Source of the DNA: a virus
Length of the DNA stretch: 64,000 nucleotides
Strand: one strand, 5' to 3'
IMG/VR virus record: IMGVR_UViG_3300021335_000004
This document shows positions 1 through 64,000 of this stretch, piece by piece. Positions within the stretch are counted from its first letter, which is position 1; each line of letters opens with the position of its first letter. The position numbers and the translations under genes are program-made. The notes under the pieces were generated by a model. It saw only the letters and a program-made list of their open reading frames with translations. It made no database searches and was not told where the DNA came from.

Positions 1-183
1 GCTGATGAATTGACAGCGTACGCAGTCAAAAAACATTGGGATTCTAAATTATTTGAACCATGTCGCGTAGTCGAACGAGTGTTGACAACTCGCGCAGATG
101 TTGAAAATGTAATAATTTTCACGCCTGAAGATTTAGACATGGATGACATGGACTTTATGATAGAGGTAAGATTTGACTCATAA
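1..183 (+). CDS. hypothetical protein, 3' part (truncated by window edge)
   Basis: Frame 1 is open from base 1 to TAA at 181-183 (…DMDDMDFMIEVRFDS*). Confidence 0.6.
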   Translation, partial: ADELTAYAVKKHWDSKLFEPCRVVERVLTTRADVENVIIFTPEDLDMDDMDFMIEVRFDS

Positions 184-192
184 AGTCATATA

Positions 193-273
193 AATCAAAG
201 GGTTGCGGGGGGCCCCGGAGGCCGGCTAAGTGTTTGAATTCATTGGATAAATGTGTTGCATAAATACAACACT
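193..273. repeat. intergenic repeat R1: IHF-consensus box, GC-rich CCGGGG core, inverted IHF-like box, GTGTTG-N8-CAACAC palindrome
   Basis: AATCAAAGGGTTG (193-205) matches WATCAANNNNTTR; GC core GGGGGGCCCCGG; inverted near-match at 227-239. Confidence 0.7.
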
Positions 274-442
274 TTCCGCTTTTTACGAAAAAAAGACATT
301 CACAACGCATTTTTTGCTTTACTTTACTGAAAAAGTGTTGTATAACTATATATATCAAATGAGAAAGAGCGTTAAGAAAGGCCATGTGGCTAGTCCTGAA
401 AATGGAAACCTCATTTCTACCAACCATATAAGGATGTTAAAT

Positions 443-751
443 ATGGAAAAGAAAAATGTAAATTATACTGTTGAGATGACTGCTAAAGCGGTTGACCTTT
501 ATCAAGAGGGTGCGACTGTTGACCAGATTGCTGATGCTATCGGTAAATCTGTTCGTTCGGTTCGCTCAAAGCTGGTTCGTGAAGGTGTGTATGTAGCGCA
601 ACCAAAACCAGCTTCAGCAAAGAAAGCTGATGAGCCTACGAAAAAAGAGCTGATGATTCAGCTTGAGGAAGTGGTTCCATTTCCTACTGATGGTCTGATG
701 GGTGCGACTAAAGCCTGTCTGATGGCTATCTTGTCTCATTACGAGCAATAA
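443..751 (+). CDS. T5 A2-like pre-early DNA-binding protein, paralogue 1
   Basis: HTH-like segment IADAIGKSVRSVRSKLVREGVY; SVRSKL recalls T5 A2. Likely start ATG 443 after AGGA; the ORF track extends to 251. Confidence 0.6.
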   Translation: MEKKNVNYTVEMTAKAVDLYQEGATVDQIADAIGKSVRSVRSKLVREGVYVAQPKPASAKKADEPTKKELMIQLEEVVPFPTDGLMGATKACLMAILSHYEQ

Positions 752-808
752 AATAAAATGGGCAAGCCTAACGGCTTGTCCTCTCTACTTCTTGTTAGGA
801 TGATGATT

Positions 809-1450
809 ATGGAAAAAAATTTAGAATATCTTATTCGCTTGAACCAATTAGCTGAAACAGTTTATGCAAATAAATTTCGTATTGCTGTATTATTAGAAGG
901 TCGTGACGGTGCTGGAAAGTCTGGAACTATTCGAGAACTAACCAGATATCTGCCACCATATACACATCGCGTTATGCCATCATTTATGCCAACAAAACGC
1001 ATGATGAAAGCATGGCTTGCTGGCTGGTCTAAACTAATGCCAAAGCAAGGCGAGATTGTTTTCTATGATCGCTCTTATTATTCGCGTGCTTTACTACAAC
1101 CTGTTATGGGTTGGTGTTCTGAAAACCAATATGATAATTTTATGAAAAAAGTTATAGAGTGGGAACAAGAGCAGCCCATTCTATTTGTAAAACTATGGCT
1201 TTCTGTTGACGAAAATAAACAACGCAATTTATTAAAGCGTAGAGCTAATGACCCTTTACGTTATTGGAAATACAGTCCTAATGATGAAAAAGCTGTGTCA
1301 GCATTTGATAAACTTACTGTCAAAAAAGAAAAGATGTTTGAACTTGGTGGCTGGAATATTATCGACATGGAAAACCGTTTTGCTGGTCGTAATCAAGCAT
1401 TAAAAACTGTTGTTGAAAAAATCGAACAAGAAACTAGCCAAATCGTTTAG
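809..1450 (+). CDS. ppk2: polyphosphate kinase 2
   Basis: Walker A EGRDGAGKSGTI, Walker B YDRSYY, lid region DPLRYWKYSPND. Confidence 0.9.
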   Translation: MEKNLEYLIRLNQLAETVYANKFRIAVLLEGRDGAGKSGTIRELTRYLPPYTHRVMPSFMPTKRMMKAWLAGWSKLMPKQGEIVFYDRSYYSRALLQPVMGWCSENQYDNFMKKVIEWEQEQPILFVKLWLSVDENKQRNLLKRRANDPLRYWKYSPNDEKAVSAFDKLTVKKEKMFELGGWNIIDMENRFAGRNQALKTVVEKIEQETSQIV

Positions 1451-1453
1451 AAA

Positions 1454-1579
1454 AATCAAGGACTTACAGGCGGCCGGGGTGTCGAAATTATTCAATGATT
1501 TCAACTACTTATGCACCACCCCGGCGGCGGCGTAAGTCATTGATTTAATTGGGAAAATGTGTTGCATATATGTCACACT
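1454..1579. repeat. intergenic repeat R2 (double unit)
   Basis: AATCAAGGACTTA at 1454-1466, GGCCGGGG and CCCCGGCGG cores, inverted perfect box TAAGTCATTGATT at 1533-1545. Confidence 0.75.
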
Positions 1580-1694
1580 TTGGAAGAAATAAGAAAAAAA
1601 CGCATAAAAGACGCATTTTTTTCTTGCAATACCTTGAAAATGGTGCTATAAATACCTATATATAATAGGTAAACAGAAAAAGGAATTTTACCAA

Positions 1695-2252
1695 ATGGCT
1701 AACTATATTATCTCAATCACTGCCAATGATACCACTCTTTTCAAATCTGGTTGGACTGGTAATCATCGCTTGGATGATGACGGATTTCCAGAGGGTCGCT
1801 TCAAAGAATTTTTGCGCTCATATGGTCGCAACGGTTGGACTGTTAATTTTCACAACTGCTTGGTTTTGGATGATGATCGCAAAACTTATTTGATCGAACA
1901 ACTGTCGCAAATTATGATGGCTAAAAAAGGTCTTGATTTTTTCAAAGCTCAAGCTGATGCGATTGCTGTTGGCGTTAAATCTGGATGGACTGAAATTTTT
2001 GCTGTATCACTTAACCAGATCAGAGGCTATCAAGGGAAGGCTGTTCAAATTTGCAAAAAGCTAAATTGGAACTTTCGCAAAATTCAAAAATACATTCGCG
2101 ACTTTTGTCGCAAACATTTCGAGGCTGATAATTATGCAGAATATAAATACGGAGAAAAAGTTTATCGCACAACCCCATTTAATCGTAAAAAGCCGCGTTG
2201 GGATACACGTTCTCAGAAACAGACAATCATTGAGAGCATTACGAAAAACTAA
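1695..2252 (+). CDS. hypothetical protein, possibly T5orf172/GIY-YIG-like
   Basis: N-terminal YII…FKSGWT…R pattern; RBS AAGGA upstream. Confidence 0.45.
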   Translation: MANYIISITANDTTLFKSGWTGNHRLDDDGFPEGRFKEFLRSYGRNGWTVNFHNCLVLDDDRKTYLIEQLSQIMMAKKGLDFFKAQADAIAVGVKSGWTEIFAVSLNQIRGYQGKAVQICKKLNWNFRKIQKYIRDFCRKHFEADNYAEYKYGEKVYRTTPFNRKKPRWDTRSQKQTIIESITKN

Positions 2253-2280
2253 ATCTAATTTGAAAAAAGGAAAATAGAAA

Positions 2281-2520
2281 ATGATGAAAATTGAAAATAT
2301 CCGTTTTGACGAGATCGAAAATTTCACTTCAGACGAATTGCATGAAGCAATTTTGGTTTTGGAAAATGCTCAACCCTCAGAGCGTCAGGCGCAGCTTCTA
2401 AATCGTGCGCTTGATGTAGCTGATGAGCGTGAGCAATGGGAAAATGACGGCCAACCAGATTGGGCGCAAGAATGGGAAGATTTTGGGGAAGTCTATGACG
2501 ACTGCCCAGAATACATTTAA
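2281..2520 (+). CDS. acidic hypothetical phage protein
   Basis: C-terminal DGQPDWAQEWEDF motif; follows RBS. Confidence 0.7.
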   Translation: MMKIENIRFDEIENFTSDELHEAILVLENAQPSERQAQLLNRALDVADEREQWENDGQPDWAQEWEDFGEVYDDCPEYI

Positions 2521-2531
2521 TAGGTGATAGG

Positions 2532-2630
2532 ATGCAAAAATTTCGCTTATTTCTAGAAATCGTTAGAACGTGCGTACCAATCGCAATTCTTGTTTTACAA
2601 ATCTTTATTCTGAAAGGCATGTCGCTATGA
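2532..2630 (+). CDS. small hydrophobic protein (32 aa)
   Basis: MQKFRLFLEIVRTCVPIAILVLQIFILKGMSL*; AGGTGA RBS; not in the ORF track. Confidence 0.55.
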   Translation: MQKFRLFLEIVRTCVPIAILVLQIFILKGMSL

Positions 2631-2725
2631 TGAAAAAAATGTTAATTGGAACTTATCTCGCTTATTCTGTTGCAACGGATACAATAATTTGGGGTGGCGC
2701 TTTATACTGGCTGATTTTCAAATAA
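2627..2725 (+). CDS. small hydrophobic protein (32 aa)
   Basis: MMKKMLIGTYLAYSVATDTIIWGGALYWLIFK*; ATGA overlap with the previous ORF. Confidence 0.55.
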   Translation: MMKKMLIGTYLAYSVATDTIIWGGALYWLIFK

Positions 2726-2773
2726 AATCAGGGGGTTGCGAGGCGGCCGGGGGCGCCCGCTAAGTCATTGATT
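2726..2773. repeat. intergenic repeat R3
   Basis: AATCAGGGGGTTG, core GGCGGCCGGGGGCGCCCG, inverted TAAGTCATTGATT at 2761-2773. Confidence 0.75.
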
Positions 2774-2866
2774 TAATTGGATATTTTAATTGTATTTTGT
2801 CGCATACTGAACACTAATAGTCGCATAGAGGAAAGCAGAAACTGAAAAACCTGCTATATTAATATC

Positions 2867-3007
2867 ATGATGAAGAAAAAGATAAACAAAAGAAATCCTG
2901 TTGCTCGTGAGGTCAAAACTCTGCGCCCAAAGATTATTGCATCTAAAAAGTGCTATGATCGCAAGCGTCAAAAGATTGACGCGAAAAACTGTGATATGTC
3001 AAATTAA
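2867..3007 (+). CDS. small basic phage protein (NPVA…YxRK type)
   Basis: MMKKKINKRNPVAREVKTLRPKIIASKKCYDRK…; ATG lies 6 nt after a TATATT -10 box, so probably leaderless. Confidence 0.55.
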   Translation: MMKKKINKRNPVAREVKTLRPKIIASKKCYDRKRQKIDAKNCDMSN

Positions 3008-3084
3008 AGACTTGACTTTTGTTTATTTTTATGCTATATTCTATTTATAAAATGATGTTCAACTCTTAGACAAAGGATGATAAT

Positions 3085-3396
3085 ATGTCTGAAAAAAATG
3101 TAAACTACACACCTGAAATGACTGCTAAAGCAATCGACCTCTACCAAGAGGGTGTTTCAATTGACGAAATCGCAGATGCGATCAATAAGACTGTTCGCTC
3201 TGTTCGTTCAAAACTCGTTCGCGAGGGTGTATATGTCGCCCAACCAAAAGCGACTGCTCGTAAATCTGACGAGCCAACTAAGAAAGAGATGCTTCGCGAT
3301 TTAGAAGATGCTCTGCCTAACGACTTTCCTATCACTGGCATGATGGGTGCAACTAAGGAAGCAATTGTTGCTTTGATGGGTGTCATCAAACAATAA
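3085..3396 (+). CDS. T5 A2-like protein, paralogue 2
   Basis: Near-identical motif VRSVRSKLVREGVYVAQPK. Confidence 0.6.
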   Translation: MSEKNVNYTPEMTAKAIDLYQEGVSIDEIADAINKTVRSVRSKLVREGVYVAQPKATARKSDEPTKKEMLRDLEDALPNDFPITGMMGATKEAIVALMGVIKQ

Positions 3397-3403
3397 TGCT
3401 TTC

Positions 3404-3440
3404 GAGGGAGGCGAAAGCCTCTCTCACTCTTTTTTATTTT
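3404..3440 (+). terminator. intrinsic terminator
   Basis: GAGGGAGGC-GAAA-GCCTCTCTC followed by a T-tract. Confidence 0.65.
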
Positions 3441-3456
3441 TCTTGGAGGATGCTCT

Positions 3457-3741
3457 ATGCTTATCACTAAAAAGTCAATTATTTCTGGTGTAACTACTTC
3501 TCGCGAGATCGACATCTTGCCAGAAGATCTCAAGCGTTGGGAAGCTGGAGGCGTTCTGATACAGAGCGTTTTTCCTCATCTGTCTGCTGACGACAGAGAG
3601 TTTCTCATGTCTGGCATTACGCCAGAGGAATGGGAAGAGCATTTCTCTGAGGAAGATGAATATCCAGATCAAGACCATTATGACGAATGGGACGAAGCCA
3701 TTTGGCGAGACGAAGACCGAATAGGTCAACGATTACAATGA
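3457..3741 (+). CDS. conserved hypothetical phage protein
   Basis: LIQSVFPHLSADDREFLMSGITPEEWEE motif; GGAGG RBS. Confidence 0.75.
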   Translation: MLITKKSIISGVTTSREIDILPEDLKRWEAGGVLIQSVFPHLSADDREFLMSGITPEEWEEHFSEEDEYPDQDHYDEWDEAIWRDEDRIGQRLQ

Positions 3742-3819
3742 CTTACGGCCGGCCGGGGTGCTGGATTTTCCTAATGATTTCAAACAGATAGCAGAACAGC
3801 TGTGACATTTTTGCCACAC
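3733..3819. repeat. intergenic repeat R4
   Basis: TTACAATGACTTA, core CGGCCGGCCGGGG, palindrome TGTGACATTTTTGCCACA. Confidence 0.65.
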
Positions 3820-3916
3820 CAACTAGATAAAATGCGTCCAGAGGCCATTTTGTGCTTGCAATCTGGTTATTTTTACTGTATAACTATATATAAGAATAAC
3901 AAATAAGGAGAAAATC

Positions 3917-4396
3917 TTGAACACAGTTTTTATATTCGATTTAGATGGAACAATTATCGACTCTGAACATCGCACCCCTCGCGATAAGCAAGGAAAGCTA
4001 ATCTTGAATGAGTGGTTTCGCCTTGCAACATGGGATAATATCGAAAAAGATACATTGCTTCCACTTGCTCGTCTGTTTAGGTTTCTAAAACGTAGACATA
4101 CCCCAATGCTGGTTTGCACTGCTAGAACTCTAACAGAGGCAGATAAACGGTTTTTTGCAAAACATGCTCTAGGCTGTAAATTCACACTCTCTAGACCTAA
4201 AGGCGATACTCGTCCAGACGGTCAACTTAAAAGAGAAATGCTTGAGGAATTTTTCTCAACTCGTTGGCAAAATCATAAAAAGATTATGTTTGACGATAAT
4301 CAAGAGGTGTTGCGAGAGGTTGCTAAAATTGGCATCATAGCTCGCGATGCTGTCAAATCTAACAATCACATGGAGGTTGCGTTCGCTAATGGCTAA
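3917..4396 (+). CDS. HAD-superfamily phosphatase (T4 PNKP phosphatase-domain-like)
   Basis: FDLDGT motif I, TAR motif II, K, and FDDN motif IV. Confidence 0.85.
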   Translation: MNTVFIFDLDGTIIDSEHRTPRDKQGKLILNEWFRLATWDNIEKDTLLPLARLFRFLKRRHTPMLVCTARTLTEADKRFFAKHALGCKFTLSRPKGDTRPDGQLKREMLEEFFSTRWQNHKKIMFDDNQEVLREVAKIGIIARDAVKSNNHMEVAFANG

Positions 4397-4598
4397 ACAA
4401 ACTTTTGGAAATAAAACTGGAACCTGCACGATATGCGGCATCAACTGCTGGGATACTAACAACGGCCAACCTATAATTTGGCCTTGTGGGGTTAAGTCTT
4501 GTCCTTATGAAACTACTGAACAACAGTCGCAGATTGGCTTAAACTATTCACGCTCTGATGTTGGCAACTCGCTACAACTTACGATTTATCAAGGATAA
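4389..4598 (+). CDS. small Cys4 zinc-binding protein
   Basis: CTICGINC…CGVKSC; ATG 4389 after GGAGG. Confidence 0.6.
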   Translation: MAKQTFGNKTGTCTICGINCWDTNNGQPIIWPCGVKSCPYETTEQQSQIGLNYSRSDVGNSLQLTIYQG

Positions 4599-4650
4599 TC
4601 AAGAGGTTAGCAGGGGCCCGGGGCCCAAATAGTCAAGGAAAACAATGCTT
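4597..4650. repeat. intergenic repeat R5
   Basis: AATCAAGAGGTTA followed by core GGGGCCCGGGGCCC. Confidence 0.7.
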
Positions 4651-4912
4651 CAGATGGTGTTGTTAAACCAACAAAATGAAATGAATTCAACTACTTCCCC
4701 ACCAATGTTAATCCTTGATTTTTACTTAGCGTCCATTCTTCATCCAACATCTTAAAAGCAGTTCCTACCTGCGCCAGTAGTAGTTCGACGATTGTCAAGT
4801 AAAAAGTCAACGCAAATGCTAGTACGTGTCCAAATAAAGTGAAGTCCTATATGCACCGCCCTAAGTAGTAAATCTTCGAAGTATTTTCTCGAATGGTTCC
4901 TAACGCGCCGCC

Positions 4913-4942
4913 ATCTTACCACAAGTCCCCCCTCGTTGTCAA
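4913..4942 (-). promoter_or_regulatory. sigma70-type promoter pointing left, antisense to the pre-early genes
   Basis: TTGACA-18-TAAGAT followed by GC-rich GGCGGCGC; no sizeable ORF downstream. Confidence 0.5.
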
Positions 4943-5232
4943 GTAAAAAATGAACGACAGCGCAACTAAATGTGTAGTCCCTATAAAATTATTCGATCTA
5001 GCGTCGCACGGCAGTGCGGTCATTTAGTTCTTGCAATCTCGTCTCCAATATGTTACTCTCTATATAACAAATGAAGAAAGAAGCGAGATATTCTAGAAAA
5101 AAGCACACACAGATCAATGCAATTTTTCTCTTGCTCTTTGCTAAAAGTTTTGATATATTATATATAGAGAATGAGGGAAGGGAACGCCTCACGACTGTTC
5201 CCACCGAAGAGATAGCTGTAAGGAGATGTAAT

Positions 5233-5541
5233 ATGGCTGATACACAAAAGGCAGTAAACTATACTGCAGAAATGACTGCTGCGATTGTTGAGCAGTACCA
5301 GAACGGCGTAGAGATTGATGAGATCGCTGCGTCTATTGAAAAGAGCGTGCGTTCTGTACGTTCGAAACTCGTCCGTGAGGGCGTGTATGTAGCGCAACCT
5401 AAAGTCGCTGCGCGTAAGCAAGATGGTCCTACGAAGAAGGAACTCTTGCGCGATCTCGAAGCTACTGGCTTCGACGTAGTAGGCTTTGAAGGTGCTACTA
5501 AAGATGCACTTGTGCGTCTGATGGGCGTAGTAGCCCAATAA
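5233..5541 (+). CDS. T5 A2-like protein, paralogue 3
   Basis: KSVRSVRSKLVREGVYVAQPK; ATG 5233 after AAGGAG. Confidence 0.6.
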   Translation: MADTQKAVNYTAEMTAAIVEQYQNGVEIDEIAASIEKSVRSVRSKLVREGVYVAQPKVAARKQDGPTKKELLRDLEATGFDVVGFEGATKDALVRLMGVVAQ

Positions 5542-5549
5542 GGGGGAAC

Positions 5550-5581
5550 TGAGGGGAGACTTTGTCTCTCCTCTTTTTTTT
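5550..5581 (+). terminator. intrinsic terminator
   Basis: GAGGGGAGAC-TTT-GTCTCTCCTC plus T-run. Confidence 0.7.
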
Positions 5582-5589
5582 AACCGCTC

Positions 5590-6331
5590 GCGCACTACGT
5601 GCGCTCTAAAAAAGACGAAGTCTTATTTTAGCAAGTCATATATTCCCCATAGCAGTCATAGTCTATCCCTCCCACCTCACCCTTTTATCATAGCATATAA
5701 AAAACCCATATGCAAGTGCATTGTGGGCGCACTTCGTGCGCACGCAGCCTTATCTTGTAAAAAAAAGGGTTATTTGGTAAAAAACATCAAAAAGATGAAT
5801 TAAAACATAAAAAACGGCAGTTTTTACTAGTAGAGAACAAGTTAAAAAATGATAATTCTTGCACCCTCAACACCAAAATAATAAACGTCGAACTTGCACG
5901 CTGCGCCACGATTGCGAACTCCGTTCGCGGTTGTTTTGATTGATCATTGGGATAATCATCTAAAGCCTCCTTCGTCGGCTTTGAGGTTAAGGTATATATA
6001 TTTAATATCCCAATAATAATATGTAGACGCTCCGCGTGAAGATTCATCATCATTGCAACTAGTTCATCGAGTATGCACTTCGTGCATCTCGCGTTGGAAC
6101 TACATAGATGCAAATTCTTTGCCTTGGGCAGTTCCAATAACGCGATGAAATATAGTGTGAACATAGGGATCATAGATGAAAGCTCCGCACTCTCGCGTTC
6201 AACTAGTGCAATTCCTACTTCATTTTCACAACACCCAATAGTAGAGTAACAGATTTCAAATATTTGTGCAATAGTTAAAAGATGATATTGCATATAATGC
6301 TACGGCAAATGCAGTTAAAAACACTTCGTGT
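5590..6331 (-). other. non-coding cluster of C(GNA)G DNA mini-hairpins (candidate injection-stop or DNA-processing signal)
   Basis: Hairpins at 5590, 5727, 5914, 6027, 6073, 6182 and 6321, all with loop GNA on the minus strand. Confidence 0.55.
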
Positions 6332-6472
6332 AGTAGTGCATTTTCAATTTTTAAGACTGGCACTGTTGATTTGATCGTAGATCAAACGCGACGCCTGCTG
6401 TGGAGTAATTTTAAAAAGAAGATTGGACAGACTATAAGATGTATGATAAAGTAGTAGATAAATGGAGGCGAT

Positions 6473-7894
6473 ATGAGTAAAAGATTAGTTGTTGAAAAAA
6501 GTGGAAATGCTGCCCTAGTTCTTTCAAATGGAGAACTACAGTGGGACTATGTCACTAATAGATTACGAGTACACGACGGATATACTGCCGGTGGCCGTTC
6601 GTCAATTCAAATGTACTCAAGCGGATTTAGCTACGTCTTTCCTACTCCTGTTTCATCAACACCTACAATTACATGGTCTGGTACGGTTACAGAAACTATT
6701 CTATATGCAGACTCTCCAGAATCAAATGGTTATTTTGGTTCATGGGCATCTATTTCAGGTGATGGAGACTATGTCGCAATCGGCGCATACGGTCAAGGAT
6801 CTTATGGTAATGCCTATATCTTTAACTATTCAGGAAGTAGCTGGTCACAACAAGCAAAACTACAACAATCAGATACTGGAGTAGGTGATGCGTTTGGTAA
6901 ACGTCTTGATATTTCGAAAGATGCTTTATACGTAATTGTCGGAAACTCAGAAGACGAAACTGAGACTTCTGGGTTCAACTATAATAACTTAGATTATGGA
7001 GCTGCGTACATCTTTTTAAGAACTGGATCGTCATGGGCGCAACAAGCAAAACTTACTCCCTCAGATAGAGCCCAACAAGATAAATTTGGTTCATCAGTGA
7101 GTCTTTCAGATGATGGAACTTACGCACTTGTTGGTGCTTATAAGAAATACGTTGGTTCAGATACGTATGTAGGTGCTGCATACATCTTTTTAAGAACTGG
7201 GACGTCATGGGCGCAACAAGCTAAGATAACAGCTTCAGATGCACAAGCAGTTGATCAATTTGGTTGGTCAAGTGCAATTTCAGGAGACGGACTTTATGCT
7301 ATTGTAGGTGCGATTGGCGAAGACACTGGCGGATCGAATTCTGGAGCAGCCTACATCTATTTAAGAACAGGCACTTCATGGGCTCAACAAGCTAAAATTC
7401 AATCAGGAGGATCTGGAGCTAACTTTGGTTACAGCGTGGATATTTCAGGAGATGGACTTTATGCTGTTATAGGTGCCACACAAGCAGAAAGCACAGCAGG
7501 TGCTGCTTATGTATATTTAAGAACAGGAACAAGCTGGGCATTACAAAGTACTTTAACAGCCTCTGATGGTGTGTCTAGTGATCAGCTTGGACTAGGTGTG
7601 GCGATAAGTCATGATGGCAAGTTTGTTACTGTTACTACACGTTTAGAAGATGGCGGTGACGGTGATCCTTTAGCTAATGCTGGTGCAGCGTATGTGTTTG
7701 AAAGAGATGATACAACTTGGACGGAAGTAAAAAAGATAACAGCATCTGACGCACAAGCCAATGATCAATTTGGTGGTTATGGAGTCTCAATGAACGCAGA
7801 CGGTTCTAAAATGGTTACAGGTGCTTGGCAAGAAGATGGTGGTTCAGGTGACCCAAACAGTGGTGCAGGTGCTGCATACATTTATGAAGTATAA
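6473..7894 (+). CDS. FG-GAP repeat beta-propeller protein with tail-anchor-like N-terminus
   Basis: Seven repeats of FGxSVxISGDG…GAAYIF…W.QQAKL; N-terminal GEL…NRLRVHDG.TAGG (Mtd_N-like). Confidence 0.85.
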   Translation: MSKRLVVEKSGNAALVLSNGELQWDYVTNRLRVHDGYTAGGRSSIQMYSSGFSYVFPTPVSSTPTITWSGTVTETILYADSPESNGYFGSWASISGDGDYVAIGAYGQGSYGNAYIFNYSGSSWSQQAKLQQSDTGVGDAFGKRLDISKDALYVIVGNSEDETETSGFNYNNLDYGAAYIFLRTGSSWAQQAKLTPSDRAQQDKFGSSVSLSDDGTYALVGAYKKYVGSDTYVGAAYIFLRTGTSWAQQAKITASDAQAVDQFGWSSAISGDGLYAIVGAIGEDTGGSNSGAAYIYLRTGTSWAQQAKIQSGGSGANFGYSVDISGDGLYAVIGATQAESTAGAAYVYLRTGTSWALQSTLTASDGVSSDQLGLGVAISHDGKFVTVTTRLEDGGDGDPLANAGAAYVFERDDTTWTEVKKITASDAQANDQFGGYGVSMNADGSKMVTGAWQEDGGSGDPNSGAGAAYIYEV

Positions 7895-7905
7895 AAGGAT
7901 AAAAG

Positions 7906-9063
7906 ATGCCAAAAATTAAAGTATTACGTGGAAACACTTCATCACTCGCAAACTATGCTGGACAATCTGGGGAGATTGCCCTTAACTCAGACACAGGCAA
8001 TATTTATTTCTGGACAAATACTGCAAACGTTTTTTATACTTTTGCAGGAGTACCTGCTGCTCCTGCTGGTGATAGTCCTTTTCAGGGTAGTACTTCTGGG
8101 TATATAATTGGAGGCGTTAGTGCTTATCCACTGTTAAGTGGTAGTAACCAAATACAGAAGTTTGGATTTAGTTCTGGAAGTCCAGCATCTGGAATTGGCA
8201 GTATGGCTGGGCAAGTAGTAGCAGCTGGAGGAGCTTCTTCTGATACGAATGGATATGTTCAAGGAGGTTTTAGAACTAATCCTTATGGTAGCTATAACGC
8301 TAATATAGATAGACATCCTTTTTCTTCAGATTCAAATGGGTCTTTTGTACAAACTTTAGATCCTAGTCCTACAATGCCTTCACCAACGGTAAATCAACAA
8401 CATATGACAGGTTTTCAGTCTTTAAGTACAGGATATGCGTATTGGGGTAGAGGTTCGGGTGAGATAAAAATGCCTTTTTCTTCTGATACTGATGCAGCTA
8501 CCTTTACAGATGATATGGCTAGACAGTATACTCCTAGCCCACTTCAAATAACTTCAACCATGTTATCCGCAGGTGCTACTTCTACTCAAAATAGGTACAA
8601 AGCTGGAGGCTATCAACCAAACACACCTTTTGCAGGATATTTTGGAATACTGAGAAATCCTTTCTCATCAGACGCCTCTATAATTGTTGGAGGATTAACG
8701 TGGCCAGGTTATTATGCGAGTGGTGTATCTGGAGAAACAGCAGGTTATGCAGTGGGTGGAGCGCCTGCGTATAACAACAGCGCGTCAACTCCAAACCCTG
8801 CTTTACAAGAACATGACAACATTCAAAAGTTCTTATTTGCTTCAGACACAGATGCTACTGACGTAGGACAATTGGCACAAACAAGACAACAAGCGACAGG
8901 ATTTTCTAGTACAACTGATGGTTACGTAGCAGGAGGGGTTGTAAGACCTGCAAACACTGCCAAAGATGAGATATACAAATTCCCATTTTCATCTGAATCT
9001 ACTGTTTCCGATCAAGCTGAAATGGTAATAGCTAGATGGTCGATTTCATCAACACAAGTATAA
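7906..9063 (+). CDS. Kelch-like repeat virion/receptor-binding protein
   Basis: Repeats of GYxxGG…IxKFPFSSD; N-terminal GEIALNSDTG anchor. Confidence 0.75.
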   Translation: MPKIKVLRGNTSSLANYAGQSGEIALNSDTGNIYFWTNTANVFYTFAGVPAAPAGDSPFQGSTSGYIIGGVSAYPLLSGSNQIQKFGFSSGSPASGIGSMAGQVVAAGGASSDTNGYVQGGFRTNPYGSYNANIDRHPFSSDSNGSFVQTLDPSPTMPSPTVNQQHMTGFQSLSTGYAYWGRGSGEIKMPFSSDTDAATFTDDMARQYTPSPLQITSTMLSAGATSTQNRYKAGGYQPNTPFAGYFGILRNPFSSDASIIVGGLTWPGYYASGVSGETAGYAVGGAPAYNNSASTPNPALQEHDNIQKFLFASDTDATDVGQLAQTRQQATGFSSTTDGYVAGGVVRPANTAKDEIYKFPFSSESTVSDQAEMVIARWSISSTQV

Positions 9064-9094
9064 ATACAACACCACTTATAAGAGGACATAAGAA

Positions 9095-10495
9095 ATGGCA
9101 GTAATTAAATGGGCAAGAGCCGCTTCATATAATAAAGCAAATACATATCCAGGCGCTAATGGTGAAATAGTGATTGATATAGAGCAGAACCGTCTATTTT
9201 TATATGATGGTGCAAATGCTTATGTCAGTAACACTTTTTTTCAGTCTAATGTTTACATTTCTAGCGGAGCTGCCTCGTTTGACTGGACTAACACTCCTAC
9301 AGAAAGCGTTATACGTGCATCAGATGGACAGGCATCTGATACTTTTGGCTCTGTTTGCCGACTAAGTAAAGATGGTCAATATGCTATTGTTGGTACAACT
9401 GAAGAAGATGGAGGTGCAGGTGACCCAATATCTGGTGCTGGTGCTGCTTATGTCTATGTCAGATCTGGTTCTACTTGGACTCAACAAGCTAAATTAACTG
9501 CATCTGATGCGGCATCAAATGATAAATTTGGTATAGATGTATCAATAAGTCAAGACGGAACTTATGCTGTTGTTGGTTCTCAGTATGGGGGTACAGGATC
9601 TGGAAATGATAATCATGGTGCTGTCTACATTTTTGTAAGATCAGGCACTTCTTGGTCCCAACAACAAAAATTAACGGCGTCAGATGCTTATGAAGGTGCT
9701 CAATTTGGGTATAATGTTGATCTAAATGCTGATGGTTCATATGTTGCAATTAGTGCGCCATATGATACACTAAACAACTTAGGGGCAGTATATGTTTTCA
9801 CAAGATCTGGTTCTACGTGGTCACAACAACAAAAATTAACAGCTTCTAATGCTGGATCAGGTGACGGACTTGGTTTTAGCTGTAGAATTAGTGATGATGG
9901 TGATTATATTGTCGCTTGCGCACCATATGAAGATACAACTGCATCAGATGTGGGTATGGCATATATCTTTACCAGGTCAGGCTCTAGCTGGTCACAACAA
10001 GCCAATTTCCAACATTCAGATGCTCAACTTGAAGATAGACTAGGTTTTGGGACGGATATAAGCGGTGACGGAAACTACGCTATTTGTGGTTCTACTTGGG
10101 AAGATGGTGGGGCAGGCGATCCATTAGACAGAGCTGGTGCTGCTTATGTCTTTTTAAGATCAGGCACTTCGTGGGCACAACAGGCTAAACTAACAGCGTC
10201 AGATGCAAGTTCACCTGCTTCATTTGGGTATCAAGTTTCTATTAGTACTGATGGAACATATGCTCTTGTTGGTACAACCTACAACTATCCTGCTACGGCT
10301 TACCTCTATAAAAGAACTGGAACTTCTTGGTCAGAAGTTAAAAAGTTTACTGAAGGCACAACCGGTAATTCAGGTGATAAATTTGGTTTTGCAGTAGATC
10401 TTAGTGGTGATGGTCAGTTTGCTATTGTAACGGCAATTAATGATAGCACGAATGGTAGTGGTTCTGGAGCAGCTTATATCTACGAAGCAACTTAA
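9095..10495 (+). CDS. FG-GAP repeat beta-propeller protein, paralogue
   Basis: Seven FG…GAAYV repeats; N-terminal GANGEIVID…RLFLYDG anchor. Confidence 0.85.
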   Translation: MAVIKWARAASYNKANTYPGANGEIVIDIEQNRLFLYDGANAYVSNTFFQSNVYISSGAASFDWTNTPTESVIRASDGQASDTFGSVCRLSKDGQYAIVGTTEEDGGAGDPISGAGAAYVYVRSGSTWTQQAKLTASDAASNDKFGIDVSISQDGTYAVVGSQYGGTGSGNDNHGAVYIFVRSGTSWSQQQKLTASDAYEGAQFGYNVDLNADGSYVAISAPYDTLNNLGAVYVFTRSGSTWSQQQKLTASNAGSGDGLGFSCRISDDGDYIVACAPYEDTTASDVGMAYIFTRSGSSWSQQANFQHSDAQLEDRLGFGTDISGDGNYAICGSTWEDGGAGDPLDRAGAAYVFLRSGTSWAQQAKLTASDASSPASFGYQVSISTDGTYALVGTTYNYPATAYLYKRTGTSWSEVKKFTEGTTGNSGDKFGFAVDLSGDGQFAIVTAINDSTNGSGSGAAYIYEAT

Positions 10496-10509
10496 AATTA
10501 AAAAAGTTA

Positions 10510-10538
10510 TTGACATATTCTAATTATTTTGCTATAAT
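10510..10538 (+). promoter_or_regulatory. perfect sigma70 promoter
   Basis: TTGACA-17-TATAAT with an extended -10 TG. Confidence 0.85.
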
Positions 10539-10577
10539 TTTCTGAAGTGAAATTTTCAGCAAAAGAAAGGAATTGAA

Positions 10578-11420
10578 ATGACACAACTAATATCACCCAC
10601 AAAATTTACTGAAACTGTTGGCCTTTTAAGGTCATTTTTTTTGGAAAAAGGATTCTTAGAAGTCCACACACAAAACAGGCTTTCTATCCTTGCTGCATGT
10701 GAAGATCCATTCAATGTAGCAACATATAACTATGCAGGCAAAGTATGGCCTCTTCCACAAACTGGCCAAATGTGGCTAGAACATGAATTGCTTTCCCAGC
10801 CCTGTTCAAAGGGCTTTTTTTGTGTCTCCACATCATATAGGCAAGAACCTAACGCAATTCCAGGCAGGCATGATATCATCTTTCCAATGTTTGAATTTGA
10901 AATGCCAGGTAGTGTAGATGATCTAAAAGCAATGGAGTATGAACTATGCGAATACTTAGGTTTTGGTAACATTACAGAAAAGACTTATGCTGAATGGCAA
11001 CAACACTTTGAACTAAGTGCTGATACAGAAATGGGAGCAGAACACGAACTTGCAATGGAAAAAGAGTTTGGTCAAACACTTATTACAAACTTCCCTGAAC
11101 TAACATCGCCTTTCTGGAACATGGCTAGAAACGATGACGGCAACACAGCCAAGAAGATGGATGTAATCCTAGGCGGTATGGAAACCATTGGATCAGCAGA
11201 ACGTTCTTGTGATGTTGACATGATGCGCGATACATTCCATAGTATTGTAGACGGGGAGTACGCAGAGTTACTATTCAAACTATTTGGTAAGGAAAGAGTC
11301 GAAGCAGAACTAGAAAAGTTTTTAGAGTTTGACTTTTTTCAAAGAGTAGGAGGAGGCATAGGTATTACACGTATGATTCCTGCACTAGAAAAGCAACAGG
11401 CTTTAGCCCAGGCAGCATAA
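10578..11420 (+). CDS. class IIb aminoacyl-tRNA synthetase catalytic core only (AsnRS/AS-AR-like; no anticodon-binding domain)
   Basis: Motif 1 LRSFFLEKGFLEV, motif 2 SYRQEP…RH…FPMFEFE, ETIGSAER, motif 3 GGGIGITRM; 280 aa. Confidence 0.85.
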   Translation: MTQLISPTKFTETVGLLRSFFLEKGFLEVHTQNRLSILAACEDPFNVATYNYAGKVWPLPQTGQMWLEHELLSQPCSKGFFCVSTSYRQEPNAIPGRHDIIFPMFEFEMPGSVDDLKAMEYELCEYLGFGNITEKTYAEWQQHFELSADTEMGAEHELAMEKEFGQTLITNFPELTSPFWNMARNDDGNTAKKMDVILGGMETIGSAERSCDVDMMRDTFHSIVDGEYAELLFKLFGKERVEAELEKFLEFDFFQRVGGGIGITRMIPALEKQQALAQAA

Positions 11421-11425
11421 CTTAA

Positions 11426-11512
11426 TCTGGGGTGGTGAAATTGGTAGACACGCACGATTGTTTCTCGTGTGCTTGAGATAGTGTGGAGGTTCGAGTCCTT
11501 CCCCCAGAGCCA
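11426..11512 (+). tRNA. atypical tRNA-Asn(GTT) with Leu-type D arm and long variable arm
   Basis: Acceptor TCTGGGG/CCCCAGA-G-CCA; anticodon arm CACGA-TTGTTTC-TCGTG; 15-nt variable region; T arm GGAGG-TTCGAGT-CCTTC. Confidence 0.85.
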
Positions 11513-11522
11513 AAAATAAAAA

Positions 11523-11542
11523 AAGAGGGCGTAAGCCCTCTT
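11523..11542. terminator. hairpin terminator between convergent units
   Basis: AAGAGGGC-GTAA-GCCCTCTT with an A-run on its left. Confidence 0.75.
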
Positions 11543-11567
11543 AAGTTTGTCTCTAAGAGACATAGGA

Positions 11568-11750
11568 TTATCTGCGTTTCTTATTCAATGCTTCTTCGCG
11601 AGCCTTGCGTTTAGCAACGGTTTGCGGAATTGGCCCAGCATTGATCTTTAGAATAAAAGATTTGATTGCCTCAAAATCATGTTGTGGTTCAGTTACAATT
11701 TGACCATTTTTTACTTTAAGACCACACGGAATTGTTACACCTTCATACAT
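11568..11750 (-). CDS. hypothetical protein
   Basis: Coupled ORF in a minus-strand operon. Confidence 0.6.
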   Translation of the reverse strand: MYEGVTIPCGLKVKNGQIVTEPQHDFEAIKSFILKINAGPIPQTVAKRKAREEALNKKRR

Positions 11751-11971
11751 TATTCATCCTCCTCGTCAAACATTTCAGCAAATTCTGGATATTCTTCAAA
11801 CATATTATCAAGTTGTTCTGGTGTTATGTAATATTGTAAAGCACAATATAAATTCATAATAGTATCCCAACGTTCTGGAGTGTCCTCGTCATCTAGTAAT
11901 TGAATCATCCAGTTTGTTAATGAATGAACTACTACAGCGTCTGTTTGTTCGTCATCTAATTCAACCCACAT
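11750..11971 (-). CDS. acidic hypothetical protein
   Basis: TAATG overlaps; RBS. Confidence 0.65.
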   Translation of the reverse strand: MWVELDDEQTDAVVVHSLTNWMIQLLDDEDTPERWDTIMNLYCALQYYITPEQLDNMFEEYPEFAEMFDEEDE

Positions 11972-12183
11972 TAGTCTGTTCTCCTTAAATCATAAATTCG
12001 TTGTTCTTCAGGGCTTGTAGCAACATGATGCTGCTTATCTGACCAAATAGAGTTATTAACAGTTTCTATAACCCAGATAGTGCCTTGACGCTCAATAATC
12101 TCTTTTAAACGTCCAGCGTCTAGTATTTTTGAGGCTTGTTCATCAGTCATCATACAGCTCCAACCGCAGCCGAGCCATACCAC
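11971..12183 (-). CDS. hypothetical protein (start probably ~12153)
   Basis: Coupled ORF. Confidence 0.55.
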   Translation of the reverse strand: MVWLGCGWSCMMTDEQASKILDAGRLKEIIERQGTIWVIETVNNSIWSDKQHHVATSPEEQRIYDLRRTD

Positions 12184-12368
12184 AGCTCATAATACATAGA
12201 ATTGTCAAAGCCCCAAACATCTTCTACCGCACATTCTACAGCTTCAGAAGGAGACATACTGTCTTGCCAGTAATCATACCACAAACAATCAGGAAGATCG
12301 TCTGAAGATACTCCAAAAGCACCGATACAAACTACATCTACTTCTTTTTTCCACTCGTCAAAAGTCAT
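12150..12368 (-). CDS. hypothetical phage protein
   Basis: MTFDEWKKEVD…DDLPD…DYW motif; promoter and AAGGAG upstream. Confidence 0.7.
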   Translation of the reverse strand: MTFDEWKKEVDVVCIGAFGVSSDDLPDCLWYDYWQDSMSPSEAVECAVEDVWGFDNSMYYELWYGSAAVGAV

Positions 12369-12428
12369 CCTATTCTCCTTTTTTCTGATTATGTTTAATT
12401 ATCACATATAATTAAGTAAAAAGCAAGT

Positions 12429-12632
12429 TTATTTTGAATTCTTAGATTGAAATTTGTGTTTTATAAGTTCAGCTTCTTTTCTAGAAAAAGCTGTTCTAGC
12501 ATTTACAATACCGCTAGGGTCGTGTTCTAATATTTGCCACATATCTCTAGGGTATGCGGAGTTAAATTCATTTTTGAAAGGATAAATCTCAATGTATGGC
12601 GCTACTGGATTCATGATAAATCTCCTCTGCAT
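12429..12632 (-). CDS. hypothetical protein
   Basis: ORF in operon. Confidence 0.55.
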   Translation of the reverse strand: MQRRFIMNPVAPYIEIYPFKNEFNSAYPRDMWQILEHDPSGIVNARTAFSRKEAELIKHKFQSKNSK

Positions 12633-12834
12633 GTGTCATTACTGAGTTACCATAAGTCCAATGCCCATTATCCATAGTGACAACCCACATACCTTTATAA
12701 CTCATAGGTATCTCTGATACTGGAAAACCATATTTAGGATCTTGTGGAGTGGTTTGTTCAATCTCGGTGATATGAGCAATTCCATGACGAGTTAAAATAC
12801 GATCTCCAATAGAGTAATATCCTTGTTTTTTCAT
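12589..12834 (-). CDS. hypothetical protein
   Basis: ORF in operon. Confidence 0.6.
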   Translation of the reverse strand: MKKQGYYSIGDRILTRHGIAHITEIEQTTPQDPKYGFPVSEIPMSYKGMWVVTMDNGHWTYGNSVMTHAEEIYHESSSAIH

Positions 12835-12981
12835 ACTAGTATCCAGCCTATTTCTCTAAGTATATGAACTACAATAATCCCATATAAAGGAAGACCACTT
12901 ATAAATACTCCGCTCCAAAAATCTTTTAGTTCCATTTAATTCTCCATCTTTTTAATAGAATATCAAATAAAAAAGAAACTG

Positions 12982-13539
12982 TCAAGCAACTTCTTTTTCT
13001 AAATGGTGCGGATGCTTACAAATTATGATATTAGCATCTGTATATCTTTTGCTTGCTAACTCCATATCTTCAGTGAAAGGGAGTAGCTTATCATTTTCTG
13101 AATTAAGAATGATTGTCACACGAGAATATCGCCACATCCAATCACGTAATTGCGAACGTGTCCAGCCGTAGTCTCTCACACCTTTTTTTGGAATGATAAT
13201 AGGATACTCATGTTCGCAAGTGAACCATCTTTTGTTTCTATCATCTCGCGCATTGCAAATTTGTCGATGTGTAGGAGGCTTTCCGTTACGCTCTTCTGTT
13301 AATTCATCTTTTATATCTTGATACTTAAATAATGCCTCAGACGACCAAGTTTTACACCACTGAATTAAAGATGCAGTATTAGAATGAACTGCTGTAGTTT
13401 CACAAGAGATAATATCAGAAGCTCCCCGTAGACAACGATCTAAAACATGATACTGATACTTTGGAAGAAGCGGGGTAAGCATACAAGACCATGCTATATC
13501 AATCCAGGTATTTGCTTGTAATTTCCAATCATCATTCAT
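12982..13539 (-). CDS. hypothetical protein, possible His-Me finger nuclease fold
   Basis: TCEHEYP…IILNSENDKL pattern. Confidence 0.5.
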   Translation of the reverse strand: MNDDWKLQANTWIDIAWSCMLTPLLPKYQYHVLDRCLRGASDIISCETTAVHSNTASLIQWCKTWSSEALFKYQDIKDELTEERNGKPPTHRQICNARDDRNKRWFTCEHEYPIIIPKKGVRDYGWTRSQLRDWMWRYSRVTIILNSENDKLLPFTEDMELASKRYTDANIIICKHPHHLEKEVA

Positions 13540-13835
13540 ATGTTCTCTCCTTCTATATTATGTAATTTTTTTATAATTTCAGTTACATTTTCAGGAGTAA
13601 GATAAGGTATCACTTCATCCTTAGTATTAGTGTGTATCCCTGGAACATGAATAAAATTGTTATCTTTAATAATAGCTACTTCATATAGTGTCTTTTTATT
13701 TTCAAGTATAACACTAAGTTTATATTCTCCAAAAGTAGCTATAGCACGTTTAATATTTACTACACCACAAGGATCATCTTCGAATACAAGCTCCTCAAAA
13801 CTATGTATCATCAATCTCACTCCATGATACTTCAT
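13536..13835 (-). CDS. hypothetical protein
   Basis: ORF in operon. Confidence 0.55.
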   Translation of the reverse strand: MKYHGVRLMIHSFEELVFEDDPCGVVNIKRAIATFGEYKLSVILENKKTLYEVAIIKDNNFIHVPGIHTNTKDEVIPYLTPENVTEIIKKLHNIEGENI

Positions 13836-14094
13836 ATCCTCCCTTACGTGCTGACCACCAATCTTCTTCAGACTCAGTAGGATCTAATTCACAACAAAAA
13901 TCAATAAATAATTCTTCTTCTTCTGGGGTGGCAGGGTTGTCTCCTACCCCAGAAGCACCTGTATAATCACAATGATAAGCTAACAATTCTTCAAAACGAC
14001 TTACTGAGCCAAAAACTTCTATTAGTGTTTCATCATCGACTTCATATTTATAATGAAGATTTACGCTATGATGCTCAATCTTTTCAAATATCAT
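13801..14094 (-). CDS. acidic hypothetical protein
   Basis: C-terminal DWWSARKGGYEV. Confidence 0.65.
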   Translation of the reverse strand: MIFEKIEHHSVNLHYKYEVDDETLIEVFGSVSRFEELLAYHCDYTGASGVGDNPATPEEEELFIDFCCELDPTESEEDWWSARKGGYEVSWSEIDDT

Positions 14095-14547
14095 TTAATT
14101 ATCTCCGGTTTCTTCGATAGTAAGTACAAGAGGGCCGTGTATCCACACCTCATAATCTCCACTAGGTTCAAAATCGTGATTTTCTAACCACTCATAAAAG
14201 TCATAGCAGTACTCTTTTTCAATCTCATTCTCTAGTTTTTCTTGTAGTTCTTTTGCCTTTTCTTTTTCTTTATGGCTATAAATAGTTGTATCGCAACTAA
14301 TTCCGTCCCAACAATCTTGCAAATCAAAGTCTTCGTAAGCAGTTATCTCAGTCGCCATCTGAAAAGTATCTTCTTTTGAAGCCTCTACTAAACGAGTATA
14401 TTCTTCTTCGTCAAGAGTAATATAAAAGGTTCCCCAACGCCAAAGAGTCTCATATTGAGCCCAAATAGTAGTATCAGATAAACGATACCATTCAATCTCT
14501 TCTACAGACTTTTTATATTTGGGCTCTACTTTTACTCTCATACACAA
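14095..14547 (-). CDS. acidic hypothetical protein
   Basis: KKSVEE…LWRWG…WDG pattern. Confidence 0.65.
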   Translation of the reverse strand: MCMRVKVEPKYKKSVEEIEWYRLSDTTIWAQYETLWRWGTFYITLDEEEYTRLVEASKEDTFQMATEITAYEDFDLQDCWDGISCDTTIYSHKEKEKAKELQEKLENEIEKEYCYDFYEWLENHDFEPSGDYEVWIHGPLVLTIEETGDN

Positions 14548-14774
14548 GAACCCCCTTCAAGAATAGCGATTTCAGTAGAATCATTATAATCACCATTTGA
14601 TGAATAAGTACGAACAACTGTTTCTCGTACTAAAGTTCCATTACGGTTTTTATAAGTAGTTAATTCTCGTCTAAGTATCCCTACACTACCCTGATCAAAA
14701 GCGGTTTTAAAAGGTCCGTCGATTTCCATTATGCTGCCTTTCTCATTTCTTCTTTTATAGGTTCTTTTTTCCAA
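14538..14774 (-). CDS. hypothetical protein
   Basis: ORF in operon. Confidence 0.55.
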   Translation of the reverse strand: MEKRTYKRRNEKGSIMEIDGPFKTAFDQGSVGILRRELTTYKNRNGTLVRETVVRTYSSNGDYNDSTEIAILEGGSCV

Positions 14775-14914
14775 ACATTACTTTCACAATCATGCCAAAC
14801 AGGAAAATCTGAGTTTTCCTTAGTGGTCTCAGGTTTACCAGCTTCTTGTTTACAATGTTTACATTTATACTTAAAAACTAGAGGAACTGTTAATGTGTGC
14901 ATTTAGTTTTCCTT

Positions 14915-15631
14915 TTACCAGTGTCTGACTTTTTGATAAGGTGGTTCGATACTTAATCTTTCTAAAACTACAAGACCATTATAAAGATGGATACCTTTAG
15001 TGTTTTTAGCAAATTGAGTTAACTGACGATATTCTGCAATATCTCTTCGTTGATCAGGTAACTGGTATTGCTTATCTTGCATTGCGTTATTATGCCAATC
15101 ATCTAATTCTCTATACAAAGTTTGAATATACTCAAGAAAAGAAGGTTTAGAAGTAACATATTCTTTTCTCAAACCTAAATAAGTATCTTCTACAAAAAGA
15201 ACTCCGTTATCGGCCATTCTAGGGTATAAAAACTTTACAATAGTTCTTTGTTTATTAGTATAATGAGTATCATCAACCAATACGTCAAAACTGCCAGCAG
15301 CAGAAGCTACTTTTCTCAAAAAGCTTTCATCTTCTGCCGAACCCTGCATTGTTTTAATACCAAGTTTTTTAAGTTCAGAAACGTCTTTAGGATTCTCATG
15401 AACATGGATAATCTGAAATTCTTCAAGATTCCATTGAGAAACATAATTATGAAATAATATAGAAGAGTCTACACTTTCACTAATATTTACTAGATTGAAC
15501 TTAGTAAGAGAATTTTTTGGTTTTAGTTTTGTTAGATAGTCTTCAAATATTACTAAATGGTGTACCCATTTATCTAATCCTGTATAATTATCATCTAACA
15601 TTTTGTCGTAGATTTGTGTAATTGTTTTCAT
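14915..15631 (-). CDS. class I methyltransferase-like protein with degenerate motif I
   Basis: DKW.H…, QGSAED..FL, FDVLVDD.H, GVLFVEDT; the usual GxG is absent. Confidence 0.65.
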   Translation of the reverse strand: MKTITQIYDKMLDDNYTGLDKWVHHLVIFEDYLTKLKPKNSLTKFNLVNISESVDSSILFHNYVSQWNLEEFQIIHVHENPKDVSELKKLGIKTMQGSAEDESFLRKVASAAGSFDVLVDDTHYTNKQRTIVKFLYPRMADNGVLFVEDTYLGLRKEYVTSKPSFLEYIQTLYRELDDWHNNAMQDKQYQLPDQRRDIAEYRQLTQFAKNTKGIHLYNGLVVLERLSIEPPYQKVRHW

Positions 15632-15699
15632 TATTCACCTCTTAAAATTGGAATTACAGTGTATTATAACACCAAACACACTGTAAGTCCAGAACTTTA

Positions 15700-16386
15700 T
15701 TACTTGCTGTTTTCTTGCTTTTGATTGATATCGTCCCACTCATTTGCAAATTCTTCTGTCCACTTCTCAACGAAATCTTCACGAGACAGTTCTTCTGCAT
15801 CATGCTCACGAGTCATTTCTTCTATCCATTCATAATCATTCTCATACATTTCTACTAACCAATCAGGAGCATCTGTATTATCTCTAGTACCTATAGAGTA
15901 AGAATTATCACCTTCAGCTGAGGAGTAATAACCAATAAAATCCATTCCCGCTTCAAAATAATTAGCCTCTACATTCCAGTCCTGATCCGTAGCAGCCTCA
16001 TAAATACCAGTAGGAGGAGACCAAGCACTATCAAACCAAATATGAAAAGAAAGATCTTCACGATCAAAAGTTATTTGATCAGCTTCAGTACCGATTTCCC
16101 ACTTGGTTCCCCAATTAGCAACACGAAAATCCCACCAACTAGGCATAGTAAACTCGCCATCTTTATGAAGATCAGGATGGGCAGGATTAACACTAGCGGT
16201 ATTATAATCTGGTTCTGGCACAAAGTAATCACAAAAACCTCCTGGCTCTTCAGAGGCTTTATATTCGTCAGTATCTTCATGTTGAGGGTCCCACGCCCAA
16301 TGACGCTCCATATGATCAACAAAGTTGTCAAACGCTTGAGTGCTAGGGGCAGTAAATGTAGCTGAATTGTTACACCAGTTTGGCAT
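15700..16386 (-). CDS. DUF1281/YubB ferredoxin-like-domain protein
   Basis: MPNWCNN…WWDFRVANWGTKW…FDSAWSPP. Confidence 0.8.
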   Translation of the reverse strand: MPNWCNNSATFTAPSTQAFDNFVDHMERHWAWDPQHEDTDEYKASEEPGGFCDYFVPEPDYNTASVNPAHPDLHKDGEFTMPSWWDFRVANWGTKWEIGTEADQITFDREDLSFHIWFDSAWSPPTGIYEAATDQDWNVEANYFEAGMDFIGYYSSAEGDNSYSIGTRDNTDAPDWLVEMYENDYEWIEEMTREHDAEELSREDFVEKWTEEFANEWDDINQKQENSK

Positions 16387-16457
16387 TAGTATCTCCTTAT
16401 CATCCTTAAGTTCTCAATATAGTAATATACTATCAAAAATTAAAGTAAGATGCAAGA

Positions 16458-16832
16458 CTAAAAGAAAAGTAAATAGGTGTATAACAAGTAACAAAAAGAA
16501 TGAAGTATCTGATCCACAGTAGTTAAAGTCCAAAATCTACGACTGTTCCACTCAATAGATAAGCGCTTGCCAATCATAGTTTTACAGTAGTCAATTAGAA
16601 AGTGAAGAACGAAATCAAGTACTAAAAAACCAAAAGCTATTCCCATATGTGCTGTAAAAAATAAAACAACTATAAAAGTCAGAAGAGCGTGCTCTCCTGC
16701 ATGAATATACCCTTTTGGGTTGTATAAATCATCTTTTCCACCTTTAGGTAAGGCAGCTTGTAAATATAAATCTGCAACAGAATGTTTTATAGTAAGAAAA
16801 AAGAAAAATAGCAGTTCCATGTTAACCACCAA
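16458..16832 (-). CDS. DUF3307-like membrane protein
   Basis: KH..AD..LQ, H…H, HFLIDYCK, DQILH. Confidence 0.8.
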   Translation of the reverse strand: MVVNMELLFFFFLTIKHSVADLYLQAALPKGGKDDLYNPKGYIHAGEHALLTFIVVLFFTAHMGIAFGFLVLDFVLHFLIDYCKTMIGKRLSIEWNSRRFWTLTTVDQILHSFCYLLYTYLLFF

Positions 16833-16901
16833 ATACTAGTCTGCTAAACATAGCAATAATAATTACAGCCATAAAAGTCATTATAAAAGTGTCCATACCC
16901 A

Positions 16902-17213
16902 TTACGCTGCTCTCCAAAACTTCCACCAAGATTTTTTGAAAATAGTTTTATGCTGATGAATAAATTCTGGAGTAAAGTTTTTTGTTTTATAGTGCTGTAA
17001 TGCTGACTTAGCATAGGCTCGCTCAACACCATTATGAGAAGTGTCAGTCATAGCATTAAGTTTAAGTAAATCTCCTTCAGTTAAAGATTTACCATACTCA
17101 TTTACAAGTTTATGTGCAGCAAGTTCTATATCAATTTGTAATTCGGTGATATCCATATCCATATCATCCCAAAAGTCTTTTCCAATCATTATATTTCTCC
17201 TTTTAAATCGCAT
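16902..17213 (-). CDS. hypothetical protein
   Basis: Ends KKSWWKFW; RBS before an internal ATG. Confidence 0.6.
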   Translation of the reverse strand: MRFKRRNIMIGKDFWDDMDMDITELQIDIELAAHKLVNEYGKSLTEGDLLKLNAMTDTSHNGVERAYAKSALQHYKTKNFTPEFIHQHKTIFKKSWWKFWRAA

Positions 17214-17380
17214 CCTGAATCAATTCGTTAATTTTACGTTCAAGATCTTCATTTTCGTTTTCAATAAATGAAATTTGATCGCGAAGTTCTTCTACACGTT
17301 CTTTTCGTTTTTCCATTATATCACGAATCTCAGTAAGTACAACTGATAAACGTTGACTAAGTTCAGTAGCTTCGTCCATT

Positions 17381-18046
17381 TTACCTTCCTAACCACTCAT
17401 ATTTGCCAGTATCACTAGTCATATTTTCATCCATCCACATAGAAACATCAGGAACACTACTCATATCTACATTACACCAAGGATCTGTAATAACAAGAGC
17501 AGCCCCCTCCCTAAACATTACATTACCGTGATGCATATCTAGTTTATTTGCGTCCATTGGTTCATCCCAATTACATTCAATATCTTCCGCATCTTCTTCT
17601 GTAAACGCATCTGTTAATCTAATAATGTTATCCAGTACCTCAAGCATTGCAGTAGGGTTTGGAAGTTGCTCAGGATACTTGTTTTTGGCAATTTTTAAGA
17701 ATTTTTTCTTTCTCAAATCTCCATAGAGATATTCTTTTATCGCATCATAAGAACCATTACGGTGACAATAATTAGGACATGATTCTTCTAAACGTTCCAT
17801 TACACAAACATAATACTCATTACTATGATCAATGTGAAAAGATTTCACTTTAGGAACACAAGGATTATCTTGCATTTTAGAGATTATCATATCATAGTAG
17901 TAGATCCAAGGATCTGCCATATTAGTACCAATTTTGATAACAGTATCGTCTCTTGCGTGTGATTCAAGAGCCGCAGCATAACACCCAGCTCCTATTATAG
18001 CATTACCAGCTTTTGCAGTATTTTTAATCAGCCTATAAGCAGTCAT
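17381..18046 (-). CDS. Ser/Thr protein kinase, T7 gp0.7 kinase-domain-like
   Basis: IGAGCYA Gly loop, VIKI, MERL, DMHHGNVM catalytic loop, ITDP. Confidence 0.8.
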   Translation of the reverse strand: MTAYRLIKNTAKAGNAIIGAGCYAAALESHARDDTVIKIGTNMADPWIYYYDMIISKMQDNPCVPKVKSFHIDHSNEYYVCVMERLEESCPNYCHRNGSYDAIKEYLYGDLRKKKFLKIAKNKYPEQLPNPTAMLEVLDNIIRLTDAFTEEDAEDIECNWDEPMDANKLDMHHGNVMFREGAALVITDPWCNVDMSSVPDVSMWMDENMTSDTGKYEWLGR

Positions 18047-18100
18047 TAGTCATCCCTCATTGTTATAAAGTATCATAACAAAGAAATAACTATTATGCAA

Positions 18101-18373
18101 CTATGTTTTTTCTATTTCAAGACCTTTTTGTATAGCTTTACTTATAAAATCACCTGTATATTGATGAAAAGCCTTTACATCTTCTATAGGATTAGTACTA
18201 TCATTTATTTCTAAATCAAAGTTTAATAGACCACTACCATCCTCTTGGTCTTCTATAATTACCTCACCTACTAATCGCCAAACTACTCCATTAAACCTCT
18301 CATCATCTTTAACACATAACCAAGGAAAGTCTGTATTCAATTTCATTTTGTTCTCCTTCCATCGAATACACAA
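18101..18373 (-). CDS. hypothetical protein
   Basis: ORF in operon. Confidence 0.55.
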   Translation of the reverse strand: MCIRWKENKMKLNTDFPWLCVKDDERFNGVVWRLVGEVIIEDQEDGSGLLNFDLEINDSTNPIEDVKAFHQYTGDFISKAIQKGLEIEKT

Positions 18374-18669
18374 ACAAAATAAACTTCTTCATTACCTGCA
18401 TGTACACGGTGAAACGCTCCGTCTTCGATTAATACAGTATCTCCAGCATTTACATTGAAAGTAGTGTCATCTAAATCCATAGTACCACTACCTTCTATAA
18501 ATATATAAACCTCTTCTTGTCCTTTATGTTTATGTCCACTAGTGCTTTTACGAGGATTTAATCTTGTACTGCTAAGAACAAGGTTATTCAATAAAGTATT
18601 ATCTTTAACAATATAGCGTTCATCGTGTTTAACAACTACGCCCTCTATGCTTTCAGTTCTAAATTTCAT
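18343..18669 (-). CDS. cupin-domain protein
   Basis: HKH…EEVYIFIEG…GD…FHRV. Confidence 0.85.
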   Translation of the reverse strand: MKFRTESIEGVVVKHDERYIVKDNTLLNNLVLSSTRLNPRKSTSGHKHKGQEEVYIFIEGSGTMDLDDTTFNVNAGDTVLIEDGAFHRVHAGNEEVYFVCVFDGRRTK

Positions 18670-18930
18670 TTATTTACTCCGTTTATTATAATGGAACCAT
18701 TGCTCGTAAGGCGTGGGTTTAGCCCCATAGTAACGCTTGTCTAATTTTTCTTTAACGTAAGGAGGACAAATATTTCCATACGGAATAGTAATATAAGTTG
18801 GATACCAACTCTTATAGTAGTTAATGTTTTTGTCCATTCTGTACTCACACACGGTCTGTAAACCTTTTGAGTAAGATTGTATAGCTGATACATTACTGAG
18901 ATATACAGTAACTAAGACATATTCTATCAT
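18670..18930 (-). CDS. hypothetical protein
   Basis: ORF in operon. Confidence 0.55.
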   Translation of the reverse strand: MIEYVLVTVYLSNVSAIQSYSKGLQTVCEYRMDKNINYYKSWYPTYITIPYGNICPPYVKEKLDKRYYGAKPTPYEQWFHYNKRSK

Positions 18931-19218
18931 TTATAATTTCCATCTATGTCGTAATGTTTAGCATTATACATGAAGCACTGTAACGCTGTCAGGATTCCAT
19001 ATTGCTTGCGCAGTTTTTGGAACCAAGCATTATAGTGTTTGATATTCATAACACGTTACCGTAACGTTTTTAGTGTAAAAGTAAAGCTGTTCTAATTTTT
19101 CTTTATGGTACTCACATTTTTCTAGGTCTGAGTACACCATCATATCGTAAGAGTAGATACTAGCTCCAACTTGAATAATAATTGCGAATAACAATACATA
19201 TATCTTTCTTTAATCTAA

Positions 19219-19455
19219 CTAAGTTTCGTTATGCTTTCTCCAAGCATTATGTAGTATATAAAACCAAACTCCGTTTATACAAGGCTCTATAATAGCATCT
19301 GCTCCTGCAAGAGCCCAATCTGCTCCTGTAATAATACGATTGCAAGTCATTGCAATTGCTATATGTCCTACAGTATACACAACAGCTAGCATTACACTAT
19401 TACCACCTAGTATCTTTGCTAACAATTTGAATATACCGTATCTAAACTCGCTCAT
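19219..19455 (-). CDS. DUF2061-like small membrane protein
   Basis: YTVGH…IIEP.INGVWFY.LH. Confidence 0.65.
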   Translation of the reverse strand: MSEFRYGIFKLLAKILGGNSVMLAVVYTVGHIAIAMTCNRIITGADWALAGADAIIEPCINGVWFYILHNAWRKHNET

Positions 19456-19646
19456 TAGTCATTAATTTTCATACTAGAGAACTCATTTACTAAAGAAGTT
19501 ACTTCTTCAATAGTAGATACACAAATACGAGCATTTTTATAGTCATCGCTTGAATCACGACCACTAACGTCTACCATATAACCATTATCGTAACGATAAA
19601 TAGTAATACTATCATTTACTTCCTTAAGTTTATCACTGATCTTCAT
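19455..19646 (-). CDS. hypothetical phage protein
   Basis: YDNGYMVDVSGRD motif. Confidence 0.65.
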   Translation of the reverse strand: MKISDKLKEVNDSITIYRYDNGYMVDVSGRDSSDDYKNARICVSTIEEVTSLVNEFSSMKIND

Positions 19647-19962
19647 TTTTATCTCCCTTATCTGATTTTTTGTACATAGAAACTACATTACTAGTCTTAG
19701 ATATAGTCTTGTCTATATCTTTGAATAATTTATCTAATCCTTTTTCTGTAAGAAGATCATCCGGTTCAGGAGTAAAATCTATCTCGATACCTTCTTCAAT
19801 AGTTATATAATCATCCATGTTGATGTAAAACCCAGAAGATCTTAAAAAATTTTCAAAAGCATGTAATACTTCTTCTAAAGAAGAATCTTCTTCTAAATGT
19901 ATTTTAATATCATAGCATAAATGGTCTCCAGAGGCTTTAAAAGTAAATCCTTTTTTAGACAT
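19633..19962 (-). CDS. hypothetical phage protein
   Basis: LEEVLHAFENFLRSSGF motif. Confidence 0.65.
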   Translation of the reverse strand: MSKKGFTFKASGDHLCYDIKIHLEEDSSLEEVLHAFENFLRSSGFYINMDDYITIEEGIEIDFTPEPDDLLTEKGLDKLFKDIDKTISKTSNVVSMYKKSDKGDKNEDQ

Positions 19963-19985
19963 TTTTATCTCCTATTTATTGTAAA

Positions 19986-20501
19986 TTATTCGTGTTCTCC
20001 GCCAGGATCGTTTGGATCAAGCATAACTTTTTTACCATTGATCCACATATGCCCGCGTGTGCGACTTACAGAATGATAACCATCCGAGCGCAAGTTAAAA
20101 AGTGATGGATTGTTTTTTGCTACAGCAAACGTTCCTACTGTAATTGCAACGGCTGCCAATACGATAACATGGGCAATGGCAGTAATTCCAAACATCCACA
20201 TACTACCAAAGTAGCTACTAAATACAATACACCACATCCAAGCTAATACTTGCATAACCATGTGTCTAGTATTCAAATCTGGAATATACCTCAAAGGATT
20301 TTTATTGTGATCCATCACAACGTTCCAACTATTTACTACAAATGTCCTCACTGGATAAACTCCTTTTTCAAATGTTACTTTTAGTGGATAGTGAGCATCT
20401 GCTATATCTTTAAACTCTATAGCATCATACTGGTCGATAAAATACTTTATCACTATTTGATTTTTAAAATAAGCGGCTACTTTATACATATTTTCTCTCA
20501 A
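19986..20501 (-). CDS. membrane protein
   Basis: Two hydrophobic helices; NPLR.IPD…HMVMQVLAWMWC; ends DPGGEHE. Confidence 0.65.
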   Translation of the reverse strand: MRENMYKVAAYFKNQIVIKYFIDQYDAIEFKDIADAHYPLKVTFEKGVYPVRTFVVNSWNVVMDHNKNPLRYIPDLNTRHMVMQVLAWMWCIVFSSYFGSMWMFGITAIAHVIVLAAVAITVGTFAVAKNNPSLFNLRSDGYHSVSRTRGHMWINGKKVMLDPNDPGGEHE

Positions 20502-20505
20502 TAAT

Positions 20506-20580
20506 TGGTATCCCGTAGGGGAATCGAACCCCTGTTGCCGCCGTGAAAGGGCGATGTCCTAACCGCTAGACGAACGGGAC
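20506..20580 (-). tRNA. tRNA-Glu(TTC)
   Basis: Cloverleaf, anticodon loop CTTTCAC, CCA encoded. Confidence 0.95.
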
Positions 20581-20832
20581 TTAGTGATAAGTAGTATCAT
20601 CATGTACACTTTCATCTTCAAACTCAAAAGGCTCAACTTGCATAGCATTATCAACTAAGTAGTTCATCATTTTTAGATATTCTTCATCATCATCATGTAT
20701 TGTTCTAAGTAATCTATGACTTATAGCTAACATAACACTCGAAATCAACTCAGCATCGTGTCTTAATAATAATAAGTGCATTGTATCAAATAACTTATCA
20801 AATATTACTCTATGTTCTTTTCTTTTTTTCAT
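20581..20832 (-). CDS. hypothetical protein
   Basis: ORF abutting the tRNA. Confidence 0.55.
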   Translation of the reverse strand: MKKRKEHRVIFDKLFDTMHLLLLRHDAELISSVMLAISHRLLRTIHDDDEEYLKMMNYLVDNAMQVEPFEFEDESVHDDTTYH

Positions 20833-20849
20833 AGCCTACTTAATTAAAA

Positions 20850-21071
20850 TTAGTTAGTAACGAAGACCCATACTACATTATGTTCATGAGAAGTTTGAGT
20901 AAAATTGCCTGCTTTAGTCCAATCAATCTGTGCAAGACTAGTATCATTAGTTCCAAAGTTTGCAATTTCTTGTGTAATTTGTGAACTATGAACAATATTA
21001 TCTGGTACATCATCTTTATTGAGATAATGAGCTCCTGCTGCTAATGCTGCTATAATTGCTAGTACTTCCAT
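20850..21071 (-). CDS. small exported/membrane-anchored protein
   Basis: Hydrophobic N-terminus. Confidence 0.55.
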   Translation of the reverse strand: MEVLAIIAALAAGAHYLNKDDVPDNIVHSSQITQEIANFGTNDTSLAQIDWTKAGNFTQTSHEHNVVWVFVTN

Positions 21072-21216
21072 AGCCTATATTCCTTTCAAAAATTTATACA
21101 TCTGTATGTAAAACATAAATGTTTTAGGATAATTATCGGGGTCAGGTAATCTATCACCATAATAATCTATCATATCAATTATTTGAGCATCTGTCAACAC
21201 GTAATTCCCTTTAAGT

Positions 21217-21292
21217 TGGTACTCGGTGAGGGATTCGAACCCCCGACAAACGCGTTATGAGCACGTGGTTCTAACCGCTGAACTAACCGAGT
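21217..21292 (-). tRNA. tRNA-Met/Ile2(CAT)
   Basis: Anticodon loop CTCATAA; lacks initiator features; CCA. Confidence 0.9.
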
Positions 21293-21297
21293 ATATT

Positions 21298-21373
21298 TGG
21301 CTGGGATAGCAGGACTCGAACCTGCGACAGGGTGATTAACAGTCACCTGCTCTACCAACTGAGCTATATCCCA
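21298..21373 (-). tRNA. tRNA-Asn(GTT), canonical
   Basis: U1-A72, G73, loop CTGTTAA, short variable loop. Confidence 0.95.
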
Positions 21374-21378
21374 ATACT

Positions 21379-21464
21379 TGGTGCCCCCAGCGAGAGTCGA
21401 ACTCGCACGCCGCAGTTGGCCACGGATTTTAAGTCCGTTATGTCTACCATTCCATCACAGGGGC
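21379..21464 (-). tRNA. tRNA-Leu(TAA)
   Basis: Loop CTTAAAA, long variable arm, A73. Confidence 0.95.
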
Positions 21465-21472
21465 TTTTATTT

Positions 21473-21549
21473 TGGAGGGCTACAAGAGAGTCGAACTCCT
21501 GACCTTCTGATTCGTAATCAGATGCTCTATCCAGCTGAGCTAGCAGCCC
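21473..21549 (-). tRNA. tRNA-Arg(ACG)
   Basis: Loop TTACGAA. Confidence 0.95.
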
Positions 21550-21555
21550 TTAATT

Positions 21556-21629
21556 TGGCAGAGGATGTAGGAGTCGAACCCACGCCCGCAGAGTTGGAAC
21601 CTGCTGTGCTACCGTAACACTTATCCCCT
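21556..21629 (-). tRNA. tRNA-Trp(CCA)
   Basis: Loop TTCCAAC, A1-U72, G73. Confidence 0.9.
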
Positions 21630-21800
21630 AATTATTAAATCTTTCTGATAATTCATTTGTGTCTAGCATATCTTCTACATCGTCTGTAGACATATATTTC
21701 AGAGCCATGATCAACATAACTTCTGCAGAAACTATGCCTTCTTCTACCATCTCTAAGGCTTTATCTTTAGCATTTGATGTCATTTTAGTGCCTCTTATAA

Positions 21801-21992
21801 CTAATTCTTTAAGTAGGTATGAAGTTCGTGCTGTATCTCATCCCAATGAGCTAAAGATACCCTAGACAAAGTACCAACAGTGCCTCCATATTTTTTTGTG
21901 AGTTCAAATATAAATTCGTATCTAGGTATATTGTAATGTTCGATAGCAAATTGCTCTGCTTCAATCACTGCATCTTTTAATTTACCCATCAT
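21801..21992 (-). CDS. hypothetical protein
   Basis: MGKLKD… start; coupled ORF. Confidence 0.55.
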   Translation of the reverse strand: MMGKLKDAVIEAEQFAIEHYNIPRYEFIFELTKKYGGTVGTLSRVSLAHWDEIQHELHTYLKN

Positions 21993-22180
21993 AAAGCTCC
22001 TTCTTTTATCAATCCTTTAATTCTTCTAAATTCTAACAAATCAAAAAGCAAAAAGCAAACTAAAAACCCTGGTACGGACACAGACACTCCCATGAAATAA
22101 GGTAAAAAATATACTATAACAAGTAATCTAGTCAAGTATGCGGGGATATATTTTTTAGGCAATACGTGAAGCGGCCACAT
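21989..22180 (-). CDS. small membrane protein
   Basis: Two hydrophobic segments. Confidence 0.55.
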   Translation of the reverse strand: MWPLHVLPKKYIPAYLTRLLVIVYFLPYFMGVSVSVPGFLVCFLLFDLLEFRRIKGLIKEGAL

Positions 22181-22434
22181 TAATTTTTACTACTTTTTTT
22201 AGTGTATTTAAGGGCTTGATATAGTTCTCCTATATATACAAAAGGAAAAATTACCATAAATATAGGAAAAAGCAGTAAAGGAAAGATTATTTTTTGCATT
22301 AAGCTAAAAGATTGCTCTGTAGTTTCTTTACTACCTTTGCTGCCGTTGCCAGATAATTCTCCAGCCGCATTACTCGCTCTCATCCAATAAATACCACTAT
22401 TATGGTTTTTTGGTTTTAATCCTGCTTGTCTCAT
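22180..22434 (-). CDS. small membrane protein
   Basis: One hydrophobic segment; AAGGAG RBS. Confidence 0.55.
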   Translation of the reverse strand: MRQAGLKPKNHNSGIYWMRASNAAGELSGNGSKGSKETTEQSFSLMQKIIFPLLLFPIFMVIFPFVYIGELYQALKYTKKSSKN

Positions 22435-22719
22435 TCAAAAACTCCTTCATCAACTAAGTAATTATCTAAATTATATTGAAGTTTATTATAAACTCTAACC
22501 CAATATTTTTCTGCCCAAGAATCAGGAGCACAGTTATCAATCACATTTTGAACGTTTCTAAGTCTATTTATATATAACTGAACTACAAACTCATTTTTCA
22601 TAATTCTTCCTTTTTCACAAGTTATAACCTATACTATCAAATATTTAAGCTTTTGGCAAGTAAGATATAAAAAAAGAGAGCCCATAAGCTCTCTTTATCT
22701 TTAATATGTTAAGACTAAA

Positions 22720-23154
22720 TCATTTGATCTCAATTAGTTTTGGTTTCTTTTCTTCTGGAATAATGCGTTCAAGTTCTACGTAAAGCATACCGTTTGCCAT
22801 TTCTGCAGAATTTACAACAATATCGTCAGCAAGAGTAAACTTACGACGAAATTTACGCTGAGATATTCCTTTATGTAACCATTCCCATTTATCACTATTA
22901 ACATTAGCCTCCGCAGGGTTATGTTCAATAGTTAAAACTCCATCAGCAATTTCTAGTTTCAAATCTTCTTTACTAACACCAGCTAGTGCCATTTCAATTT
23001 GAAATTTATTACCGTCTTTAATAATATTATAGGGAGGAAATGCTGTAGAGGTGGTTTGGTGCTCCATGTAACGATTCATATCATGGAAGATTCTATCAAA
23101 ACCAACAGCAAAGGGTGTGAGTTTATTTAAGTCAAGTGTAGTTAAGCGTGTCAT
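22720..23154 (-). CDS. small heat-shock protein Hsp20 (IbpA-like)
   Basis: GFDR…FPPYNI…IEMALAG…HKGISQRKF.R.FTLAD…NGML…IPEEKKP. Confidence 0.95.
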   Translation of the reverse strand: MTRLTTLDLNKLTPFAVGFDRIFHDMNRYMEHQTTSTAFPPYNIIKDGNKFQIEMALAGVSKEDLKLEIADGVLTIEHNPAEANVNSDKWEWLHKGISQRKFRRKFTLADDIVVNSAEMANGMLYVELERIIPEEKKPKLIEIK

Positions 23155-23253
23155 CTTACATATCTCCTTATTAAGCAAGAATTTAACGTAAAGTTCCCTC
23201 TTAGGCAAACCTTACATTTATAATATATCAAAAAAACAACTAGAGAGCAATTA

Positions 23254-23844
23254 TTATTTCTTTTTAAGTAAGACTGAGGTAGTACTTCTTTTATTGTCTA
23301 TAGTAACTCCTGGAAACTGCATGATACTTTCAAAATGTTTTTCAACTAAAGGAATTAAATAATCGAAATAATGATCACGATTAGTATCATCATAAATTAT
23401 CATACCTCCTCTTTTAAGTTTTGGTATTGCTAAATCTAAACAACGATTCCTAACTCTACCATCTATCACTATAATATCGAAATAATTATCTTTAAACTTA
23501 TCTATAGAGTGTACAAAATCTTTAAAAGATTTACCACTCGCTGATGAGTGTTTAGCAATATATCCAGGATGCTTAGTTTCGTCTGGTTCTTTTAAAATTA
23601 AATTTATATTTATCTTGTCTTGTGCTCTTATTTGTAATTCTTCAAAAAAAGACTTAAAGTATTCTACACTCCATATAGTGTTACATCTCTCTGCAAACCA
23701 AAAAGTAGAAGCCCCAGAACCCCACTCAAAAATTACATGAGACTTGTTAATATAACTGTCTAAATAAGTAATGCTAGTATCAGTCATAGCAGGAACATTA
23801 GTATCTAATAATTTGTAATCAATTCTCTTTTGTATACTAACCAT
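23254..23844 (-). CDS. class I SAM-dependent methyltransferase
   Basis: FEWGSGAST, SVE, DIIVIDGR.R, GGMIIYDD. Confidence 0.85.
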   Translation of the reverse strand: MVSIQKRIDYKLLDTNVPAMTDTSITYLDSYINKSHVIFEWGSGASTFWFAERCNTIWSVEYFKSFFEELQIRAQDKININLILKEPDETKHPGYIAKHSSASGKSFKDFVHSIDKFKDNYFDIIVIDGRVRNRCLDLAIPKLKRGGMIIYDDTNRDHYFDYLIPLVEKHFESIMQFPGVTIDNKRSTTSVLLKKK

Positions 23845-24805
23845 TTTTTATATAATCCCTAAAATCAAATGATTTATCTATTTTATGTTGTCCATAAGCT
23901 TTACCTTTAATATTAGACCATACTAAAGAATCTGGAGCTTCATAAAGTTGATCACAATCTTTACAATAATCAATATCATCAAAACGTTTTTCTTTATGTG
24001 CTTGCCTTAAACTATTATACTCCTCAGAGTTCCAAATTTCAACAATACTTTGATCTTCTAAGTGACCCAATACAGCTTTTGAATCTTGTCCTAAAACATA
24101 ACAACAAGGAACTACTGCTGCATGTTTACCATCTACACCTCCTGCTCTTACATTCAAATAAGGTGCAAAAGGACGACCACAAGATCTTTTTTCTTTTTTA
24201 TCTCTTTCATAAGGAGTATCGTACTGACCGCCCCAATTATGCATCTGCCAAATTTCAGCGTCAATTCCTAAAGGTTCGATCCAATTTTGACGGTATTCAC
24301 TAATTTCGTAGTCAATTCTATCATTATCTAAAATTAAATGATAAGAAGAAATCGTAGTATAAGAAGCTTTTGCAATTTGCATAAATCTATGAACTTGTCT
24401 GTAAATAGTAGAAAAAGCATCTTTACTCATCCAATGAGTATACTGAGTAGGATTATAACCAATTACACTAACTCTAATATTTTTTAGACCAGCCTGAACT
24501 AGTTTTTCAGACATAGTTTCATCTAAATTAAACCCATTACTAACAATATTACAGTCTATACCTTTACTAAAAGCATAACTAATATACTCGTCTATATTAC
24601 GATTTAAAAGAGGCTCCCCACTTCCTTGAAGGTTTATTTCTTTACAACCTAATTCTGCTAATTGAGAAACAATATTGCGATAAGTATCTAAAGGTAATTT
24701 TTTAAGAAAGGACTTTTCTCTGCCGTCTGTTTGAGGACACATCGGACATGCGTAGTTACATCCACCATTAATTTCTACAGATGCGTGTTTTAAGGTGTTA
24801 TCCAT
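23837..24805 (-). CDS. radical SAM/SPASM(twitch) protein
   Basis: CNYACPMC, GSGEP, C…PCC…CKDC. Confidence 0.9.
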   Translation of the reverse strand: MDNTLKHASVEINGGCNYACPMCPQTDGREKSFLKKLPLDTYRNIVSQLAELGCKEINLQGSGEPLLNRNIDEYISYAFSKGIDCNIVSNGFNLDETMSEKLVQAGLKNIRVSVIGYNPTQYTHWMSKDAFSTIYRQVHRFMQIAKASYTTISSYHLILDNDRIDYEISEYRQNWIEPLGIDAEIWQMHNWGGQYDTPYERDKKEKRSCGRPFAPYLNVRAGGVDGKHAAVVPCCYVLGQDSKAVLGHLEDQSIVEIWNSEEYNSLRQAHKEKRFDDIDYCKDCDQLYEAPDSLVWSNIKGKAYGQHKIDKSFDFRDYIKNG

Positions 24806-25347
24806 AAATATTCAGTCCTATCTAAGGTTTCTAAGTATGCTTTATCTAGCCACGGTTTATGTACAGGAGCAGGTTGTGGTATATTTCTTACAGTATGTCT
24901 TTTATTAGTTTCATAGAAATCATAATTTATTAAAAATAGTTTTGATGCAGTGTATTTATGAAACCAATAAGCAGCAATAGTACCTGTTAAAGGTCTAGAT
25001 ATTTGCATTTCTTCTGTCATTGTTTCCCACTCTTCGACTGCCCAAAAATAGGTATGAATCCACTCAGTTGGAAAATTACGTCTCATATTTGCACCATTTC
25101 TATCCCCATTAGCACGTATAATAAAACGCTCTCCTCCTGATCCCTGCGAATCGTGTTGAAATTTAGGATCTTGTGACTGGTTGTTAAACCAAATATCACA
25201 GTCTCCCCAACGACGACTAGAGTTTAATCTAACTAAAACAGGAGCACCCTCAATGACAACTCCGTCTAAAGGAACTCCTGATGATACAATATAAATATCT
25301 CTATTATCAATAAAATCAATTATTTCTGAGAGCAATAATCTCTCCAT
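24790..25347 (-). CDS. putative glycosyltransferase-related protein (GT29/sialyltransferase-like motifs)
   Basis: VRLN, RPLTG, INYDF, H.P..DK; weak match. Confidence 0.45.
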   Translation of the reverse strand: MERLLLSEIIDFIDNRDIYIVSSGVPLDGVVIEGAPVLVRLNSSRRWGDCDIWFNNQSQDPKFQHDSQGSGGERFIIRANGDRNGANMRRNFPTEWIHTYFWAVEEWETMTEEMQISRPLTGTIAAYWFHKYTASKLFLINYDFYETNKRHTVRNIPQPAPVHKPWLDKAYLETLDRTEYLWITP

Positions 25348-25988
25348 TCATCGGCATAAGATTGGTTTTCATACCCTTCTAACCAAGGTCCTCCATCAGT
25401 AAAATGAACAGCACTTGGTTTAATATCTTTATCGTAGTATCCTAATAAGTAGTTCCACTCTATAGGCAAAGAACCAACTTCTCCGTCATAACACCAAGCA
25501 AATTGATGAAGATCGGCAGGGTCATAATTATTAACTAAATCAGGAGTAAGAAGACGACACGCCTCGTGTTCACAATTAAATAACATCAAGGATGACCAGT
25601 TCTTCTTTGGATAGAAATGATTTATTTGATTGTCCATTTTAGAAGAAGATTTAGGAGTATAAACATGTTGAACTACTTGAACTGCTTTAGTATCATCTTT
25701 AAGAGCAAATAAGTTAGAAATATCGTCTAACCATAAAAAGTCACAATCACAATAAACAGCCCAACCTTTGTACCCGCTTAGTGCAGGAACTAAAAAACGA
25801 GTAAGAGAGAAAGGAGTAGAAGCTCTATCGTCTTCTTCTCTCCAATAAATTTTTGAGTTTCTTAAATCGTTTTGATCGAGTTTATAGGCTTTAAAAAAAC
25901 TAGGATGAGCCGTATTTCTAAAAATAGAGTTAACACAGGTTTCATAAGCAACTGATTGTTTAGGGTCATAACCGATATAAATATTCAT
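25320..25988 (-). CDS. GT8-like glycosyltransferase
   Basis: IYIGYD…STPFSLTRFLVP…DCDFL…KNWSS…WN…HFTDGGPW. Confidence 0.85.
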   Translation of the reverse strand: MNIYIGYDPKQSVAYETCVNSIFRNTAHPSFFKAYKLDQNDLRNSKIYWREEDDRASTPFSLTRFLVPALSGYKGWAVYCDCDFLWLDDISNLFALKDDTKAVQVVQHVYTPKSSSKMDNQINHFYPKKNWSSLMLFNCEHEACRLLTPDLVNNYDPADLHQFAWCYDGEVGSLPIEWNYLLGYYDKDIKPSAVHFTDGGPWLEGYENQSYADEWRDYCSQK

Positions 25989-26076
25989 TTTATAACACTA
26001 CTTTTTTTAGGTTTAGACTTTTTTAGACGGGCTTTTAGCTTTCGTAAACCATAATCTTTATACCTAATAATTATCA

Positions 26077-26427
26077 TTAAAGTTGTTCCTTATTTTCAAA
26101 ATATTTTTGAACATCAAAGCTTATTCTATCTCCAAAAGCTATTATACAAGCTTCATCACTGTCTAAATGCATTTCTACAACAGTAAAAGTTCCTGTGTCT
26201 GTGTTTACAAATACGTATATAGGCCAAAGTTCTTTCTTTTGTTGGGAGGTACGTATTTCACCTATACCACCTAAAATAGCTTTTTCACCAGCTTCATCTA
26301 AAAACTTATAAAGAGAGGTTGGATCCCCGCACTGTACAGGTTTTTCTCTCCACTGTGTCTCTGCAAAAGCAGAAAAAGAAAAGAGAAAAGTAGTAAAAAC
26401 TATAATAGTTCTAAGTAAATTTTTCAT
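26077..26427 (-). CDS. exported hypothetical protein
   Basis: Signal peptide; KPVQC…ACI. Confidence 0.7.
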   Translation of the reverse strand: MKNLLRTIIVFTTFLFSFSAFAETQWREKPVQCGDPTSLYKFLDEAGEKAILGGIGEIRTSQQKKELWPIYVFVNTDTGTFTVVEMHLDSDEACIIAFGDRISFDVQKYFENKEQL

Positions 26428-26887
26428 AATCGTTCGGATCCCAATGTTTACGATCGTGTACTAGAATTTCAAAGCCTACCCCAGATAAATGAACTCTATC
26501 AACATCGGAATGATTAAAGCCCACCAATTCTCGCATATCCTGAATGATATGATAGTTAACAGGGATTTTATCGACATCCCAATCTCTCCAAGCAACAATA
26601 CAAGGTACTTTGGAAATATTTGATTTAAGTGCAGCTGCAAGTCTTTGTCCTCCGTGTGTACAAACATATTGACCGTTTTTATATATTACACATATTGGGT
26701 ATTTTAACCCATCTTTGTTTATGCTATCTATTAATTTATTTAATATAAGTGTCCAACCTTGATGTCTTGCACGATACCATCTTTCATCTCTAGAAAGTTG
26801 ATTGATAATTATATTTTTATCTAATTCAACATATGTTAACACAAATTTTTGTGTTTTATCTGCTGTACCGTTAAATTGAAAAGTCAT
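26411..26887 (-). CDS. ParB/Srx-like domain protein
   Basis: LIDSINKDGLKYPI…GGQRLAA…VP. Confidence 0.7.
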   Translation of the reverse strand: MTFQFNGTADKTQKFVLTYVELDKNIIINQLSRDERWYRARHQGWTLILNKLIDSINKDGLKYPICVIYKNGQYVCTHGGQRLAAALKSNISKVPCIVAWRDWDVDKIPVNYHIIQDMRELVGFNHSDVDRVHLSGVGFEILVHDRKHWDPNDYEKFT

Positions 26888-27233
26888 AGTTCAAAAAATA
26901 ATATTGACCGACTTTCTTAAAAGTAGTCTCACCCTTTATTTCAAATTTTGTTTTTATATCTTCTTCTGTTACTAAAGTTGAACATTGCTTTGAAGAAATA
27001 ACAATAGTTTTACCATAGATACCGTCCCAAGACCACTCCTCAATTCTAAAAGGTATAGAATCTTTTTTTCCATAAGCTTTTGCTAAAATGCGAGTATCAG
27101 GCTCTATAGGAACTTCATCAAATATTTTGTACAACTCTTCTTTACCCACTCTTTGTATTCTTCTTCCATATTTTCTAGCACAGAATCTATACCACTTGCT
27201 GTGACTTGCAAGTAATCTTTTTTGTATTTCCAT
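26871..27233 (-). CDS. hypothetical protein
   Basis: ORF in operon. Confidence 0.6.
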   Translation of the reverse strand: MEIQKRLLASHSKWYRFCARKYGRRIQRVGKEELYKIFDEVPIEPDTRILAKAYGKKDSIPFRIEEWSWDGIYGKTIVISSKQCSTLVTEEDIKTKFEIKGETTFKKVGQYYFLNYDFSI

Positions 27234-27448
27234 TAAGAAGAGCCTCTTTGTTTGTATCTAAGGAAAACATAAACACCTAATCCAATAATTATGATACCGT
27301 CTTCGCTAAAAAACATAGAAGCTATAAAAGCTGACATCATTGAAAGTATAAAAGTACCTGCTTCTCTAGCCGCTTCTTTCTCCGGTATCTCTAGCGGGCC
27401 GTCTTTCGAAAAGAACTTCCTCCCTATCATCTGTATCAAGTTTGCCAA
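27233..27448 (-). CDS. small membrane protein
   Basis: Two hydrophobic segments. Confidence 0.5.
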   Translation of the reverse strand: MANLIQMIGRKFFSKDGPLEIPEKEAAREAGTFILSMMSAFIASMFFSEDGIIIIGLGVYVFLRYKQRGSS

Positions 27449-27689
27449 AATGTTCTACTCCACCACCATAAGCATCAAAATCAAAGTCCAATTGCTGAGA
27501 TAATTCACTATGATAAACTACGGTAGAACTAGCCATAATTCCAGAAACCCAGTTCTCACAAGCATCTCTAATGTAATATTCAGATTTGTCTGAATAATCA
27601 ATACTTCCGATAAATTTATCGTTTTCGTAAAAAGTAACAAAATTACCTTTTAAATCAGCTATACGATTATTATTTTCATATTTTGACAT
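27366..27689 (-). CDS. hypothetical phage protein
   Basis: Start MSKY after AGGAG; DKSEYYIRDACENWV.G motif. Confidence 0.6.
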   Translation of the reverse strand: MSKYENNNRIADLKGNFVTFYENDKFIGSIDYSDKSEYYIRDACENWVSGIMASSTVVYHSELSQQLDFDFDAYGGGVEHFGKLDTDDREEVLFERRPARDTGERSG

Positions 27690-28036
27690 TTTAGCAGCTC
27701 CTGTTCCACTCCGTGGAAGACTAGGGGAAATTTCATTTCCCAAAGCGTTGCCCACAGTGTATTATTATAATAACAAAAAAACCACCTTCATGCAAGCCAA
27801 AATTTGGACGCAATGGTGGCGTGACACTAGTTGTGATTTCATCACTGTAGTTGTTAGCTTAGTGAAATATAAATTAAATGAGAAGCAACTGCACACACTT
27901 GTAAGTAAAATAAAACATTTTGTTGATGCTGTGTTATCTCATTGCGTTTTCGCCTGCGTTGTGAAACTCCGTTTCTTTTTTTTCTTCCCTAAGAGTAACA
28001 CAATTCTGACCTTCGGTCAATGATAAAATTCTAAAA

Positions 28037-28282
28037 CTAAGAATTTGCGGATTCTAGAAGGGAATGTAGTGCGACTACGCGATTCGCAGGCGAGATATCA
28101 TAAATCTGACCTAATGGCTCGTTTAATGATACATGCTTCTTGACGATTCTTTGATGCTTGCAGGGCTTGCGATAGGAAGGACAGTTACAGTAACTGCTGA
28201 TATGATAGACAGCGAGAGGTTTGCTATCCTCTCCCCAAGAAGATACTTCGTACCCAGAATTTGCGCGTCTAACTAAATACAT
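28037..28282 (-). CDS. SWIM zinc-finger protein
   Basis: CNCP…PCKH. Confidence 0.7.
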   Translation of the reverse strand: MYLVRRANSGYEVSSWGEDSKPLAVYHISSYCNCPSYRKPCKHQRIVKKHVSLNEPLGQIYDISPANRVVALHSLLESANS

Positions 28283-28294
28283 TTATTACTCCGT

Positions 28295-28390
28295 TAAGGT
28301 GAGGAGACGGAATTCTGCCAGGACTCCAGTTTTTCAAGTGATTTTGAGTTGGCGTTGAGATCCGCAGATTGTGCGTCTCCTCAATTTGTT
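28295..28390 (-). ncRNA. structured RNA unit A (ncRNA, or leader of the SWIM gene)
   Basis: Promoter TTGCTA-17-TAATAT at 28425-28397; 10-bp terminal stem TGAGGAGACG/CGTCTCCTCA. Confidence 0.55.
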
Positions 28391-28454
28391 AATTATATAT
28401 TACCAAAAATTCGAGAGACTAGCAAGTGTAATTTTGCCTAAATTTATATTTTAC

Positions 28455-28812
28455 TAAAAAGCAAAAGGGCGCAACACTAGGTTACGCCCAATTACTTCTA
28501 GAAACCTGGTTGCCCAATCTTCTAGAGTTCTCCTTTGTTGTTCGCTATCTTTCGCCCGAATCTAATTCAGCGGCTTGGCCTCACACAAGGGATAGCTTAC
28601 CTAATTTTAAATATTAAACCAGCACCCGCCCGCCGTTTAACCGTTTACACCAACACAAGTACTAGTGATATACAGGTGGATGAAGTCCGTACATCTCATG
28701 TATTGCCCCCCCATGTAAACTAACCTGAATGGGGTGTAGTCGCGAGGCCGAAACCTCCACTACGTCTCCCCCTCGCAGAAGAGCTATGAGAAGAGCGACT
28801 TCTCAATCTTTA
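28455..28812 (-). ncRNA. structured ncRNA unit B (~350 nt)
   Basis: Promoter TTGCTT-17-TAATAT at 28847-28819; several hairpins; terminator GGGCGTAAC…GTTGCGCCC-TTTT; no sense ORF in the track. Confidence 0.65.
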
Positions 28813-28854
28813 TAACTTATATTAGCATAAAAAGATACACTAAGCAAGTATAAA

Positions 28855-29597
28855 GTTAACTTATCTACTCCGACCCTTTCGTTTGTTACATAAACTACTC
28901 AATCGCAGTTAGCCTACATAGATAAGTAGTGACCACCACCAACCTCGTCAGTCACCTTTGAGGCAGCATACACGCTGTTGTTCCTCCCCGACTTACAGAT
29001 TGCTTCCTGTAACCAGAACCCCCTGATCATGCTTTACAGCCAACGGCGGGGACTAAGTAAAGTCGAAGTTCGAAAACAAGACAACTTAGTGCGTCAAAGA
29101 AGAGTTATCTAGAATAGGCTACTTCTTTGCGGAAGGTTTTTTTAAGTAGGTTATCCTTACCGAAACTACTCAGAAAGAGGAGAGCGATTAAACTAAGGTC
29201 CGTCTATGACTGGACTACCTGCTCTTTCTTATATAACTGCCTGGCGGCTCTAATTGCTCTTACCTAAGTAATCAGACCAGGACTTTTCCAGCTGCCAGAA
29301 ACTTAATTCATGTTCAGCGCTTCGAAGCGAGGTATTAACGCCCCTCTTAGAATTTCAACCCTACCCCTATAGGTAAAATCTATCTTGGCGCCTAGCTTTT
29401 TGGTTTTGACGTGAACCCAACCTAGAGGGAACGGTACAAGGAGTATTTATAGACCGCCTCCAAGTCAGGGCGGAGAGAGAAAGGATGAAGGGCGGTTCCG
29501 TCCCTTCCGTTGCATCATTAACCGAATTTATCTTGCGCAGTTCAACCTGTAAAACAACCTGATTTTGCTCGGAGGATGATCCCCTTCTCAATCTTTA
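28855..29597 (-). ncRNA. structured ncRNA unit C (~740 nt)
   Basis: Promoter TTGCTA-17-TATAAT at 29632-29604; many stems, two pseudoknots; GC-richer than the coding DNA. Confidence 0.65.
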
Positions 29598-29639
29598 TAA
29601 CTTATTATAGAATATTTTTAATCATTTAGCAAATATAAA

Positions 29640-29798
29640 ATCACGGGCGAGAGTAGTTTCTGTACTAGCGAAGAGTGTTTTTGAATAGTGCCTAGTGTCA
29701 TTACACATCATGGGCTTGTCTTGCGTTCCCTACTCGTAGCACTCGCCCCTTGACTTTACAAAAGGTTTTTTTGAAGAAGGTTATCCTTAAAACTTCTA
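29640..29798 (-). ncRNA. structured ncRNA unit D (~160 nt) starting with a pseudoknot
   Basis: Promoter TTGCTT-17-TATTAT at 29832-29804; GGGCGAG/CTCGCCC and GAGTAG/CTACTC stems. Confidence 0.65.
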
Positions 29799-29834
29799 TA
29801 AACATAATATAATAAATTTTAGCATTAAGCAATA

Positions 29835-30072
29835 AAAAAGTGGTGGGGAGAATCACGCGTCTCCCCAAGTTTTCAAATTCGAGCGCAAGCGTATACTGGA
29901 CTAGTCCACCTCTACTCAATGAAAAACTTATACGCGGTGAAAGTGTCGTTTTCACAATACGCTGTGCCTATCGTATGGCACAAGCACGATTGATTTTAGC
30001 TTAGAGCTAGGTACTAACAAACCTAACGTCGCGAGCTCAGTGAGTTGCAGCTAGATTTATCGCTCAATCAAT
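29835..30072 (-). ncRNA. structured ncRNA unit E (~240 nt)
   Basis: Promoter TTGCTT-17-TATTAT at 30107-30079; multibranch stems; 3' hairpin GGGGAGA/TCTCCCC-ACCA-C-T6. Confidence 0.65.
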
Positions 30073-30139
30073 AAATATATAATATAAGAAATTTAACGAT
30101 TAAGCAAACTAAAAATTGTTTTAAGTTTAGTATTTGGTT

Positions 30140-30844
30140 TTATTTTTCATATATAGTTAGTACCTCTTTGACAACAGGATGTCTTTCAATATCTTCATGT
30201 TTAAATTCTAAATACTTAATATAGTCTGTAGCACCATGATGAACTAAACAATCCATAAAATGAGCTAATCCGTTTTCTTCATATCCATTATCATGCTGAT
30301 CTAAATCTCCTGTAAGTATAAATTTAGAGCCTTCTCCTAACCTAGTTAGTAACATTTTTACTTGTTCACGTGTTGCGTTCTGCATTTCGTCTGCAATAAC
30401 CCAAGAGTGTTTAAAGGTACGCCCTCGCATATAAGCAAGAGGAGCAACTTCTATTTTTTCTTCTTTCATAAAGTATTCAAGTTGTTGAGGAGAAAAATAT
30501 GTTTTAAGTATATCAGTAATAGGTTTCATCCAAGGATCCATTTTTTCAAGTATATCGCCTGGTAAGTAACCATGTTCTTCATCTACTGATACTGCTGGAC
30601 GAGTTATTACTATTCGATCAAAATGTCTATCTTGAAACTCTTCTGCACCTTTAGATACTGCAAGTAGTGTTTTTCCTGTACCGCTTGGGCCTGTTGCTAT
30701 AATTATATGAGTGTGTATATCATTCATTAACCTTAAATAGTAGTTCTGTCTTTCATTTTTTGGCTCAATAGTAACTTTCTTACTTGGTCTAATTGTTGCT
30801 AAATCATTATCAACTAACTTAAATTGTGTAGTTTTTCTCGGCAT
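30140..30844 (-). CDS. phoH: PhoH-family ATPase
   Basis: GPSGTGKT, ITRPAV, GYLPG, AYMRGRTF, DEMQN, TGDLDQ. Confidence 0.95.
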   Translation of the reverse strand: MPRKTTQFKLVDNDLATIRPSKKVTIEPKNERQNYYLRLMNDIHTHIIIATGPSGTGKTLLAVSKGAEEFQDRHFDRIVITRPAVSVDEEHGYLPGDILEKMDPWMKPITDILKTYFSPQQLEYFMKEEKIEVAPLAYMRGRTFKHSWVIADEMQNATREQVKMLLTRLGEGSKFILTGDLDQHDNGYEENGLAHFMDCLVHHGATDYIKYLEFKHEDIERHPVVKEVLTIYEK

Positions 30845-30948
30845 AAATTTCTCCTTTGAGTTAAAAAAATAGAGGTCATCGAGACCTCTATCAATTACTA
30901 ATTTTAGTAATTTCTTCATATTTTTTCTATCTTTTTTTGAGGCTATAC

Positions 30949-31446
30949 TCATTCACCAGCTCTTAAATAGTTTAAAACACTAGTAGCGGTTGAAACTTCA
31001 AAAGGTTCTTCTGATGGGTTGTCTTCTTTTCCTTTCTCAATAAAAGTTTTTTCAATATTCATTCCTTTGGTAATAATAGCATATCTCCAAGAACGGTATC
31101 CATATCCTTTACTAGACTTATCTACTAACATGCCCATTTGACGAGTAAAATCTGCATTACCATCTGGTAACATTTTAATATTCTTAATGCCTAACTCTTT
31201 TGCCCATGCGTTCATTACATGAGAATCATTAACAGATAAACAAAACACATTGTCAATACCGTGTGCTTTAATATCTTCGTATAATAAATCAAATTGTGGT
31301 AAATGAGTAGAAGAACAAGTAGGTGTATACGCACCAGGAACTGCAAACAAAATATTCCTACCTATAAAGTAGTTTTCTGTAGCAGCCTCTATCCATTCTC
31401 CATTTTCTCTAATTTTGAAGATTGTGTTCGGAAGTTTAGTTATCAT
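30949..31446 (-). CDS. peroxiredoxin (Prx5-type)
   Basis: VPGAYTPTCSSTHLP, SVND..VM.AW, DGN..FT, RSWRY. Confidence 0.95.
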   Translation of the reverse strand: MITKLPNTIFKIRENGEWIEAATENYFIGRNILFAVPGAYTPTCSSTHLPQFDLLYEDIKAHGIDNVFCLSVNDSHVMNAWAKELGIKNIKMLPDGNADFTRQMGMLVDKSSKGYGYRSWRYAIITKGMNIEKTFIEKGKEDNPSEEPFEVSTATSVLNYLRAGE

Positions 31447-31589
31447 TTTCTAATTCCCCCTCCTTTCTTATTATAGTTTCTAATTGTTCAGATATATGAT
31501 CAATTGTTTCTTTTAATAGTTGTTTTTCTATTTCTAACTTTAATACTCTGTCTTTTATTGTATTAAGCTCTTCTTTCAGCGTACTCATG

Positions 31590-34466
31590 TTATCCTACTC
31601 CTGGCGATCCATAACCTAATGCTTGAGGACCTGTTGGTGATAATTCAAAAACAGAATCTACTGCATAATACCCAGAAGCAAAAGGAAATCTTTCAATCTT
31701 ATTAGTCCCGCTTGAATCAGTCATTAAATAAGCGTCATAAGCGCCTGATATAGCAGTGCCTTTAGATTGTTGAGTGTGTACATAAGGAGCCTGTGGCGCT
31801 TGAGGCCCTCTTAGTTCTCCAAACCATTGATCTCTATTTTCACCGTAGCCAACTGTTCTACTATAACTAGCCAAGGGTATAACCGAAAAACCTGTTAAAC
31901 CAGGAGTACTTGTAACAATATAACCAAGGTTACTCCAAGCGTACATTCTACCGCTTTCTGGAAAAGATCCTAAATCAGTTTTAGTGATAGAGGAAGAACC
32001 AGAAGCTCCTGCAAACCTATCAATATCATTATAATTAGTATTTCCGGCATCACTAGGATATTTAGAAGCACCTGCTATTTGATAACCATAATCCATACTA
32101 GCGCCTGAAGCTTGTTCCATTCTAGAAGTAGTTAGAGTACTAGATTCAGCAGCATTAGTTTCAGAAGGAAAGACAAACTGTTCCATAGTACTAACTGCTG
32201 CTTTTGGACCTGTGATATTACCTGTCCAACCACCTGCTACATAACCTCTATTACTAATACCTAAAGAAAATCCTCCGTGCATTGCTCTACCAGTAGTTAG
32301 TGTGTCTACTGAAGATGCTATTGTAGTACTAGGAAAAGTAAAAGAAGCAATATCGGTAGTCATCCCTTCGTTAGTAGGAGAGTTATAGTGCCCATATCCT
32401 CCTGCTGAATAAGCTTTATTAGTACTATCTGGAGATATTAACACAGCATGATTAGTAAAAGTATGAGAACTAGTAAGAGTTCCCGGATCTACAGCGACCC
32501 CACTCCCAGAGGTAAGTGGAAAGTAAGTTACCTTTCTTAAAGAAGTGTTCGAAGGCTCGTTAATACCGCCGCCGCCTATAGAACCTCCATATGCTTTATT
32601 TGATCCAGCAGAGTGATTAGGATAATAGTAACCAGGTTCTCCACTATAAGGACCTACAGGTGGGTAGCTAATCATTCTATTAAAGTAAACATCTCCAGCA
32701 CTTGGAACAGAAGCAGCATTAGCAGTGTGCTGAGTAGGTGTTGAGGTTGGTACGTATTGTGAATAAGAATAAGCTGACACAGAGGGAACATTAGTATTAA
32801 ATCTGAGATAAGCAAAACCTGGTTGAGCTTGATCTGCATAAGAACTATTTCCCATTATAGCAGCAGGGGTGTCACTAAACCCCTCATGACCTGGAAAACT
32901 TACAGGTCCTTGTCTACTACCGCTTGTATAAATTTTACCATAAGTAGCTGGAAAAACAGGAGCTTTCCAATTTCCTCCCGAACCTTTATTAACGGTTAAA
33001 GAGCCTGATCCAGGATATGCCGGTCCTGTGATAGGTACATTTCCTGGAAATCCGGATACTGTCATAGTATTAGGAAAAGTAAGAGTATATCCTACACCTC
33101 CAGCTCCTTGCATCTGTCCGAAAGTTCCGGGCCATGCTGATATAGGTCTATTATGTTCTAAATTGACACCTGCATATCCAGTACCGTCATTAGTGTGTGT
33201 AGGGGTTTTTGCATTTGTACCTGCAGGAAGTGTTCCTACATCACCACCATCTCCGGCTTGTCCTAGTTTAAGTGCTAACATAGACCTATCAGTAACTGAC
33301 ATAGCATAAGGACTTTCTGTAGGCGCAGGAGAAGCTAACTCTGGCTGAGTATCCCATCCATGACGTCTATAACCTTTTTGTAAAAAAGAAAGTTGAGACC
33401 TAGGACCGTTTGTTGCATTTGTATAAGGAGTAGAAGGTATAAATCCTACAGCATAGGGCATACCTGCATCAGCAGCATCAGCGTTTCCCTCTAGCATACC
33501 ACCTCGTTTACCTTGAAGACCTCCACCGGCTACTACGTAGTTAGTACCATTAATATTAACAGAAGTAGTACCTCCACTACCGTCTGCAGGAGCTGATCCT
33601 ATGCTAACCGAAATTGGAGTAGCAGGTGTAACAGGTATAGAGACAGGATAATAACCATGAGCGCCTGCTCCTCCCCCTCCAGCCCCTGCCATGTCTGTTT
33701 GATAAGTATAATGAGGTACCCACCACAACCCTCCATCATAACTAGTCGGGGCTTCAGTAGCTCCAGGACCATCTCCACCAGTATAAAGATAAGGGCCTGT
33801 GCTACCCCCAGCACCGATTGCAGTCCAAATTTGTACTGTAGATACTCCTTCTCCTACTAAATCACCTACTGTAGACCCTAAAGGAGCAGAAGGAGCGTCA
33901 AAAGCCATATCAACAACACCTGCTTTTTTATAAGCAGTAGAAGTATTTTCACTAGGAGACCCTGTTCCAGCATTATTAATGCCACGAATAACAAACTCAT
34001 GAAGAAGTCCTTGGGGTGTTGTAGCATTAGGAATTTTTAGAGTAATAGGAGAGGATGTAATAGGAGTTCCGTTTTCATCAGTACTAACATACGTATATGC
34101 TCCTCCTGCGGGAGCAGGTCTATATCCTATTTCCCAACTATTAGCAGTTTCTCCATTAGTGCTTTCTGTCCACGAAACATCAAACCCAAAAAAAGTATCT
34201 TCAGAAGTAGTAGCCGTAATAGTGGGAGCAGGATGAACAGTAGCTTGAATATTATGAAGTTCATCTAAAGAAATAGCAGTTCCTGGAGTAGAAGGTATCG
34301 AAGATGTTACAAAGGGATCGCTAGAAGTGCCATACCCATACTTCTCCCCCGGTGCAAGAACATTTCCAACACGATAGTCGTCTAACGATCCAGGGGCTGT
34401 TCTAAGGGGAGAGTATAAATCCTTAAGGTTTTGAAGGGAGATTGGTCCTGAAGTTGGAGTTCCCAT
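31590..34466 (-). CDS. large tail-tip/adhesin protein (Fn3-like, Gly-rich and Kelch-like domains)
   Basis: N-terminal PTSGPISL as in fibre-tip adhesins; Gly-rich GAGGGGAG; C-terminal IERFPFAS repeats. Confidence 0.7.
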   Translation of the reverse strand: MGTPTSGPISLQNLKDLYSPLRTAPGSLDDYRVGNVLAPGEKYGYGTSSDPFVTSSIPSTPGTAISLDELHNIQATVHPAPTITATTSEDTFFGFDVSWTESTNGETANSWEIGYRPAPAGGAYTYVSTDENGTPITSSPITLKIPNATTPQGLLHEFVIRGINNAGTGSPSENTSTAYKKAGVVDMAFDAPSAPLGSTVGDLVGEGVSTVQIWTAIGAGGSTGPYLYTGGDGPGATEAPTSYDGGLWWVPHYTYQTDMAGAGGGGAGAHGYYPVSIPVTPATPISVSIGSAPADGSGGTTSVNINGTNYVVAGGGLQGKRGGMLEGNADAADAGMPYAVGFIPSTPYTNATNGPRSQLSFLQKGYRRHGWDTQPELASPAPTESPYAMSVTDRSMLALKLGQAGDGGDVGTLPAGTNAKTPTHTNDGTGYAGVNLEHNRPISAWPGTFGQMQGAGGVGYTLTFPNTMTVSGFPGNVPITGPAYPGSGSLTVNKGSGGNWKAPVFPATYGKIYTSGSRQGPVSFPGHEGFSDTPAAIMGNSSYADQAQPGFAYLRFNTNVPSVSAYSYSQYVPTSTPTQHTANAASVPSAGDVYFNRMISYPPVGPYSGEPGYYYPNHSAGSNKAYGGSIGGGGINEPSNTSLRKVTYFPLTSGSGVAVDPGTLTSSHTFTNHAVLISPDSTNKAYSAGGYGHYNSPTNEGMTTDIASFTFPSTTIASSVDTLTTGRAMHGGFSLGISNRGYVAGGWTGNITGPKAAVSTMEQFVFPSETNAAESSTLTTSRMEQASGASMDYGYQIAGASKYPSDAGNTNYNDIDRFAGASGSSSITKTDLGSFPESGRMYAWSNLGYIVTSTPGLTGFSVIPLASYSRTVGYGENRDQWFGELRGPQAPQAPYVHTQQSKGTAISGAYDAYLMTDSSGTNKIERFPFASGYYAVDSVFELSPTGPQALGYGSPGVG

Positions 34467-36904
34467 TATTTTTCCTCAATTTTTGCTTTTAATTCTTTAA
34501 TAGCTTGAATGAGAAGAGGTACAACTCTACTATAATCAACAGCTAAATAACCATCTTCTCTAGTTTTTACTGCTTCTGGTAGTATTTCTTGAAGACTTTG
34601 TGCAATTACTCCCACATCGTGACCCTCTAAATGCTTGTAATTAAGGCCGGCCTCCCTTGCGTTCCAATCAAACTCAACTCCGGTAATAGAATCTACTTTA
34701 TCTAATGCGGAAACAATTGGGGTTATATTTTTCTTTAAACGAGAATCAGAAGTATTAAATGCTTCGACATCTCCACCTGCGTGAATAGCTCCTTCGACTC
34801 CTAAACCACCTGCTGTAATGATAAGAGCACCTGTATCTTTTGAAGTTGATGCGGTAGCATTTGTTACAGAAAGTGAGTCGGACTCGAGAGTAGTAAAGTT
34901 ACCTGTACCGGGTGTTGTAGCTCCTACATTAGTTCCATCAATAGCGCCTCCATCAATATTTACTGTATTTATAGTAACTGTTGTACCATTAAAGGTAAAG
35001 GTAGAGGCGTCTTGCAATTCTCCACTAGCACCAGCATAAATAACTCTGCCAGAAGTTAAATCAGCCACATTAGCAGAAGCTACTTTTAGCTGTGTTCCTT
35101 GTTTAAGATGAACATTACCAGAACCGTTAGGAGATAAAATTATATCACCATTAGTGTCAGTAGAACTTATAGTTCTTCCATTAAGTTGTAACTGATCAAC
35201 TAAAATATTAGTAGCAACTGAGTTCGTACCAATAGTGACGTCATCTATAGATCCACCATTAATATCAACAGACTGAGCGGTAAGAGTAGTACCATTAAAT
35301 GTCAAGTCTGCATCAGTAACTATTTGACCACTTGTTCCTGTGTATAAAACTCGATTTATAGTTTGTCCTGTTACATAAACATTTGGAGATATTAAATCTC
35401 TTTGAGGACGAACATCTCTTGCGTATACGTCTTGATAACCAGTAACTGTAAGAGAACCTGCTGTTGTACCGTCATCAGTAGTACTAAAAGCAGACCAACC
35501 ATCGTTTGCTTCATCCCAAACCCAAGCCATATTGTCCACAGAAGGACGGTACACTAATAGTCCAGCATCATAAGAAGCAGGAGCAGCCTGATTATTAGCA
35601 ACAACAATTAAAGGATCTTGTACTAAAAGGTTAGTAGCATCAGAAGTAAATGTTGAGCCTTGAACTACAAAATTACCTTCTACAAGCACATCTTGTTCAA
35701 AAGTTTTATCAACAGTAAACTTTTGAGAACCAGAATGGATAGCAGTTACATTATCTTGTACTGTATTAATATTAGAAGTTAAATCGGCGTGTAATCCCTG
35801 TACCGCTGTGTTAGTTGTTGTAGCAAAATAATGAAGGTTGCCTTGTACCAAATTAACATTACTAGAAATACTAGTATGAACAGAGCTAAATCTAGTATTA
35901 GAGTAAGCACCTAATGCATGAACATTTCCTTGAACAGTATCAATACGAGAATTAGAATAAGAACCTGTTATATGTAAATTACTTTGAACAGTATTTATGT
36001 CAGTATTAGCGCTATCAACCCCAAATATTAAAGAATTTATTGAAGTATTTGTAGTAGAGGCATAGTGATGTAAATTCGTTTGTACACGACCGGCGGCAAT
36101 ATCTTGTGTAAGAGTGGCACCGATAATAACTAGATTACCGTTAATTCTTAAATTACCGTTAATCTGCATCTGTGTATCAGGTACAATACCGCCTTCACCG
36201 ACAATTATTTGATCACCTATCTCATCGTTAGCGACATATCTAAATCCATTATCTCCAAAGGTTACTGATTCATATATTGATAAAGTATTGGCTCCTCTAA
36301 TAGCTCCATACATTGTAATATTTCTAATTTGATGATGAGTACCACCTACATCCATAAAACTTCTTAATACTAGATCACCACCAGCTACATCATTATCAAC
36401 TTCATAAATACCAAAATTACGACTAGGAAGAATGGAAGAATTAGCAGTCAATAACTCATTATATTTATAACCATCACTAAAAAATGCCTTACTATGAGCG
36501 TGATCTACTGCAAAGTATCCATTGTAAGTTATAGGAGAAGGAAATTTAACATTACTTTCATAAGCAGTTTTAAAAATAACTCTTGCAGTAGTAACAAAAG
36601 CATTACCATTTTCTGTTGTGAATGTTAGTCCTCCTGATTCAATAGAAGCATTGTTTAAGACAGCATTATCTATTACAGGAAATCCATTAATACGAGTACC
36701 TTGTGACATATGTAAATTAGAATTTACTACAGAAGGCGTGCCTGGGCTATCATTCAAGGTTAACCCTTGCATGGTTACAGTAGTAATATTAACATTATCT
36801 AAGGAAGTTTGTACTGTAGAATCACTAATACCTAAATTATCAATTGCTCCACTTATATTATTGGAGCCAGTACCGCCAAGGGAGACTGGGACTATAGTTG
36901 CCAT
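34466..36904 (-). CDS. tail fibre with C-terminal intramolecular chaperone (peptidase S74)
   Basis: SDSRLKKNI…GVIAQ…LPEAV…VDY..VVPLLIQAIKEL. Confidence 0.9.
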   Translation of the reverse strand: MATIVPVSLGGTGSNNISGAIDNLGISDSTVQTSLDNVNITTVTMQGLTLNDSPGTPSVVNSNLHMSQGTRINGFPVIDNAVLNNASIESGGLTFTTENGNAFVTTARVIFKTAYESNVKFPSPITYNGYFAVDHAHSKAFFSDGYKYNELLTANSSILPSRNFGIYEVDNDVAGGDLVLRSFMDVGGTHHQIRNITMYGAIRGANTLSIYESVTFGDNGFRYVANDEIGDQIIVGEGGIVPDTQMQINGNLRINGNLVIIGATLTQDIAAGRVQTNLHHYASTTNTSINSLIFGVDSANTDINTVQSNLHITGSYSNSRIDTVQGNVHALGAYSNTRFSSVHTSISSNVNLVQGNLHYFATTTNTAVQGLHADLTSNINTVQDNVTAIHSGSQKFTVDKTFEQDVLVEGNFVVQGSTFTSDATNLLVQDPLIVVANNQAAPASYDAGLLVYRPSVDNMAWVWDEANDGWSAFSTTDDGTTAGSLTVTGYQDVYARDVRPQRDLISPNVYVTGQTINRVLYTGTSGQIVTDADLTFNGTTLTAQSVDINGGSIDDVTIGTNSVATNILVDQLQLNGRTISSTDTNGDIILSPNGSGNVHLKQGTQLKVASANVADLTSGRVIYAGASGELQDASTFTFNGTTVTINTVNIDGGAIDGTNVGATTPGTGNFTTLESDSLSVTNATASTSKDTGALIITAGGLGVEGAIHAGGDVEAFNTSDSRLKKNITPIVSALDKVDSITGVEFDWNAREAGLNYKHLEGHDVGVIAQSLQEILPEAVKTREDGYLAVDYSRVVPLLIQAIKELKAKIEEK

Positions 36905-36994
36905 TTATACCTCTCAAAAAAAATTCTTGTATGTTGATATGATACAAGAATTAATTTAGTTTGGCAATTGGTATTTTTGTTACTTTAGCTTTTA

Positions 36995-37510
36995 CTACCG
37001 ATAAAACAAATGGTCTCCAATAATCGTAGTTAATTTTTTTTCGTCTGCCCATTCAGGAGATACATAGTAAGCATGATAATGAATAGACCCTTCTGTAAAG
37101 TCGTATCTTTCGGTATCTAAAAATTCTTCTATATGTATCTTTATATCTAGCCAAATTTCTCGATTGTTAATAACGTCTTTTACTCCATCACAATACCAAG
37201 AAAACTGACAACGATTTTTCACGGGATAAAAAATACGTTCATCATCTGTTAGTGTTTTGTCCTTGCGTGTTTTCCAGCTTTCCCTTACAGGTCCTTCTAA
37301 TACTACTTCGCAAATTGTGTTAGGGTATTTTTCGCTTTTTACTCTATTTAATACAACTAAAACTATAGCAATTTGTCCTGCCAAAGATTGAGTATTAGCC
37401 TCAAAATAAGCATTAGTTGTTAAACAGTCTAAGTCATTACTTAGTAATTCCATCCCTTTTGCTTCTCCAATCGTAAGTAGGAGAAGAAGCGCGCTCAATA
37501 TCTTCTTCAA
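36995..37510 (-). CDS. cell wall hydrolase, SleB/Hydrolase_2
   Basis: CL..NAYFEA…GQIA…VVLNRV…ICEVV…CQFSWYCDG…HYHA.YV.P.W…IGDHLFY. Confidence 0.9.
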   Translation of the reverse strand: MKKILSALLLLLTIGEAKGMELLSNDLDCLTTNAYFEANTQSLAGQIAIVLVVLNRVKSEKYPNTICEVVLEGPVRESWKTRKDKTLTDDERIFYPVKNRCQFSWYCDGVKDVINNREIWLDIKIHIEEFLDTERYDFTEGSIHYHAYYVSPEWADEKKLTTIIGDHLFYR

Positions 37511-38243
37511 TACATTTGTCTCCTTGCTGAACTTCTAGTATAAATAATGGCTCAGTAGTAGAGTAATTACATAATTGATGCCAACTTCCTTGATCAATAT
37601 CAATTGTTTCATGTTGTTTTACTATTTGACCAGGTACTACTCGTGTATTATACACATACGCAGTTCCTTTAACTACATACCAATGTTCAGACCTATGCTC
37701 ATGTTTCTGAAAAGATAATTCTTTATCTGGTAAAACATGAAGTTCTTTTACTTTAACAGACCCGTAATCTTTTAACACAGTCCATGTTCCCCACTCACGA
37801 ACACAATGCTCGCCTGCCCAATTAGACAATAAATGAGATGAAGAAGAGGTTTTTTGTCCTCCTACGTTCCATAGTAGCTCGATATCATTAACTAAACAAT
37901 AATCAACTTCTGGAACATTAGTATTAGACCTATCCCCACCGTTAGCAAAATATAAAAGATTATCCTCTATACCATATATTTCTTTAAACTCTTTTAGCCC
38001 ACTTAGAGCAGTACCATCACTGTCACTCATCACAATAACTTCACAAACTCCTTTGATAGAGTTCATAATATATTGTCTTTGATCCTCATCCATAAAAGGT
38101 TTGCCCTTTTTGTTAGCAAGCCAACTATCAGAATTAAGTAAAATAACTACATTACCTAATTCTGCTGCTTCCTCAATCATCTCTAAATGACCTTTGTGAA
38201 CAGGGTCAAAACCCCCGCTTACTGCTACATACTTATTTGTCAT
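37437..38243 (-). CDS. cytidylyltransferase-like domain fused to mannose-6-phosphate isomerase (cupin) domain
   Basis: SGGFDPVHKGH, ANGGDR, REWG, LSFQKH.HRSEHW, EEDIER. Confidence 0.9.
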   Translation of the reverse strand: MTNKYVAVSGGFDPVHKGHLEMIEEAAELGNVVILLNSDSWLANKKGKPFMDEDQRQYIMNSIKGVCEVIVMSDSDGTALSGLKEFKEIYGIEDNLLYFANGGDRSNTNVPEVDYCLVNDIELLWNVGGQKTSSSSHLLSNWAGEHCVREWGTWTVLKDYGSVKVKELHVLPDKELSFQKHEHRSEHWYVVKGTAYVYNTRVVPGQIVKQHETIDIDQGSWHQLCNYSTTEPLFILEVQQGDKCIEEDIERASSPTYDWRSKRDGITK

Positions 38244-38261
38244 ATTTAATTTCTCACAAAT

Positions 38262-38335
38262 TGGAGCGGCATAGGAGAATCGAACTCCTCTACATAGCTT
38301 GGAAGGCTAGTGCATTACCACTATGCTAATGCCGC
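38262..38335 (-). tRNA. tRNA-Gly(TCC)
   Basis: Loop CTTCCAA, U73, CCA. Confidence 0.95.
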
Positions 38336-38337
38336 AT

Positions 38338-38414
38338 TGGTGACTTCGGAAGGATTCGAACCCTCGACCCACAGCTTAGAAGGCTGTTGCTCTATCCAGC
38401 TGAGCTACGAAGCC
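38338..38414 (-). tRNA. tRNA-Arg(TCT)
   Basis: Loop CTTCTAA, CCA. Confidence 0.95.
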
Positions 38415-38586
38415 CTAATCTAAATCGATTATCTCCTCGATTTCTTGGAATATTTCTTTAATATTAGCCATTTGATCCGGTAAATGAACTATTTCTGCAG
38501 TATCTTCTAATATTTCTTTTATTGCTAATAATTTTTCACAGATCTCATCTGACTGATGTGGCATAATCATTTAGGTGTACCCATAA

Positions 38587-38799
38587 CTATTCTTCGATAT
38601 AGTTTTCTAAAGTATGAATCATATCTTCATATTTAGAAGCCTGCTCTAGTTCAAGTTCAATTGCTTCCATAATATCAGAGTGTTCACCGATTCCTGCAGG
38701 ATTAGCTAGATATACTTCTATATTAGCAAGATGTTTATCAAGATGCCCTTCTAAATGTTTTCTAGTAGCTCGTACTAAAGTTTCTCTAAGATTATACAT
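38587..38799 (-). CDS. conserved hypothetical phage protein
   Basis: KHLANIEVYL.NPAGIGEHSDI motif. Confidence 0.75.
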   Translation of the reverse strand: MYNLRETLVRATRKHLEGHLDKHLANIEVYLANPAGIGEHSDIMEAIELELEQASKYEDMIHTLENYIEE

Positions 38800-38934
38800 T
38801 TTTACTCCTTTGACCAATCATAAAGTTTTTTTGTGACGCTATATGTGTAGTCATAAATAGCGATTATGTGTATAAGTATAACAAAAATAAGTAGAATAAG
38901 CAAGAACGTTTTCATTATTTTTCCTTTTTTGATA

Positions 38935-39483
38935 CTAAACTCTACTAGCAGCCACCATATTTGTTAATTCACTAGTGATAGCCATATTCTTATGCTTTTT
39001 ATACTTTGTTTCCATTAACTCTTGGTTTGGTAAAAAGGGATTAAGAAATACCTGTCTCAGTTCAGAATAAAACATCTTAAACTCTTTTCCATGAGGCTTA
39101 AGTCTGCTCATTTTATGAAAATATTTATGATTATATTGAGCCGCGTGAGCCATCTCATGAGTTATATGATGTAATAGTTTGTGTTCTAGATTGTTAGTAA
39201 AAAAACCACCAATAACTTTATCAGAGTCAAAAGACGCATACTCATAAACACGTCGAGGAGCATCGTAGTTTTCATCAGGAATAGCAACACTCATGGCTAT
39301 GGAAACAATTGGTCCTCCATTACGCCAACCACCCCTAGAACAACGACGACGTTTAGACCAATCAAGTTTTGCCTCTATTAAAGCAAATTTCTTTGCACTA
39401 GATATTTTACAATGAGTATGTAACCATTTTTCGATATCATTAATATAATCATCTGCTAATTCATTCCAATATCTACGATTCAT
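38935..39483 (-). CDS. SprT-like metalloprotease-domain protein
   Basis: HEMAH…PHGKEFK. Confidence 0.75.
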   Translation of the reverse strand: MNRRYWNELADDYINDIEKWLHTHCKISSAKKFALIEAKLDWSKRRRCSRGGWRNGGPIVSIAMSVAIPDENYDAPRRVYEYASFDSDKVIGGFFTNNLEHKLLHHITHEMAHAAQYNHKYFHKMSRLKPHGKEFKMFYSELRQVFLNPFLPNQELMETKYKKHKNMAITSELTNMVAASRV

Positions 39484-39698
39484 TTACCTATATCCTTTAT
39501 GTTGCTCATGGTTACAATAGTATAAGCTCCTTTATTAAACGCAGGAGCAGTAGGAAAAATACGCTTTTCTTCACCACAATCTAGACACGTATTGTAGCCT
39601 AATTGTTTTCTCTTTATAGAGAAGTCGTCTCCGCAGTCTTCACAAATTGCAGCAAAATTTTTCTTGCTAAAATTCTTATTTAGTGTTATCATAGTCAT
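39480..39698 (-). CDS. small zinc-finger protein
   Basis: CEDC…R..LGY.TCLDC…NKGAY. Confidence 0.7.
   Translation of the reverse strand: MTMITLNKNFSKKNFAAICEDCGDDFSIKRKQLGYNTCLDCGEEKRIFPTAPAFNKGAYTIVTMSNIKDIGK
39664..39692 (+). promoter_or_regulatory. promoter of the radical SAM operon (leaderless first gene)
   Basis: TTGCTA-17-TATCAT with extended TG; ATG 39699 begins 6 nt after the -10 box. Confidence 0.65.
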
Positions 39699-40292
39699 AT
39701 GAAATTATCCGAACATATACAAAAGTTTTCACAACAGTTATACGAAAAATATAAAAAAGTAAACCCAATAGAAATTATTACTAATTATCATTTTATAAGA
39801 GATGGTAAAGTATTTTACATTGAAAATGCTGAAGAAAATATGGTGTTTCCAAACTCTTATAAAAATACTATATCAAAAATAAAAGCAAAGAGCAAGAACA
39901 CATTTAAAGTAGAAGCCTTTGAAAAGTATGATGAGTTTATATCAGATATATGTAATTATCAAAATAAAAAAGAATATATAGACTGTCATCTGTATTGGGG
40001 AAAAGTAGGAAAATCTAGTTTTATAAGTCATGTAGATCCTTATGATGTAGTAATTTTATTACTATCGGGAAATAAAAAAATGATATTTCCTGATACTAAC
40101 GAAGAAATCATACTAAATCCAGGAGAGATTGTGTATATACCAGGTAATAAAGCACATTATGCAGACAATTTAACAGAAAATATTTCTTTAAGCTTTGGTA
40201 TTAGAAGATATTATAAAGAAATAGATTTAAAGTTACAAACATTACAGATGGAAAAAGATGAAGAATATAACAGTATATCTGAAAACAACTGA
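39699..40292 (+). CDS. JmjC/cupin Fe(II)-2OG oxygenase
   Basis: HVDPYD…K…PGEIVYIP…H…SLSFG. Confidence 0.8.
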   Translation: MKLSEHIQKFSQQLYEKYKKVNPIEIITNYHFIRDGKVFYIENAEENMVFPNSYKNTISKIKAKSKNTFKVEAFEKYDEFISDICNYQNKKEYIDCHLYWGKVGKSSFISHVDPYDVVILLLSGNKKMIFPDTNEEIILNPGEIVYIPGNKAHYADNLTENISLSFGIRRYYKEIDLKLQTLQMEKDEEYNSISENN

Positions 40293-41295
40293 AACTTGTC
40301 AATTAAATTGTAAACATTGTTTTACCAATGGTATAAATGGTAAAAAAATATTTTTTAATTCAGAAAAAACTCTTAGTTGGATGAAAAAATTAAGAGAGTT
40401 CTATAAAGATAGTCATATTCATTTTGAGTTTCACGGTGGAGAACCTTTTTTAGCTCCTCTATCTGATATGAGGTATATAGTTAATCAAACAAGAGACTGG
40501 GAGAATATTTCTTTTGGTATTACTAGTAATCTTACTTTTAAACTAACTGAAGACAAAATAAATTTTATTATGGAAGATTTAAAAGGTGTCATAGGAACAT
40601 CTTGGGACATGAGTATTAGATTTTCTAACGAAAAACAAAAAGCATTATGGGAAGAAAATGTACTAAGATTAAAAAATTTGGGAGCTTACATAACACTATT
40701 TGTCAGCGTTACAAAAGAGCTTTGTAACACAGATACTCAAGAAATTATAGAGTATATAAACACTCTCAATGTTGATATTGTAGATTTTGAAAGATTAACG
40801 GGACACGGTAACGCACAACTGCACCCAGAAATATTCCCAACTAATAAAGAACAAAGTGATTGGTTTCTAAAATTATATAAAAACAATAGTAAAAAAAATT
40901 GGGAAGATTCTTTTATTAAATCAATGGTTAATACTAGAGTTAATGGTAATCAAACCGCAACTTTTTGCAGAGATTGTGAACAAAAACTATTTACCATTAA
41001 TGCAGATGGTAGTATTAGTGGTTGTCCTAACTCAGCACCTGAAGAAGTATATGGAACAATAGAAGAAGAAATTTGGGAACTTATAGTTAACCCAAAACGA
41101 ATGAAAATAATTGCTTGTGAAGCAGCACGAGATCCTAGATGTTATGAATGTGATGTTTTTGATATTTGCGGAAGTGGTTGTCATCAGCTTGAGTGGGACG
41201 AAACACATTGTCCATCGCCAAAAGAGCTATTTAGATTATTAAAAAACACCCCTATAAAGGAGTTAAAACAAGGAGAGTATTATGTCAGCAATTAA
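40258..41295 (+). CDS. radical SAM/SPASM enzyme 1
   Basis: CQLNCKHC, FHGGEP; SPASM C…GCP…CYEC…CGSGC…C. Confidence 0.92.
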   Translation: MKNITVYLKTTETCQLNCKHCFTNGINGKKIFFNSEKTLSWMKKLREFYKDSHIHFEFHGGEPFLAPLSDMRYIVNQTRDWENISFGITSNLTFKLTEDKINFIMEDLKGVIGTSWDMSIRFSNEKQKALWEENVLRLKNLGAYITLFVSVTKELCNTDTQEIIEYINTLNVDIVDFERLTGHGNAQLHPEIFPTNKEQSDWFLKLYKNNSKKNWEDSFIKSMVNTRVNGNQTATFCRDCEQKLFTINADGSISGCPNSAPEEVYGTIEEEIWELIVNPKRMKIIACEAARDPRCYECDVFDICGSGCHQLEWDETHCPSPKELFRLLKNTPIKELKQGEYYVSN

Positions 41296-41881
41296 TACAG
41301 GAGATGAGGTAAGTAAAACCGCTGTAGTAAATAGATTTAATGAAGTTATGAGAAGTCAGATTAATCCAATAATTAATGTAGGAACTTCAACATCTTTTAG
41401 TAGTGGTAATTATAATCAATTTACTAACGTGCCTAGTGGAGGAGTTCCTTTTTCAAGAATCGGAACCCCTACAGTAGCACCCGCTGTTACTAGTGGATTA
41501 GGCAGTATTGTAGATGCAGCAGATTTAGCTACATATTTAAGAAATTTAACTCGTGATTATAGTGGAGTTAGAATAACAACATACAGATATAGGTTTAATA
41601 GAACAGGCTATCCTAGCGGTAACGGAAACAAAGTTATATCTTATAGAACTACTGATTATGTACATTATGATGGAGATGTTTATAAACAAACAGTTACAGA
41701 CAATAGTGCTACGTATGACATTGAAGAAGGTGACTTAATAGATGCATCAGATTTTGAAAGTTATATAGCAGATTTATATAATCAGTGGAATTCATTAAAA
41801 AATAATAGAGTAACAGTATTTGTAGATGCTTGTCACTCAAGTTGCCATAGTAATTGTCACGGTTCAAGGGGAAGACGATGA
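41282..41881 (+). CDS. putative substrate/precursor protein with C-terminal CHSSCHSNCHGSRGRR
   Basis: Three Cys-His-x-x repeats at the extreme C-terminus; recurring G..(I/V).A.D segments; embedded among maturases. Confidence 0.7.
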   Translation: MSAINTGDEVSKTAVVNRFNEVMRSQINPIINVGTSTSFSSGNYNQFTNVPSGGVPFSRIGTPTVAPAVTSGLGSIVDAADLATYLRNLTRDYSGVRITTYRYRFNRTGYPSGNGNKVISYRTTDYVHYDGDVYKQTVTDNSATYDIEEGDLIDASDFESYIADLYNQWNSLKNNRVTVFVDACHSSCHSNCHGSRGRR

Positions 41882-42576
41882 GAATAATTAGAACTAAAGC
41901 GCCTATTGATGTAGAGTACTTACAAGAATATTTTTCTTCTGAAGAAGAGATTATTTTTGATATAATGTATTACGACTCTGATATAAAAGGAAAAACACTA
42001 CTTAATTATGTATCTAATTTAGATATTAATTTTGAAATAAATCTATATAAAACCTCACAAGAAGAGAGGTATGATTTATTGAGTAACTATTTTACTACTA
42101 ATTTATTAGTAAATTGTAAACAACTTGAACTAGCTTTGACATATATCGTATTAAAATACAATAATCGTTCAGTCGATGACCTATACTCTTTTACGCTGTT
42201 AAAAGAAGAATATGTAGATAAATTTATTGAAGAACATAGAATACAGTTACTAAATACCACAGATTTTTTAGAATCATTACCAATTACAACACTGTCTTTT
42301 GTAGACTCTTTAAAAGATTTTGTTAATCAAGAATTAAAAAATTATGAAATAATAGATGATCCTGAAATTTTAGGTAAAAACGTAATTAATCTAATTAACA
42401 ATCCTTTTATCTTTAAAATATACGAAACTTCTGGTAGTAGAAAAAGATACTTTAAACACTACGCTGAAGAATATATCTATGACGAATCTAACTTATATGG
42501 TTGGATGGAAAAATATAATGTACCATTACTAGTTTTTGTTTCGGGGATTGCTTCTGGTGTTTTGCCTAGTAAATAA
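41878..42576 (+). CDS. hypothetical protein of the radical SAM operon
   Basis: ATGA overlap with the precursor stop. Confidence 0.7.
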   Translation: MRIIRTKAPIDVEYLQEYFSSEEEIIFDIMYYDSDIKGKTLLNYVSNLDINFEINLYKTSQEERYDLLSNYFTTNLLVNCKQLELALTYIVLKYNNRSVDDLYSFTLLKEEYVDKFIEEHRIQLLNTTDFLESLPITTLSFVDSLKDFVNQELKNYEIIDDPEILGKNVINLINNPFIFKIYETSGSRKRYFKHYAEEYIYDESNLYGWMEKYNVPLLVFVSGIASGVLPSK

Positions 42577-43693
42577 AATATATTTAGATTATAATTTTTG
42601 TTATGATGCGGAAACACCTAAAATATTAGTAGGGTATAATGATCCTATACCTAATACTTGGAATTATTTTTCGGATGCTGATAAATTATTTGCTAGTAAT
42701 ACTTTAAAGAATATAAATAAAGATACTGAAATAGTAATTCTTGCTAAACAAAATGAGTATGTAAAAGTACTCACTACCTATTTAAAATCTATACTACCTA
42801 ACCACTCAGTCGAGTCTTTGTATCATTTCTATAAATTATTATTACAAAAACATATTTATCTTCATGGTAAATCATGTTTAGCACACGACAACGGCTCTGT
42901 AAATCTAAACTCGCCTTGGAACTCATTATCTTTATTAAATGTTGAAGAATTTAAAAATATATATAATCAATGTAATAAACATCATTTAGATGATTTTTAT
43001 ATAAAAGGTGCAGGAATAGAGTTACAATTAGTTAGTTATTTAGCTAATACTAAATATACACATAAAGACATTTTATATAGTAAATTATATACAATAATCG
43101 CTGATACTGTTTTAAACGAAATTACCTATTGGAAAATGAATGTCATGTGTCAGCTCTTTGAATTAGGAGATTTGATAGAAGGAATTGATTATGGGTCAAA
43201 ATTGTATGAATCTGCAACATATAAAGATTTAAACTTACCAGAAGAATATAGCTGGCTTATGGATGAAAAAATAAAAGCTTATCCAGAACTAGAGTATATG
43301 TTAAAAAACTATGATTTAAAAAATATCTTTAAACTTTATCGTAAATCAGTAATGAAATACGGGCATAATGGGTTTTTTGATAGTGAACAGCTAATGGAGC
43401 TTTTTGTAAGTGGAGATATTAGTTTAAGAAAAATAGTTGATATAGATATTAATACTATATATGCTGGGGGTAATATAGGAGAATATCAACACCAAGATAA
43501 AACTACACATTATTTATTGAGATACTTTTACTTATTATGTAAAGAAAAACGCTATGATAAGTTGTCTGAGTATTCTTTAGAAGAAAAAACTACAAAATTT
43601 AAACCTTTTATAAACTTAAAAAAGAGAAACACTAAAAAAGTAAAAGAATGGGCTCTAAAAGATCACCACAGTTTTAGAGAAGATTATGTATAA
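42536..43693 (+). CDS. hypothetical protein of the radical SAM operon
   Basis: Long coupled ORF; start uncertain. Confidence 0.7.
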   Translation: MFRGLLLVFCLVNKIYLDYNFCYDAETPKILVGYNDPIPNTWNYFSDADKLFASNTLKNINKDTEIVILAKQNEYVKVLTTYLKSILPNHSVESLYHFYKLLLQKHIYLHGKSCLAHDNGSVNLNSPWNSLSLLNVEEFKNIYNQCNKHHLDDFYIKGAGIELQLVSYLANTKYTHKDILYSKLYTIIADTVLNEITYWKMNVMCQLFELGDLIEGIDYGSKLYESATYKDLNLPEEYSWLMDEKIKAYPELEYMLKNYDLKNIFKLYRKSVMKYGHNGFFDSEQLMELFVSGDISLRKIVDIDINTIYAGGNIGEYQHQDKTTHYLLRYFYLLCKEKRYDKLSEYSLEEKTTKFKPFINLKKRNTKKVKEWALKDHHSFREDYV

Positions 43694-44675
43694 CACAGTT
43701 ATAGATAAAAAAGCATCTACTCTAGGAGAGGTTATTGTAACACTCTTTGAACACTGTAATCTTGCGTGTAGTTTTTGTTCTCAAAATCATAGTTCATTTA
43801 AGGGTGTGGAATCTATCCCAGAAAAATACTTTGCGATAAAAAGCGTCTACGAAGACTTACGCTCACAAAATAAAGAACAATTTTCATTTCATTTTATGGG
43901 CGGAGAGATTTTGAGTGATCAGATTTCAAATCAAATTTTGAATAAAATTGAAGATTTAATTCTTAGATGTCAGCAATCATTTGAAAACAGTGAATTTCTA
44001 ATAACCTCCAATATGGTATGGAGTAACAGAGATAGAGTAAAACAAATACTAGATAGATTGAATATCAAACTAGCAGTTAGTTACGACCCTGCAGGCCGCT
44101 TTAATACTAAGCAATTTGAACAGTTTATGGGTAATGTTAAATACTTCAAAGAGTATATCACTACGGTAAATATAATATTAACTGCTCCTAACATTTATAA
44201 ATTCTTATCTGATGAAATAATAGGTTTTGATTATCTGTACGAACATTTTAATGTATACTTTGACTATTATACTCCTGAAAAAAACGCTAGTATAAACTGT
44301 CCTACAGACGTAGAACTATTAAACATATTTAAGTATCTGTCTATTAATTATCCTAAAGTAGCACCAATAAACAAGTATTTATCTGGAGAAACTAAGAAAA
44401 ATTTAACTTGTCAAAGAACAAAAGTAATAGCTGCTGATGGAGAAATAGGTCACTGTAATTTACTAGTTGGAGGCAATTATAGAGCATTAGCCCATGATAG
44501 TAGAGATAAAATGGAAGCTAAATGGATAGAGGGCTTTAACTGCTTAATGTGTGACCATTTTAGTAGGTGTGGATTAGGTTGCTTTCAAGAAAACCATATT
44601 TTACCGGAAAAAAGTACTATGGAACATTGCTGGATTAAAGATTATTGGGAGTGGTTAGATGGAACTTATAATTAA
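43686..44675 (+). CDS. radical SAM/SPASM enzyme 2
   Basis: CNLACSFC, MGGE; C-terminal CLMC…CGLGC…C. Confidence 0.9.
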   Translation: MYNTVIDKKASTLGEVIVTLFEHCNLACSFCSQNHSSFKGVESIPEKYFAIKSVYEDLRSQNKEQFSFHFMGGEILSDQISNQILNKIEDLILRCQQSFENSEFLITSNMVWSNRDRVKQILDRLNIKLAVSYDPAGRFNTKQFEQFMGNVKYFKEYITTVNIILTAPNIYKFLSDEIIGFDYLYEHFNVYFDYYTPEKNASINCPTDVELLNIFKYLSINYPKVAPINKYLSGETKKNLTCQRTKVIAADGEIGHCNLLVGGNYRALAHDSRDKMEAKWIEGFNCLMCDHFSRCGLGCFQENHILPEKSTMEHCWIKDYWEWLDGTYN

Positions 44676-45732
44676 ACCAACAGAGCGTTGTAATTTTAAG
44701 TGTACTTTCTGTTCTAGTACAAAAATTGCAGATTCTAAATCTGTTGAATTGGAACACGAAAAAATATTTACTTTTTTAAAAAGGTTTCCACACACTAATA
44801 CTATTATTGTGAATGGTGGGGATCCTTTGATGATGAAACCTAGTTATTATTGGAAAATAATTAAATATTTAGAAGATAATAATTTGGATACTACAATATC
44901 TTTGACTACTAACTTGTGGCCTTTTTACACTAAACCATCTAAATGGTTATCTCTTTTTCAGCATCCTAGAGTAGGAGTTTGTACTTCTTTTCAATATGGA
45001 GGAGGTAGATTAAAAGGAGATTTTACAGAATTTAGTGAAAAAGATTTTTGGAAAGTATCTGATAAAATGTTAGATCTTGTAGGTTATAGACCTGATTTTA
45101 TTTCTGTAATCACAAAAGAAAATGAAGACAGAGCAATAGATAACGTACTCTTAGCTAAAGAAATGGGAGTAGTGTGTAAACTAAATTATGCTGTCGCAAG
45201 CGGTCCAGAAATTAAATTTCTTAATGGAATTAAAATGGGATTAGAAAACTATACTTATCTTTTAGCAGATATATATGAAATCTATCTTAAAATATATAAA
45301 CAAGGATTAGCCGATTGGGAGTATAATACTACTCAGTTATTAAAAAGATTTTCTTCTAATACTACTTGTCCACAAAACCGAAATTGTGATTCAAATATCA
45401 GAAACTTAAATCCAGGAGGTGACTATTATTCTTGTGGAGCTTTTGGAGATGATAAAGAATATGAAATAGATTTTGATAAAGAAATGAATCAGAGGAAAAT
45501 AGAAACTCCTCTACAAAACTCTATTGAATTATTATCACTAAAGCAAGCGTGTTTTACTTGTCCTATGTTTAAAATTTGCAATGGTTGTAAAAAAACTATC
45601 AGCGATATAAAAAGACTAAACTTAGTAGAGACGCACTGTAAAAAAATGAAGAAACTAGCACCTGAAATAATAGAAATATGTAACCTAGAAGATAAACTAA
45701 CGGAGTATATAGATGAATCAGTATACGCATAG
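44659..45732 (+). CDS. radical SAM/SPASM enzyme 3
   Basis: CNFKCTFC, NGGDP; CPQNRNC…SCG…CFTC…CNGC…C. Confidence 0.92.
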   Translation: MELIIKPTERCNFKCTFCSSTKIADSKSVELEHEKIFTFLKRFPHTNTIIVNGGDPLMMKPSYYWKIIKYLEDNNLDTTISLTTNLWPFYTKPSKWLSLFQHPRVGVCTSFQYGGGRLKGDFTEFSEKDFWKVSDKMLDLVGYRPDFISVITKENEDRAIDNVLLAKEMGVVCKLNYAVASGPEIKFLNGIKMGLENYTYLLADIYEIYLKIYKQGLADWEYNTTQLLKRFSSNTTCPQNRNCDSNIRNLNPGGDYYSCGAFGDDKEYEIDFDKEMNQRKIETPLQNSIELLSLKQACFTCPMFKICNGCKKTISDIKRLNLVETHCKKMKKLAPEIIEICNLEDKLTEYIDESVYA

Positions 45733-46510
45733 AAAACTATGGCCTACACCTGTTCTACTAGGAACAGTAGATAAACAATTAGCCAAGGATTTATTTAATT
45801 ATATACTGAGCAAGTACCATAATCCTGATGAAAAAACAGAAGTATTTAACCTGTTTTCTATCGGTGAACCTCTTTTGGATAATTTATACAAAAATTATAT
45901 TGTTCCTGCTACAAAAGAATATATTAAAAATAATTTATTTCAGTCTAACCATTATGAAATAAAATCCTATGCTTGGGCCCATGTATTACCACAAGGACAA
46001 AATGTGGGTATTCATAATCATCCTAACAATCATATAAGTGGCACTATATGGTTAAGCGATCATGATAGTCATCTTTTAATGGTTGATCCAAAAGGTAATT
46101 CTAACATGATGGATTTTGGATATCTAGATTTAGAAATGCTAACTAAAAAAGGTATGACTGTTGGAAATGATGAAATAAGACATAATCATACTTCTAGATA
46201 TAATGAGTATGGTAGACAGATGAATAATAGTACTCTAGATTTTTCTGGATTATTTGGTGACTATGTTGATACATTTGATAAACCAACTCATTCTGTAAAC
46301 CCAACCAACATCACTATTAAACCAGAACTTGGTAAATTTATACTATTTCCCTCATGGGTTTGGCACGAAGTAGAACCTAATCAATCTAAACTGCCTAGGA
46401 TAAGTATATCTTGGGATACTAGAATTACTCCAAAGATAAAAAAAGAGCACAATATTCATTATGAACAAGACATTAGAGTATTAGGAGATGTTCTTGATGT
46501 ACAAAGTTGA
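45713..46510 (+). CDS. 2OG-Fe(II) oxygenase (HxH type)
   Basis: AWAH…IHNHP…FPSWVWHEV…RISISW. Confidence 0.85.
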   Translation: MNQYTHRKLWPTPVLLGTVDKQLAKDLFNYILSKYHNPDEKTEVFNLFSIGEPLLDNLYKNYIVPATKEYIKNNLFQSNHYEIKSYAWAHVLPQGQNVGIHNHPNNHISGTIWLSDHDSHLLMVDPKGNSNMMDFGYLDLEMLTKKGMTVGNDEIRHNHTSRYNEYGRQMNNSTLDFSGLFGDYVDTFDKPTHSVNPTNITIKPELGKFILFPSWVWHEVEPNQSKLPRISISWDTRITPKIKKEHNIHYEQDIRVLGDVLDVQS

Positions 46511-46913
46511 AAAAGGTGAACTACACCACTTACCAATACTAATAGCTTTATCCTATAATATGACAGAAGAAGAACGTGATGAAAAAGATGATTTTATCGA
46601 GTTAATAAAAGAACAAAGAGTACATCTACTATATTTAAAAGATAAACCTATTGGATATTATACAGTAGTATCTATTGAGAGAGGAGAGTATCTTGAAACT
46701 ATCTTAATAGATAAAAAGTATCAAGGTAAGGGTGCTATTAATAAATTAGGCGAATATGCAGTAAAGTCAAAAAATGGAAAGCCTCTTTGGGGGTTGAGCC
46801 GTCACAGAAGAGTAGATATGTTATTAAAAAAATTTGGATTTGAACCAAAAGAGTATGAAATTATTAAAGGAGTTAGTTATAGATGGTGGATAAACCGTTT
46901 TCAGTCTCAATAA
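46488..46913 (+). CDS. GNAT-family acetyltransferase
   Basis: IDKKYQGKG motif A; KKFGF. Confidence 0.75.
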   Translation: MFLMYKVEKGELHHLPILIALSYNMTEEERDEKDDFIELIKEQRVHLLYLKDKPIGYYTVVSIERGEYLETILIDKKYQGKGAINKLGEYAVKSKNGKPLWGLSRHRRVDMLLKKFGFEPKEYEIIKGVSYRWWINRFQSQ

Positions 46914-47797
46914 ATCCTAGTTACTTTTGTAATTTTAGGTGTAATTTTTGTTATTTAACTCCTGAACAACTTGGAGATCAGAAAAAAATTGACCCTAAAA
47001 AATTAGATAAGTTGTTATCAAACATACCTAAAATAGATCATATAGACTTATATGGAGGAGAAATTGGAGCGCTCAAGAAAGACTATTACTATGAAATCAA
47101 GTCTGTTATACGTAAACACTATAATGATTACATCAATATTAATACTAATTTTTCTATGCTTGACGACAGATTCTTCGAGGATGATATCACTCTTTCCGTC
47201 TCATATGATTTTTCCGCAAGAGAAAAATCAAAGTTAGTATTTCAAAATATGCTGATGAGTCCAAAACCTATTTCCGTATTAATTCTTGCTTCTGAAGAAG
47301 TATTAAAATTAGATATTAATTCTATGATAAAACAATTAAATATGTGTAAATCAATTATATCTGTAGAAATAAAACCTTATAGTACTAATCAAGCTAATAA
47401 ACACGTTGTTACCCATAAAGATTTTGAAAACTTTGTTATCAAATGGATTGAGAGTCCAGTAAAAAAACGCTTTGAATTTCAAAACCTAAACAGAATAAAG
47501 AGAAGTGTAAGAAAAGAATATAATGCTTTTTCTGACGACCACATCTACATTACTCCAAATGGTAAATATGCTGTATTAGCTTTTGACAAAGAAGATAGTG
47601 AGTATTTTTTAGAATTTACTAACTACTCTAGTTTTGAACAATGGGCTTGGACAGAAAAGAAAACTCTTTCTACTATCTGTAGCGGTTGTTATTGGAAAGG
47701 ACATTGTTTAACTGAACATTATAGACATGTAAAAGATTTAAGAAATAGTTGTAATGGTTATATAAATTTATTAAGTAGATATAGTAATGCGTTTTAG
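46883..47797 (+). CDS. radical SAM enzyme 4
   Basis: CNFRCNFC, YGGE; C-terminal CSGC…C…C. Confidence 0.9.
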   Translation: MVDKPFSVSINPSYFCNFRCNFCYLTPEQLGDQKKIDPKKLDKLLSNIPKIDHIDLYGGEIGALKKDYYYEIKSVIRKHYNDYININTNFSMLDDRFFEDDITLSVSYDFSAREKSKLVFQNMLMSPKPISVLILASEEVLKLDINSMIKQLNMCKSIISVEIKPYSTNQANKHVVTHKDFENFVIKWIESPVKKRFEFQNLNRIKRSVRKEYNAFSDDHIYITPNGKYAVLAFDKEDSEYFLEFTNYSSFEQWAWTEKKTLSTICSGCYWKGHCLTEHYRHVKDLRNSCNGYINLLSRYSNAF

Positions 47798-48443
47798 TTT
47801 TTCAGATCATAGCGATAACTTTGATGAGCATATTAATAAAAGTATTATTTCGTATAATAACTTAGTAGATATGATTATTACTGTATCTGGATTTTTTATA
47901 CAAGATAATACAACAGTATATGATTTAGGATGTTCTACTGGTAAAATTTTAAGGAAAATAAAAAAAGCGTCACACGCTAATAATGTTTCGTATATCGGAA
48001 TAGATAATGAAACAGCTTTTTCCCCATACTGGAAAGAAAAAGACATAGAGTTTAAAATTGAAGATGTGAGAAAACTAAAGTTTGATAGTGATGTTTCTTT
48101 AGCTATCTCTACCTTCACTCTTCAATTTTTACCTACTATTGATAGAGTAAAATTATTAAAAAACATATATGATTCTTTAATACCAAACGGAGCATTAATA
48201 CTTTGTGAAAAAACATATTCTAATGATTCTATGTTACAAGAAGTATTTACTTTTGCTAACTATGATTATAAAGCTAAATTTTTTAGATACGATGATATAA
48301 TGTTTAAAGAAAAGGAGTTAAGAGCCTCTATGAATATTAGATCTTGGGACGCTATTTTACAAGAAGTAGAAAAAATAGGATTTAAAAAGTATGAAGTATT
48401 CTGGAAGGCGTATAATTTTGTAGGAGTCATATTGGTAAAATGA
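47787..48443 (+). CDS. CmoA-like class I SAM-dependent transferase
   Basis: FDEHI.KSI..Y, YDLGCSTG, FTLQF, GALILCEK, YNF.G. Confidence 0.85.
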   Translation: MRFSFSDHSDNFDEHINKSIISYNNLVDMIITVSGFFIQDNTTVYDLGCSTGKILRKIKKASHANNVSYIGIDNETAFSPYWKEKDIEFKIEDVRKLKFDSDVSLAISTFTLQFLPTIDRVKLLKNIYDSLIPNGALILCEKTYSNDSMLQEVFTFANYDYKAKFFRYDDIMFKEKELRASMNIRSWDAILQEVEKIGFKKYEVFWKAYNFVGVILVK

Positions 48444-48952
48444 TTACTTATAAACAAGTAATAAAAAAAGGTTTTGCTTTTGAGAGTATTATAATACCTA
48501 AAAATATAAAAACAGAACTAAAAGCATTAACTTTTTATCCAAATGAGGACAAAGATTTAGGGAAAGAAGTAGGATGGTCTACACTAGGTATGCCTACTAA
48601 TCTTAATGAGTTCTTTATCGAACAATTATATGCAAAAGTAGACCCATACTTACAGAAACTTTTAGATAAGCTAGAAACTTTTGAAGCGTATAAAACAGAT
48701 AAAAATGAGTATGTAGAATTACATACAGATAATGCTTTTGGTGGGTTAGTTCAAATTATGATTTACTATATTGAAAAAGATATGAAAGGTAGGGACTTTT
48801 TATATGGAACAAAAAATGATATTAAAAAAATAACTCCCTACACAGGATTAGTAATTATATGTGATCAAATAAATAAAGAATGGTTGCACGGAACAACTCC
48901 TTTATTGAGTGACACTTTTAATTTATGTATTACAGGAATCACACCTAGATGA
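48440..48952 (+). CDS. 2OG-Fe(II) oxygenase-like protein
   Basis: LHTD…WLHG..P. Confidence 0.65.
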   Translation: MITYKQVIKKGFAFESIIIPKNIKTELKALTFYPNEDKDLGKEVGWSTLGMPTNLNEFFIEQLYAKVDPYLQKLLDKLETFEAYKTDKNEYVELHTDNAFGGLVQIMIYYIEKDMKGRDFLYGTKNDIKKITPYTGLVIICDQINKEWLHGTTPLLSDTFNLCITGITPR

Positions 48953-49632
48953 ATAAAAAAGAATTTTACAGAAAAGAACATTATGAAAAAAAGAACTGGC
49001 TTCATAAAAACGGAAGAGTTAATGCCACGGTTGCAGGTAATAACTGGGTTGGTGTATCTGTCTCTCCTTATATGAAAGATTTTAAATATCAAGTAGATCC
49101 TGGTATTTGGCCTCTAGTAGAAATACTTAATAAAAAAGGGTATTTAACTTGTTCTTCTTGCGAAGGGCATGATTGGATGGAAGAATCATTTGTTGTTGTT
49201 TGCTTTGGTTCTAAAGAATCGAGAGATGCTTTTGCTGAACAAGTTGTTAAAGCAAAGCTGCCGCAGTATAGAATTTTTTATCAAGAATCACAGACTAACA
49301 TTAACCTATACGATCCTTTTAATGATTATCATGAAATAATGGATGACCCAACTATGGATGAAACTCAAAACTGGTTTAAGATTGAAGATAAATTATACTT
49401 CACAAAAATAGAAGAAGAGATACCAGAAGAAATTATTGAAAAAGAAACAGAAAATTGGAATTACTGTTTTGGTAGAAAGTATAAAAGATGGTACTATTGC
49501 AGACTACTAATAGGAGGAGCTGTGTTGAACGGTAAAAACCCAGTAAGCATAGTAGTTCATTGGACTCGATATTTCTGGATTAATAGGCTAGCAAAGTTTA
49601 TAAAAGAAAACGTGGAGCAAGGATATGACTGA
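48949..49632 (+). CDS. hypothetical protein with TYW3-like N-terminal motif
   Basis: VDPGI.PLV..LN.KGY.T.SSCEGH. Confidence 0.55.
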   Translation: MNKKEFYRKEHYEKKNWLHKNGRVNATVAGNNWVGVSVSPYMKDFKYQVDPGIWPLVEILNKKGYLTCSSCEGHDWMEESFVVVCFGSKESRDAFAEQVVKAKLPQYRIFYQESQTNINLYDPFNDYHEIMDDPTMDETQNWFKIEDKLYFTKIEEEIPEEIIEKETENWNYCFGRKYKRWYYCRLLIGGAVLNGKNPVSIVVHWTRYFWINRLAKFIKENVEQGYD

Positions 49633-50269
49633 TAAGTTTGTAGAAATTCAATATGACTCTGACAATATCGTTGAATATGTGTATAAAAGCAATTCAAATG
49701 AAAAAGATATACTAGAACTAAAAAATAAATTGTTTATAAATTTTAGTGAAGAAATAACTAAAGATTTAACTTTTTCTCACGATATGATTAGTTATCATCC
49801 AAAAAATAATACTACATATAAAGAAGATTCAATAATTATAGTATTCAGTGAAAAATGTCCTTATTACTTAAGAGAAGAGTTTAACATTCCTTTTTTTAAT
49901 TCATTAGATTTTTATGCAATAAAATATTATTTAACTAGTAAAAAAAGAATACTAAAAACTTACGATGCCGATATGTATAAATATGAAATACCTCAACTTC
50001 CCCATATGTCTGCTATAGGTAATCAATTTGGGGTTGGAAGAACACACGCATTAGACAAAGAATATAGAGATGTATACTTTTTTAACTCAAATGATATGAT
50101 GGTTAATTATTTTTATGGAGACTTAGTTCCTAAAATTGGTGAACCATATAAAAATCCCGCAACTAAATGTTACGGGATTACTTATGAAGAAGGAGAAAAA
50201 GATATTCTTAAAGTAAAAAGATATTTATTTCCCTTTCATTTAGAAATGACAGATTTATCTTGTTTATAA
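49625..50269 (+). CDS. hypothetical protein, last gene of the radical SAM operon
   Basis: Coupled ORF; its stop overlaps the convergent thyX stop. Confidence 0.65.
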   Translation: MTDKFVEIQYDSDNIVEYVYKSNSNEKDILELKNKLFINFSEEITKDLTFSHDMISYHPKNNTTYKEDSIIIVFSEKCPYYLREEFNIPFFNSLDFYAIKYYLTSKKRILKTYDADMYKYEIPQLPHMSAIGNQFGVGRTHALDKEYRDVYFFNSNDMMVNYFYGDLVPKIGEPYKNPATKCYGITYEEGEKDILKVKRYLFPFHLEMTDLSCL

Positions 50270-50920
50270 AAATTCAGCTAGAGGAAACACTTCTACAATA
50301 ACTTTAGAACAAGCATGTGCAATTTCCATATGTTCTTTTTGTGTACCATTTGCACCACGTAAATCAATATAATGAATCCAACTACGAAGCGTACCATTCA
50401 TATACAAACGTGTTTTAGTAAGACCTTCAGGTAATACAACACGGGCTTGTTCTTTAGCTATACCGTTTTCAATAGCCCACTGATAAGCTTTATTAGCTGC
50501 TACGATAACATGATCTTGTTGGATTAACCACTGATTCTTTAAAGTTTCATCATCTGTTTCTATTGAATTTTGTCTGTTTTTACTATCTTGAAGTCTGGCT
50601 TCACGTCTTACAAACTGCTCTCCCATTTCTTTAGGCTCTGCATAACGCTGTGAAAATTCTTGAAAAGAAAAAGAGCGGTGACGCACAATTTGATGAGCAA
50701 TATCACGAGTAGTATTAATTTCTAAACACACATTTACCATTTCAAGGGGCGACCAGTGTTGATTATTAATTAAATATTTAATTAATTTAGAACTAGTCTC
50801 ACTATTCATTTGATTATTAGGATTACTTACTCTAGCACAATATGCTACTAATTCTTGCATATCTTCGCCCACATATAAGTCTTTTGGAGGTTGACTATAA
50901 CTAATTAGTCTTACATTCAT
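50264..50920 (-). CDS. thyX: flavin-dependent thymidylate synthase
   Basis: ARVS, HWSPLE, RHRSFSFQEFSQRY, EQAR.VLP, R….TQKEH. Confidence 0.97.
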   Translation of the reverse strand: MNVRLISYSQPPKDLYVGEDMQELVAYCARVSNPNNQMNSETSSKLIKYLINNQHWSPLEMVNVCLEINTTRDIAHQIVRHRSFSFQEFSQRYAEPKEMGEQFVRREARLQDSKNRQNSIETDDETLKNQWLIQQDHVIVAANKAYQWAIENGIAKEQARVVLPEGLTKTRLYMNGTLRSWIHYIDLRGANGTQKEHMEIAHACSKVIVEVFPLAEFL

Positions 50921-51243
50921 TACCTATTCTCCTTATCTAATACATCGTGATTATGCAACGCTAATATACCATAATGAATAATTTTTAATAAATCCGCTCT
51001 ATTTTTACCTGCCTTTTTACCATAACGTTGAGAGTATTTCATAACATTACCTAGAGTAAAGCCTTCTCCCATACCAGAATCAATAATAAATTCTGTAGCT
51101 TGAAAATTATTCATCGAATAGTGTTGATTATACGTATTGTCAATATAATCACTAATCTCTTCTAATAAAGCGGGTTCATTATATTTATAATTTATTTTCA
51201 CGATAATCTCATTTTTAATTGGGCTGGTTTTGGATAACCCCAA
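50920..51243 (-). CDS. conserved phage protein (DUF3310-like)
   Basis: TYNQHY…GEGF..GN.MKY.QRYGKK…DLLKIIHY. Confidence 0.75.
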   Translation of the reverse strand: MGLSKTSPIKNEIIVKINYKYNEPALLEEISDYIDNTYNQHYSMNNFQATEFIIDSGMGEGFTLGNVMKYSQRYGKKAGKNRADLLKIIHYGILALHNHDVLDKENR

Positions 51244-51464
51244 TAATCATTAGTACGAATACGGATCGTACGTTTATTAGTCTCTTCTTTATTAGGATTA
51301 TTAACTGTAATCCAAGGATTTAATCCTTTAGACCAGCTTTTTATTAGGTTTTCCATCTTCCATTCCAAAGAACGAGCATTTTTTATAGCTAAAGTTGTTT
51401 TTCTAGCTGTTGACTTACGCTCACCTTTTGACACTTGATGCGCTCTTGATTTTTTCTTAGCCAT
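51198..51464 (-). CDS. basic hypothetical phage protein
   Basis: SKGER…NPNKEETNK motif. Confidence 0.7.
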   Translation of the reverse strand: MAKKKSRAHQVSKGERKSTARKTTLAIKNARSLEWKMENLIKSWSKGLNPWITVNNPNKEETNKRTIRIRTNDYWGYPKPAQLKMRLS

Positions 51465-51508
51465 TTGGTTCTCCTTTTAGTTTATAAGAAATTATAACAA
51501 ATCAAAGA

Positions 51509-51703
51509 CTAAGAAGCAAGATGATTATTACTTTTATTAAATACAGAACGATAAGGAATATTATAAAGCTGTGATCGTTGTTCAAATAAGTTAGAACACA
51601 TTTCACAATTTAAAATATTTGTAGGGAAGAATGACCCCTTCCCTACAATAGTATTTTGATTGGTGCCGCAATGCGGGCATTTAACTAGAGCTACGTAATA
51701 CAT
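51509..51703 (-). CDS. small zinc-ribbon protein
   Basis: CPHC…CEMC. Confidence 0.55.
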   Translation of the reverse strand: MYYVALVKCPHCGTNQNTIVGKGSFFPTNILNCEMCSNLFEQRSQLYNIPYRSVFNKSNNHLAS

Positions 51704-52427
51704 TTTCTATCTTGCTGTGGTAAAGACTAATATTATGGTCAAAAATACCGTCAAACCATTGCATTTTTTGTAAAGCACGATATCTTCCTCTCCACTGGTC
51801 TTTAACTCTTTGCCAGTAAGTTAATTTTCTTATATTTCCATAATAATTTATATAATGTAGATTACCATAATGTTTATATCCTAGCAAGAAAAAAGGTACT
51901 TTAGTAACAACATCGTTATTGTTTACAAACCTATGGTGTTCAAATGTTTGTGCTTTACACCAAGACCAACTACCTACACGAGGTGATCCAAACGTATAAA
52001 CAATACTATGTTTTATTCTAGAACCTGCGAGAGTAGCTAAACCTCCTCCCAAAGAATGTCCACACACATAAATATGTCCTTGTGTTGGAAGTTTTTTTAA
52101 CCATCCTTCAATGTTTTTCCATACTAGGTCTAAAGCATCTTTAAAACCTGCGTGAACTCTACCTGTTGTTTCAGAACGTCTTTTATATGCTTTTAAATCT
52201 GCCTTAATATCCTTAAACTGGGTAGGTTCCGTACCTCTGAAAACAATATATTTATTACCTCTTTGAGTAAAGCAAACAGCTTGGGTTCCTTCTTTGGAAA
52301 TAAAAACAAAGTTATTGATATCTTCAACAGATCCCAAAAACCTGCTTCTAATTTTAGATTCATTTGTATATACTATGTCAGAAAGTTTTGAGCAAAACTC
52401 TGCTTGTTCTATAATTTGATTCCTCAT
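51681..52427 (-). CDS. class 3 lipase
   Basis: FRGT, VHAGF, GHSLGG, TFGSPRVG, NNNDVV.KVP, DH. Confidence 0.92.
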   Translation of the reverse strand: MRNQIIEQAEFCSKLSDIVYTNESKIRSRFLGSVEDINNFVFISKEGTQAVCFTQRGNKYIVFRGTEPTQFKDIKADLKAYKRRSETTGRVHAGFKDALDLVWKNIEGWLKKLPTQGHIYVCGHSLGGGLATLAGSRIKHSIVYTFGSPRVGSWSWCKAQTFEHHRFVNNNDVVTKVPFFLLGYKHYGNLHYINYYGNIRKLTYWQRVKDQWRGRYRALQKMQWFDGIFDHNISLYHSKIENVLRSSS

Positions 52428-52434
52428 ATGTCAC

Positions 52435-52758
52435 CTATTTCTTCTTTAGTGCGTCAGCACCAAAAAATGCTGCGACTAATGCAGAAATTGCCACAAAATA
52501 AGTAGGTGCAATATCTCCGATAATATTAGCAGCCTTATCATAGCCTAAAAAAGAAGTTCCTAAAATAACAGCTGGGTATAATAACATACCTGCTAAAGCA
52601 AACCAAGTCATTTTTCTCATAGCATCTCTTTGAGCATCGGCATCTTCCATTTCTTTTCTTTTAAATTCTAAGTACATTGCGTGTTCTTCGTTACTTACAG
52701 TGCCATCACCATTAGAATCTGCAGGGTGAAATCCTGCTTCTTTAATATCTTCTGCCAT
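52435..52758 (-). CDS. two-TM membrane protein with EF-hand-like loop
   Basis: DSNGDGTVSNEE followed by two hydrophobic helices. Confidence 0.7.
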   Translation of the reverse strand: MAEDIKEAGFHPADSNGDGTVSNEEHAMYLEFKRKEMEDADAQRDAMRKMTWFALAGMLLYPAVILGTSFLGYDKAANIIGDIAPTYFVAISALVAAFFGADALKKK

Positions 52759-52772
52759 TTTTTAATCCTTTC

Positions 52773-53087
52773 TTATATTGAATCTTGATAACTATTTTCT
52801 GAGGGTTTGTTATCTAATTTTTGATTCTCTAGTATTCTAATTCTAGTTTCTAACTCATCAATTTTTTTAGTTACATGAGGATACTTTTTTCTCCAAGCAT
52901 CTTTAGGTTGTTTTAACCAATTCCAACTATAGCGCTCTACTAAATAATCAAGAAATATATCAAGTTTAGCGTAACACCACAAACCAGCTTTTGTATCTTT
53001 AAAATAAGCTAAAAAAGCCGCACCTAAAAGAGAGCCTGCTATAGCAGTATAAATCCATAAAGTATCTTCAAACATTTTTGCAATCAT
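52773..53087 (-). CDS. membrane-anchored hypothetical protein
   Basis: N-terminal TM; coiled-coil C-terminus. Confidence 0.65.
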   Translation of the reverse strand: MIAKMFEDTLWIYTAIAGSLLGAAFLAYFKDTKAGLWCYAKLDIFLDYLVERYSWNWLKQPKDAWRKKYPHVTKKIDELETRIRILENQKLDNKPSENSYQDSI

Positions 53088-53512
53088 TATTTACACCATT
53101 CTTCTTTAGTCCCACCGTCATAAGGCCTAGCTAATCCAGCATTAATAATTTCGTCTTTGTATAACTTACCATCAAGATAAACATCGACTAGTACTCGACC
53201 ACCATATTTATCCCATTTTAAGTTAGCAAATTCAATATCTTTTGCTTCTCTAAATAGTTTATTAGCTAAAGCTCTGGCTTCAAGTGCTAACTTCTTTTCT
53301 TCATCACATTTGGCTCTAATTTCTGGAGTATCAATTCCTAAAATCCTGACACTCATTTTTTGAAGCGGTTCTGGAAGTGTAGGGGCAATTACATAACAAG
53401 TATCGCCGTCATAACAAAGGTTATTTCTAAATTCTCTCATTTGTAAAAAATCATCTGCAACCGCTTGTGACATTACAAAAAGCGTTGCAAACATAGCTAA
53501 ACTATATTTCAT
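53087..53512 (-). CDS. thermonuclease (SNase-like) with signal peptide
   Basis: DGDT, RILGIDTPE, DKYGGRVL, GLAR.YDGG. Confidence 0.9.
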   Translation of the reverse strand: MKYSLAMFATLFVMSQAVADDFLQMREFRNNLCYDGDTCYVIAPTLPEPLQKMSVRILGIDTPEIRAKCDEEKKLALEARALANKLFREAKDIEFANLKWDKYGGRVLVDVYLDGKLYKDEIINAGLARPYDGGTKEEWCK

Positions 53513-53514
53513 TT

Positions 53515-53898
53515 TTAATCCTTTTCAGTTACAGCTTTCTCATAGTATAAGATTATCTGTTTTTGTTGTTCCAAGTATCTTTTAATATCTGATATATTTA
53601 GTGCCAGGTTTTCATAATCTTTCATACTGAGAGCCACAAAAGCAAGATCACCATATGTTTCAGTGAACTCTTTTACGAATTCATCATAATTATCTTTTGT
53701 AACTACAAAAACTCTAGTATCACTGAGAGCTAGTGGCTTCGGTGCTGCTACTGTTGGTATCTGAGTTCTCTCCACTTTGGTTACTACTTTGACTTCCGGC
53801 TCCGGCTGGAACCGGCTGCAACCAGTTAGGAAGAGGACGCTTAGCATTACCGCCAGTATCGCCCATGAAGTCACGCCACAAATTTGCTGTCGCACCAT
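53515..53898 (-). CDS. o-spanin-like lipoprotein
   Basis: Lipobox LFLTGC; overlaps the 3' end of the i-spanin gene. Confidence 0.65.
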   Translation of the reverse strand: MVRQQICGVTSWAILAVMLSVLFLTGCSRFQPEPEVKVVTKVERTQIPTVAAPKPLALSDTRVFVVTKDNYDEFVKEFTETYGDLAFVALSMKDYENLALNISDIKRYLEQQKQIILYYEKAVTEKD

Positions 53899-54223
53899 TC
53901 ATCTTTCCTTCTAAACTTTTTGAACCTTTAAGAGCTTCTACCACCAGATCTAACTTCGATAGTTTTGCTCTGAGTTCGTCTCCATATTGTTCAGCTTTTT
54001 GTAAATCTTGTTGTAAAGATTTATTTAGCTTACCTAATTTAACTATATCGCCTTGTAATGTTTCTACACTGGTTTGTGCAGTATCAACAGCAACTTCTAG
54101 TTTTGCATTATTATCTCTTAATGTGGCTATAGTGTTTTGGGTGGTATCGTAATAGTACTTTGCACTATAACCAACACCACCCAGTATCGCTACAATAAAA
54201 ATTAGCACATATAGTCTAAACAT
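53720..54223 (-). CDS. i-spanin-like protein
   Basis: N-terminal TM plus coiled coil, near the endolysin. Confidence 0.65.
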   Translation of the reverse strand: MFRLYVLIFIVAILGGVGYSAKYYYDTTQNTIATLRDNNAKLEVAVDTAQTSVETLQGDIVKLGKLNKSLQQDLQKAEQYGDELRAKLSKLDLVVEALKGSKSLEGKMNGATANLWRDFMGDTGGNAKRPLPNWLQPVPAGAGSQSSNQSGENSDTNSSSTEATSSQ

Positions 54224-54375
54224 TACTCACTCTTCCAGATAGTCCATGCGCCATAAGCAATCATTCCATAAGCGATAAGAGTTACAGGAGTTATAACCAT
54301 TGCTATTCCTGTAACAATAAGAACTATTCCGTCCCAAGAAGTTCTTTCTAATAATCTGTTTTTAATCCACTTCAT
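54223..54375 (-). CDS. holin candidate (50 aa, two TM)
   Basis: MKWIKNRLLERTSWDGIVLIV…AYGAWTIWKSE*; AGGAGG RBS; not in the ORF track. Confidence 0.55.
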   Translation of the reverse strand: MKWIKNRLLERTSWDGIVLIVTGIAMVITPVTLIAYGMIAYGAWTIWKSE

Positions 54376-54444
54376 TTTTACCTCCTAAGTATTTAGGTTG
54401 TTCTTTCATTTTAAATAATCTTATAAAAAAATTTTCTAACCAGA

Positions 54445-54885
54445 TCATACCAACCTCATACGTTTAACTAAGCGTTCAGCACGATTTGTTACTTGACGAT
54501 ACCATCGCGAGTCAACCATTTCATCTGCTGCTGCGTTCCAATCACGAGCGTCTACACCACGTTTCATTCCCTTAAATTTAGATAAACGAGGGCGACCCAT
54601 GTTGAACATCATGTTAGCGATTATTCTTTTAGCTTCTTCTGGCAAATCGTCAAAGTCTGGGTATAGTTTGTAGCAGTCAGACACGACTGTTTTGATATCT
54701 TCATTGAAGGCTTCAACACATCTATCATTACTGACGGCTGTGCCGACTTCCCATCCATGTTCTGGATCGTCGTCCCTAACCAGATGACCAATGCCAAAAG
54801 TAGGAAGGCCGAGATGATCGAGATATATTTCATGTACTTCACCTTCATCTGCTGCAATTTCCTCTCTTAATTTATCAATATTCAT
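54445..54885 (-). CDS. endolysin, T4-lysozyme-like (GH24)
   Basis: DEG…YLDHLG.PT.GIGH; MMFNMG…KF..M; DSRWY.QV.NRA.RL. Confidence 0.92.
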   Translation of the reverse strand: MNIDKLREEIAADEGEVHEIYLDHLGLPTFGIGHLVRDDDPEHGWEVGTAVSNDRCVEAFNEDIKTVVSDCYKLYPDFDDLPEEAKRIIANMMFNMGRPRLSKFKGMKRGVDARDWNAAADEMVDSRWYRQVTNRAERLVKRMRLV

Positions 54886-54898
54886 TTTTACTCCTTTA

Positions 54899-55114
54899 CT
54901 AAAAGTTATTCATACTTGATCTAATAGCGTCTGAAGAAATATTTTCTTCTATATAACAATTATGATGTTGATTTTTAACCCAATTTAATTCTTGTATAAG
55001 TCTATTATACCAGTTTTTATCATGATCATCATGTGCTTTATTCATATCATCTTTTAGTTGAGATACTCTAATTTCGATATATTCTTCAATTTTTTTTGGT
55101 TGATTTCTACGCAT
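54899..55114 (-). CDS. hypothetical phage protein
   Basis: WYNRLIQEL.W motif; RBS. Confidence 0.65.
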   Translation of the reverse strand: MRRNQPKKIEEYIEIRVSQLKDDMNKAHDDHDKNWYNRLIQELNWVKNQHHNCYIEENISSDAIRSSMNNF

Positions 55115-55122
55115 GATTCCTC

Positions 55123-55251
55123 CTAATCTTCTTGTAATTCGCTTGGATAATTATCTTCAGTAATTGTACGACCACAATGACACACATCACACCCACAATC
55201 ACACGCATCCCAATTACAGTGACAATCGTGCTCACATTTTTTACATTTCAT
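55123..55251 (-). CDS. Cys-rich metallothionein-like microprotein (42 aa)
   Basis: MKCKKCEHDCHCNWDACDCGCDVCHCG…: 9 Cys in 26 aa; AGGAG upstream; not in the ORF track. Confidence 0.6.
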   Translation of the reverse strand: MKCKKCEHDCHCNWDACDCGCDVCHCGRTITEDNYPSELQED

Positions 55252-55272
55252 TTTTGCTTATACTCCTGCCGT

Positions 55273-56277
55273 TTATACTTGTTGAGAAGCTGCGTATTGG
55301 GTTCCAGTTCCCAAATTTCCTACTGTACTAGCAGGAGAATCTGAAGCAAAGGGGAATTTATCTATTCTATTTGAAGCACCAGGCGTAAAACCGCCAGCCG
55401 TATACCCATTGGTTGTAGAAGAAGTACCTGTTGCTCGAGAACGTGCTTGCGTTAATGCTGCGACATTTGAAACAGCATTTGTATCTGAGGCAAAAGGAAA
55501 TTTACTAATATAATTATTATATGTAGCAGGAGGAGTTAAAAATCCTGAAGCATATCCATTTGTATCAGAATTTTGTCCGGCCGTACCATGTGTTCTTGTT
55601 GTAGGAGCAGCCATACTTCCAATATTAGTTGAATTAGTATCAGAAGAAAAAGGAAATTTATCCATTACTAAAGCATGAACTGAGTAACCATCTGTTGCGC
55701 TTGAGACACCTGCTCTATTAGGGTAAAAAGGAGAAGATGGTGTTAAAAATCCTATGCCTGTAGAAGGAGTATCTGAAGAAAATGGAAATTTATCAATACC
55801 GATAGAAGGGTGGCCACCAGGCCCAGTTATATAGCCATTGCTAGTAGAAGCATGCCCTGTTCCATAAATTCTAGCTGATGTTAATTCAAACACATCTACA
55901 GCGTTTGAGTCTGAAGTAAAAGAAAACTTATCTACCGTATCTAGCGTACCAGGTGCTGGAGCAGTACCTCCTGCTGTATAGCCATGTGTTGCACCAGATG
56001 TTCCAATTGATCCATATACAGCAACTGTTCTATTTCCTATATTAGTACTACCTGTATCAGAAGTAAAAGAGTATTTTTGAATGAGTGCTGTGGCTGGATT
56101 ATTACCATTAGTATTATAACCGGCTATCTCTCCTTGAAAGGGCTCAGAAGAGGGAGCGATCGTATACGTACCCGAAACCCATTCAAAAGCAGCATTAGAT
56201 GCTACATAGGTTAAATTAGCTCCGTACTGAGCTCCTGAAGTATCTAAACTAGCAATATCTAAATTTCTAACTGACAT
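55273..56277 (-). CDS. Kelch-like repeat virion protein
   Basis: Six GY…IDKFPFSSD repeats. Confidence 0.75.
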   Translation of the reverse strand: MSVRNLDIASLDTSGAQYGANLTYVASNAAFEWVSGTYTIAPSSEPFQGEIAGYNTNGNNPATALIQKYSFTSDTGSTNIGNRTVAVYGSIGTSGATHGYTAGGTAPAPGTLDTVDKFSFTSDSNAVDVFELTSARIYGTGHASTSNGYITGPGGHPSIGIDKFPFSSDTPSTGIGFLTPSSPFYPNRAGVSSATDGYSVHALVMDKFPFSSDTNSTNIGSMAAPTTRTHGTAGQNSDTNGYASGFLTPPATYNNYISKFPFASDTNAVSNVAALTQARSRATGTSSTTNGYTAGGFTPGASNRIDKFPFASDSPASTVGNLGTGTQYAASQQV

Positions 56278-56286
56278 AATATTCTC

Positions 56287-57372
56287 CTATACAGAAGTTC
56301 CTGATCCTACTCGCTTAACTGCTATTAGCTGTCCTATATCAACCCCGTTTGAGTCTGATGAGAAAGAAAACTTTATAATATCTCCATATATTGTAGTAGC
56401 GGCACGGTTAGATCCTCCACAAGAATAACCATGAGTAGCACTGCCCACAGCACCGACAGATAAGTACGCATGTTGATCAGAGGGAGATAGTTCTGCTATA
56501 TCTATACCATTTGTATCTGAACTAAAAGGAAATTTATCTATTGCAGATTGTGTGTTTGTAGGAGTATATCCTCCATAACTATACCCGTGTGTGTCCGATT
56601 GTGTTCCACTACCTGTATAATGGGTGACAGTTAAATCCCCTACACTAGCAAGACTGCCTCCAGTTGAAAAAGGAAATTTATCTATTCCTGTTCCACCACT
56701 TCCTCCAGGACTACCAGAATGAAGATATCCGTGGGTAGGACTAGAGGAAGTATTAACCCAAAATTGATACTCACCGTTTTGTGTTACCCAACCTGGATTA
56801 GACATAGAATCAGAAGAATAATTAAACTTAGATGAATTGCCTCCTGCAGGACTTCTACCAAACCAAATACCATGAGATGGATCGGCGTTAATTCCGTACG
56901 AGTATCCGTGTAAAGGATTTGAGTATCCAGTAGTACTAGCACTAACAGAACCAGAAGTAGATGCAAAAGATTTTTTAAAATAAGTCCAACTACTTGTAGA
57001 TGGGTTATAGGCTGGGCCGCCGCCATAGTAACCGTCTGTTTCAGAAGACATACTTCCTGTAGCAAACGGATCACTTGGAGCGTTAAGTTCTCCAACATCA
57101 GTTGAATTAGAATCTGAAGAAATTGGAAGTCTCTCGATATTGAGTTGAACAGCGTTACCAGTGGTTCTTCCACCGACTATATCTATAGAAGTTTGTCCTA
57201 ATAATACAACAGGAGCGCTTGGGGCACCCCCACCGCCACCGCCGGCAACAGCAACATAATCAGCGGCTACAAACTCAAAACGAGAATTTGCAGCAATGTA
57301 AACTGCTTGCTGACCTGCAGAAACACCTGTAGTATCAATATTAGAAAAATCTACTCGTTTAATTCCGGCCAC
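56287..57372 (-). CDS. Kelch-like repeat virion protein
   Basis: HGY…IDKFPFS repeats. Confidence 0.75.
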   Translation of the reverse strand: MAGIKRVDFSNIDTTGVSAGQQAVYIAANSRFEFVAADYVAVAGGGGGGAPSAPVVLLGQTSIDIVGGRTTGNAVQLNIERLPISSDSNSTDVGELNAPSDPFATGSMSSETDGYYGGGPAYNPSTSSWTYFKKSFASTSGSVSASTTGYSNPLHGYSYGINADPSHGIWFGRSPAGGNSSKFNYSSDSMSNPGWVTQNGEYQFWVNTSSSPTHGYLHSGSPGGSGGTGIDKFPFSTGGSLASVGDLTVTHYTGSGTQSDTHGYSYGGYTPTNTQSAIDKFPFSSDTNGIDIAELSPSDQHAYLSVGAVGSATHGYSCGGSNRAATTIYGDIIKFSFSSDSNGVDIGQLIAVKRVGSGTSV

Positions 57373-57719
57373 TAGTCTCTCCTTTTAATGCCTCTTGTAT
57401 ATTTTTGTGATTTTGGCGGTGATTTTTTAGAACCGCTCGGACCTGCCCAGTATACTTTATCTGCCCAATAAGCTGCACTCATTTTACCTTTTGCAATGTT
57501 TTTTGCATGACGAGCCTTAAAAGACTTGCGAGCTTCGGGAGAATAATTGTGACCCATAGACGAATCACCAAAATGAATTAGTTTAATTTTTTCACCTTCT
57601 TTTGCAAGAACCATACCTTTTTTACCGTCTCTATCACTACGACGAGGCTTATTAAAGCCGTCGAAAGTACGTCCAGAATATTTTATCTTGCCAGAAGAAG
57701 TTCTTTCATATTTTGCCAT
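57372..57719 (-). CDS. basic conserved phage protein
   Basis: KLIHFGD…RKSFKARH…SAAYWA.K..W. Confidence 0.75.
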   Translation of the reverse strand: MAKYERTSSGKIKYSGRTFDGFNKPRRSDRDGKKGMVLAKEGEKIKLIHFGDSSMGHNYSPEARKSFKARHAKNIAKGKMSAAYWADKVYWAGPSGSKKSPPKSQKYTRGIKRRD

Positions 57720-57732
57720 GATATATCCTTTA

Positions 57733-59913
57733 TTATCCGTTAAATTCTGATGTCGGAGCTGTGAAGGCAGCAGTATATCTTGCTAGACCGTTTGTAATTC
57801 TAATATTTTGTAAGTATCCAAGAGGCGCATAAGATGCTATACCTACTCTGATACCGTTAGAACCGTTAAATTTTATTGTTGTAGAGTCTGACCACGATGC
57901 TGAAGAGAATGTTGATGGGTTTGCTCCTGTTGCAACATTATACTGTGTACCATCAACAAAGATTCTATTTACACCACCTTCTCTTGTCCACGCAATGTGC
58001 CTAAAATCAGTAGTAAAATCTGATTGAACCAGACTAATACTGTAAACCTTACTTGTACCACCAGCATTGTCAATAATAAATTGTAAATGATAACCATAAC
58101 CCGAATCTCCAAATCTTATAATAGCATTATCTGTGTTACCACTATCATCTTGTAATCTAAGGACAAAAGCGTATGCCATAGTAGAAGAAGTCAATTTACA
58201 TTCTAGTTCTAGTGTAAAATCGCCAGGAAGTTGGGCAAATTCTATCTCTCTTCCATCAAATAGTAAATAATCTGATCTTCCGGCAATATATAGTGAGGTA
58301 CCAGTGTATGCAACTTCTGAAGTGCTGGTGGTAATATTATTATATGCTGTTAACACTGGCGTAGAACCACTTGCATCATAGAACTTATTCTTATTTGTAC
58401 AGGTAAGTAGTGTTGTATTAGTTATTGGAGTTAACGGGGCAGTTGGCGGAGTAAATGCGGATGTATAAACTGCGGTTCCTTTTACAATTCTTACATCAGA
58501 CATGTATCCTTGAAAAAATATGGTGTCTTGACTGTATCTTGCTCCGATTGTGGTTTCAGTTGAAGAAGTGCTATAGTTAACAGAGTCAGTTTGTGTATTT
58601 AATAATTTACCGTTAATAAAGAAGTAACCTGTAGTACCTGATCTGCAGTATACTATATGCAGCCACCGGTTTTCAGCAGACCATTTATCAGTACCTGTTG
58701 AATAAGTATTACTTGATCCGTTATACCATTGTATTCTTCCGCCATTAGAAACATCTCTAAATAAACCCCAATTTGCAGTTCCACCACCTCTTGTGTCTAA
58801 TATTGCTATAGCACCTAGAGTAGTTGTGTGATAAACCCACATTTCCACTGTGAAATCACCAGTCCCAAATGCAATATCTGCACCTGGATTAAAATCTAGC
58901 CAATCAGTTGTTCCATCAAAGTATACAGAACCGCCATGTTCTGCTTTTGTATAAGGATAGTAGTTATAAGGTCCAACCCTTGTAGTACTAACATTAGAAG
59001 TAACAGTAGGAGCCCCATAAACACTTGCTTTGTCTGCAATGTAAGGTTCTCCATTAAAGTACAATAATTTAGTGGTAGCAAGAACAGTTAAAGGCTCTGT
59101 AGGAGCAGTAAAATCACTTGTATAAACAGCCTCTTCTGAATATCTAAAATCTCTCAGAAAACCTACAAATTCTCTATTATCAGAATTATAAGAGCTATTA
59201 CCTCCGCCTATATAACCAACAACTTGTTTATTAACACTACTACCAGACCACGTAGCTTGATTTTGTTGAGTGCCATCAAGATATGTTGTAAAGTTATTTG
59301 AACCGCTACCATTTCTTACTATTGCTACGTGGTGCCAAGTATCAGCAGTTATAGTACCACAAGATATTTGTACTTCCCATACGTTAATGTCAGCATCTCC
59401 TTGATAGAAAGTCATAACACCGTTAGTAGCTATAGATACTATAGTACCTTGTGCCGCCTGTGCATTTCTTTGAAGATATACAATCTGCGCTTGGGAAAAA
59501 TCAATTGAATTTACCCAAAACTCTAAAGTCCAACCCGTATTTGGTCCTAGTCTATATTCACTACCTGTTGCTGCAGGAATCGCAACTGAAGCATCTGCAG
59601 AGTTAAATTCAGCGCTATACCCACCTGGATGATATGGTGAAAATGCGGTTGAAGTTACATTACCATTTTCTGTAATAGTATGTGCGCTGGTAGAGGCATC
59701 AACTTGATTATCTGTTCCAGCTGGGTCTGCCTGTAATAAAAAATTTGTATATCTACTATCAGTAACAACAGAAGAATCTGGAATACTAAAAACAGGGTCG
59801 GTAGTAGGAACAAGCTCAATAGCATTATTTGCTGCAACATAAGTAAGCCTATGACCGTCTTTATCAGCCGTTTGTGCTCCTAACATTGTTAATGGTATAT
59901 TTGTAATCGTCAC
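57733..59913 (-). CDS. LamG/concanavalin A-like tandem-domain virion protein
   Basis: Three repeats of DFT.E.W…WHHVA..R…Y.S.FT.PT.P. Confidence 0.85.
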   Translation of the reverse strand: MTITNIPLTMLGAQTADKDGHRLTYVAANNAIELVPTTDPVFSIPDSSVVTDSRYTNFLLQADPAGTDNQVDASTSAHTITENGNVTSTAFSPYHPGGYSAEFNSADASVAIPAATGSEYRLGPNTGWTLEFWVNSIDFSQAQIVYLQRNAQAAQGTIVSIATNGVMTFYQGDADINVWEVQISCGTITADTWHHVAIVRNGSGSNNFTTYLDGTQQNQATWSGSSVNKQVVGYIGGGNSSYNSDNREFVGFLRDFRYSEEAVYTSDFTAPTEPLTVLATTKLLYFNGEPYIADKASVYGAPTVTSNVSTTRVGPYNYYPYTKAEHGGSVYFDGTTDWLDFNPGADIAFGTGDFTVEMWVYHTTTLGAIAILDTRGGGTANWGLFRDVSNGGRIQWYNGSSNTYSTGTDKWSAENRWLHIVYCRSGTTGYFFINGKLLNTQTDSVNYSTSSTETTIGARYSQDTIFFQGYMSDVRIVKGTAVYTSAFTPPTAPLTPITNTTLLTCTNKNKFYDASGSTPVLTAYNNITTSTSEVAYTGTSLYIAGRSDYLLFDGREIEFAQLPGDFTLELECKLTSSTMAYAFVLRLQDDSGNTDNAIIRFGDSGYGYHLQFIIDNAGGTSKVYSISLVQSDFTTDFRHIAWTREGGVNRIFVDGTQYNVATGANPSTFSSASWSDSTTIKFNGSNGIRVGIASYAPLGYLQNIRITNGLARYTAAFTAPTSEFNG

Positions 59914-60263
59914 ACTGCAAAACTTTCACCACAACCACACGATGCTGTAGCGTTAGGATTGACCACTTTTAAGTATGATCCTCCTAATTCCTTTACGTAA
60001 TCTATTGTACATCCTAAAACAAACATTTCAGCCATATCATCAATAACTAAAACATTGTCTACAAGAATTCCCAAACCTTTTATATCAGAAAAATCCCATT
60101 TATACTGAAAGCCACTACAACCACCCCCAGTAACAGATAAAAAGACATAACGCTGCTTATGATAGTCAGCCATCTCTTTCATATATGTTTTTGCGCTATC
60201 AGTTAAAATAACGCTAGGCGGTGTTATTTTATGCTCTTGTAATTGGTCTAATATGTTACCCAT
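59910..60263 (-). CDS. iscA: Fe-S cluster A-type carrier (IscA/HesB)
   Basis: GGGCSGFQY…NPNATASCGCGESF. Confidence 0.92.
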   Translation of the reverse strand: MGNILDQLQEHKITPPSVILTDSAKTYMKEMADYHKQRYVFLSVTGGGCSGFQYKWDFSDIKGLGILVDNVLVIDDMAEMFVLGCTIDYVKELGGSYLKVVNPNATASCGCGESFAV

Positions 60264-60465
60264 ATCTTCCTTTTTCTTGATATTGGTCATATAGTTTTTT
60301 TACTAAATTCCACTTATTAGTAGTTAGTTTGCCATACTTCATTTGATCTCTAATTAGACTACGTATTAAACGAGCGTCTGCATCTGTTAAATTTGGACGA
60401 CTCATAAAATAAGTTTCTAATTTTCTATCTATATAATTTTTACCCTTTTTCCACATATTTGTCAA
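60256..60465 (-). CDS. hypothetical protein
   Basis: ORF in operon. Confidence 0.5.
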   Translation of the reverse strand: MTNMWKKGKNYIDRKLETYFMSRPNLTDADARLIRSLIRDQMKYGKLTTNKWNLVKKLYDQYQEKGRYG

Positions 60466-60552
60466 CCTGTTTTATTTTAAAATTACATTATTAGTCAACT
60501 CTTTTTATTACTCGAAGACCGTTATAATTTTTTATTTCTTAGTCCAAGTCAT

Positions 60553-61233
60553 TTAAATTACTCCTTCTTTTTTCATTTTATGATATTGTTTAATTCTATT
60601 TTGTAAGTCAGAAAAATGATGTACTGCACTAGTTTCAAATATTTGTGGTTCTCCGTTTTCAACAGTAATAACAATAGCTAAATTTCTAATATCAGTTCCA
60701 TACATTTCGTTGTGCGCAAAAGCATACGCTGTTCCTTGTAAAAAATAATCTTTAATTTGTTTTACATATTTTTTACGGCGAGAAGTTTTAAAATCAATGA
60801 TAGCAGGTTTGCCTTTCCAAATACCGATCATATCTGAGCGTCCTGCATATTTTAATTTTTTACTCCATAATACAGCTTCTTGTCCCCATATTTCTTCTAC
60901 ACCTGTTGATACCGCTTTAATTAAGTTACGAGTCATCTGTGCGGTAACAAGTTCTTGTTTCGCTATTTCTTCTGTGACATCTTCGCCATTAAAATAATTT
61001 TCTGCTATTTCGTGAACAAGAGTTCCTCTATCGGTTGCTTCTTTTGATACACGTCTAGCCTCTTCTTCGCCTACCTTATCAATCCATGCCTGTAACCACG
61101 CTTTGTCTGCTGTTTTACCTAAAAGAGTAGTAATACTAGCATAATCCCCATCAGGAGTAAAGTAGGTTCTGCCTGTAGTAAGAGTTTCGGTTTTTACAGT
61201 TGTTGTATAATCGTATTTATCTAAGTTTTCCAT
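60553..61233 (-). CDS. PD-(D/E)XK exonuclease
   Basis: YASITT.L…RGT.VH…E…YAGRSD…IIDFKTS…Q..AY. Confidence 0.88.
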   Translation of the reverse strand: MENLDKYDYTTTVKTETLTTGRTYFTPDGDYASITTLLGKTADKAWLQAWIDKVGEEEARRVSKEATDRGTLVHEIAENYFNGEDVTEEIAKQELVTAQMTRNLIKAVSTGVEEIWGQEAVLWSKKLKYAGRSDMIGIWKGKPAIIDFKTSRRKKYVKQIKDYFLQGTAYAFAHNEMYGTDIRNLAIVITVENGEPQIFETSAVHHFSDLQNRIKQYHKMKKEGVI

Positions 61234-61375
61234 TATTTAAAATCCATGTTTTACTACAGTAATAACAAACTGCAATAGGTTTTTCTTCTGTTATATTAAT
61301 GGTAAATAAAGGGTGTGATTTATCTGGACAAGATAAAACTATGGGATCATTAACATAAATTATTTCTTTTTTCAT
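61217..61375 (-). CDS. zf-CHCC zinc-finger protein (leaderless)
   Basis: C…HP…CYYC; ATG 7 nt after TTGCTA-17-TATAAT. Confidence 0.7.
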   Translation of the reverse strand: MKKEIIYVNDPIVLSCPDKSHPLFTINITEEKPIAVCYYCSKTWILNNGKLR

Positions 61376-61424
61376 AACTATTATTATACTATAATTATGA
61401 ATTTTTAGCAAGTATTTTATGAAA

Positions 61425-61450
61425 GAAAGGGCGTCTAACTTAGACGCCCA
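61425..61450 (-). terminator. intrinsic terminator
   Basis: GGGCGTCTAA…TTAGACGCCC-TTTCTTT. Confidence 0.65.
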
Positions 61451-61486
61451 ATAACTAACCGTTTTCTTATCTAGTGTAAAAATACT

Positions 61487-61657
61487 CTATCGCTGTGTAA
61501 ATCCGTTTACTTCAGCATTTAAACGCTTTTCAAGTTCTGCTACTGTATAAACTGCTTCACGATACTTTAATGGTTGTCCCATAGGGGTGCCCGGCCATCC
61601 ACCAGTTTTTGCATCTGTAAAGTTCATTTTAAATATATTCTTTAATAATTTAGTCAT
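61487..61657 (-). CDS. microprotein (56 aa)
   Basis: MTKLLKNIF…GGWPGTPMGQPLKYRE…; GGAG RBS; not in the ORF track. Confidence 0.55.
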   Translation of the reverse strand: MTKLLKNIFKMNFTDAKTGGWPGTPMGQPLKYREAVYTVAELEKRLNAEVNGFTQR

Positions 61658-61826
61658 TTTTGTTCTCCATCATTAATTTTTTTGCTTGTTCGTAATAACC
61701 CATCTGTGCAAGCGCACTTGCTGCTCTTGCTTTGCCGATGCTTTCGGTTATGCTCATCATTTTATTTAGTGTGTTTGTTACTGCATCACAGAATGTGCAG
61801 TATGTTTGTGTCATTATCGCTTGCAT
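61650..61826 (-). CDS. microprotein (58 aa)
   Basis: …YCTFCD…GKARAASALAQMGYYEQAKKLM; AGGAG RBS. Confidence 0.6.
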   Translation of the reverse strand: MQAIMTQTYCTFCDAVTNTLNKMMSITESIGKARAASALAQMGYYEQAKKLMMENKND

Positions 61827-61984
61827 TAGTTTTTTACTCCTGTAATTGGTGCTTTACCTGTTAGTTTCATTTGACTGTACGCATATTGCCAGTCGTTTCC
61901 GTACTCTGTTTGTGCCCAACGTAATAAATCAGCATCTCCTGATTTATTATTAAATTTTCTTAACAAATTAATAAGATTTTTCAT
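61826..61984 (-). CDS. microprotein (52 aa)
   Basis: …LLRWAQTEYGNDWQYAY…; AGGAG RBS. Confidence 0.6.
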   Translation of the reverse strand: MKNLINLLRKFNNKSGDADLLRWAQTEYGNDWQYAYSQMKLTGKAPITGVKN

Positions 61985-61989
61985 TTTTA

Positions 61990-62135
61990 TCTCCTAAACT
62001 AGCACGTAGACGTGCTAATAGGCGCCGTGACAAGTTGTCGCAGAGCCTATATTTAATTTTAAAAATTTGCTTGAGGTTAGCAATACCTCGGGTCTTTCCC
62101 CGACGCTACCACTTTTAAGGCATGGGTTATGCCAA
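61990..62135 (-). promoter_or_regulatory. structured 5' leader of the microprotein operon
   Basis: Hairpins GGCAT/ATGCC, TCGGG/CCCGA, GAGGT/ACCTC, TAGGC/GCCTA, TAGCACG/CGTGCTA. Confidence 0.45.
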
Positions 62136-62142
62136 GATATAA

Positions 62143-62391
62143 TTAGTCAAATAAATGTACTAATTCTAGAACAGCTTGATTTTTCTCTTCTAGTTCTTCT
62201 TTATTTCTTTTATGAATAGCTGAAGCAGCTGCTCTAACTACAGACGGTGCTAAACCATAGTCTGCTTTAAGTTTTTTAACAACTTCATTAACTGTTTCTC
62301 TAGCTGCTTCAATCTCATACATCACATCAACAATAGAGTTAATTGCGGTTTTTACTTCATTTTTATCTAGTTGCACTATTGATTCAGACAT
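62143..62391 (-). CDS. T4 DsbA-like dsDNA-binding protein
   Basis: Size and helical pattern (…IEAARE…LKADYGL…HK.N..E). Confidence 0.55.
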   Translation of the reverse strand: MSESIVQLDKNEVKTAINSIVDVMYEIEAARETVNEVVKKLKADYGLAPSVVRAAASAIHKRNKEELEEKNQAVLELVHLFD

Positions 62392-62821
62392 CTGTTCCCC
62401 CTACTATTTTAAAACTTTGTCTTATAAATTCTGGTTTTTTTCTAATAATTTTTTCGTTTTCTAAATCTGACATTATGAGGTCAAACAACTCATCAGTAGA
62501 TTCTTTTGTTTCAAATAATGTATTATTAGCAGATACTCTTTGTAGTTCCTTAAAAATATCTACGTTCTGAGATAATACTTTTTTTAAAAGAGTATTGGCT
62601 ACTATTAAATTAGCAGATCCAACAGCTTTTGCATCCCATTCTTTTAATAAATCTTCGTACTCTTTATCATTAGTATCCTCGGTATATTCTGGAAGATCTC
62701 TATCATTTACTAATTCCCAAGTATCTGTTTCAAATAATAACCCCTTATCATCATCAAACAAATCAGCAGGATGGTCTAATAAAATAGTAGCTATTTTATC
62801 TTTTAAACTTTCATAATTCAT
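62384..62821 (-). CDS. hypothetical protein
   Basis: Coupled ORF. Confidence 0.6.
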   Translation of the reverse strand: MNYESLKDKIATILLDHPADLFDDDKGLLFETDTWELVNDRDLPEYTEDTNDKEYEDLLKEWDAKAVGSANLIVANTLLKKVLSQNVDIFKELQRVSANNTLFETKESTDELFDLIMSDLENEKIIRKKPEFIRQSFKIVGGTDV

Positions 62822-63678
62822 TTTTGTATACTGGGTGAAAAATATGTTGTTCTAGCATCATCAAGACGTAGTTTAACTACATCATTGCCATAAATATCTT
62901 GTTTTCTTCCATAAATCATTACTCTATTATCCCAACGTGATTCTAACATTTCTTTTGGTTGAGAAGGAAATGCTGTATATTTACCATGATTATTATACAA
63001 ATCACTATAGTTCCTTATAGTAGAACCCCCAGATTCATAACTACTCTTTAACACTTCTTTAACAGCAGTATATAATTTACTTAGTTCTTCATCAGAACAA
63101 GACTCAATAGTACGTCTTGGGTCAATACCAGCTAGGAATAGTGCTTCGCTTTTATATATATTTCCAACACCAGAAATATTTTTTTGATTCATTAAGAATT
63201 TTACCATAGAATTTGTATTCCGTCTACGACAAATTTTTAACCAATCTGACCATTGGCATGGATCATTTAGCATATCCGGGCCAATTTCTTTTAATTTTTT
63301 CTGTAAAGCAATATCTACATCGTCTCCTGTAAAAAACTTTAATGTTCCAAAATTTCTCATATCAGAATAGAAAAGTTCTGATTTGTCATTAAAAGAAAAT
63401 TTTACACGCGCATATTTATTAATTTCTGTTTTAAAAGTACCTGACATACCTAAAGTAATAAAAATTACTCCTTTAGGCTCGGTAGTCATATAAATAAATT
63501 TACCTTTATTAGAAACACTTGATATTTTTTTAGGCAGAGTTGAAGTAAAATCTACAAATCCTGCAGGTAAATTTCTTGTATATCTACCAGTAAGGGTATC
63601 AATACTCTCTAAAGTTTTATTAACGCTAAAATCATGTAATTGATTAGCTACAATAGTACATTCAGGGCCTTCAGGCAT
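62818..63678 (-). CDS. Fpg/Nei DNA glycosylase (zincless finger)
   Basis: N-terminal PEGPE, KGK, LGMSG, D.RNFG, H2TH NQ..ISGVGNIYKSE; no C-terminal Cys4. Confidence 0.92.
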   Translation of the reverse strand: MPEGPECTIVANQLHDFSVNKTLESIDTLTGRYTRNLPAGFVDFTSTLPKKISSVSNKGKFIYMTTEPKGVIFITLGMSGTFKTEINKYARVKFSFNDKSELFYSDMRNFGTLKFFTGDDVDIALQKKLKEIGPDMLNDPCQWSDWLKICRRRNTNSMVKFLMNQKNISGVGNIYKSEALFLAGIDPRRTIESCSDEELSKLYTAVKEVLKSSYESGGSTIRNYSDLYNNHGKYTAFPSQPKEMLESRWDNRVMIYGRKQDIYGNDVVKLRLDDARTTYFSPSIQK

Positions 63679-63925
63679 TATCTAATTTCCTTAAAATCTC
63701 ATAATAACATTTTGTTAATTCGGCATTATCTGTTTTTAAGATTTCTACCTCTTGAGTAAGAGACGCTATTTTTGCTCTAAGCTGTGGTATTTCATAATTT
63801 AGTAAATCTTCTTGTTTACCTCTAGAGTTTGTTCCAAAAAGAATTCTATCTTTTTCTTCTTTATCCCACGCTTCTCTAAGTTTTCTTTTCATATAGTTAT
63901 GATAAGATTCTCTTTTTTCGGACAT
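63671..63925 (-). CDS. hypothetical coiled-coil protein
   Basis: ORF in operon. Confidence 0.55.
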   Translation of the reverse strand: MSEKRESYHNYMKRKLREAWDKEEKDRILFGTNSRGKQEDLLNYEIPQLRAKIASLTQEVEILKTDNAELTKCYYEILRKLDNA

Positions 63926-64000
63926 TTTCTACAATCCAATCTCTATAGTTAGTTGAATTTTCTAAGAACCAAATTTCTTTTACTACTTCTTTTAGTGAAG

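Follow-up and report, generated by a model that had tools for sequence, protein, structure and literature searches.

Several paralogues of aminoacyl-tRNA synthetases lack the anticodon-binding domain, among them AsnA, AS-AR, EpmA, and HisZ. EpmA and GluQRS (YadB, a class I enzyme) are truncated synthetases that place an amino acid on acceptors other than a tRNA 3' end. Natural dedicated pairs of a synthetase and an unusual tRNA are represented by PylRS/tRNA-Pyl and SepRS/tRNA-Cys, and non-canonical tRNAs with a long variable arm (allo-tRNAs) exist as well. To our knowledge, no synthetase paralogue devoid of the anticodon domain has been described in pyrimidine synthesis or together with a private co-evolving tRNA. 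Here we describe a cassette of an enzyme gene and a tRNA gene found in a marine cyanophage (IMG/VR virus record IMGVR_UViG_3300021335_000004); the window referred to below is the whole stretch of 64,000 nucleotides that was analyzed.

The enzyme has features of each of these systems. Its catalytic fold is that of canonical AsnRS (e.g., PDB entries 2XTI/2XGT, 1X54, 9SH8, and 8H53), with which it shares the arginines of motifs 2 and 3, the Mg-binding acidic residues, and the Q..Q..LE and E-x-E signatures. Unlike canonical AsnRS, it belongs to a family that lacks the OB-fold, has motifs of its own (ACEDP and K193), coexists in cells with a genuine AsnRS or with GatB, and occurs in a pyrimidine-pathway context; its scores lie far below the asnS equivalog cutoffs (TIGR00457, 35.9 vs. 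342.6 bits; NF003037, 35.2 vs. 414 bits). Like AS-AR and AsnA, the phage enzyme is a core-only protein of AsnRS/AspRS derivation, in the range of ~280-330 aa, and presumably uses adenylate chemistry followed by the attack of a nitrogen nucleophile. However, the NCBIfam cutoffs for AsnA are not reached (19.1 vs. 389 bits and 11.7 vs. 322 bits), genomes encoding its relatives contain GatB and show the pyrimidine context, and neither AS-AR nor AsnA has a dedicated tRNA. With GluQRS and EpmA the phage enzyme has in common the loss of the anticodon domain, the retention of adenylation chemistry and, possibly, a new acceptor, whereas those two are linked neither to pyrimidine genes nor to a private tRNA, and the EpmA model cutoffs are also missed (17.7 vs. 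264 bits and 15 vs. 286.9 bits). Finally, an enzyme co-inherited with an oddly shaped tRNA, whose anticodon does not match the type of its body, resembles the PylRS and SepRS pairs and the allo-tRNAs; unlike in those pairs, the majority of the phage enzyme family lacks a tRNA partner and seems metabolic, and there is no evident sign of recoding.

The cassette occupies positions 10510-11542 on the plus strand. It starts with a predicted sigma-70-type promoter (10510-10538) consisting of TTGACA, a 17-nt spacer, and TATAAT, which matches the consensus at 12 of 12 positions and has a TG-extended -10 element. Direct reading identified a Shine-Dalgarno-like AAAGGA (10566-10571) located 6 nt upstream of the ATG of a 280-aa open reading frame (10578-11420) that, from comparisons with Pfam, NCBIfam, and PHROGs, encodes an AsnRS-derived class IIb catalytic core without the anticodon-binding domain. 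A non-canonical tRNA(GUU) (11426-11512) detected by ARAGORN, Rfam, and a family covariance model begins 5 nt after the stop codon, and an 8-bp GC-rich hairpin follows at 11523-11542. The stem can be read from either strand, with the better T-run on the minus strand, and the hairpin is probably a bidirectional terminator that serves the cassette as well as the minus-strand genes converging on it. A canonical tRNA-Asn(GUU), which has A37 and a variable loop of 5 nt, is encoded separately on the minus strand (21298-21373; ARAGORN and direct reading). The promoter, the truncated synthetase, the adjacent tRNA, the terminator hairpin, and the second, normal tRNA-Asn had all been proposed in an earlier sequence-only reading of this DNA, and all of them were recovered.

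The product of 10578-11420 matches Pfam tRNA-synt_2 (E = 3.8e-16) over profile positions 28-297 of 308. It carries class II motifs 1-3, adopts the class IIb fold, and has all catalytic motifs intact, while the N-terminal OB-fold anticodon-binding domain is absent, the match starting at position 28 of the catalytic profile. The protein is a member of phrog_29758 and of the cyanophage cluster T4-GC194; its entry in the protein Atlas reads only "tRNA ligase family protein, viral," and our search for literature on the enzyme or the tRNA returned a table entry, "T4-GC194 tRNA ligase" (PMC3037559), and no functional study. In the AlphaFold2 model (pLDDT 96.3), the best Foldseek matches were the catalytic domains of AsnRS and AspRS, with E-values for AsnRS down to 3.8e-18 and query-normalized TM-scores up to 0.79. 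When the protein was aligned by profile with AsnRS from Brugia and human and with AspRS from Entamoeba, its side-chain pocket fell with AsnRS (Q..Q..LE and E-x-E, vs. KQ and D-x-E in AspRS), a point in favor of the earlier interpretation; a pocket of this amide type points to asparagine, or a compound closely similar to it, as the substrate. The enzyme is also nearer to AsnRS (55.9 bits) than to AS-AR (32.5 bits; PDB 3p8t, E = 4.7e-7) or EpmA (~23 bits). The median net charge of the cyanophage enzymes is -19, compared with approximately -10 for their relatives, which makes the former the more acidic group.

The tRNA at 11426-11512 was called as Asn (GTT) by ARAGORN and scored 46.7 bits with the Rfam tRNA model (E = 1.7e-8) and 93.5 bits with the family covariance model R1. 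Direct reading confirmed the predicted combination of Asn elements with a Leu-like body: U1-A72, C2-G71, G73, and an encoded CCA are present along with the D arm GTGAAATTGGTAGACAC, which has a Leu-like 3-bp stem and resembles that of the tRNA-Leu(UAA) of the window, and a 15-nt variable arm. The anticodon loop is UUGUUUC, which places U at position 37, while tRNA-Asn normally has A37, modified to t6A. Among cyanophage partners the variable arm ranges from 13 to 32 nt, and ARAGORN alone miscalls the long-arm ones as Asp(atc), Glu(ctc), Gly(acc), Asn(att), or Stop(tta), or misses them; such partners were identified by direct parsing and the covariance model. In 45 distinct homologous tRNAs, the stems were paired in 900 of 900 cells, and 14 of the 20 stem pairs showed compensatory double changes; none of 500 shuffles reached the observed level, and slid controls paired in 36-63% of cells. 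The partner tRNA is thus real, far beyond chance. U1-A72, G73, and G34-U35-U36 are invariant in all 45, so that the partners have the GUU, G73, and U1-A72 of canonical bacterial tRNA-Asn but not its class I body (variable loop of 4-5 nt) or its purine 37, and the long variable arm of tRNA-Leu but not its A73 and anticodon. Of the 45, 35 have a pyrimidine at position 37 and two have C at position 33, and a variant at locus L086 combines a GUC anticodon with G33. By published tRNA identity rules (PMC9976931; PMC2811023), C2-G71 is an anti-determinant against SerRS, and G73 against LeuRS and TyrRS.

Enzyme and tRNA are linked in both directions. The tRNA lies downstream of the enzyme gene at 77 of 78 cyanophage loci, and the enzyme gene lies upstream of the tRNA at all 76 testable cyanophage loci, the tRNA never being found alone. 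The gap measures 4-10 nt; at one locus (L069) a small ORF intervenes, and at another (L055) the tRNA was lost. The position of the cassette varies among phages and is frequently within tRNA clusters. A tRNA-like partner is also joined to the enzyme in a few non-cyanophage phages, and a single origin of all tRNA-linked enzymes was not rejected (AU test, p = 0.30). The cyanophage enzyme clade is nested among members without a tRNA. The expectation that homologues would always be followed by a long-arm GUU tRNA holds for all but one of the cyanophage loci; it fails for cells and giant-virus-like contigs, where no such partner was found. Enzymes that are 95-96% identical pair with tRNAs whose variable arms are 15, 28, or 31 nt long; arm length does not track the enzyme, which argues against the earlier proposal of charging via the variable arm and makes its SerRS-like recognition unlikely.

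Beyond cyanophages, the enzyme belongs to a widespread, uncharacterized family of 682 clusters at 50% identity. Among the members listed, most of the full-length ones are ~260-300 aa long, and none has an OB-fold anticodon domain. A search of cellular loci with an alignment of six enzyme sequences gave 145 matches in cellular genomes; members of the family come from CPR bacteria and DPANN archaea, from symbionts, from predatory and intracellular bacteria, and from giant-virus-like contigs. In two huge phages and three bacteria, the possibility of a partner tRNA encoded elsewhere in the genome was rejected, as the best matches of the partner-tRNA model there were ordinary tRNA-Leu genes (60-71 bits). 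The cyanophage clade and 156 other members share 66 positions at which an identical residue reaches a conservation of at least 85% in both groups, and only two conserved positions differ between the two groups, both conservatively. A private synthetase/tRNA pair, as put forward in the sequence-only reading, is not supported as the function of the family, whose members have the same catalytic residues and are common in cells and giant-virus-like contigs that lack the tRNA. In 11 enzyme-carrying genomes, asnS was present in six and gatB, scoring above the cutoff, in ten, so that each of the 11 has one or the other, and the enzyme was rejected as the sole AsnRS of the cell; asnB in seven of the 11 likewise rejects it as the sole asparagine synthetase. 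Genomes encoding AsnA reportedly rely on AsnRS instead of GatCAB (PMC2330236), a pattern that the family-carrying genomes do not follow.

The genomic context of the relatives points to pyrimidine synthesis. Two types of gene fusion lie in real contigs: one joins DHO_dh to the enzyme (P0124; found on seven contigs and 53% identical to the window protein), and the other joins the enzyme to OMPdecase (P0141). At locus L183 the gene order is enzyme-PyrF fusion, phosphoribosyltransferase (presumably PyrE), and PyrD. Among 80 cellular loci, ~20, belonging to several phyla, have pyrD or pyrF within 3.5 kb of the enzyme gene, and pyr neighbors are seen in giant-virus-like contigs too. Six of the 11 tested genomes have PyrD and PyrF without PyrB or PyrC, and in each of the six a pyr gene adjoins the enzyme gene (pyrF in five). 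An overlooked PyrB was rejected, as the sub-threshold pyrB-like matches were ornithine or N-acetylornithine carbamoyltransferases or lay in an argG context; a type-II dihydroorotase was not found in the genomes lacking PyrB and PyrC either. Three genomes encode the enzyme in addition to canonical PyrB and PyrC, and in two complete CPR genomes with the enzyme none of pyrB, pyrC, pyrD, and pyrF was found. The pyr-linked relatives are ~47-57% identical to the window protein, and the pyr fusion or operon in PyrB/PyrC-less genomes is a property of these relatives and not of the window, in which no homologues of pyrD, pyrE, or pyrF were found. The complete genomes of P-SSM2 and P-SSM7 have no PyrD or PyrF; a divergent DHODH-like gene is present on one cyanophage contig only, and the other cyanophage phosphoribosyltransferase matches were apt or prs rather than pyr genes.

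The explanation that we favor, quite possible but short of probable, is that the enzyme is an ATP-dependent, AsnRS-derived enzyme of the pyrimidine pathway with a dedicated tRNA partner. The phage gene would be a copy from an AsnRS-descended family that lost the anticodon-binding domain while keeping the ATP-binding and adenylation machinery and the amide-type pocket. The cellular members and those of giant-virus-like contigs would take part in de novo pyrimidine synthesis, as we infer from the gene fusions, gene neighborhoods, and missing genes, and in cyanophages the enzyme may act as an auxiliary metabolic gene boosting nucleotide supply. The co-evolving partner RNA keeps precisely the elements by which host enzymes form Asn-tRNA (AsnRS or non-discriminating AspRS read GUU and G73, and GatCAB reads U1-A72), usually without the purine 37 expected of a decoding tRNA. 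Host enzymes rather than the phage enzyme would then charge it, and the charged tRNA may serve as a donor, carrier, or effector for the Asn/Asp-type chemistry of the enzyme, and not for translation. Against this explanation, the reaction is deduced from context, and some of that context dissents, namely the two complete CPR genomes without the searched pyr genes, the three genomes with canonical PyrB and PyrC, and the absence of pyrD and pyrF from the window, P-SSM2, and P-SSM7; moreover, the identity of ~47-57% to pyr-linked members allows for a change of function. A purely metabolic role also leaves unexplained a near-obligate tRNA whose anticodon matches the ancestry of the enzyme, which is what a private pair predicts. 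A more specific version, which we regard as very improbable, gives the tRNA a part in a pyrimidine route that bypasses aspartate carbamoyltransferase and dihydroorotase, the odd tRNA being a dedicated non-decoding scaffold. Asparagine would be built on this tRNA by the non-discriminating AspRS of the host (recognizing GUU/GUC and G73) and by GatCAB (U1-A72), and the enzyme, with its retained core binding the acceptor end, would take the asparaginyl group and use ATP and CO2 or bicarbonate, via carbamoyl-adenylate, for ring closure to dihydroorotate, the substrate of PyrD; in cellular relatives, free asparagine or housekeeping Asn-tRNA would take the place of the charged scaffold.

A private (orthogonal) pair in the phages themselves, in which the core-only enzyme charges its own tRNA with Asn through the acceptor end (U1-A72, G73) and the phage decodes AAC/AAU independently of host AsnRS/GatCAB or despite attack on tRNA-Asn, is in our view rather unlikely, yet a serious rival. 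The intact class II motifs, the AsnRS-type pocket, the greater proximity to AsnRS than to AS-AR or EpmA, the two-way linkage with its own promoter and encoded CCA, the fit of the anticodon to the ancestry of the enzyme, and the anti-determinants against SerRS, LeuRS, and TyrRS all agree with it, and the AU test is compatible with one origin of the tRNA-linked enzymes. However, orthologues with the same 66 residues have no tRNA, live in genomes with AsnRS or GatB, and occur as fusions with PyrD or PyrF; the enzyme lacks any part able to select the invariant anticodon, its clade is unusually acidic, and arm length does not co-vary with it. In addition, the pyrimidine 37 and the C33 and G33 variants are expected to impair decoding, and the phage already encodes a canonical tRNA-Asn. 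An asparagine synthetase similar to AS-AR, forming free Asn from aspartate, ammonia, and ATP and accompanied by an extra tRNA-Asn that raises Asn use, would agree with the function of core-only AsnRS paralogues of similar size, with the match to 3p8t, and with a pocket able to accommodate asparagine as the product. We consider it improbable, given the AsnA scores of 12-19 bits against cutoffs of 322-389, the asnB and GatB genes already present in the family genomes, and the PyrD/PyrF fusions, missing PyrB/PyrC, and odd tRNA shape, which it leaves unexplained. Equally improbable is a non-catalytic linkage, with the tRNA-like RNA being a 3' processing, stability, or mobility element, or a decoy or anti-defense tRNA traveling by proximity. 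The differing phage sites, often inside tRNA clusters, the short gap, the intervening ORF at L069, and the missing tRNA at L055 could be read in this way, but a structural element would not hold G34-U35-U36, G73, U1-A72, and CCA while its stems turn over, and the tRNA was never seen without the enzyme.

The well-defined cassette of ~1 kb makes either reading, private pair or pyrimidine-pathway enzyme, testable with standard assays. If the former is true, the cassette would be a natural pair of small size whose synthetase disregards the anticodon of its tRNA, useful for genetic-code engineering. If the latter is true, a large family that extends from CPR bacteria and DPANN archaea over intracellular and predatory bacteria to giant-virus-like contigs and to phages among the most abundant of the ocean would have replaced two textbook enzymes of pyrimidine synthesis, and the "missing" pyrimidine pathways of reduced genomes would have to be reinterpreted.

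The window comes from a T4-like cyanomyovirus; among isolates, the nearest ones that have the enzyme gene are the Prochlorococcus phages P-SSM7, P-SSM2 and P-SSM5. The plus-strand cassette comprises a predicted promoter that matches the consensus perfectly (TTGACA-17-TATAAT with a TG-extended -10; 10510-10538), a ribosome-binding site predicted by reading the sequence (AAAGGA, 6 nt ahead of the ATG), the ORF of the 280-aa enzyme (10578-11420), the partner tRNA five bases past the stop codon (11426-11512; ARAGORN Asn GTT, Rfam 46.7 bits) and an 8-bp hairpin (11523-11542), whose T-run is better on the opposite strand, so that it probably serves both directions. Rereading bore out every detail of these parts given in the sequence-only reading, along with the separate normal tRNA-Asn(GUU), which has A37 and lies approximately 10 kb away; eight canonical phage tRNA genes are located on the minus strand at 20506-21629 and 38262-38414 (Glu, Met, Asn, Leu, Arg, Trp; then Gly, Arg). 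The plus-strand genes just before the cassette (7906-9063 and 9095-10495) encode two large repeat proteins rich in Gly, Ser and Ala; they look like structural or fibre proteins, and the cassette therefore lies in a structural region, unlike in many related contigs, where it is found inside a tRNA cluster. ARAGORN also called permuted tmRNAs in cassette contigs, on the minus strand (L028 2028-2414, L039 2083-2417, L043/L044 1980-2395, L048 1135-1470, L049 1018-1382, L050 983-1347) or the plus strand (L077/L078 601-983), with tag peptides such as ANDNRAPAMALAA and ANANRAPEMALAA. Most of these candidate phage-borne two-piece tmRNAs lie within some 100-500 bp ahead of the enzyme gene, those in L048, L077 and L078 being farther away.

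The enzyme falls in Pfam tRNA-synt_2 and matches phrog_29758, annotated as function unknown (2.5e-128), while its scores with the NCBIfam equivalog models asnS, aspS, AsnA, EpmA and lysS are all far under cutoff. Its AlphaFold2 model is confident (pLDDT 96.3), and the best predicted superpositions are with the catalytic domains of AsnRS and AspRS. AsnRS was also the top match of the family profile (55.9 bits), followed by archaeal-type AspRS. In residue-level alignments, the two sites discriminating Asn from Asp have the AsnRS versions: the family has Q..Q..LE (QSSQLYLE in AsnRS, but QSPQLYKQ in AspRS) and E-x-E (VEAE and LDIE, respectively). The arginines of motifs 2 and 3 and the Mg ligands are conserved family-wide.

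In cyanophages, the enzyme and the tRNA are tightly linked. We extracted DNA past the stop codon from 80 IMG/VR loci, with proteins 80-96% identical to that of the window, and from three isolates. The tRNA was present in 77 of the 78 loci with a locatable stop codon, the only exception being L055; in 76 loci it starts 4-10 nt past the stop (one is cut by the contig end), and in L069 it sits beyond a small inserted ORF (117 bits with the family covariance model). Conversely, when viral contigs were scanned with a pattern derived from the tRNA alone, the enzyme was immediately upstream in all 76 testable loci, four loci with too little flank being left out. Homologous tRNAs were found in two further phage lineages. 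In L094 (enzyme 57% identical), a GUU tRNA with U37 and a short variable region begins 10 nt past the stop. In L086, a 191-kb phage contig (enzyme 53% identical), the tRNA (3767-3874) is one 135-aa ORF downstream and was missed by ARAGORN; it has U1-A72, G73 and a long variable arm of about 33 nt, and its loop, CGGUCAC, carries the Asp-type anticodon GUC and G33 where U is expected. A single origin of the tRNA-linked enzymes was not rejected (AU test, p = 0.30).

The partner tRNA is real and under selection. Among its 45 distinct sequences, all 900 stem cells of a hand-written cloverleaf are standard pairs, with both-sided changes in 14 of 20 stem pairs; none of 500 shuffles matched this, and slid controls paired in just 36-63% of cells. 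U1-A72, G73 and G34-U35-U36 are invariant, and CCA is encoded in all partner tRNAs except those of the P-SSM phages. In every sequence the variable arm folds into a hairpin, of 13 to 32 nt, and ARAGORN miscalls or misses long-arm copies. The partner tRNA has a Leu-like body: its D arm is similar to that of the window's own tRNA-Leu, and the best matches of the covariance model in other genomes are ordinary tRNA-Leu (60-71 bits). A37, expected of an ANN decoder, is usually missing (U in 33 sequences, C in 2, A in 10), and two sequences have C33. The Asn identity set consists of the anticodon and G73 and also serves non-discriminating AspRS; in bacteria, GatCAB has U1-A72 as its determinant; SerRS is blocked by C2-G71, LeuRS and TyrRS by G73, and AspRS in yeast by t6A37 (PMC9976931; PMC2811023). 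By these rules, the partner RNA would be closed to the three synthetases of long-arm tRNAs and accessible to the machinery for Asn and Asp.

Phages are not the only carriers of the enzyme family, which looks metabolic outside them. Searching representatives at 50% identity yielded 682 clusters, most full-length members listed being ~260-300 aa long, and scanning one genome for each prokaryotic species yielded 145 relatives; carriers include CPR/Patescibacteria, DPANN archaea, Midichloriaceae, Rhabdochlamydia, Bdellovibrio-like bacteria, Chitinophagales and Kapabacteria. The closest longer relative, P0121 (L179 78-1160; 360 aa, 54% identical), equals its recorded protein only with TGA read as Trp, hence the family has a member in a genetic code 4 organism or phage. 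The check proposed in the sequence-only reading, whether a long-variable-arm GUU tRNA always follows homologues, gave a negative answer in cells: no partner tRNA stood beside the gene in 80 cellular loci; a model scan found no copy anywhere in three of these genomes and two huge phages. In the 80 loci, the gene recurrently neighbours that of OMP decarboxylase (12 loci) or dihydroorotate dehydrogenase (11 loci), about 20 loci in all, mostly in non-CPR bacteria. CPR loci (L099-L131) have a conserved block of SerRS, a 289-aa uncharacterised protein, a Dus-family flavoenzyme, the enzyme and DNA polymerase III delta'; two complete CPR genomes lack pyrB, pyrC, pyrD and pyrF, and so the role in CPR may differ. 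In giant-virus-like contigs the gene adjoins a PyrE-PyrF-PyrD fusion. Direct fusions also occur: PyrD with the enzyme (P0124, 53% identical to the window protein, on 7 contigs), and the enzyme with PyrF (P0141), followed by a phosphoribosyltransferase, presumably PyrE, and PyrD.

Eleven large or complete genomes carrying the family were searched for pyrB, pyrC, pyrD and pyrF. PyrF and PyrD were present in nine, PyrB and PyrC above cutoffs in only three, and type-II PyrC in none; thus, in six genomes PyrD and PyrF are retained and PyrB and PyrC lost. In all six the enzyme adjoins a pyr gene, in five of them pyrF. Weak pyrB-like matches were rejected as true PyrB, being ornithine-type carbamoyltransferases or located beside argG.

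In the tree, the enzymes of cyanophages group in a single tight clade (98% local support), which is nested among members without the tRNA from CPR, Midichloriaceae and giant-virus-like contigs. The same residue is found inside and outside the clade at 66 positions at least 85% conserved; only two conserved positions differ (A93 versus P, I169 versus L). The clade gained no basic patch and is more acidic (median net charge -19 versus about -10). Within cyanophages, there is little to support a pyrimidine role. Pyr genes are absent from the window, as are PyrD and PyrF from the complete genomes of P-SSM2 and P-SSM7. One cassette-bearing cyanophage contig (G013) encodes, ~8 kb from the cassette, a divergent short DHODH-like protein (L287 305-1550, minus strand; 229 aa, Pfam DHO_dh 45 bits) abutting an unclassified phosphoribosyltransferase; other matches were the nucleotide-salvage genes apt and prs.

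The leading explanation, to which we give somewhat less than an even chance, is an enzyme of metabolism that has a tRNA dedicated to it. The AsnRS-derived enzyme would act metabolically, in a pyrimidine context; as the three invariant tRNA elements are the identity set of host AsnRS, or of non-discriminating AspRS with GatCAB, and decoding features are relaxed, host enzymes would charge the tRNA, which may then serve the enzyme's Asn-type chemistry. This accounts for the family-wide evidence but does not specify the tRNA's part. A reading in which asparagine is turned into dihydroorotate by a tRNA-dependent route seems improbable. The private pair proposed from sequence, in which the enzyme charges its own tRNA, accounts for their linkage and for an anticodon agreeing with the enzyme's ancestry, and has perhaps one chance in four; it fails to account for identical catalytic cores fused to PyrD and PyrF in genomes needing no extra AsnRS, for a pyrimidine at position 37 in most partner tRNAs, and for how an enzyme lacking an anticodon module relates to an invariant anticodon.

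AsnRS or GatB is present in all eleven genomes and AsnB in seven, and in cells the enzyme is therefore not the sole AsnRS, nor the sole asparagine synthetase. AS-AR (32.5 bits) and EpmA (about 23 bits) match the family profile less well than AsnRS. We regard an AS-AR-like asparagine synthetase with a helper tRNA as unlikely; a non-catalytic enzyme-tRNA linkage is equally so, the remainder being left to something else.

We found only one mention of the enzyme, a table row on P-SSM2 and P-SSM7 that reads 'T4-GC194 tRNA ligase' (PMC3037559), and in the searchable literature no account of what the enzyme family or the partner tRNA does. The enzyme belongs to a known kind, the synthetase paralogues without an anticodon domain; two of its features are unprecedented, namely its context of pyrimidine-pathway genes and a Leu-shaped tRNA(GUU) that is private and co-evolving.

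Follow-up and report, generated by a model that had tools for sequence, protein, structure and literature searches.

Structured non-coding RNA units clustered in a gene-free stretch of an uncultured marine phage genome

Introduction

Structured phage RNAs without a known role, such as T4 RNA C and RNA D, GOLLD and ROOL, are a long-standing puzzle, and to our knowledge only few families of them are defined well enough for testing. The window studied here, which is the whole stretch of 64,000 nucleotides that was analysed, comes from an uncultured marine phage and contains a region without any apparent gene. An earlier note had read this region as a tandem array of five separately promoted, highly structured non-coding RNAs. 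The question raised by the locus is whether it is indeed a set of RNA genes, or rather a series of riboswitches, a regulatory leader of the genes downstream, a DNA element or a coding region in disguise.

28290-30110, minus strand: cluster of five promoter-led units (A to E), 1.8 kb, gene-free

Promoters, repeats and coding capacity

The promoter pattern TTGCTW-N17-TAWWAT occurs seven times in the 64-kb window, where 0.50 matches are expected (0 of 100 shuffles reach seven). Five of the seven matches fall inside 28290-30110, and the remaining two drive ordinary protein genes. The minus-strand promoters that had been proposed at 30107, 29832, 29632, 28847 and 28425 were recovered by pattern match at exactly these coordinates.

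30079-30107, minus strand: promoter of unit A, TTGCTT-17-TATTAT, pattern match, conserved including the spacer in all relatives
29804-29832, minus strand: promoter of unit B, pattern match, conserved in relatives
29604-29632, minus strand: promoter of unit C, pattern match, conserved in relatives
28819-28847, minus strand: promoter of unit D, pattern match, absent in the L003 lineage
28397-28425, minus strand: promoter of unit E, pattern match, conserved in relatives

Conservation in the relatives thus covers the promoters of the units A, B, C and E, and it extends to the terminators of the units A and D. The motif ATTGAG, said to stand near the start of four units, is present after four of the five promoters. 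Two further repeats are real but had been assigned to the wrong units: it is the units C and D, not B and C, that share the identical 21-mer (28800-28820 and 29585-29605), and GGAGACG, found at 29864, 28769 and 28380, recurs in the units A, D and E and not in A, B and E. The region is also GC-richer than the window (0.418 versus 0.351), as had been stated.

The absence of a credible ORF was confirmed, as the longest one overlapping 28290-30110 has at most 84 aa, and each frame of this region contains between 31 and 53 stop codons. With ARAGORN neither a tRNA nor a tmRNA was detected in 28290-30110, and no frame in the region ends with AA, LA, VA or AV before a stop as expected for a tmRNA-style tag.

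Conserved structure of the units

The stretch shares 72-78% nucleotide identity with three other phage lineages, which is about the same level as seen for the neighbouring phoH DNA. Compensatory changes maintain helices in the units A, B, C and D. As the z-scores obtained by single-sequence folding are only modest (A -2.3, B -0.9, D -2.8, E -3.8), the support for structure rests on the comparison with the relatives and not on folding energy. All stem pairs quoted in the earlier note exist. GCGTATA/TATACGC, however, lacks conservation in the relatives and is lineage-specific, whereas compensatory changes preserve TGTGCC/GGCACA, CAAAGAAG/CTTCTTTG, ACTAAGT/ACTTAGT and GGTGAC/GTCAC. Stable RNAs typically have their 5' end folded into a helix, and every unit opens in this way; the units A, B and D terminate in terminator-like structures.

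29834-30072, minus strand: unit A RNA, ~237 nt, 5' end closed into a helix, terminator and U run
29867-29844, minus strand: terminator hairpin of unit A (terminator scan), followed by a U run

The seven sequences of unit A share 54 pairs with 94.8% of the cells paired and 11 pairs with compensatory change, counts which, as for unit C, the 5' domain of unit D and unit E, come from only three to four independent lineages and from structures predicted on the same alignments. The covariation of unit A amounts to 0.208 compared to 0.114 after shuffling (0/500), with slid controls not above 0.063. In a motif scan its matches are confined to close lineages.

29762-29797, minus strand: pseudoknot 1, H-type, 5' end of unit B, with covarying S1 and S2
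29797-29793 with 29779-29775, minus strand: pseudoknot 1 S1, 5 pairs
29788-29785 with 29765-29762, minus strand: pseudoknot 1 S2, 4 pairs
29636-29761, minus strand: unit B body with a long-range helix, an internal loop and two small hairpins

Unit B is a discrete RNA family of ~165 nt with 17 distinct sequences. In these 17 sequences S1 of pseudoknot 1 is 100% paired and four of its five pairs covary, six different S1 sequence pairs being observed, while S2 is 94% paired with two of four pairs covarying. The loops are L1 = UUUU, L2 = AUAAC and L3 = UC followed by seven A. Inside the long-range helix lies an internal loop of two-fold symmetry with AGUA...GAA on both strands, and the unit ends with a U run that abuts the promoter of unit C. 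The alignment of the family (A9) comprises 37 pairs, 96.6% paired, 20 of them compensatory, and its covariation is 0.363 versus 0.137 when shuffled (0/500; slid controls at most 0.10). The covarying helices include the pseudoknot as well as long-range helices spanning more than 100 nt; the folding energy of the unit is ordinary. Family members score 131-183 bits with model R1. The core pattern of unit B has no match in 185,579 prokaryote genomes and is found in nine viral contigs, where fewer than four are expected by rough estimate. Two further lineages were added by a scan with the pseudoknot pattern. Neither model R1 nor model R2, which describes the three-way-junction RNA of unit D, revealed additional divergent copies in ~0.9 Mb of collected loci.

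29171-29597, minus strand: 5' domain of unit C, 5' end paired with a pyrimidine tract, swappable peripheral hairpin
29131-29170, minus strand: pseudoknot 2, H-type, inside unit C, S1 29170-29166/29149-29145, S2 29161-29155/29136-29131
28850-29130, minus strand: 3' domain of unit C with several hairpins, conserved loops and a weak terminator-like end

Unit C (~750 nt) is probably composed of two domains, because in one relative an ORF of 235 aa is inserted between them. For the part 29300-29598 only, 71 pairs were predicted with alifold from five sequences, eight of them compensatory. Within the 5' domain two blocks are absent in the L003 lineage, and the peripheral hairpin is swapped in L002. 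A conserved 16-mer core of this domain is also found in a distant group; a 16-nt scan of viral contigs gave 22 stretches, which is about the number expected by chance by rough estimate, and only one new locus showed extended similarity. The 3' domain is represented by six sequences with 51 pairs, 94.1% paired and 21 compensatory, and its covariation (0.465) clearly exceeds that after shuffling (0.249, 0/500) and that of slid controls (at most 0.146). Pseudoknot 2 is built like pseudoknot 1, with S1 and S2 that covary and differ in sequence from their counterparts there, and it scores 44 bits against model R1.

Three more specific readings of these elements were rejected. An RNase P-like reading of unit C was based on a GGAAAAGUCC-type motif, whose partner strand lies only ~60 nt away, so that it is a plain hairpin, and no Rfam match was obtained. 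The likeness of a pseudoknot loop to the 3' end of 16S rRNA is one of low complexity in which the anti-SD core is not kept. A kissing interaction between a supposed hairpin loop AACCU and the GAGGUUGG loop was dropped as the former turned out to be pseudoknot strand S1.

28606-28812, minus strand: 5' domain of unit D, conserved blocks, compensatory changes judged by eye in the alignment
28455-28605, minus strand: three-way-junction small RNA, 3' half of unit D, ~140 nt, with UAGGU, P1-P3, P4, terminator and U run
28542-28528, minus strand: invariant RBS-like single strand within the three-way-junction RNA, before hairpin P4
28489-28467, minus strand: terminator of unit D, conserved, followed by a U run

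The three-way junction of unit D is supported by 20 sequences, in which P1 and P3 are 95.6% paired with six compensatory pairs; the covariation is 0.315 versus 0.170 when shuffled (0/500), slid controls reaching at most 0.068, and the RNA scores 88.5 bits with model R2. Its pattern has no match in 185,579 prokaryote genomes and occurs in 25 viral contigs, compared to an expectation below 0.1 by rough estimate. The RBS-like strand, one site per RNA, reads AAC-AAC-AAA-GGAG and is identical to the RBS of a phage gene in the same window. It is predicted to be unpaired at 0.71, against 0.41 overall, and no conserved start codon follows it in the family members. Just as well, this strand could pair with mRNAs as a seed, or with the 5' part of unit D. 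In another phage the three-way-junction RNA is located directly after gp32, facing a convergent gene, and in L112 and L114 it lies between tRNA-Leu and tRNA-Gly.

28296-28390, minus strand: unit E with a closing stem of 9 bp, immediately before the RBS of ORF 28282-28037

Unit E has a mean column identity of 86% and an MFE of -30.2 kcal/mol (z -3.8), and it looks like a cis-acting 5' leader that belongs to the ORF behind it, not like an independent RNA. The ORF following it is another one in L004 and L065, and in a motif scan unit E was found in close lineages only.

The claim that the cluster consists of five separate free RNAs therefore stands for the units A, B and D, which show the predicted features of bacterial-type small RNA genes (promoter, intrinsic terminator, no ORF, conserved structure). 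It needs to be modified for the others, as unit E is a leader and unit C probably has two domains, and even for unit D the promoter is missing in one lineage. The core of the earlier note, namely structured non-coding RNAs with a promoter each instead of genes for proteins, is supported by conservation and covariation, and it is very likely that the units are functional structured RNA genes.

The reusable elements of the cluster are the H-type pseudoknot, the body of unit B, the three-way junction with its RBS-like strand and several hairpins with invariant loops. Such structural modules are shuffled between the transcripts of related phage lineages, which is comparable to protein domains. Two of the building blocks are RNA families unnamed in Rfam that have spread through other marine phage contigs. 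Both are compact (~140 and ~165 nt) and show strong covariation, and in the searched collections they occur in phages only.

Comparison with known RNAs

At the gathering score no Rfam 15 family matched the region, and elsewhere in the window only tRNAs were found. Even when E values up to 10 were allowed for the 2.4-kb region, the single match was an unrelated human lncRNA. Unmatched families comprise GOLLD, ROOL, HEARO, OLE, raiA, IMES, 6S, RNase P, tmRNA, SRP, 5S, riboswitches and ribozymes. The three-way-junction member within the tRNA operon of L114 likewise gave tRNAs, one weak match to an unrelated lncRNA and nothing else. When the region and one family member were compared by blastn with the genomes of 50,697 isolate phages, the cores remained unmatched and only a common terminator was hit. 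A catalogue described as holding 10,006 candidate viral structured RNAs has been published (PMC10690425).

A likeness to GOLLD and ROOL (RF01998, RF03087) is not borne out by the Rfam models, as no match was obtained even at E values up to 10. Like unit C these RNAs are large, ornate and phage-borne with variable peripheral hairpins, but each is one giant RNA, whereas here several smaller promoter-bounded units consist of shuffled modules. GOLLD and ROOL are often located near tRNAs. The stable RNAs species 1 and 2 of phage T4 (RNA C and RNA D) are small non-tRNA RNAs of the tRNA gene cluster and by description resemble those three-way-junction members which also lie inside a phage tRNA operon; the three-way-junction RNA of this cluster, in contrast, has its own promoter and terminator away from tRNAs and carries the RBS-like strand.

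The internal loop of unit B resembles, in its sequence, the bacterial loop E or sarcin-ricin (bulged-G) motif, with AGUA...GAA on both strands. Moreover, 11 consecutive bases next to loop E of E. coli 5S rRNA (rrfB) are identical in unit B of this window. This likeness is local only, without a 5S fold and without a match to the Rfam 5S model, and the 11-mer identity is lost in other members, of which only AGUA and GAA are invariant. CsrB/RsmZ and ChiX-type RNAs are known as protein-sponge and Hfq class II small RNAs. The three-way-junction RNA has in common with them the organization from promoter to terminator, an A-rich/GGA strand predicted to be single-stranded and a U-rich 3' tail, but it has a single such strand and not a repeated array of GGA hairpins.

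Alternative explanations

The best explanation in our view is a cluster of non-coding RNA genes including a trans-acting mode of action, to which we assign a probability of roughly 0.6. Among the alternatives the one which survives best is that both pseudoknots are preQ1-I-related aptamers whose ligand would be preQ1, preQ0 or some other small compound resembling a purine. In that case unit B would act as a riboswitch with the long helix and the U run as expression platform controlling read-through, and pseudoknot 1 together with the adjoining terminator-like helix indeed also looks like a transcriptional riboswitch layout. The preQ1-I aptamer (RF00522) is an H-type pseudoknot of ~36-40 nt whose short P2 is formed by the 3' tail. 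Class I types II and III preQ1 riboswitches are defined by UU, an AC/UC step and an A-rich L3, which include three ligand-contacting positions (PMC11625349). The pseudoknots described here are of the H-type with a P1 of 5 bp, UU after the 5' strand of P1 and AC before its 3' strand, and in the members L3 consists of one or two bases followed by at least four A, usually six or seven. These loop hallmarks are invariant in all members including the 17 distinct unit B sequences, and the pseudoknot of unit B is followed by a terminator-like helix and a U run. However, an A-rich L3 is also common in unrelated H-type pseudoknots, and the Rfam PreQ1 model (RF00522) remained unmatched at E values up to 10 both with the 2.4-kb region and with pieces of 81 and 91 nt. 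In P2, which is longer (4-7 bp), the strands are swapped, the purine strand lying in the loop and CCUU in the tail, so that no Shine-Dalgarno sequence can be hidden. While the known aptamer sits ahead of a gene, the pseudoknots here open a non-coding RNA or lie inside one: no ORF follows unit B, the next element being a promoter, and the second copy is internal to unit C. The conservation of the unit B body goes far beyond what a terminator would need. Finally, of the queuosine and 7-deazaguanine genes none of TGT/DpdA, QueC and QueD (PTPS) was found in the relatives G002 (173.5 kb, 100% complete) and G003 (91%) or in G001. An aptamer of this kind is therefore considered unlikely; the family nevertheless bears on how far the fold was reused, as it presents a preQ1-I-like pseudoknot outside of a riboswitch context.

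According to a second alternative, which we consider rather improbable, the units form a multi-promoter cis-regulatory leader, a chain of attenuators or stabilisers for the early genes that follow (from ORF 28282-28037 onwards). The leader character of unit E is clear, and all units are co-oriented with the downstream genes. Read-through transcripts are likely, since unit C has no strong terminator and one lineage lacks the unit D promoter. On the other hand, the units A and D have strong conserved terminators and a fresh promoter follows after each of them. In relatives, whole ORFs have been inserted between units that are themselves conserved, and elsewhere the modules stand where nothing downstream could be controlled by them, namely between two tRNAs or behind the 3' end of gp32, opposite a convergent gene.

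The gene-free, repeat-containing region is rich in inverted repeats and could be imagined as an array of DNA-level hairpins, serving as replication origin, packaging site or protein-binding array with incidental promoter-like motifs. This is highly improbable. G-U pairs are frequent on the minus strand, one pair being G-U in 16 of 17 unit B sequences, which fits a minus-strand RNA rather than a DNA structure, since on the other strand the same positions would be A-C mismatches. In addition the pseudoknot and helices spanning more than 100 nt covary, the units are bracketed by promoters and terminators, and the GC skew does not turn here.

Least probable of all is a coding region, be it a recoded gene, a series of small peptides or a pseudogene in decay. 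Nothing but the small ORFs of up to 84 aa can be cited in its favour. All six frames are stop-dense under every stop reassignment (single or double reassignment over 28290-30110 opens no frame above 215 codons), no suppressor tRNA is among the nine tRNAs of the window, indels among the relatives are not multiples of three and substitutions track helix pairing instead of codon positions.

Possible mode of action

The earlier note had supposed that the RNAs may be decoys, sponges or antitoxin mimics which the host polymerase would make early. For the cluster of non-coding RNA genes the following course of events can be proposed. The sigma-70-type promoter of each gene would presumably be read by the host RNA polymerase, and the free-standing RNAs A to D would accumulate early in infection. 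Without encoding anything they would work in trans, through contacts with proteins or ribosomes; that these trans-acting RNAs engage translation or RNA-binding proteins is suggested with low confidence. In the three-way-junction RNA the A-rich Shine-Dalgarno-like strand would be a binding site for the 30S subunit, or for an RNA chaperone or regulator of the Hfq/CsrA type, while the loop-E-like and pseudoknot modules of the units B and C would dock other proteins. Taken together, the RNAs of the cluster would shift translation and RNA metabolism of the host to the benefit of the phage. This joint mechanism of 30S, Hfq or CsrA capture and protein docking is the most likely candidate, and a tentative one. 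The perfectly conserved RBS of the three-way-junction family with nothing to translate leads to a testable prediction on the capture of ribosomes or chaperones.

A bolder combination, in which the RBS-like strand and purine-responsive pseudoknots would together form a ligand-tuned RNA system commandeering host translation, has only a slim chance of being correct. As part of it the three-way-junction RNA would be a phage-made 'message without a gene' that captures the 30S subunit or an RBS-reading factor, and the cluster may be functionally tied to the upstream phoH.

The phoH gene is widespread in marine phages and has long been unexplained. A literature search on phoH and structured RNAs of marine phages gave nothing relevant. 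In the close lineages phoH is situated directly upstream of the cluster at a constant position, and this constant adjacency provides a new handle on phoH.

Genomic setting, promoters and coding capacity

The window comes from the genome of an uncultured phage. The stretch with the five promoter-led RNA units A to E lies near genes for a PhoH-like ATPase, a peroxiredoxin and tail fibres; the nine tRNAs found by ARAGORN in the window are all outside it.

30140-30952, PhoH-like ATPase gene
28290-30110 (-), RNA stretch, units A to E
29762-29797 (-), pseudoknot 1, 5' end of unit B
29170-29131 (-), pseudoknot 2, in unit C between its 5' and 3' domains
28455-28605 (-), three-way-junction small RNA (junction RNA), 3' half of unit D
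28037-28282 (-), 81-aa ORF behind unit E

The closest PhoH of an isolate phage is 45% identical, which indicates no near isolate relative, and blastn of the stretch against 50,697 isolate phage genomes gave no match to the RNA cores. Relatives of the window include one fragment (L002, 98.7% identical) and two related records, with lengths of 173.5 and 107 kb and completeness ratings of 100% and 91%, respectively.

TTGCTW-N17-TAWWAT matches seven times in the 64 kb, against 0.5 expected. Five matches are the minus-strand promoters claimed in the earlier note, each exactly where it had been placed. The other two lie upstream of ordinary genes, which they drive, and the motif is therefore the phage's general sigma-70-type promoter. 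Likewise ATTGAG follows four of the five promoters, the quoted stem pairs are all present, and the GC content of the region exceeds that of the whole window (0.418 vs 0.351). The repeated 21-mer is identical as described, but belongs to units C and D instead of B and C; GGAGACG recurs in A, D and E, not in A, B and E. The claimed lack of a credible ORF holds: the longest overlapping ORF has at most 84 aa, each frame contains 31-53 stops, and none of the single or double stop-codon reassignments opens the region. Outside the cluster, 16413-16455 (-) carries a promoter-like TTGCAT, a 17-nt spacer and TAGTAT, then ATTGAG.

Conservation and covariation

The same arrangement is found downstream of phoH in three further lineages (L003/L050/L061, L004/L065 and L057/L059), whose nucleotide identity to the stretch, 72-78%, equals that of the adjoining phoH coding DNA. 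The indels are not multiples of three, entire peripheral hairpins are exchanged between lineages, and ORFs are inserted between units which are themselves undisturbed. Judged from these alignments, the stretch is conserved as RNA and not as protein.

Covariation, counted as pairs on the alignments with shuffled and slid controls. For units A and C there are 3-4 independent lineages, and the alignments used for the counts had also served to predict their structures.
Unit A: 54 pairs, 11 compensatory; covariation 0.208 observed, 0.114 shuffled, best slid control 0.063
Unit B: 37 pairs, 20 compensatory; 0.363, 0.137, 0.10
Unit C 3' domain: 51 pairs, 21 compensatory; 0.465, 0.249, 0.146
Junction RNA of unit D: 14 pairs, 6 compensatory; 0.315, 0.170, 0.068

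In all four, no shuffle reached the observed covariation, and these compensatory pairs support the earlier reading as structured non-coding RNAs. Energies from folding single sequences are unremarkable. The minus strand has frequent G-U pairs, which mark it as the structured RNA. Explanations at the DNA level are in effect excluded, and so are coding ones, the latter by stops in every frame and by the indel lengths.

Unit B and its pseudoknot

Collecting divergent copies revealed that the conserved 'loop' of the pseudoknot pairs with an upstream 5-mer. Stem S1 was seen with six distinct pairs of complementary sequences, S2 with several; in the 17-sequence unit B alignment the pairing of S1 is complete (100%), and four of its five pairs covary. 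After the pseudoknot come a long-range helix enclosing an internal loop, then two small hairpins, and finally a U run adjoining the next promoter. Judged from these copies, unit B is a discrete RNA family starting with a pseudoknot. It ranges over the close lineages and, among marine viral and metagenome contigs, over no fewer than five more distant groups, and a pattern scan of 185,579 prokaryote genomes gave no match. This family and that of the junction RNA may each already appear, unnamed and with no assigned function, among 10,006 candidate viral structured RNAs (PMC10690425).

The internal loop is two-fold symmetric with AGUA...GAA on both strands, and in this lineage it has 11 consecutive bases in common with E. 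coli 5S rRNA beside loop E of the latter. As AGUA and GAA alone are invariant across the family, we can only infer a loop-E or bulged-G type motif.

The pseudoknot has the fold and the loop hallmarks listed for preQ1 riboswitches of class I types II and III (PMC11625349): UU directly behind the 5' strand of P1, AC directly ahead of its 3' strand, and an L3 rich in A. Three other tests of membership spoke against it. The Rfam PreQ1 model did not match it, even with 81-91 nt pieces as query. In P2 the loop holds the purine strand and the tail holds CCUU, hence no ribosome-binding site is hidden, and no gene comes next. TGT, QueC and QueD are all missing from the complete relative. It was therefore not filed as a preQ1-I member, and a ligand-sensing riboswitch role for the pseudoknots appears unlikely.

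Four contigs could hold remote pseudoknot instances, possibly by chance: L068:2681-2705 (APMI01003512.1), where S1 is fully complementary (GGCAG/CUGCU), L067, L072 and L052. They have no recognisable unit B body; the unit B model R1 scores 17-22 bits for the first three and does not match L052. At L076:790-870 (+) a tRNA-like sequence apparently begins directly after the unit B terminator; ARAGORN reports 0 tRNAs in this contig, and the sequence may be truncated or atypical. In all distant-group contigs a gene with its own promoter and conserved leader follows the unit B RNA; its product, of 105 aa, weakly matches PHROG families of regulators and DNA-binding proteins.

L055:11812-12129 (-), 105-aa protein
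Window 434-739, 3088-3396 and 5242-5541 (+), three proteins paralogous to it at 46-64% identity, in the plus-strand block opening the window

The junction RNA of unit D

A 21-base degenerate core pattern matched 25 viral contigs, with less than 0.1 expected by chance (our estimate), and none of 185,579 prokaryote genomes; at blastn sensitivity the family is absent from isolate phage genomes. By its distribution the junction RNA is a widespread phage small RNA. Members measure 118-146 nt. They open with UAGGU at the 5' end, followed by helix P1 and two hairpins: P2, which varies, and P3, which is nearly invariant, has the loop UAG and includes a single covarying pair (C-G/U-A). Next come an A-rich, invariant strand whose 3' end is AAAGGAGAA, another variable hairpin (P4) and a GC-rich terminator. 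The A-rich strand is predicted to be more unpaired than the whole RNA (0.71 vs 0.41) and equals the ribosome-binding site of one gene of the same phage; no start codon stands behind it at a consistent position among family members.

In T4-like contigs the junction RNA directly follows gp32, in two others (L112, L114) it lies between tRNA-Leu and tRNA-Gly, and in the distant group a larger RNA has it as its 5' end and continues into the pseudoknot and unit B body. At L112:3560-3640 (-) and L114:4995-5075 (+) another conserved 3' part of about 85 nt replaces the hairpin and terminator, up to tRNA-Gly.

Possible mode of action

At the sequence level, conserved promoters and terminators, conserved structure, a phage-only range and modular reuse are established for the cluster. 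The RNAs would be made by the host polymerase, would owe their stability to the helices that close their 5' ends, and would act in trans. Only one feature, the ribosome-binding-site strand of the junction RNA with no ORF behind it, directly suggests a function as read here. We propose, with a probability of roughly 25-30%, that this strand would engage 30S subunits, or else a regulator or RNA chaperone that recognises A-rich or GGA strands, and that other partners would dock on the pseudoknot and loop-E-like modules.

Units E, A and C

Besides the unlikely riboswitch role of the pseudoknots, a rival to this proposal is that the stretch is a purely cis-regulatory chain. Unit E, the best-conserved piece (86% column identity), has a 9-bp closing stem just upstream of the ribosome-binding site of the next ORF, and a different ORF follows it in L004 and L065; this arrangement argues that unit E is a cis-acting leader. 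The 81-aa ORF behind it has a CxC...CxH pattern reminiscent of a small zinc finger, and neither Pfam nor PHROG gave a match for it. Additional coding-looking insertions in the L004 lineage, found in L065 too, separate phoH from unit A (L004:6810-7040) and unit E from the 81-aa ORF (L004:9000-9470); this lineage also has an extra block of about 190 nt at the start of unit D, with the RNA units intact.

Unit A (237 nt) is confined to the close lineages. The 5' domain of unit C has its own 5' end paired with a pyrimidine tract, as predicted on the alignment, and the 3' domain is a set of hairpins whose loops are conserved. In the L003 lineage the 5' domain is without two of its blocks, a 235-aa ORF separates this domain from the second pseudoknot at L057:3304-4011 (+), an insertion also present in L059, and in the distant group the C 5' core lies instead upstream of the pseudoknot and unit B body. 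Unit C therefore probably comprises two functional domains. At window 29565-29525 (-), corresponding to L002:7385-7420, L002 departs from the window despite 98.7% identity overall: its peripheral hairpin in the 5' domain of unit C is wholly different and identical to that of the much more distant L057, which suggests recombination between lineages inside the RNA.

Follow-up and report, generated by a model that had tools for sequence, protein, structure and literature searches.

Two copies of a conserved H-type pseudoknot, laid out like a class I preQ1 aptamer, lie at the 5' boundaries of RNA modules within a gene-free RNA cluster of an uncultured tailed phage. The reading that we tentatively prefer is that this knot is a structural 5' head module, either self-filled or only assisted by a ligand. 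The window, i.e. the whole stretch of 64 kb that was analysed, is part of the genome of this phage, which is of marine or estuarine origin and carries tRNA genes as well as genes for a baseplate protein, PhoH and a peroxiredoxin.

Fold and conservation of the pseudoknot

Both sequences of the original prediction are present in the window as given, on the minus strand. The coordinates of copy 2 (29797-29762) stand as predicted; the start proposed for copy 1, 29172, takes in two extra bases (UG), and the true span of this copy is 29170-29133 (38 nt). Copy 2 (29762..29797, minus strand; AGAAG-UUUU-AAGG-AUAAC-CUUCU-UCAAAAAAA-CCUU) scores 62.8 bits with model R1. Its P1 helix pairs 29797-29793 with 29779-29775 and its P2 helix pairs AAGG (29788-29785) with CCUU (29765-29762), these strands being joined by the loops L1 (UUUU, 29792-29789), L2 (AUAAC, 29784-29780) and L3 (UCAAAAAAA, 29774-29766). 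Copy 1 (AGUAG-UUUCGGU-AAGG-AUAAC-CUACU-UAAAAAAA-CCUU), which scores 60.5 bits with the same model, occupies 29130..29170 on the minus strand when the extension of P2 is included. Its P1 pairs 29170-29166 with 29149-29145, and its P2 is longer, with 7 bp and one bulged U (CGG-U-AAGG, 29162-29155, with CCUU-CCG, 29136-29130); L1 is UUU (29165-29163), L2 is again AUAAC (29154-29150) and L3 is UAAAAAAA (29144-29137). Both assignments rest on sequence and covariation.

An alignment of eight different forms of the motif, drawn from four lineages of related phages, shows that this is a real H-type pseudoknot, P1 and P2 both covarying among relatives. The two helices are kept in all eight versions, with 88.6% of the cells paired, and P1 is always paired. 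Four pair changes are two-sided, one in P1 and three in P2. The swap of the middle P1 pair that had been noticed between the two copies holds across the alignment, this pair being A-U in copy-2 types and U-A in copy-1 types, while in P2 one pair alternates between A-U and G-C, another between A-U and U-A and a further one between C-G and G-U. None of 500 shuffles reached the covariation score, and sliding the partner strands abolished the signal. Moreover, RNAalifold predicts P2 unaided on RNA B, the RNA that carries copy 2, and a U-to-A change in P2 of copy 1 in lineage L004 merely moves the bulge. Both paralog types are found in all the lineages, each with its own differences; therefore, the duplication is older than the split of the lineages and the core of the motif has been held since then.

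For copy 2 of the window, the minimum-energy fold is a nested hairpin (GAAG/CUUC plus AAGG/CCUU, -4.6 kcal/mol). This hairpin can form neither in copy 1 nor in the L004 version, and the pseudoknot is therefore the conserved fold. The hairpin would be all that is left if the motif were a functionless accident, i.e. a duplicated A/T-rich segment that forms a simple hairpin only. Such an accident is very improbable, given that the hairpin is impossible in copy 1 and in L004, that three P2 pairs covary, that chance provides 0.12 sites per window and that the knot is the only part common to two unrelated RNAs. The chance level was obtained with a class I descriptor (5-bp P1 with a G-C closing pair, U as first base of L1, L2 ending in A/U-C, A-rich L3 ending in A, P2 of at least 4 bp), which matches the 64-kb window at two sites on both strands together, namely copies 1 and 2. 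Random sequences of the same composition contain 0.12 descriptor sites on average, and none of 100 contained two or more; the two sites of the window thus exceed chance. As for the two RNAs, the local alignment score of RNA B against RNA C, the RNA that carries copy 1, is 47 over the knot and the adjoining AAAG, versus 18 +/- 2 for shuffles and 18 with the knot masked. RNA B and RNA C are otherwise unrelated in sequence, with the knot and AAAG as their sole shared part.

The distribution of the variable positions is uneven. The floor pair G5-C19 and U6 U7 are fixed in all eight versions, as are the last three pairs of P2 and the whole of L2 (AUAAC), including the unpaired C directly before the 3' strand of P1; the end of L3 is, in each version, at least four A followed by CC. 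Variation is peripheral and affects the middle pair of P1 and the outer pairs of P2 as well as two of the loops, L1 in its 3' part and L3 in its 5' part. Both helices are weak: P1 on its own reaches -1.3 to -1.9 kcal/mol, and P2 on its own 0 to -6.3 kcal/mol. Tertiary contacts, Mg2+, a ligand or a protein must therefore support the knot. Pairing of L2 with a GUUAU segment located 5' of copy 1 was considered and rejected, this segment being separated or altered in other lineages.

The motif belongs to a narrow group of phages. The nearest record, 98% identical to the window, carries the same copies, and searches among viral and metagenome contigs, guided by PhoH and by patterns, recovered three further lineages with PhoH proteins 83-85% identical to that of the window. 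The PhoH clade is small, with identities of 80-100% and then a gap down to 60%. Each genome, including relatives rated 91% and 100% complete by CheckV, harbors two knot copies, both inside the RNA cluster, and model R1 detected none beyond these, either in the window or in the related genomes G002 and G003. When viral contigs were scanned with patterns of the knot and of the core of module C2 (see below), nothing outside the same small clade came up, apart from two contigs (L051 and L054) that fit the knot pattern by chance. A scan of metagenomes returned 117 stretches, mostly chance matches; among the retrieved loci, the P1 filter retained 16 motif instances in nine loci, every one of which belongs to this clade. 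The descriptor gave three matches, which is the chance level, on 1.33 Mb of other phage loci. Furthermore, the cluster has no blastn match among GenBank phages, a neighbouring protein of 958 aa has no tblastn match, and Rfam detects no known family in 28200-30200, either at gathering thresholds or at E<=10.

Predicted promoters and modules of the RNA cluster

The two copies are located between phoH (30952-30140) and a gene encoding a protein of 81 aa (28282-28037), where 1.86 kb without genes (28283..30139, minus strand) carry a cluster of structured RNAs, each promoted separately. As had been predicted, neither copy precedes a gene, no conserved ORF being present in 28283-30139. The small ORF that follows copy 2 was rejected as a coding sequence because it is not kept in L004. 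The promoter-like units of the cluster, of which there are several, are all of one type (TTGCTT or TTGCTA, 17 nt, TATAAT-like) and recur together with the first transcribed bases; terminator-like hairpins are present as well. The 81-aa gene has its own promoter-like site and is separated from the cluster by a terminator-like site.

Two of the RNA units, C and D, have in common a 65-nt repeat (28790-28854 and 29575-29639, minus strand) that comprises the promoter and the first transcribed bases (AAGUUAUAAAGAUUGAGAAG), and the leader of the 81-aa gene is headed by a related start (AAAUUGAGGAG). These resemblances suggest that the three may have a common 5' leader element.

RNA B (29631..29797, minus strand, about 160 nt) consists of the 5' pseudoknot, a branched body and a U-rich terminator-like end. 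The knot is followed by 4 nt and then by AAAGUC (29757-29752), which pairs with GAUUUU near the 3' end. Its promoter-like site (29804..29832, minus strand; repeat D2) has a -35 box TTGCTT (29832-29827), a 17-nt spacer and a -10 box TATTAT (29809-29804), and lies just downstream of the hairpin and U run that form the terminator-like end of RNA A (29844..29867, minus strand). Six bases separate TATTAT from A1 of copy 2, in agreement with the proposal that this copy starts at the predicted +1. This distance is 6-7 nt in four lineages (the window, L004, L005 and L070), and the +1 at copy 2 is a sound prediction because the promoter geometry is the same in L004, L005 and L070.

Copy 1 is not close to a promoter: it lies about 430 nt into the promoter unit of RNA C, at the start of module C2. 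Module C1 (29171..29597, minus strand) stands behind a TTGCTA-17-TATAAT promoter (29632-29604) and ends in a 57-nt hairpin insertion (about 29229-29172). Module C2 (28860..29170, minus strand) is made of copy 1, a variable hairpin that starts from CAAAG and a conserved core, and has the highest depth in RNA libraries. The sequence directly 5' of copy 1 differs by lineage: there is nothing in L004, the 57-nt hairpin in the window and in L005 and a whole ORF in L070, where copy 1 begins 4 nt after the stop codon of the inserted ORF. The hairpin located 2-3 nt after the knot also varies in sequence among lineages. Across the lineages compared, the knot is constantly joined to the downstream module C2; since its 5' edge varies while it goes with C2, the knot is the head of this module.

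Two further features of RNA C were observed. In L070, the inserted gene (L070:3300-4010), of about 230 aa, lies inside RNA C between module C1 and copy 1. In the window, a partial third copy of the knot (UGAGUAGUUUAUGUAA vs UGAGUAGUUUCGGUAA) is found at 28886-28901 (minus strand), near the 3' end of C2; it corresponds to the 5' half only, the 3' half being without match.

The location of the knot exactly at module boundaries, which are the sites of insertions, is also what would be expected of a recognition or processing signal for an RNA-binding protein or an RNase, of phage or host, with a cut at the module boundary or nucleation on the knot. The invariant sequence of the unpaired L2 and of the flanking (C/U)AAAG points in the same direction, as does the conservation beside the cluster of the 81-aa protein with its CxC...CxH motif. 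Copy 2, however, lies at the predicted start of a primary transcript, where processing is unnecessary, and we regard this explanation as improbable. The 81-aa protein itself (28037-28282, minus strand) has a C-N-C-x7-C-K-H sequence, i.e. a CxC...CxH pattern like that of SWIM zinc fingers, and no Pfam match; it is kept beside the cluster in two lineages, and L005 has an extra ORF between its gene and the cluster.

Sequences of the cluster are well represented in RNA libraries, 42-63% of its words being present in six metatranscriptome runs from five studies. Depth was profiled over 25000-34000 in four runs, which were picked for holding this very stretch. Word depth over 28612-29815 is in the tens to hundreds in three metatranscriptomes, versus 0-9 for the flanking genes, these values coming from assembled contigs. 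The bin 28913-29213 has word depths of 570, 59 and 2,475 in three metatranscriptomes from three studies; these figures derive from contigs, from which neither ends nor strand nor a reliable ranking can be read. The fourth run (X15) was rejected as evidence of expression, its depth being flat at about 6x over the whole 9 kb, as for DNA. One RNA contig matches 29125-29169, which is copy 1, and only this segment, with flanks unlike the window; here, then, the knot has been retained and its neighbours have not. Other RNA contigs with flanks unlike the window match islands of the cluster at 28865-28903, 29506-29541 and 29636-29673, which are the conserved cores of more distant, expressed relatives of the cluster RNAs. 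In another RNA-library contig, 150 nt of RNA A (29799-29948) are swapped for 151 unlike letters, both sides matching, which is a further sign of exchangeable RNA modules.

Comparison with class I preQ1 aptamers

All the pocket positions named in PMC11625349, PMC8222354 and PMC10622847 are present in the two copies, in line with the class I layout claimed in the original prediction. In class I aptamers, the pocket comprises the G-C floor (G5), U6 of L1, a strictly conserved specificity C before the 3' strand of P1 and the last A of the A-rich L3 (PMC11625349). The base before this C is U in type I aptamers and A in those of types II and III (PMC11625349, PMC10622847), and types I and III have UU atop the 5' strand of P1 (PMC11625349). 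In the Thermoanaerobacter aptamer, the ligand is stacked between G5-C16 and G11, with a junction loop U12-A13-A14-C15 (PMC8222354, PMC10622847).

Like class I aptamers (RF00522; for instance type II of Thermoanaerobacter tengcongensis and type III of E. coli yhhQ), the phage knot is an H-type pseudoknot in the range of 34-38 nt, with a 5-bp P1 on a G-C floor, U(U) opening L1 and, in the ceiling, a G (PMC11625349, PMC10622847), which in the phage knot pairs with the C next to the A tract. As in types II and III, its junction loop ends in A-C before the 3' strand of P1. The last A of its A-rich L3 abuts the first P2 pair, as does the adenine that reads the edge of the ligand in class I aptamers. 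Its L2 is the UAAC of the Thermoanaerobacter aptamer plus one extra A on the 5' side (PMC8222354). The phage P1, however, is A-U-rich, whereas the known types keep G-C near the top of P1 and type III keeps three G-C pairs in this helix (PMC10622847). Moreover, the polarity of P2 is reversed by comparison with type III, AAGG being in the loop and CCUU in the tail.

The search with the Rfam class I model, proposed together with the original prediction, was negative: RF00522 has no match to the phage motif at its gathering threshold (39 bits), nor at E<=10, whether 2 kb or 71 nt were searched. In three related genomes, this model gave noise matches of 8-14 bits, none of them at the motif. The leader of yhhQ in E. 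coli K-12 (L298:9176-9211), used as a control, also has no RF00522 match at E<=10, and its sequence agrees with the numbering of the validated 36-mer of type III (U8, C15, A33, end AAGG; PMC10622847). The miss is therefore not diagnostic for the phage knot, because the model also misses the yhhQ leader. In a control run, only one of 14 well-known genomes passed the RF00522 cut-off. By contrast, a widened pocket descriptor has the yhhQ leader as its only match in 16 kb and also recovers both phage copies. The failure of RF00522 does not exclude membership of class I, and the descriptor match does not prove it. For other surveys, this means that the Rfam preQ1 model misses a leader, that of yhhQ, whose layout fits a validated type III member.

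A true class I preQ1-fold aptamer, carried by a non-coding RNA and recognising preQ1, preQ0, guanine or another guanine-faced base, is possible and comes as a close second to the structural head. Its ligand would close the knot and set the folding, the stability or the length of the RNA, or the abundant RNA would soak up the ligand. The presence of all the class I pocket positions, invariant in the eight versions while the periphery varies, argues for such an aptamer, as does the recovery of both copies by the descriptor that recovers the yhhQ leader. Weak helices are, in addition, typical of ligand-assisted folding, and a titration effect is conceivable given the high depth in RNA libraries. 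Against it stand the A-U-rich P1, the opposite polarity of P2 and an RF00522 score below about 8 bits, this last point being weakened by the E. coli control. Furthermore, the family is known from one small phage clade only, so its conservation is shallow.

The genetic context also speaks against an aptamer. Unlike preQ1-I riboswitches, the phage knot lies outside mRNA leaders, without a Shine-Dalgarno or terminator platform, and neither copy is followed by an expression platform, a regulated gene or a conserved ORF. There is also no conserved alternative pairing. The original prediction linked the motif to queuosine or 7-deazaguanine, a link that found no support in the genomes searched: QueC, TGT, GTP cyclohydrolase I (FolE) and QueD are all missing from the nearest record and two relatives (G001-G003), the latter being rated 91% and 100% complete by CheckV, and no Q-pathway gene is near the knot. 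A leader knot was sought at 36, then at 80 queD loci of viral contigs, starting from QueD of phage 9g, and none was found; these loci are mostly on contigs of about 10-65 kb, in which the sequence before queD is mostly coding-like.

A more specific proposal is that the knot represents a fourth class I preQ1 subtype, a free-standing sensor heading abundant phage non-coding RNAs, with preQ1, preQ0 or a different guanine-like base as its ligand, that would tie their stability or shape to the host pool of purines or queuosine precursors, or would deplete this pool. We consider this proposal possible, but less likely than not.

A possible structural head and its significance

The structural head, which remains our preferred reading, is favoured by the conserved fold, by the position of the knot at the head of modules, by the depth of these modules in RNA libraries and by the absence of riboswitch wiring: there is neither a regulated gene nor que genes. 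The knot heads modular non-coding RNAs of the phage that are very abundant, copy 2 being at the predicted +1 of RNA B and copy 1 at the start of module C2 within RNA C. According to this reading, the A-rich L3 would occupy the minor groove of P1, with the U-rich L1 placed over P2. The first nucleotide would already be paired and a helix would follow within 2-5 nt; an RNA built in this way would therefore have no single-stranded 5' end, and we infer that it may be shielded from 5'-end-dependent decay (RppH, RNase E sensing, RNase J). The knot would also set the module boundary and seed the folding of the module. At the P1/P2 junction, an adenine of the loop itself would fill the pocket, as A14 does in the ligand-free Thermoanaerobacter aptamer (PMC8222354, PMC10622847), or a small ligand would help.

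Two points stand against a structural head. Weak helices are poor material for a mechanical roadblock. Moreover, a plain knot needs neither a 5-nt junction loop nor an invariant unpaired C, whereas a ligand pocket predicts both. The same weakness bears on the nuclease-blocking triple-helix cap that had been offered as an alternative: the position of the knot at the 5' boundaries of RNA modules fits such a cap, but its helices are thermodynamically weak.

Several known systems share some of these properties. A B12 riboswitch reportedly controls the non-coding RNAs EutX of Enterococcus and Rli55 of Listeria. In both cases, it is a non-coding RNA, and not an mRNA, that bears an aptamer-like domain at its 5' end; unlike EutX and Rli55, the phage RNAs show neither a clear terminator decision nor a known protein partner. 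The 5' hairpin of ompA and the pseudoknot of the T4 gene 32 leader are 5'-terminal stabiliser structures of mRNAs. They resemble the phage element in that the structure lies at or beside the first nucleotide, and the T4 case is also an H-type pseudoknot of a phage. However, these elements are on mRNAs and the gene 32 knot is an operator for gp32, whereas the phage RNAs are non-coding. PMC10690425 cites the nucleation of gp32 on this knot.

Like the xrRNAs of flaviviruses, coremin and ENE, the phage knot would be a small fold, knotted or triplex, at the end of an RNA that accumulates. It differs from them in having no ring-like fold round the 5' end, no sequence likeness and much weaker helices. 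With regard to xrRNA-type elements, the knot is found at module boundaries and the depth peaks in 28913-29213, in contigs that show no ends and for a knot with weak helices. H-type pseudoknots of the frameshifter or telomerase type, with a minor-groove triplex, have two coaxial helices and a junction of 0-1 nt. Unlike these, the phage knot has an invariant junction loop, L2, of 5 nt.

Should the knot bind a ligand, it would rank as the first class I preQ1-type aptamer to be found outside an mRNA leader, a riboswitch-type aptamer in a virus without a gene to switch. The phage would then sense or titrate a host metabolite with an abundant non-coding RNA, and roles of riboswitch folds beyond gene control would become testable with an RNA of 36 nt. 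If the knot is ligand-free, a complete preQ1-I pocket layout can be a plain structural head-piece, which would be a warning for riboswitch calls based on motifs. In that case, the knot would also offer a clue to the assembly and stabilisation, by phages, of modular RNAs that rank with the most abundant transcripts of some metatranscriptomes.

Follow-up and report, generated by a model that had tools for sequence, protein, structure and literature searches.

A Cys-His-tailed phage protein, found in the virions of one cultured phage, is encoded with a conserved radical SAM enzyme module

Radical SAM enzymes carrying SPASM domains install crosslinks in several kinds of peptides and proteins. In the bacterial HXS antiphage system, a whole protein rather than a short peptide, HxsA, carries H-x-S repeats, is matured by two radical SAM enzymes, HxsB and HxsC, in the company of HxsD, and then works as a protein that blocks phage DNA entry (Nat Commun 2026, PMC13128918). 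This system is periplasmic, with N-terminal processing and a PG-binding domain. The anaerobic sulfatase-maturating enzyme (anSME/AtsB, TIGR03942; PDB 4K36-4K39) is a compact SPASM enzyme of about 350-370 aa without an RRE domain that acts on a local Cys/Ser motif, C-x-(P/A)-S-R, of a protein that is kept. The CXXX-repeat, SCIFF and ranthipeptide thioether systems (TIGR04115, CteB, PapB) place Cys at a fixed 4-residue period next to SPASM maturases, but their substrates are short, leader-bearing, usually exported peptides and their enzymes carry an N-terminal RRE. In QhpD/QhpC, a single SPASM enzyme installs several Cys-based crosslinks in the small gamma subunit of quinohemoprotein amine dehydrogenase, a periplasmic redox enzyme, and this subunit remains a structural part of a larger assembly. 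Finally, the three-residue cyclophane (triceptide) maturases and the darobactin/dynobactin enzymes (XyeB, YhhB, GrrM, DynA) link an aromatic ring, His included, to a beta-carbon two residues on, yielding small secreted peptides.

Here, we examined an operon in a 64,000-nucleotide stretch of DNA (the window) from a large marine phage, IMG/VR record IMGVR_UViG_3300021335_000004. The initial annotation described a 14-gene operon with four radical SAM enzymes around a protein with a Cys-His repeat, and this observation was confirmed. Fourteen positive-strand open reading frames lie between 39699 and 50269, each overlapping the next by 4-35 nt, whereas the flanking genes on both sides are on the negative strand. 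The GC content is 0.27-0.31 inside the operon and 0.32-0.42 outside, and the GC skew changes sign. The gene overlaps support an operon. However, the single promoter that had been proposed is not shown: the candidate sigma-70-like element at 39664-39692 (+; TTGCTA, 17-nt spacer, TG-n-TATCAT), located inside the divergent 72-aa gene, matches the consensus at 9 of 12 positions with an extended -10 TG, and such matches are fewer in this region than expected from shuffled sequences (55 against 71).

The CxxxCxxC motif was found near the N-terminus of g2 (40258-41295), g6 (43686-44675), g7 (44659-45732) and g10 (46883-47797). The cluster cysteines and, respectively, 8, 6-7, 8 and 4 further C-terminal cysteines were invariant across homologues. 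Thus, three enzymes have a full SPASM set and g10 has a half set, with one auxiliary-cluster motif. In g2, the motif occupies residues 14-21, 11 cysteines are invariant in the alignment, and the SPASM model TIGR04085 scored 31.6 bits against a cut-off of 27; homologues were present in 84 loci. In g6, PF04055 was matched with an E value of 7e-6, the cluster cysteines are residues 24, 28 and 31, and homologues were present in 73 loci. The most conserved gene is g7, which scored 38.5 bits for PF04055 against a cut-off of 29.5 and shares 55-62% identity with the copies in RSF1, Atu_ph07 and Bdellovibrionota. In g10, PF04055 scored 31 bits against 29.5, the cluster cysteines are residues 16, 20 and 23, and homologues were present in 38 loci. 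Since the radical SAM motif starts at residue 11-24, there is no RRE domain in these enzymes.

The gene g3 (41282-41881) encodes a 199-aa protein that ends in C-H-S-S-C-H-S-N-C-H-G-S-R-G-R-R, as initially described, and is the proposed substrate. It has no Pfam or NCBIfam family and belongs to phrog_35144, of unknown function. Its tail is invariant in homologues at 27-31% identity. Its counterparts in cultured phages are gp170 of Atu_ph07 and ORF071 of RSF1/RSL2. The next gene, g4 (41854-42576), encodes a 232- to 240-aa protein, likely starting at 41878 so that the start overlaps the g3 stop as ATGA. It follows the tail gene in 82 loci, belongs to phrog_20767 (unknown), and its relatives in databases are all named hypothetical; an AF2 model with a pLDDT of 91 gave no fold match. 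The protein of about 380 aa encoded by g5 (42536-43693) belongs to phrog_36207, also unknown, and weak homologues of about 350-390 aa sit at the same position in RSF1 (ORF072), in a further locus, L005, and in the Bdellovibrionota loci.

Two oxygenases passed Pfam cut-offs. The product of g1 (39699-40292) is a JmjC/cupin protein (PF08007 JmjC_2, E 2.9e-11, 43 bits against 22), whose homologues lie directly upstream of g2 in 48 viral loci and which equals RSF1 ORF069 and Atu_ph07 gp172. The product of g8 (45713-46510) is a 2OG-Fe(II) oxygenase (PF13759 2OG-FeII_Oxy_5, E 7.9e-19; TIGR02466-like), and a 2OG oxygenase recurs near the end of most modules. The other assignments of the initial annotation were weaker than stated. 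The GNAT-like acetyltransferase g9 (46488-46913) matched PF13508 below cut-offs (E 7e-5) and was found only in close relatives, in 5 loci. The CmoA-like class I SAM methyltransferase g11 (47787-48443) scored 125 bits for TIGR00740 (E 3.6e-36) against a cut-off of 193, was found in only 2 other loci, and is absent from the 65%-identity relative L002. A third 2OG oxygenase had been proposed for g12 (48440-48952), but this 170-aa protein had no family hit; a homologue lies in G005, a Bdellovibrionota module. The 227-aa product of g13 (48949-49632) has a C-S-S-C-E-G-H patch and matched TYW3 with an E value of 0.015 over 28 residues, without reaching the cut-off; it was found in 8 loci, and a homologue, L5_11, lies in L005. 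The 214-aa product of g14 (49625-50269), whose end overlaps the convergent thyX gene, had no family hit, and homologues occur in 5 loci and in G005. Only about 9-10 of the 14 genes are conserved core, whereas the CmoA-like, GNAT-like and TYW3-like genes, g12 and g14 are lineage-specific additions.

We next evaluated how common this arrangement is. A DNA pattern for the tail found at least 119 viral contigs, and in all 155 open reading frames with the motif it formed the exact C-terminus, giving 143 unique relatives, 109 of which have no other cysteine. Out of 81 loci with at least 5 kb of flank, 79 carried at least one CxxxCxxC open reading frame, 48 carried at least three, and the maximum was nine; the loci with none all had under 2.2 kb downstream. 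Co-occurrence was also examined from the enzyme side. A relative of g7 was encoded by 337 viral contigs, and 60 of the 80 best loci held a tail open reading frame within 10 kb. In a set of 50,697 phage records, g4 and g7 hit exactly the same 15. A profile search with the body of the tail protein found 557 clusters; of the best 150, 113 ended in (CHxx)3 plus a basic tail and about 30 more in near variants. Thus, across hundreds of divergent loci, the tail protein and the radical SAM enzymes co-occur almost without exception, and the tail stays fixed while the body diverges to under 30% identity.

The gene order cupin, g2, tail protein, g4, g5, g6, g7, g10 and 2OG oxygenase, with other genes interspersed after g6, g7 and g10, recurs, and the core was found in the cultured jumbo phages RSL2 and RSF1 of Ralstonia, FLC6 and S13 of Burkholderia, and Atu_ph07 of Agrobacterium. 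It also recurs in chromosomes of Bdellovibrionota, which are predatory bacteria, next to fibre genes. The module is therefore not confined to phages. We found no description of it in the literature that we could search.

Published proteomics of Atu_ph07 lists the orthologue of g3, gp170 (32 kDa), as a virion protein with 8 peptides, whose positions are not given, and 35% coverage. It peaked in gel band 1, at the top of the gel, although 30-kDa proteins peak in band 8; this anomalous migration can also come from an SDS-resistant oligomer, as tail fibres often form. The neighboring gp165-169, gp171 and gp172, including the enzymes, are absent from the list. The protein encoded upstream of the module in some genomes, termed BIG, has a tail-fibre PHROG domain and equals the virion protein gp176, but the window and RSF1 lack this gene. 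Peptidase_S74 fibre genes lie beside the module in the window and in a Bdellovibrionota chromosome.

The best family and structure matches of the enzymes were protein or peptide maturases (PapB, anSME, DynA, CteB and SuiB), but the operon does not belong to the Hxs, CXXX-repeat, PapB or anSME families. A search against the His-Xaa-Ser and CXXX-repeat families, in which the initial annotation had sought parallels, gave 13-34 bits against cut-offs of 268-370. HxsB and HxsC scored 27 and 34 bits against 370 and 268, and g3, g4 and g5 had no NCBIfam hit, HxsA and HxsD included. As in HXS, a protein with an H-x-S element is accompanied by more than one radical SAM enzyme and small or unknown partners; here, however, the repeat is C-H-x-S at the extreme C-terminus, 4-9 enzymes and oxygenases are present, and the Atu_ph07 protein is in a virion. 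The g7 profile aligned over its full length to anSME 4K36 (E 1e-6), its best solved-structure match, and the g2 profile hit anSME, near the top of its matches, and CteB. The last repeat, C-H-x-S-R, loosely resembles the sulfatase motif, although variants with Asn in place of Ser exist, the score was 47 bits against a cut-off of 349, four paralogous enzymes are present instead of one, and there is no sulfatase domain. PapB was the best NCBIfam hit of g2 (E 3e-14), yet scores for the thioether systems were 20-53 bits against 340-350, and the proposed substrate here is a retained protein of 124-309 aa. For the QhpD system, whose sequences are unrelated, g2 and g6 scored 28 and 21 bits against 453. 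DynA was the best NCBIfam hit of g7 (E 1.7e-14) and an H-x-S unit fits the triceptide spacing, but scores were far below cut-offs (54 against 450).

Among the alternatives, the one hardest to dismiss, although we regard it as unlikely, is that the tail is an unmodified site for Zn, Fe or an Fe-S cluster at the axis of an oligomeric fibre-tip protein, and that the enzymes modify something else, such as the neighboring fibre protein. Cys and His at i, i+4 and i+8 are classic metal ligands, phage fibres and spikes use His-coordinated iron (T4 gp37, P2 gpV), the module sits beside fibre genes, and there are more enzymes than a 16-residue tail seems to need. However, this view does not explain why the tail protein rather than the fibre is the invariant neighbor of the enzymes, given that the window and RSF1 keep the tail protein without BIG, and simple metal binding does not require the observed conservation of the Ser/Asn position and the Arg-rich end.

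The remaining alternatives appear very unlikely. SPASM enzymes act on a C-terminal core in PQQ, mycofactocin and many RiPPs, so that g3 could be a scaffold or precursor from which a small cofactor or antibiotic is cut and released; yet no protease, peptidase or transporter was found in the window or in any of more than 100 loci, the body is 124-309 aa and variable, which is unlike a leader, and the orthologue is in purified virions. A wybutosine-like or cmo5U-like pathway acting on tRNA or phage DNA is suggested by the CmoA-like and TYW3-like matches, by the JmjC protein (JmjC enzymes include the tRNA hydroxylase TYW5), by thyX next to the operon and by DHFR genes inside the RSF1 module. Nevertheless, the CmoA-like and TYW3-like genes are not core and score below their family cut-offs, all four radical SAM enzymes are of the SPASM/twitch type and resemble protein maturases rather than TYW1 or QueE, and the obligatory tail protein is left unexplained. 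Least likely is a phage-borne counterpart of HXS that blocks DNA entry of competing phages. The tail does contain H-x-S units and basic residues, but besides the low Hxs scores, no signal peptide was noted (without a dedicated scan), the orthologue is in the virion, and the module is linked to fibre genes.

The initial interpretation, that the phage builds a heavily crosslinked or hydroxylated peptide or virion-protein tip and that the lack of a protease or exporter favors a retained protein, is partly supported. Our analysis establishes that a conserved core of cupin, four SPASM-type radical SAM enzymes without a leader-recognition domain, g4, g5 and a 2OG oxygenase travels with a protein whose only fixed feature is its C-terminus, three C-H-x-(S/N) units at 4-residue spacing followed by an Arg-rich end, and that the Atu_ph07 orthologue is a component of the virion. 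The rest is inferred. With moderate confidence, we favor the view that the operon is a maturation system for one protein, g3, although this substrate assignment rests on gene neighborhood, three Cys-His pairs could simply bind metal, and four to nine enzymes are more than any known system needs for a 16-residue tail, so that some may act on the fibre or on another target. In this view, the radical SAM enzymes would recognize the tail directly, as anSME recognizes its local Cys motif, and abstract hydrogen atoms at Cys, His or Ser carbons to make thioether or carbon-carbon crosslinks, or oxidized residues. The JmjC and 2OG oxygenases would hydroxylate His or Arg, and the GNAT and methyltransferase would provide lineage-specific tailoring. 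The finished protein would be neither cleaved nor exported but built into the particle, most likely at a tail fibre or baseplate, where the modified tail would act as a rigid, covalently linked or metal-binding anchor or tip.

The initial annotation described 14 overlapping plus-strand genes in an AT-rich segment, and this observation was confirmed. We found 14 plus-strand ORFs from 39699 to 50269, each overlapping the next by 4 to 35 nt, placed between two minus-strand genes: a 72-aa gene that starts at 39698 and thyX, which ends at 50264. GC content falls to 0.27-0.31, as opposed to 0.32-0.42 in the flanks, and the GC skew flips sign. The likely start of g4 (ATG at 41878) overlaps the stop codon of g3, the gene for the Cys-His-tail protein, as ATGA (41878-41881), which suggests translational coupling of the two genes. 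The promoter that had been proposed at 39664, however, is a 9/12 match in a region where such matches are not enriched, and promoter-like sites there are not above chance.

The window is phage DNA. It encodes a tail fibre with a Peptidase_S74 chaperone domain (34466-36904), a baseplate-like protein (57733-59913), thyX and PhoH, and its nearest database record is an IMG/VR virus contig. On the plus strand at 6473-10495, two FG-GAP-repeat proteins (473 and 466 aa, E about 1e-73) flank a 385-aa protein with a weak N-terminal hit to Mtd_N (major tropism determinant). A fifth radical SAM/SPASM gene (PF04055 E 1.8e-15, SPASM E 2.5e-11) is found at 23837-24805 in a separate small minus-strand cluster (23254-25988), 15 kb from the operon, where it is flanked by a methyltransferase (23254-23844) and a GT8-like glycosyltransferase (25320-25988).

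Family scans of the operon supported some of the initial assignments and weakened others. The first gene, g1, matched the JmjC_2 cupin oxygenases (PF08007) at 43.4 bits against a cut-off of 22, and g8 matched 2OG-FeII_Oxy_5 (PF13759) at 68.4 bits against a cut-off of 27, although the related TIGR02466 model gave 56 bits against 62.5, just below. The GNAT-like g9 scored 23.6 bits against 27 for PF13508 and 19.3 against 20.7 for PF00583, a weak match marginally below both cut-offs. The CmoA-like g11 scored 125 bits against the 193.3 required for the carboxy-SAM synthase equivalog TIGR00740, but passed generic methyltransferase domain models. The reading of g13 as a TYW3 protein was not upheld, since PF02676 gave 15.1 bits against a cut-off of 27 (E 0.015) with only 28 residues aligned, and a search of PDB sequences returned nothing. 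The assignment of g12 as a 2OG oxygenase likewise has no family support. No hit was obtained for g3, g4, g5, g12 or g14.

The CxxxCxxC cluster motif of the radical SAM superfamily (PF04055) lies near the N-terminus of g2, g6, g7 and g10 and is invariant in their homologues. Against the core-model cut-off of 29.5 bits, g7 (38.5 bits) and g10 (31.0 bits) passed, whereas g2 (23.7 bits) and g6 (26.7 bits) fell just below. Beyond the cluster motif, g2, g6 and g7 retain 8, 6-7 and 8 invariant Cys, respectively, in the spacing of the C-terminal SPASM motif for auxiliary 4Fe-4S clusters (C-x9-15-G-x4-C ... C-x2-C-x5-C-x3-C ... C; TIGR04085, PF13186), and g10 retains 4, a half or twitch-like set. Only g2 passed the SPASM model itself (31.6 bits against 27); g6 and g7 scored 15.8 and 22.2 bits.

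The initial annotation had suggested comparing these enzymes with known maturase families, and none of the equivalogs tested was reached. For the His-Xaa-Ser system, HxsB (TIGR03978) gave at most 27.1 bits against 370 and HxsC (TIGR03977) at most 34.4 bits against 267.9. No NCBIfam hit at E up to 0.1 was found for g3, g4 or g5, and the tail is C-H-x-S three times at the C-terminus rather than an HxsA array, so that neither an HxsD partner nor an HxsA-type repeat protein was detected. The best hit to the CXXX-repeat maturase (TIGR04115) was g6 at 20.1 bits against 350, covering the N-terminal core only, and the proposed substrate is a 199-aa protein with three repeats rather than a short CXXX-repeat peptide. 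The anaerobic sulfatase maturase anSME (TIGR03942), whose substrate is a sulfatase with C/S-x-P/A-x-R, matched g2 at 47.3 bits against 349.45, with no sulfatase in the locus, and the ranthipeptide maturase PapB (NF047865) gave 52.9 bits against 340. The best NCBIfam hits overall were peptide and protein maturases (PapB, anSME, CbpB, DynA, YhhB and DarE), all at 40-54 bits against cut-offs of 340-650.

Among solved structures, family profiles of the enzymes reached anSME (over the full length of g7), CteB, ChlB, SuiB and MoaA, whereas single-sequence phmmer of the four radical SAM enzymes against PDB sequences returned nothing. By profile, the architecture is therefore closest to anSME, a compact enzyme that reads a local motif on a protein. 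The sulfatase-like reading of C-H-x-S-R is retained only as a lead, because tails with Asn at that Ser exist. The radical SAM motif begins at residue 11-24, so there is no N-terminal RRE (PqqD-like) domain, but an RRE-like role for g4 cannot be excluded, since no fold relative of this protein was detected. Its model (pLDDT 91) gave no match in PDB, VIA-wide or the Atlas, with a best Z of 5.5 over 59 residues and a resemblance to radical SAM half-barrels too faint to be usable, and a g4 profile against PDB sequences found nothing. A protein-atlas feature search for g4 and g5 was also negative. The g3 model (pLDDT 67) had no PDB match by Foldseek or VIA-align (best Z 4.7), and its only matches in BFVD were uncharacterised phage proteins, including Atu_ph07 gp170. 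Complex prediction of g3 with g4 gave a score of 0.00, which says nothing either way.

We next asked how widely the tail of g3, which ends C-H-S-S-C-H-S-N-C-H-G-S-R-G-R-R, is conserved. A sequence search with g3 found 12 relatives down to 27% identity, all of which end in the same 16 residues. A degenerate DNA pattern for the tail hit at least 119 viral contigs, and in all 155 ORFs that carry it the motif is the exact C-terminus. These proteins are 124-309 aa long, and 109 of 143 unique ones have no other Cys. The positions that the pattern left free are still constrained: Ser, never Thr, is found after each C-H-x, and Ser (90%) or Asn at the free fourth position. An independent profile search with the protein body over 1.84 billion representatives found 557 clusters. 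Of the best 150, 113 end in three C-H-x-x units plus a basic tail, about 30 more have near variants, and only about five fragments or fusions lack it. Nearly all have three repeats and a few have four, such as the four C-H-x-S units of loci L146 and L153 on Bacteriovoracia MAG contigs; other relatives end in variants such as A-G-R-G-R-R or R-W-R-R.

The enzymes travel with this protein. BLAST of the 14 window proteins against the tail-bearing loci found homologues of g2 in 84 loci, g4 in 82, g6 in 73, g1 in 48, g7 in 46 and g10 in 38, whereas g9 and g11-g14 were found in close relatives only. The common gene order is a large protein, a small ORF, a protein designated BIG, the cupin, R2 (the g2 enzyme), the tail protein, g4, a g5-like gene, R6, R7 and R10 (the g6, g7 and g10 enzymes), x12 and the 2OG oxygenase. 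A second type of module, found in L072, L126, L054 and about 30 other viral loci, has two tandem tail proteins of about 127 aa followed by five further radical SAM genes in addition to the four core ones, giving up to nine in about 12 kb. Of 81 loci with at least 5 kb of flank, 79 have at least one ORF with the radical SAM motif and 48 have at least three; loci without one all stop within 2.2 kb downstream. Anchored the other way, 337 viral contigs encode a g7 relative, and 60 of the best 80 loci hold a tail ORF within 10 kb. At least one of the others (L203) lies on the same contig as locus L079, which holds the tail genes outside the range that was retrieved.

In a collection of 50,697 phage records, g7 and g4 hit the same 15 records: Ralstonia RSL2, RSF1, FLC4 phages and RsoM3USA; Burkholderia FLC6, FLC8 and S13; Agrobacterium Atu_ph07; Sinorhizobium Phosso; and Pseudomonas pPa_SNUABM_DT01. 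The module was found in this collection only through these two genes, as megablast of the operon and tblastn of g3 and of a small tandem tail protein gave no match. RSF1 ORF069-082 and Atu_ph07 gp172-165 reproduce the core. In RSF1 (80329-81618), an HNH endonuclease and two dihydrofolate reductase genes are inserted inside the module between two radical SAM genes, and a GIY-YIG nuclease lies just upstream. A similar-looking cluster is listed for phages RP12/RP31 (PMC5468394, supplement), with two YomR-like proteins, a 125-aa ORF, a 295-aa ORF and then four radical SAM/Fe-S genes, in which the 125-aa ORF may be a small tail protein.

The module is not restricted to phages. A looser pattern applied to 185,579 prokaryote genomes gave 35 stretches, 11 of which are out-of-frame or internal chance hits, mostly in Streptomyces and other actinobacterial genomes. 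The remaining 24 are true C-terminal tails, and 14 of those lie in Bdellovibrionota. Four such genomes carry g7 at 55-61% identity together with the full core, and chromosomal copies of the whole module include loci L164/L165, L166 and L167. In a 1.29-Mb Halobacteriovoraceae contig (L164/L165), the module is bracketed by housekeeping genes, with acyl-CoA dehydrogenase, ETF and serine dehydratase on one side and an Mrp-type NTPase, YchF, PRPP synthetase and a PBP on the other, and it sits next to a 413-aa Peptidase_S74 fibre-type protein. Thus, in this contig it is a chromosomal island and not an obvious prophage.

The fate of the tail protein is indicated by the published Atu_ph07 virion proteome (PMC6102473, Table S5), which lists gp170, the 296-aa tail protein ending C-H-S-S-C-H-A-S-C-H-N-S-R-S-R-R, with 8 unique peptides and 35% coverage. 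The protein appears in gel bands 1-9 and is most abundant in band 1, whereas other proteins of about 30 kDa peak in band 8 and band 1 otherwise holds proteins of 75-139 kDa. It is the only well-supported protein under 40 kDa to behave so, which fits either a covalent adduct or an SDS- and heat-resistant oligomer. The enzymes and g4 (gp165-169, 171 and 172) are not in the list, but gp176 and gp177, encoded upstream, are. The BIG proteins, which are 225-2824 aa long and directly precede the module in 74 loci (for example, L005:1-1854 and Atu_ph07 gp176 at L128:5535-7358), share a conserved C-terminal domain of about 140 aa with motifs Y-A-D-L-A-E and G-R-V-P-V-K-V. This domain, present in gp176 (HMM E 2e-42), matches a tail fiber protein PHROG and is absent from the window and from RSF1.

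The simplest account is a dedicated maturation pathway for a retained virion protein, with the tail as both recognition element and substrate. The initial annotation, which had proposed that the phage builds a crosslinked or hydroxylated peptide or virion-protein tip, is thus partly supported. The association of the enzymes with the tail protein, the constancy of the tail and the presence of gp170 in virions are established by the sequence comparisons and the published proteome, whereas the action of the enzymes on the tail, and which reactions would occur, are inferred. The fixed residues, Cys, His, Ser/Asn and Arg, suit the chemistries of the enzyme classes present. Radical SAM/SPASM enzymes form thioether, C-C or ether crosslinks and oxidize Cys or Ser, and JmjC_2 proteins of the RoxA/NO66 group carry out beta-hydroxylation of His or Arg in proteins.

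The main rival is a plain metal site, with the enzymes acting elsewhere. It cannot be excluded without chemistry, but it does not explain why the tail protein is the invariant partner. The other readings fare worse. A role in nucleic acid modification rests on non-core genes that score below their cut-offs, and an HXS-like exclusion role is at odds with the family scores. The secreted-RiPP and cofactor readings conflict with the virion data and lack a protease or exporter: no gene with a protease or transporter family hit was found among the annotated genes of the window operon and of the related loci L002 and L005. A classical RiPP pathway would also have a short precursor with a leader and a core, whereas the tail proteins are 124-309 aa long and the orthologue is detected across 35% of its length in virions.

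PHROGs files g3, g4 and g5 as unknown function, and all database relatives of g4 are named hypothetical. Literature searches found no description of the motif or the module, and jumbo-phage papers list the cupin, radical SAM and 2OG genes as accessory genes without a role (PMC11898562, PMC8066314, PMC5468394). Radical SAM-dependent protein maturation is known, but the present enzymes are not members of any curated maturase family tested. A bolder possibility, which we consider tentative and rather unlikely on present evidence, is that the radical SAM enzymes turn the Cys-His tail into a new kind of enzymatically installed covalent staple, or a Cys/His-derived metal cofactor, that would fix a variable receptor-binding protein onto tail fibres. 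This assembly chemistry would be shared by large phages and by the prey-recognition fibres of predatory Bdellovibrionota, and it would explain why the 32-kDa Atu_ph07 protein runs at the top of an SDS gel.

Radical SAM/SPASM enzymes are known for small secreted peptides and a few cellular proteins. A conserved set of four to nine of them dedicated to one virion protein would be a new use of this chemistry in virus assembly, and it would give a function to a group of accessory genes that has been listed in jumbo phages without explanation. The family is large, with the 557 clusters of the tail protein and the 337 contigs of one enzyme spanning marine, soil and plant-pathogen phages and reaching predatory bacteria, and its presence in cultured phages (RSL2/RSF1, FLC6/S13 and Atu_ph07) makes the question directly accessible to mass spectrometry and genetics. 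If the tail protein is a receptor-binding or fibre-anchoring part, the module bears on host recognition.
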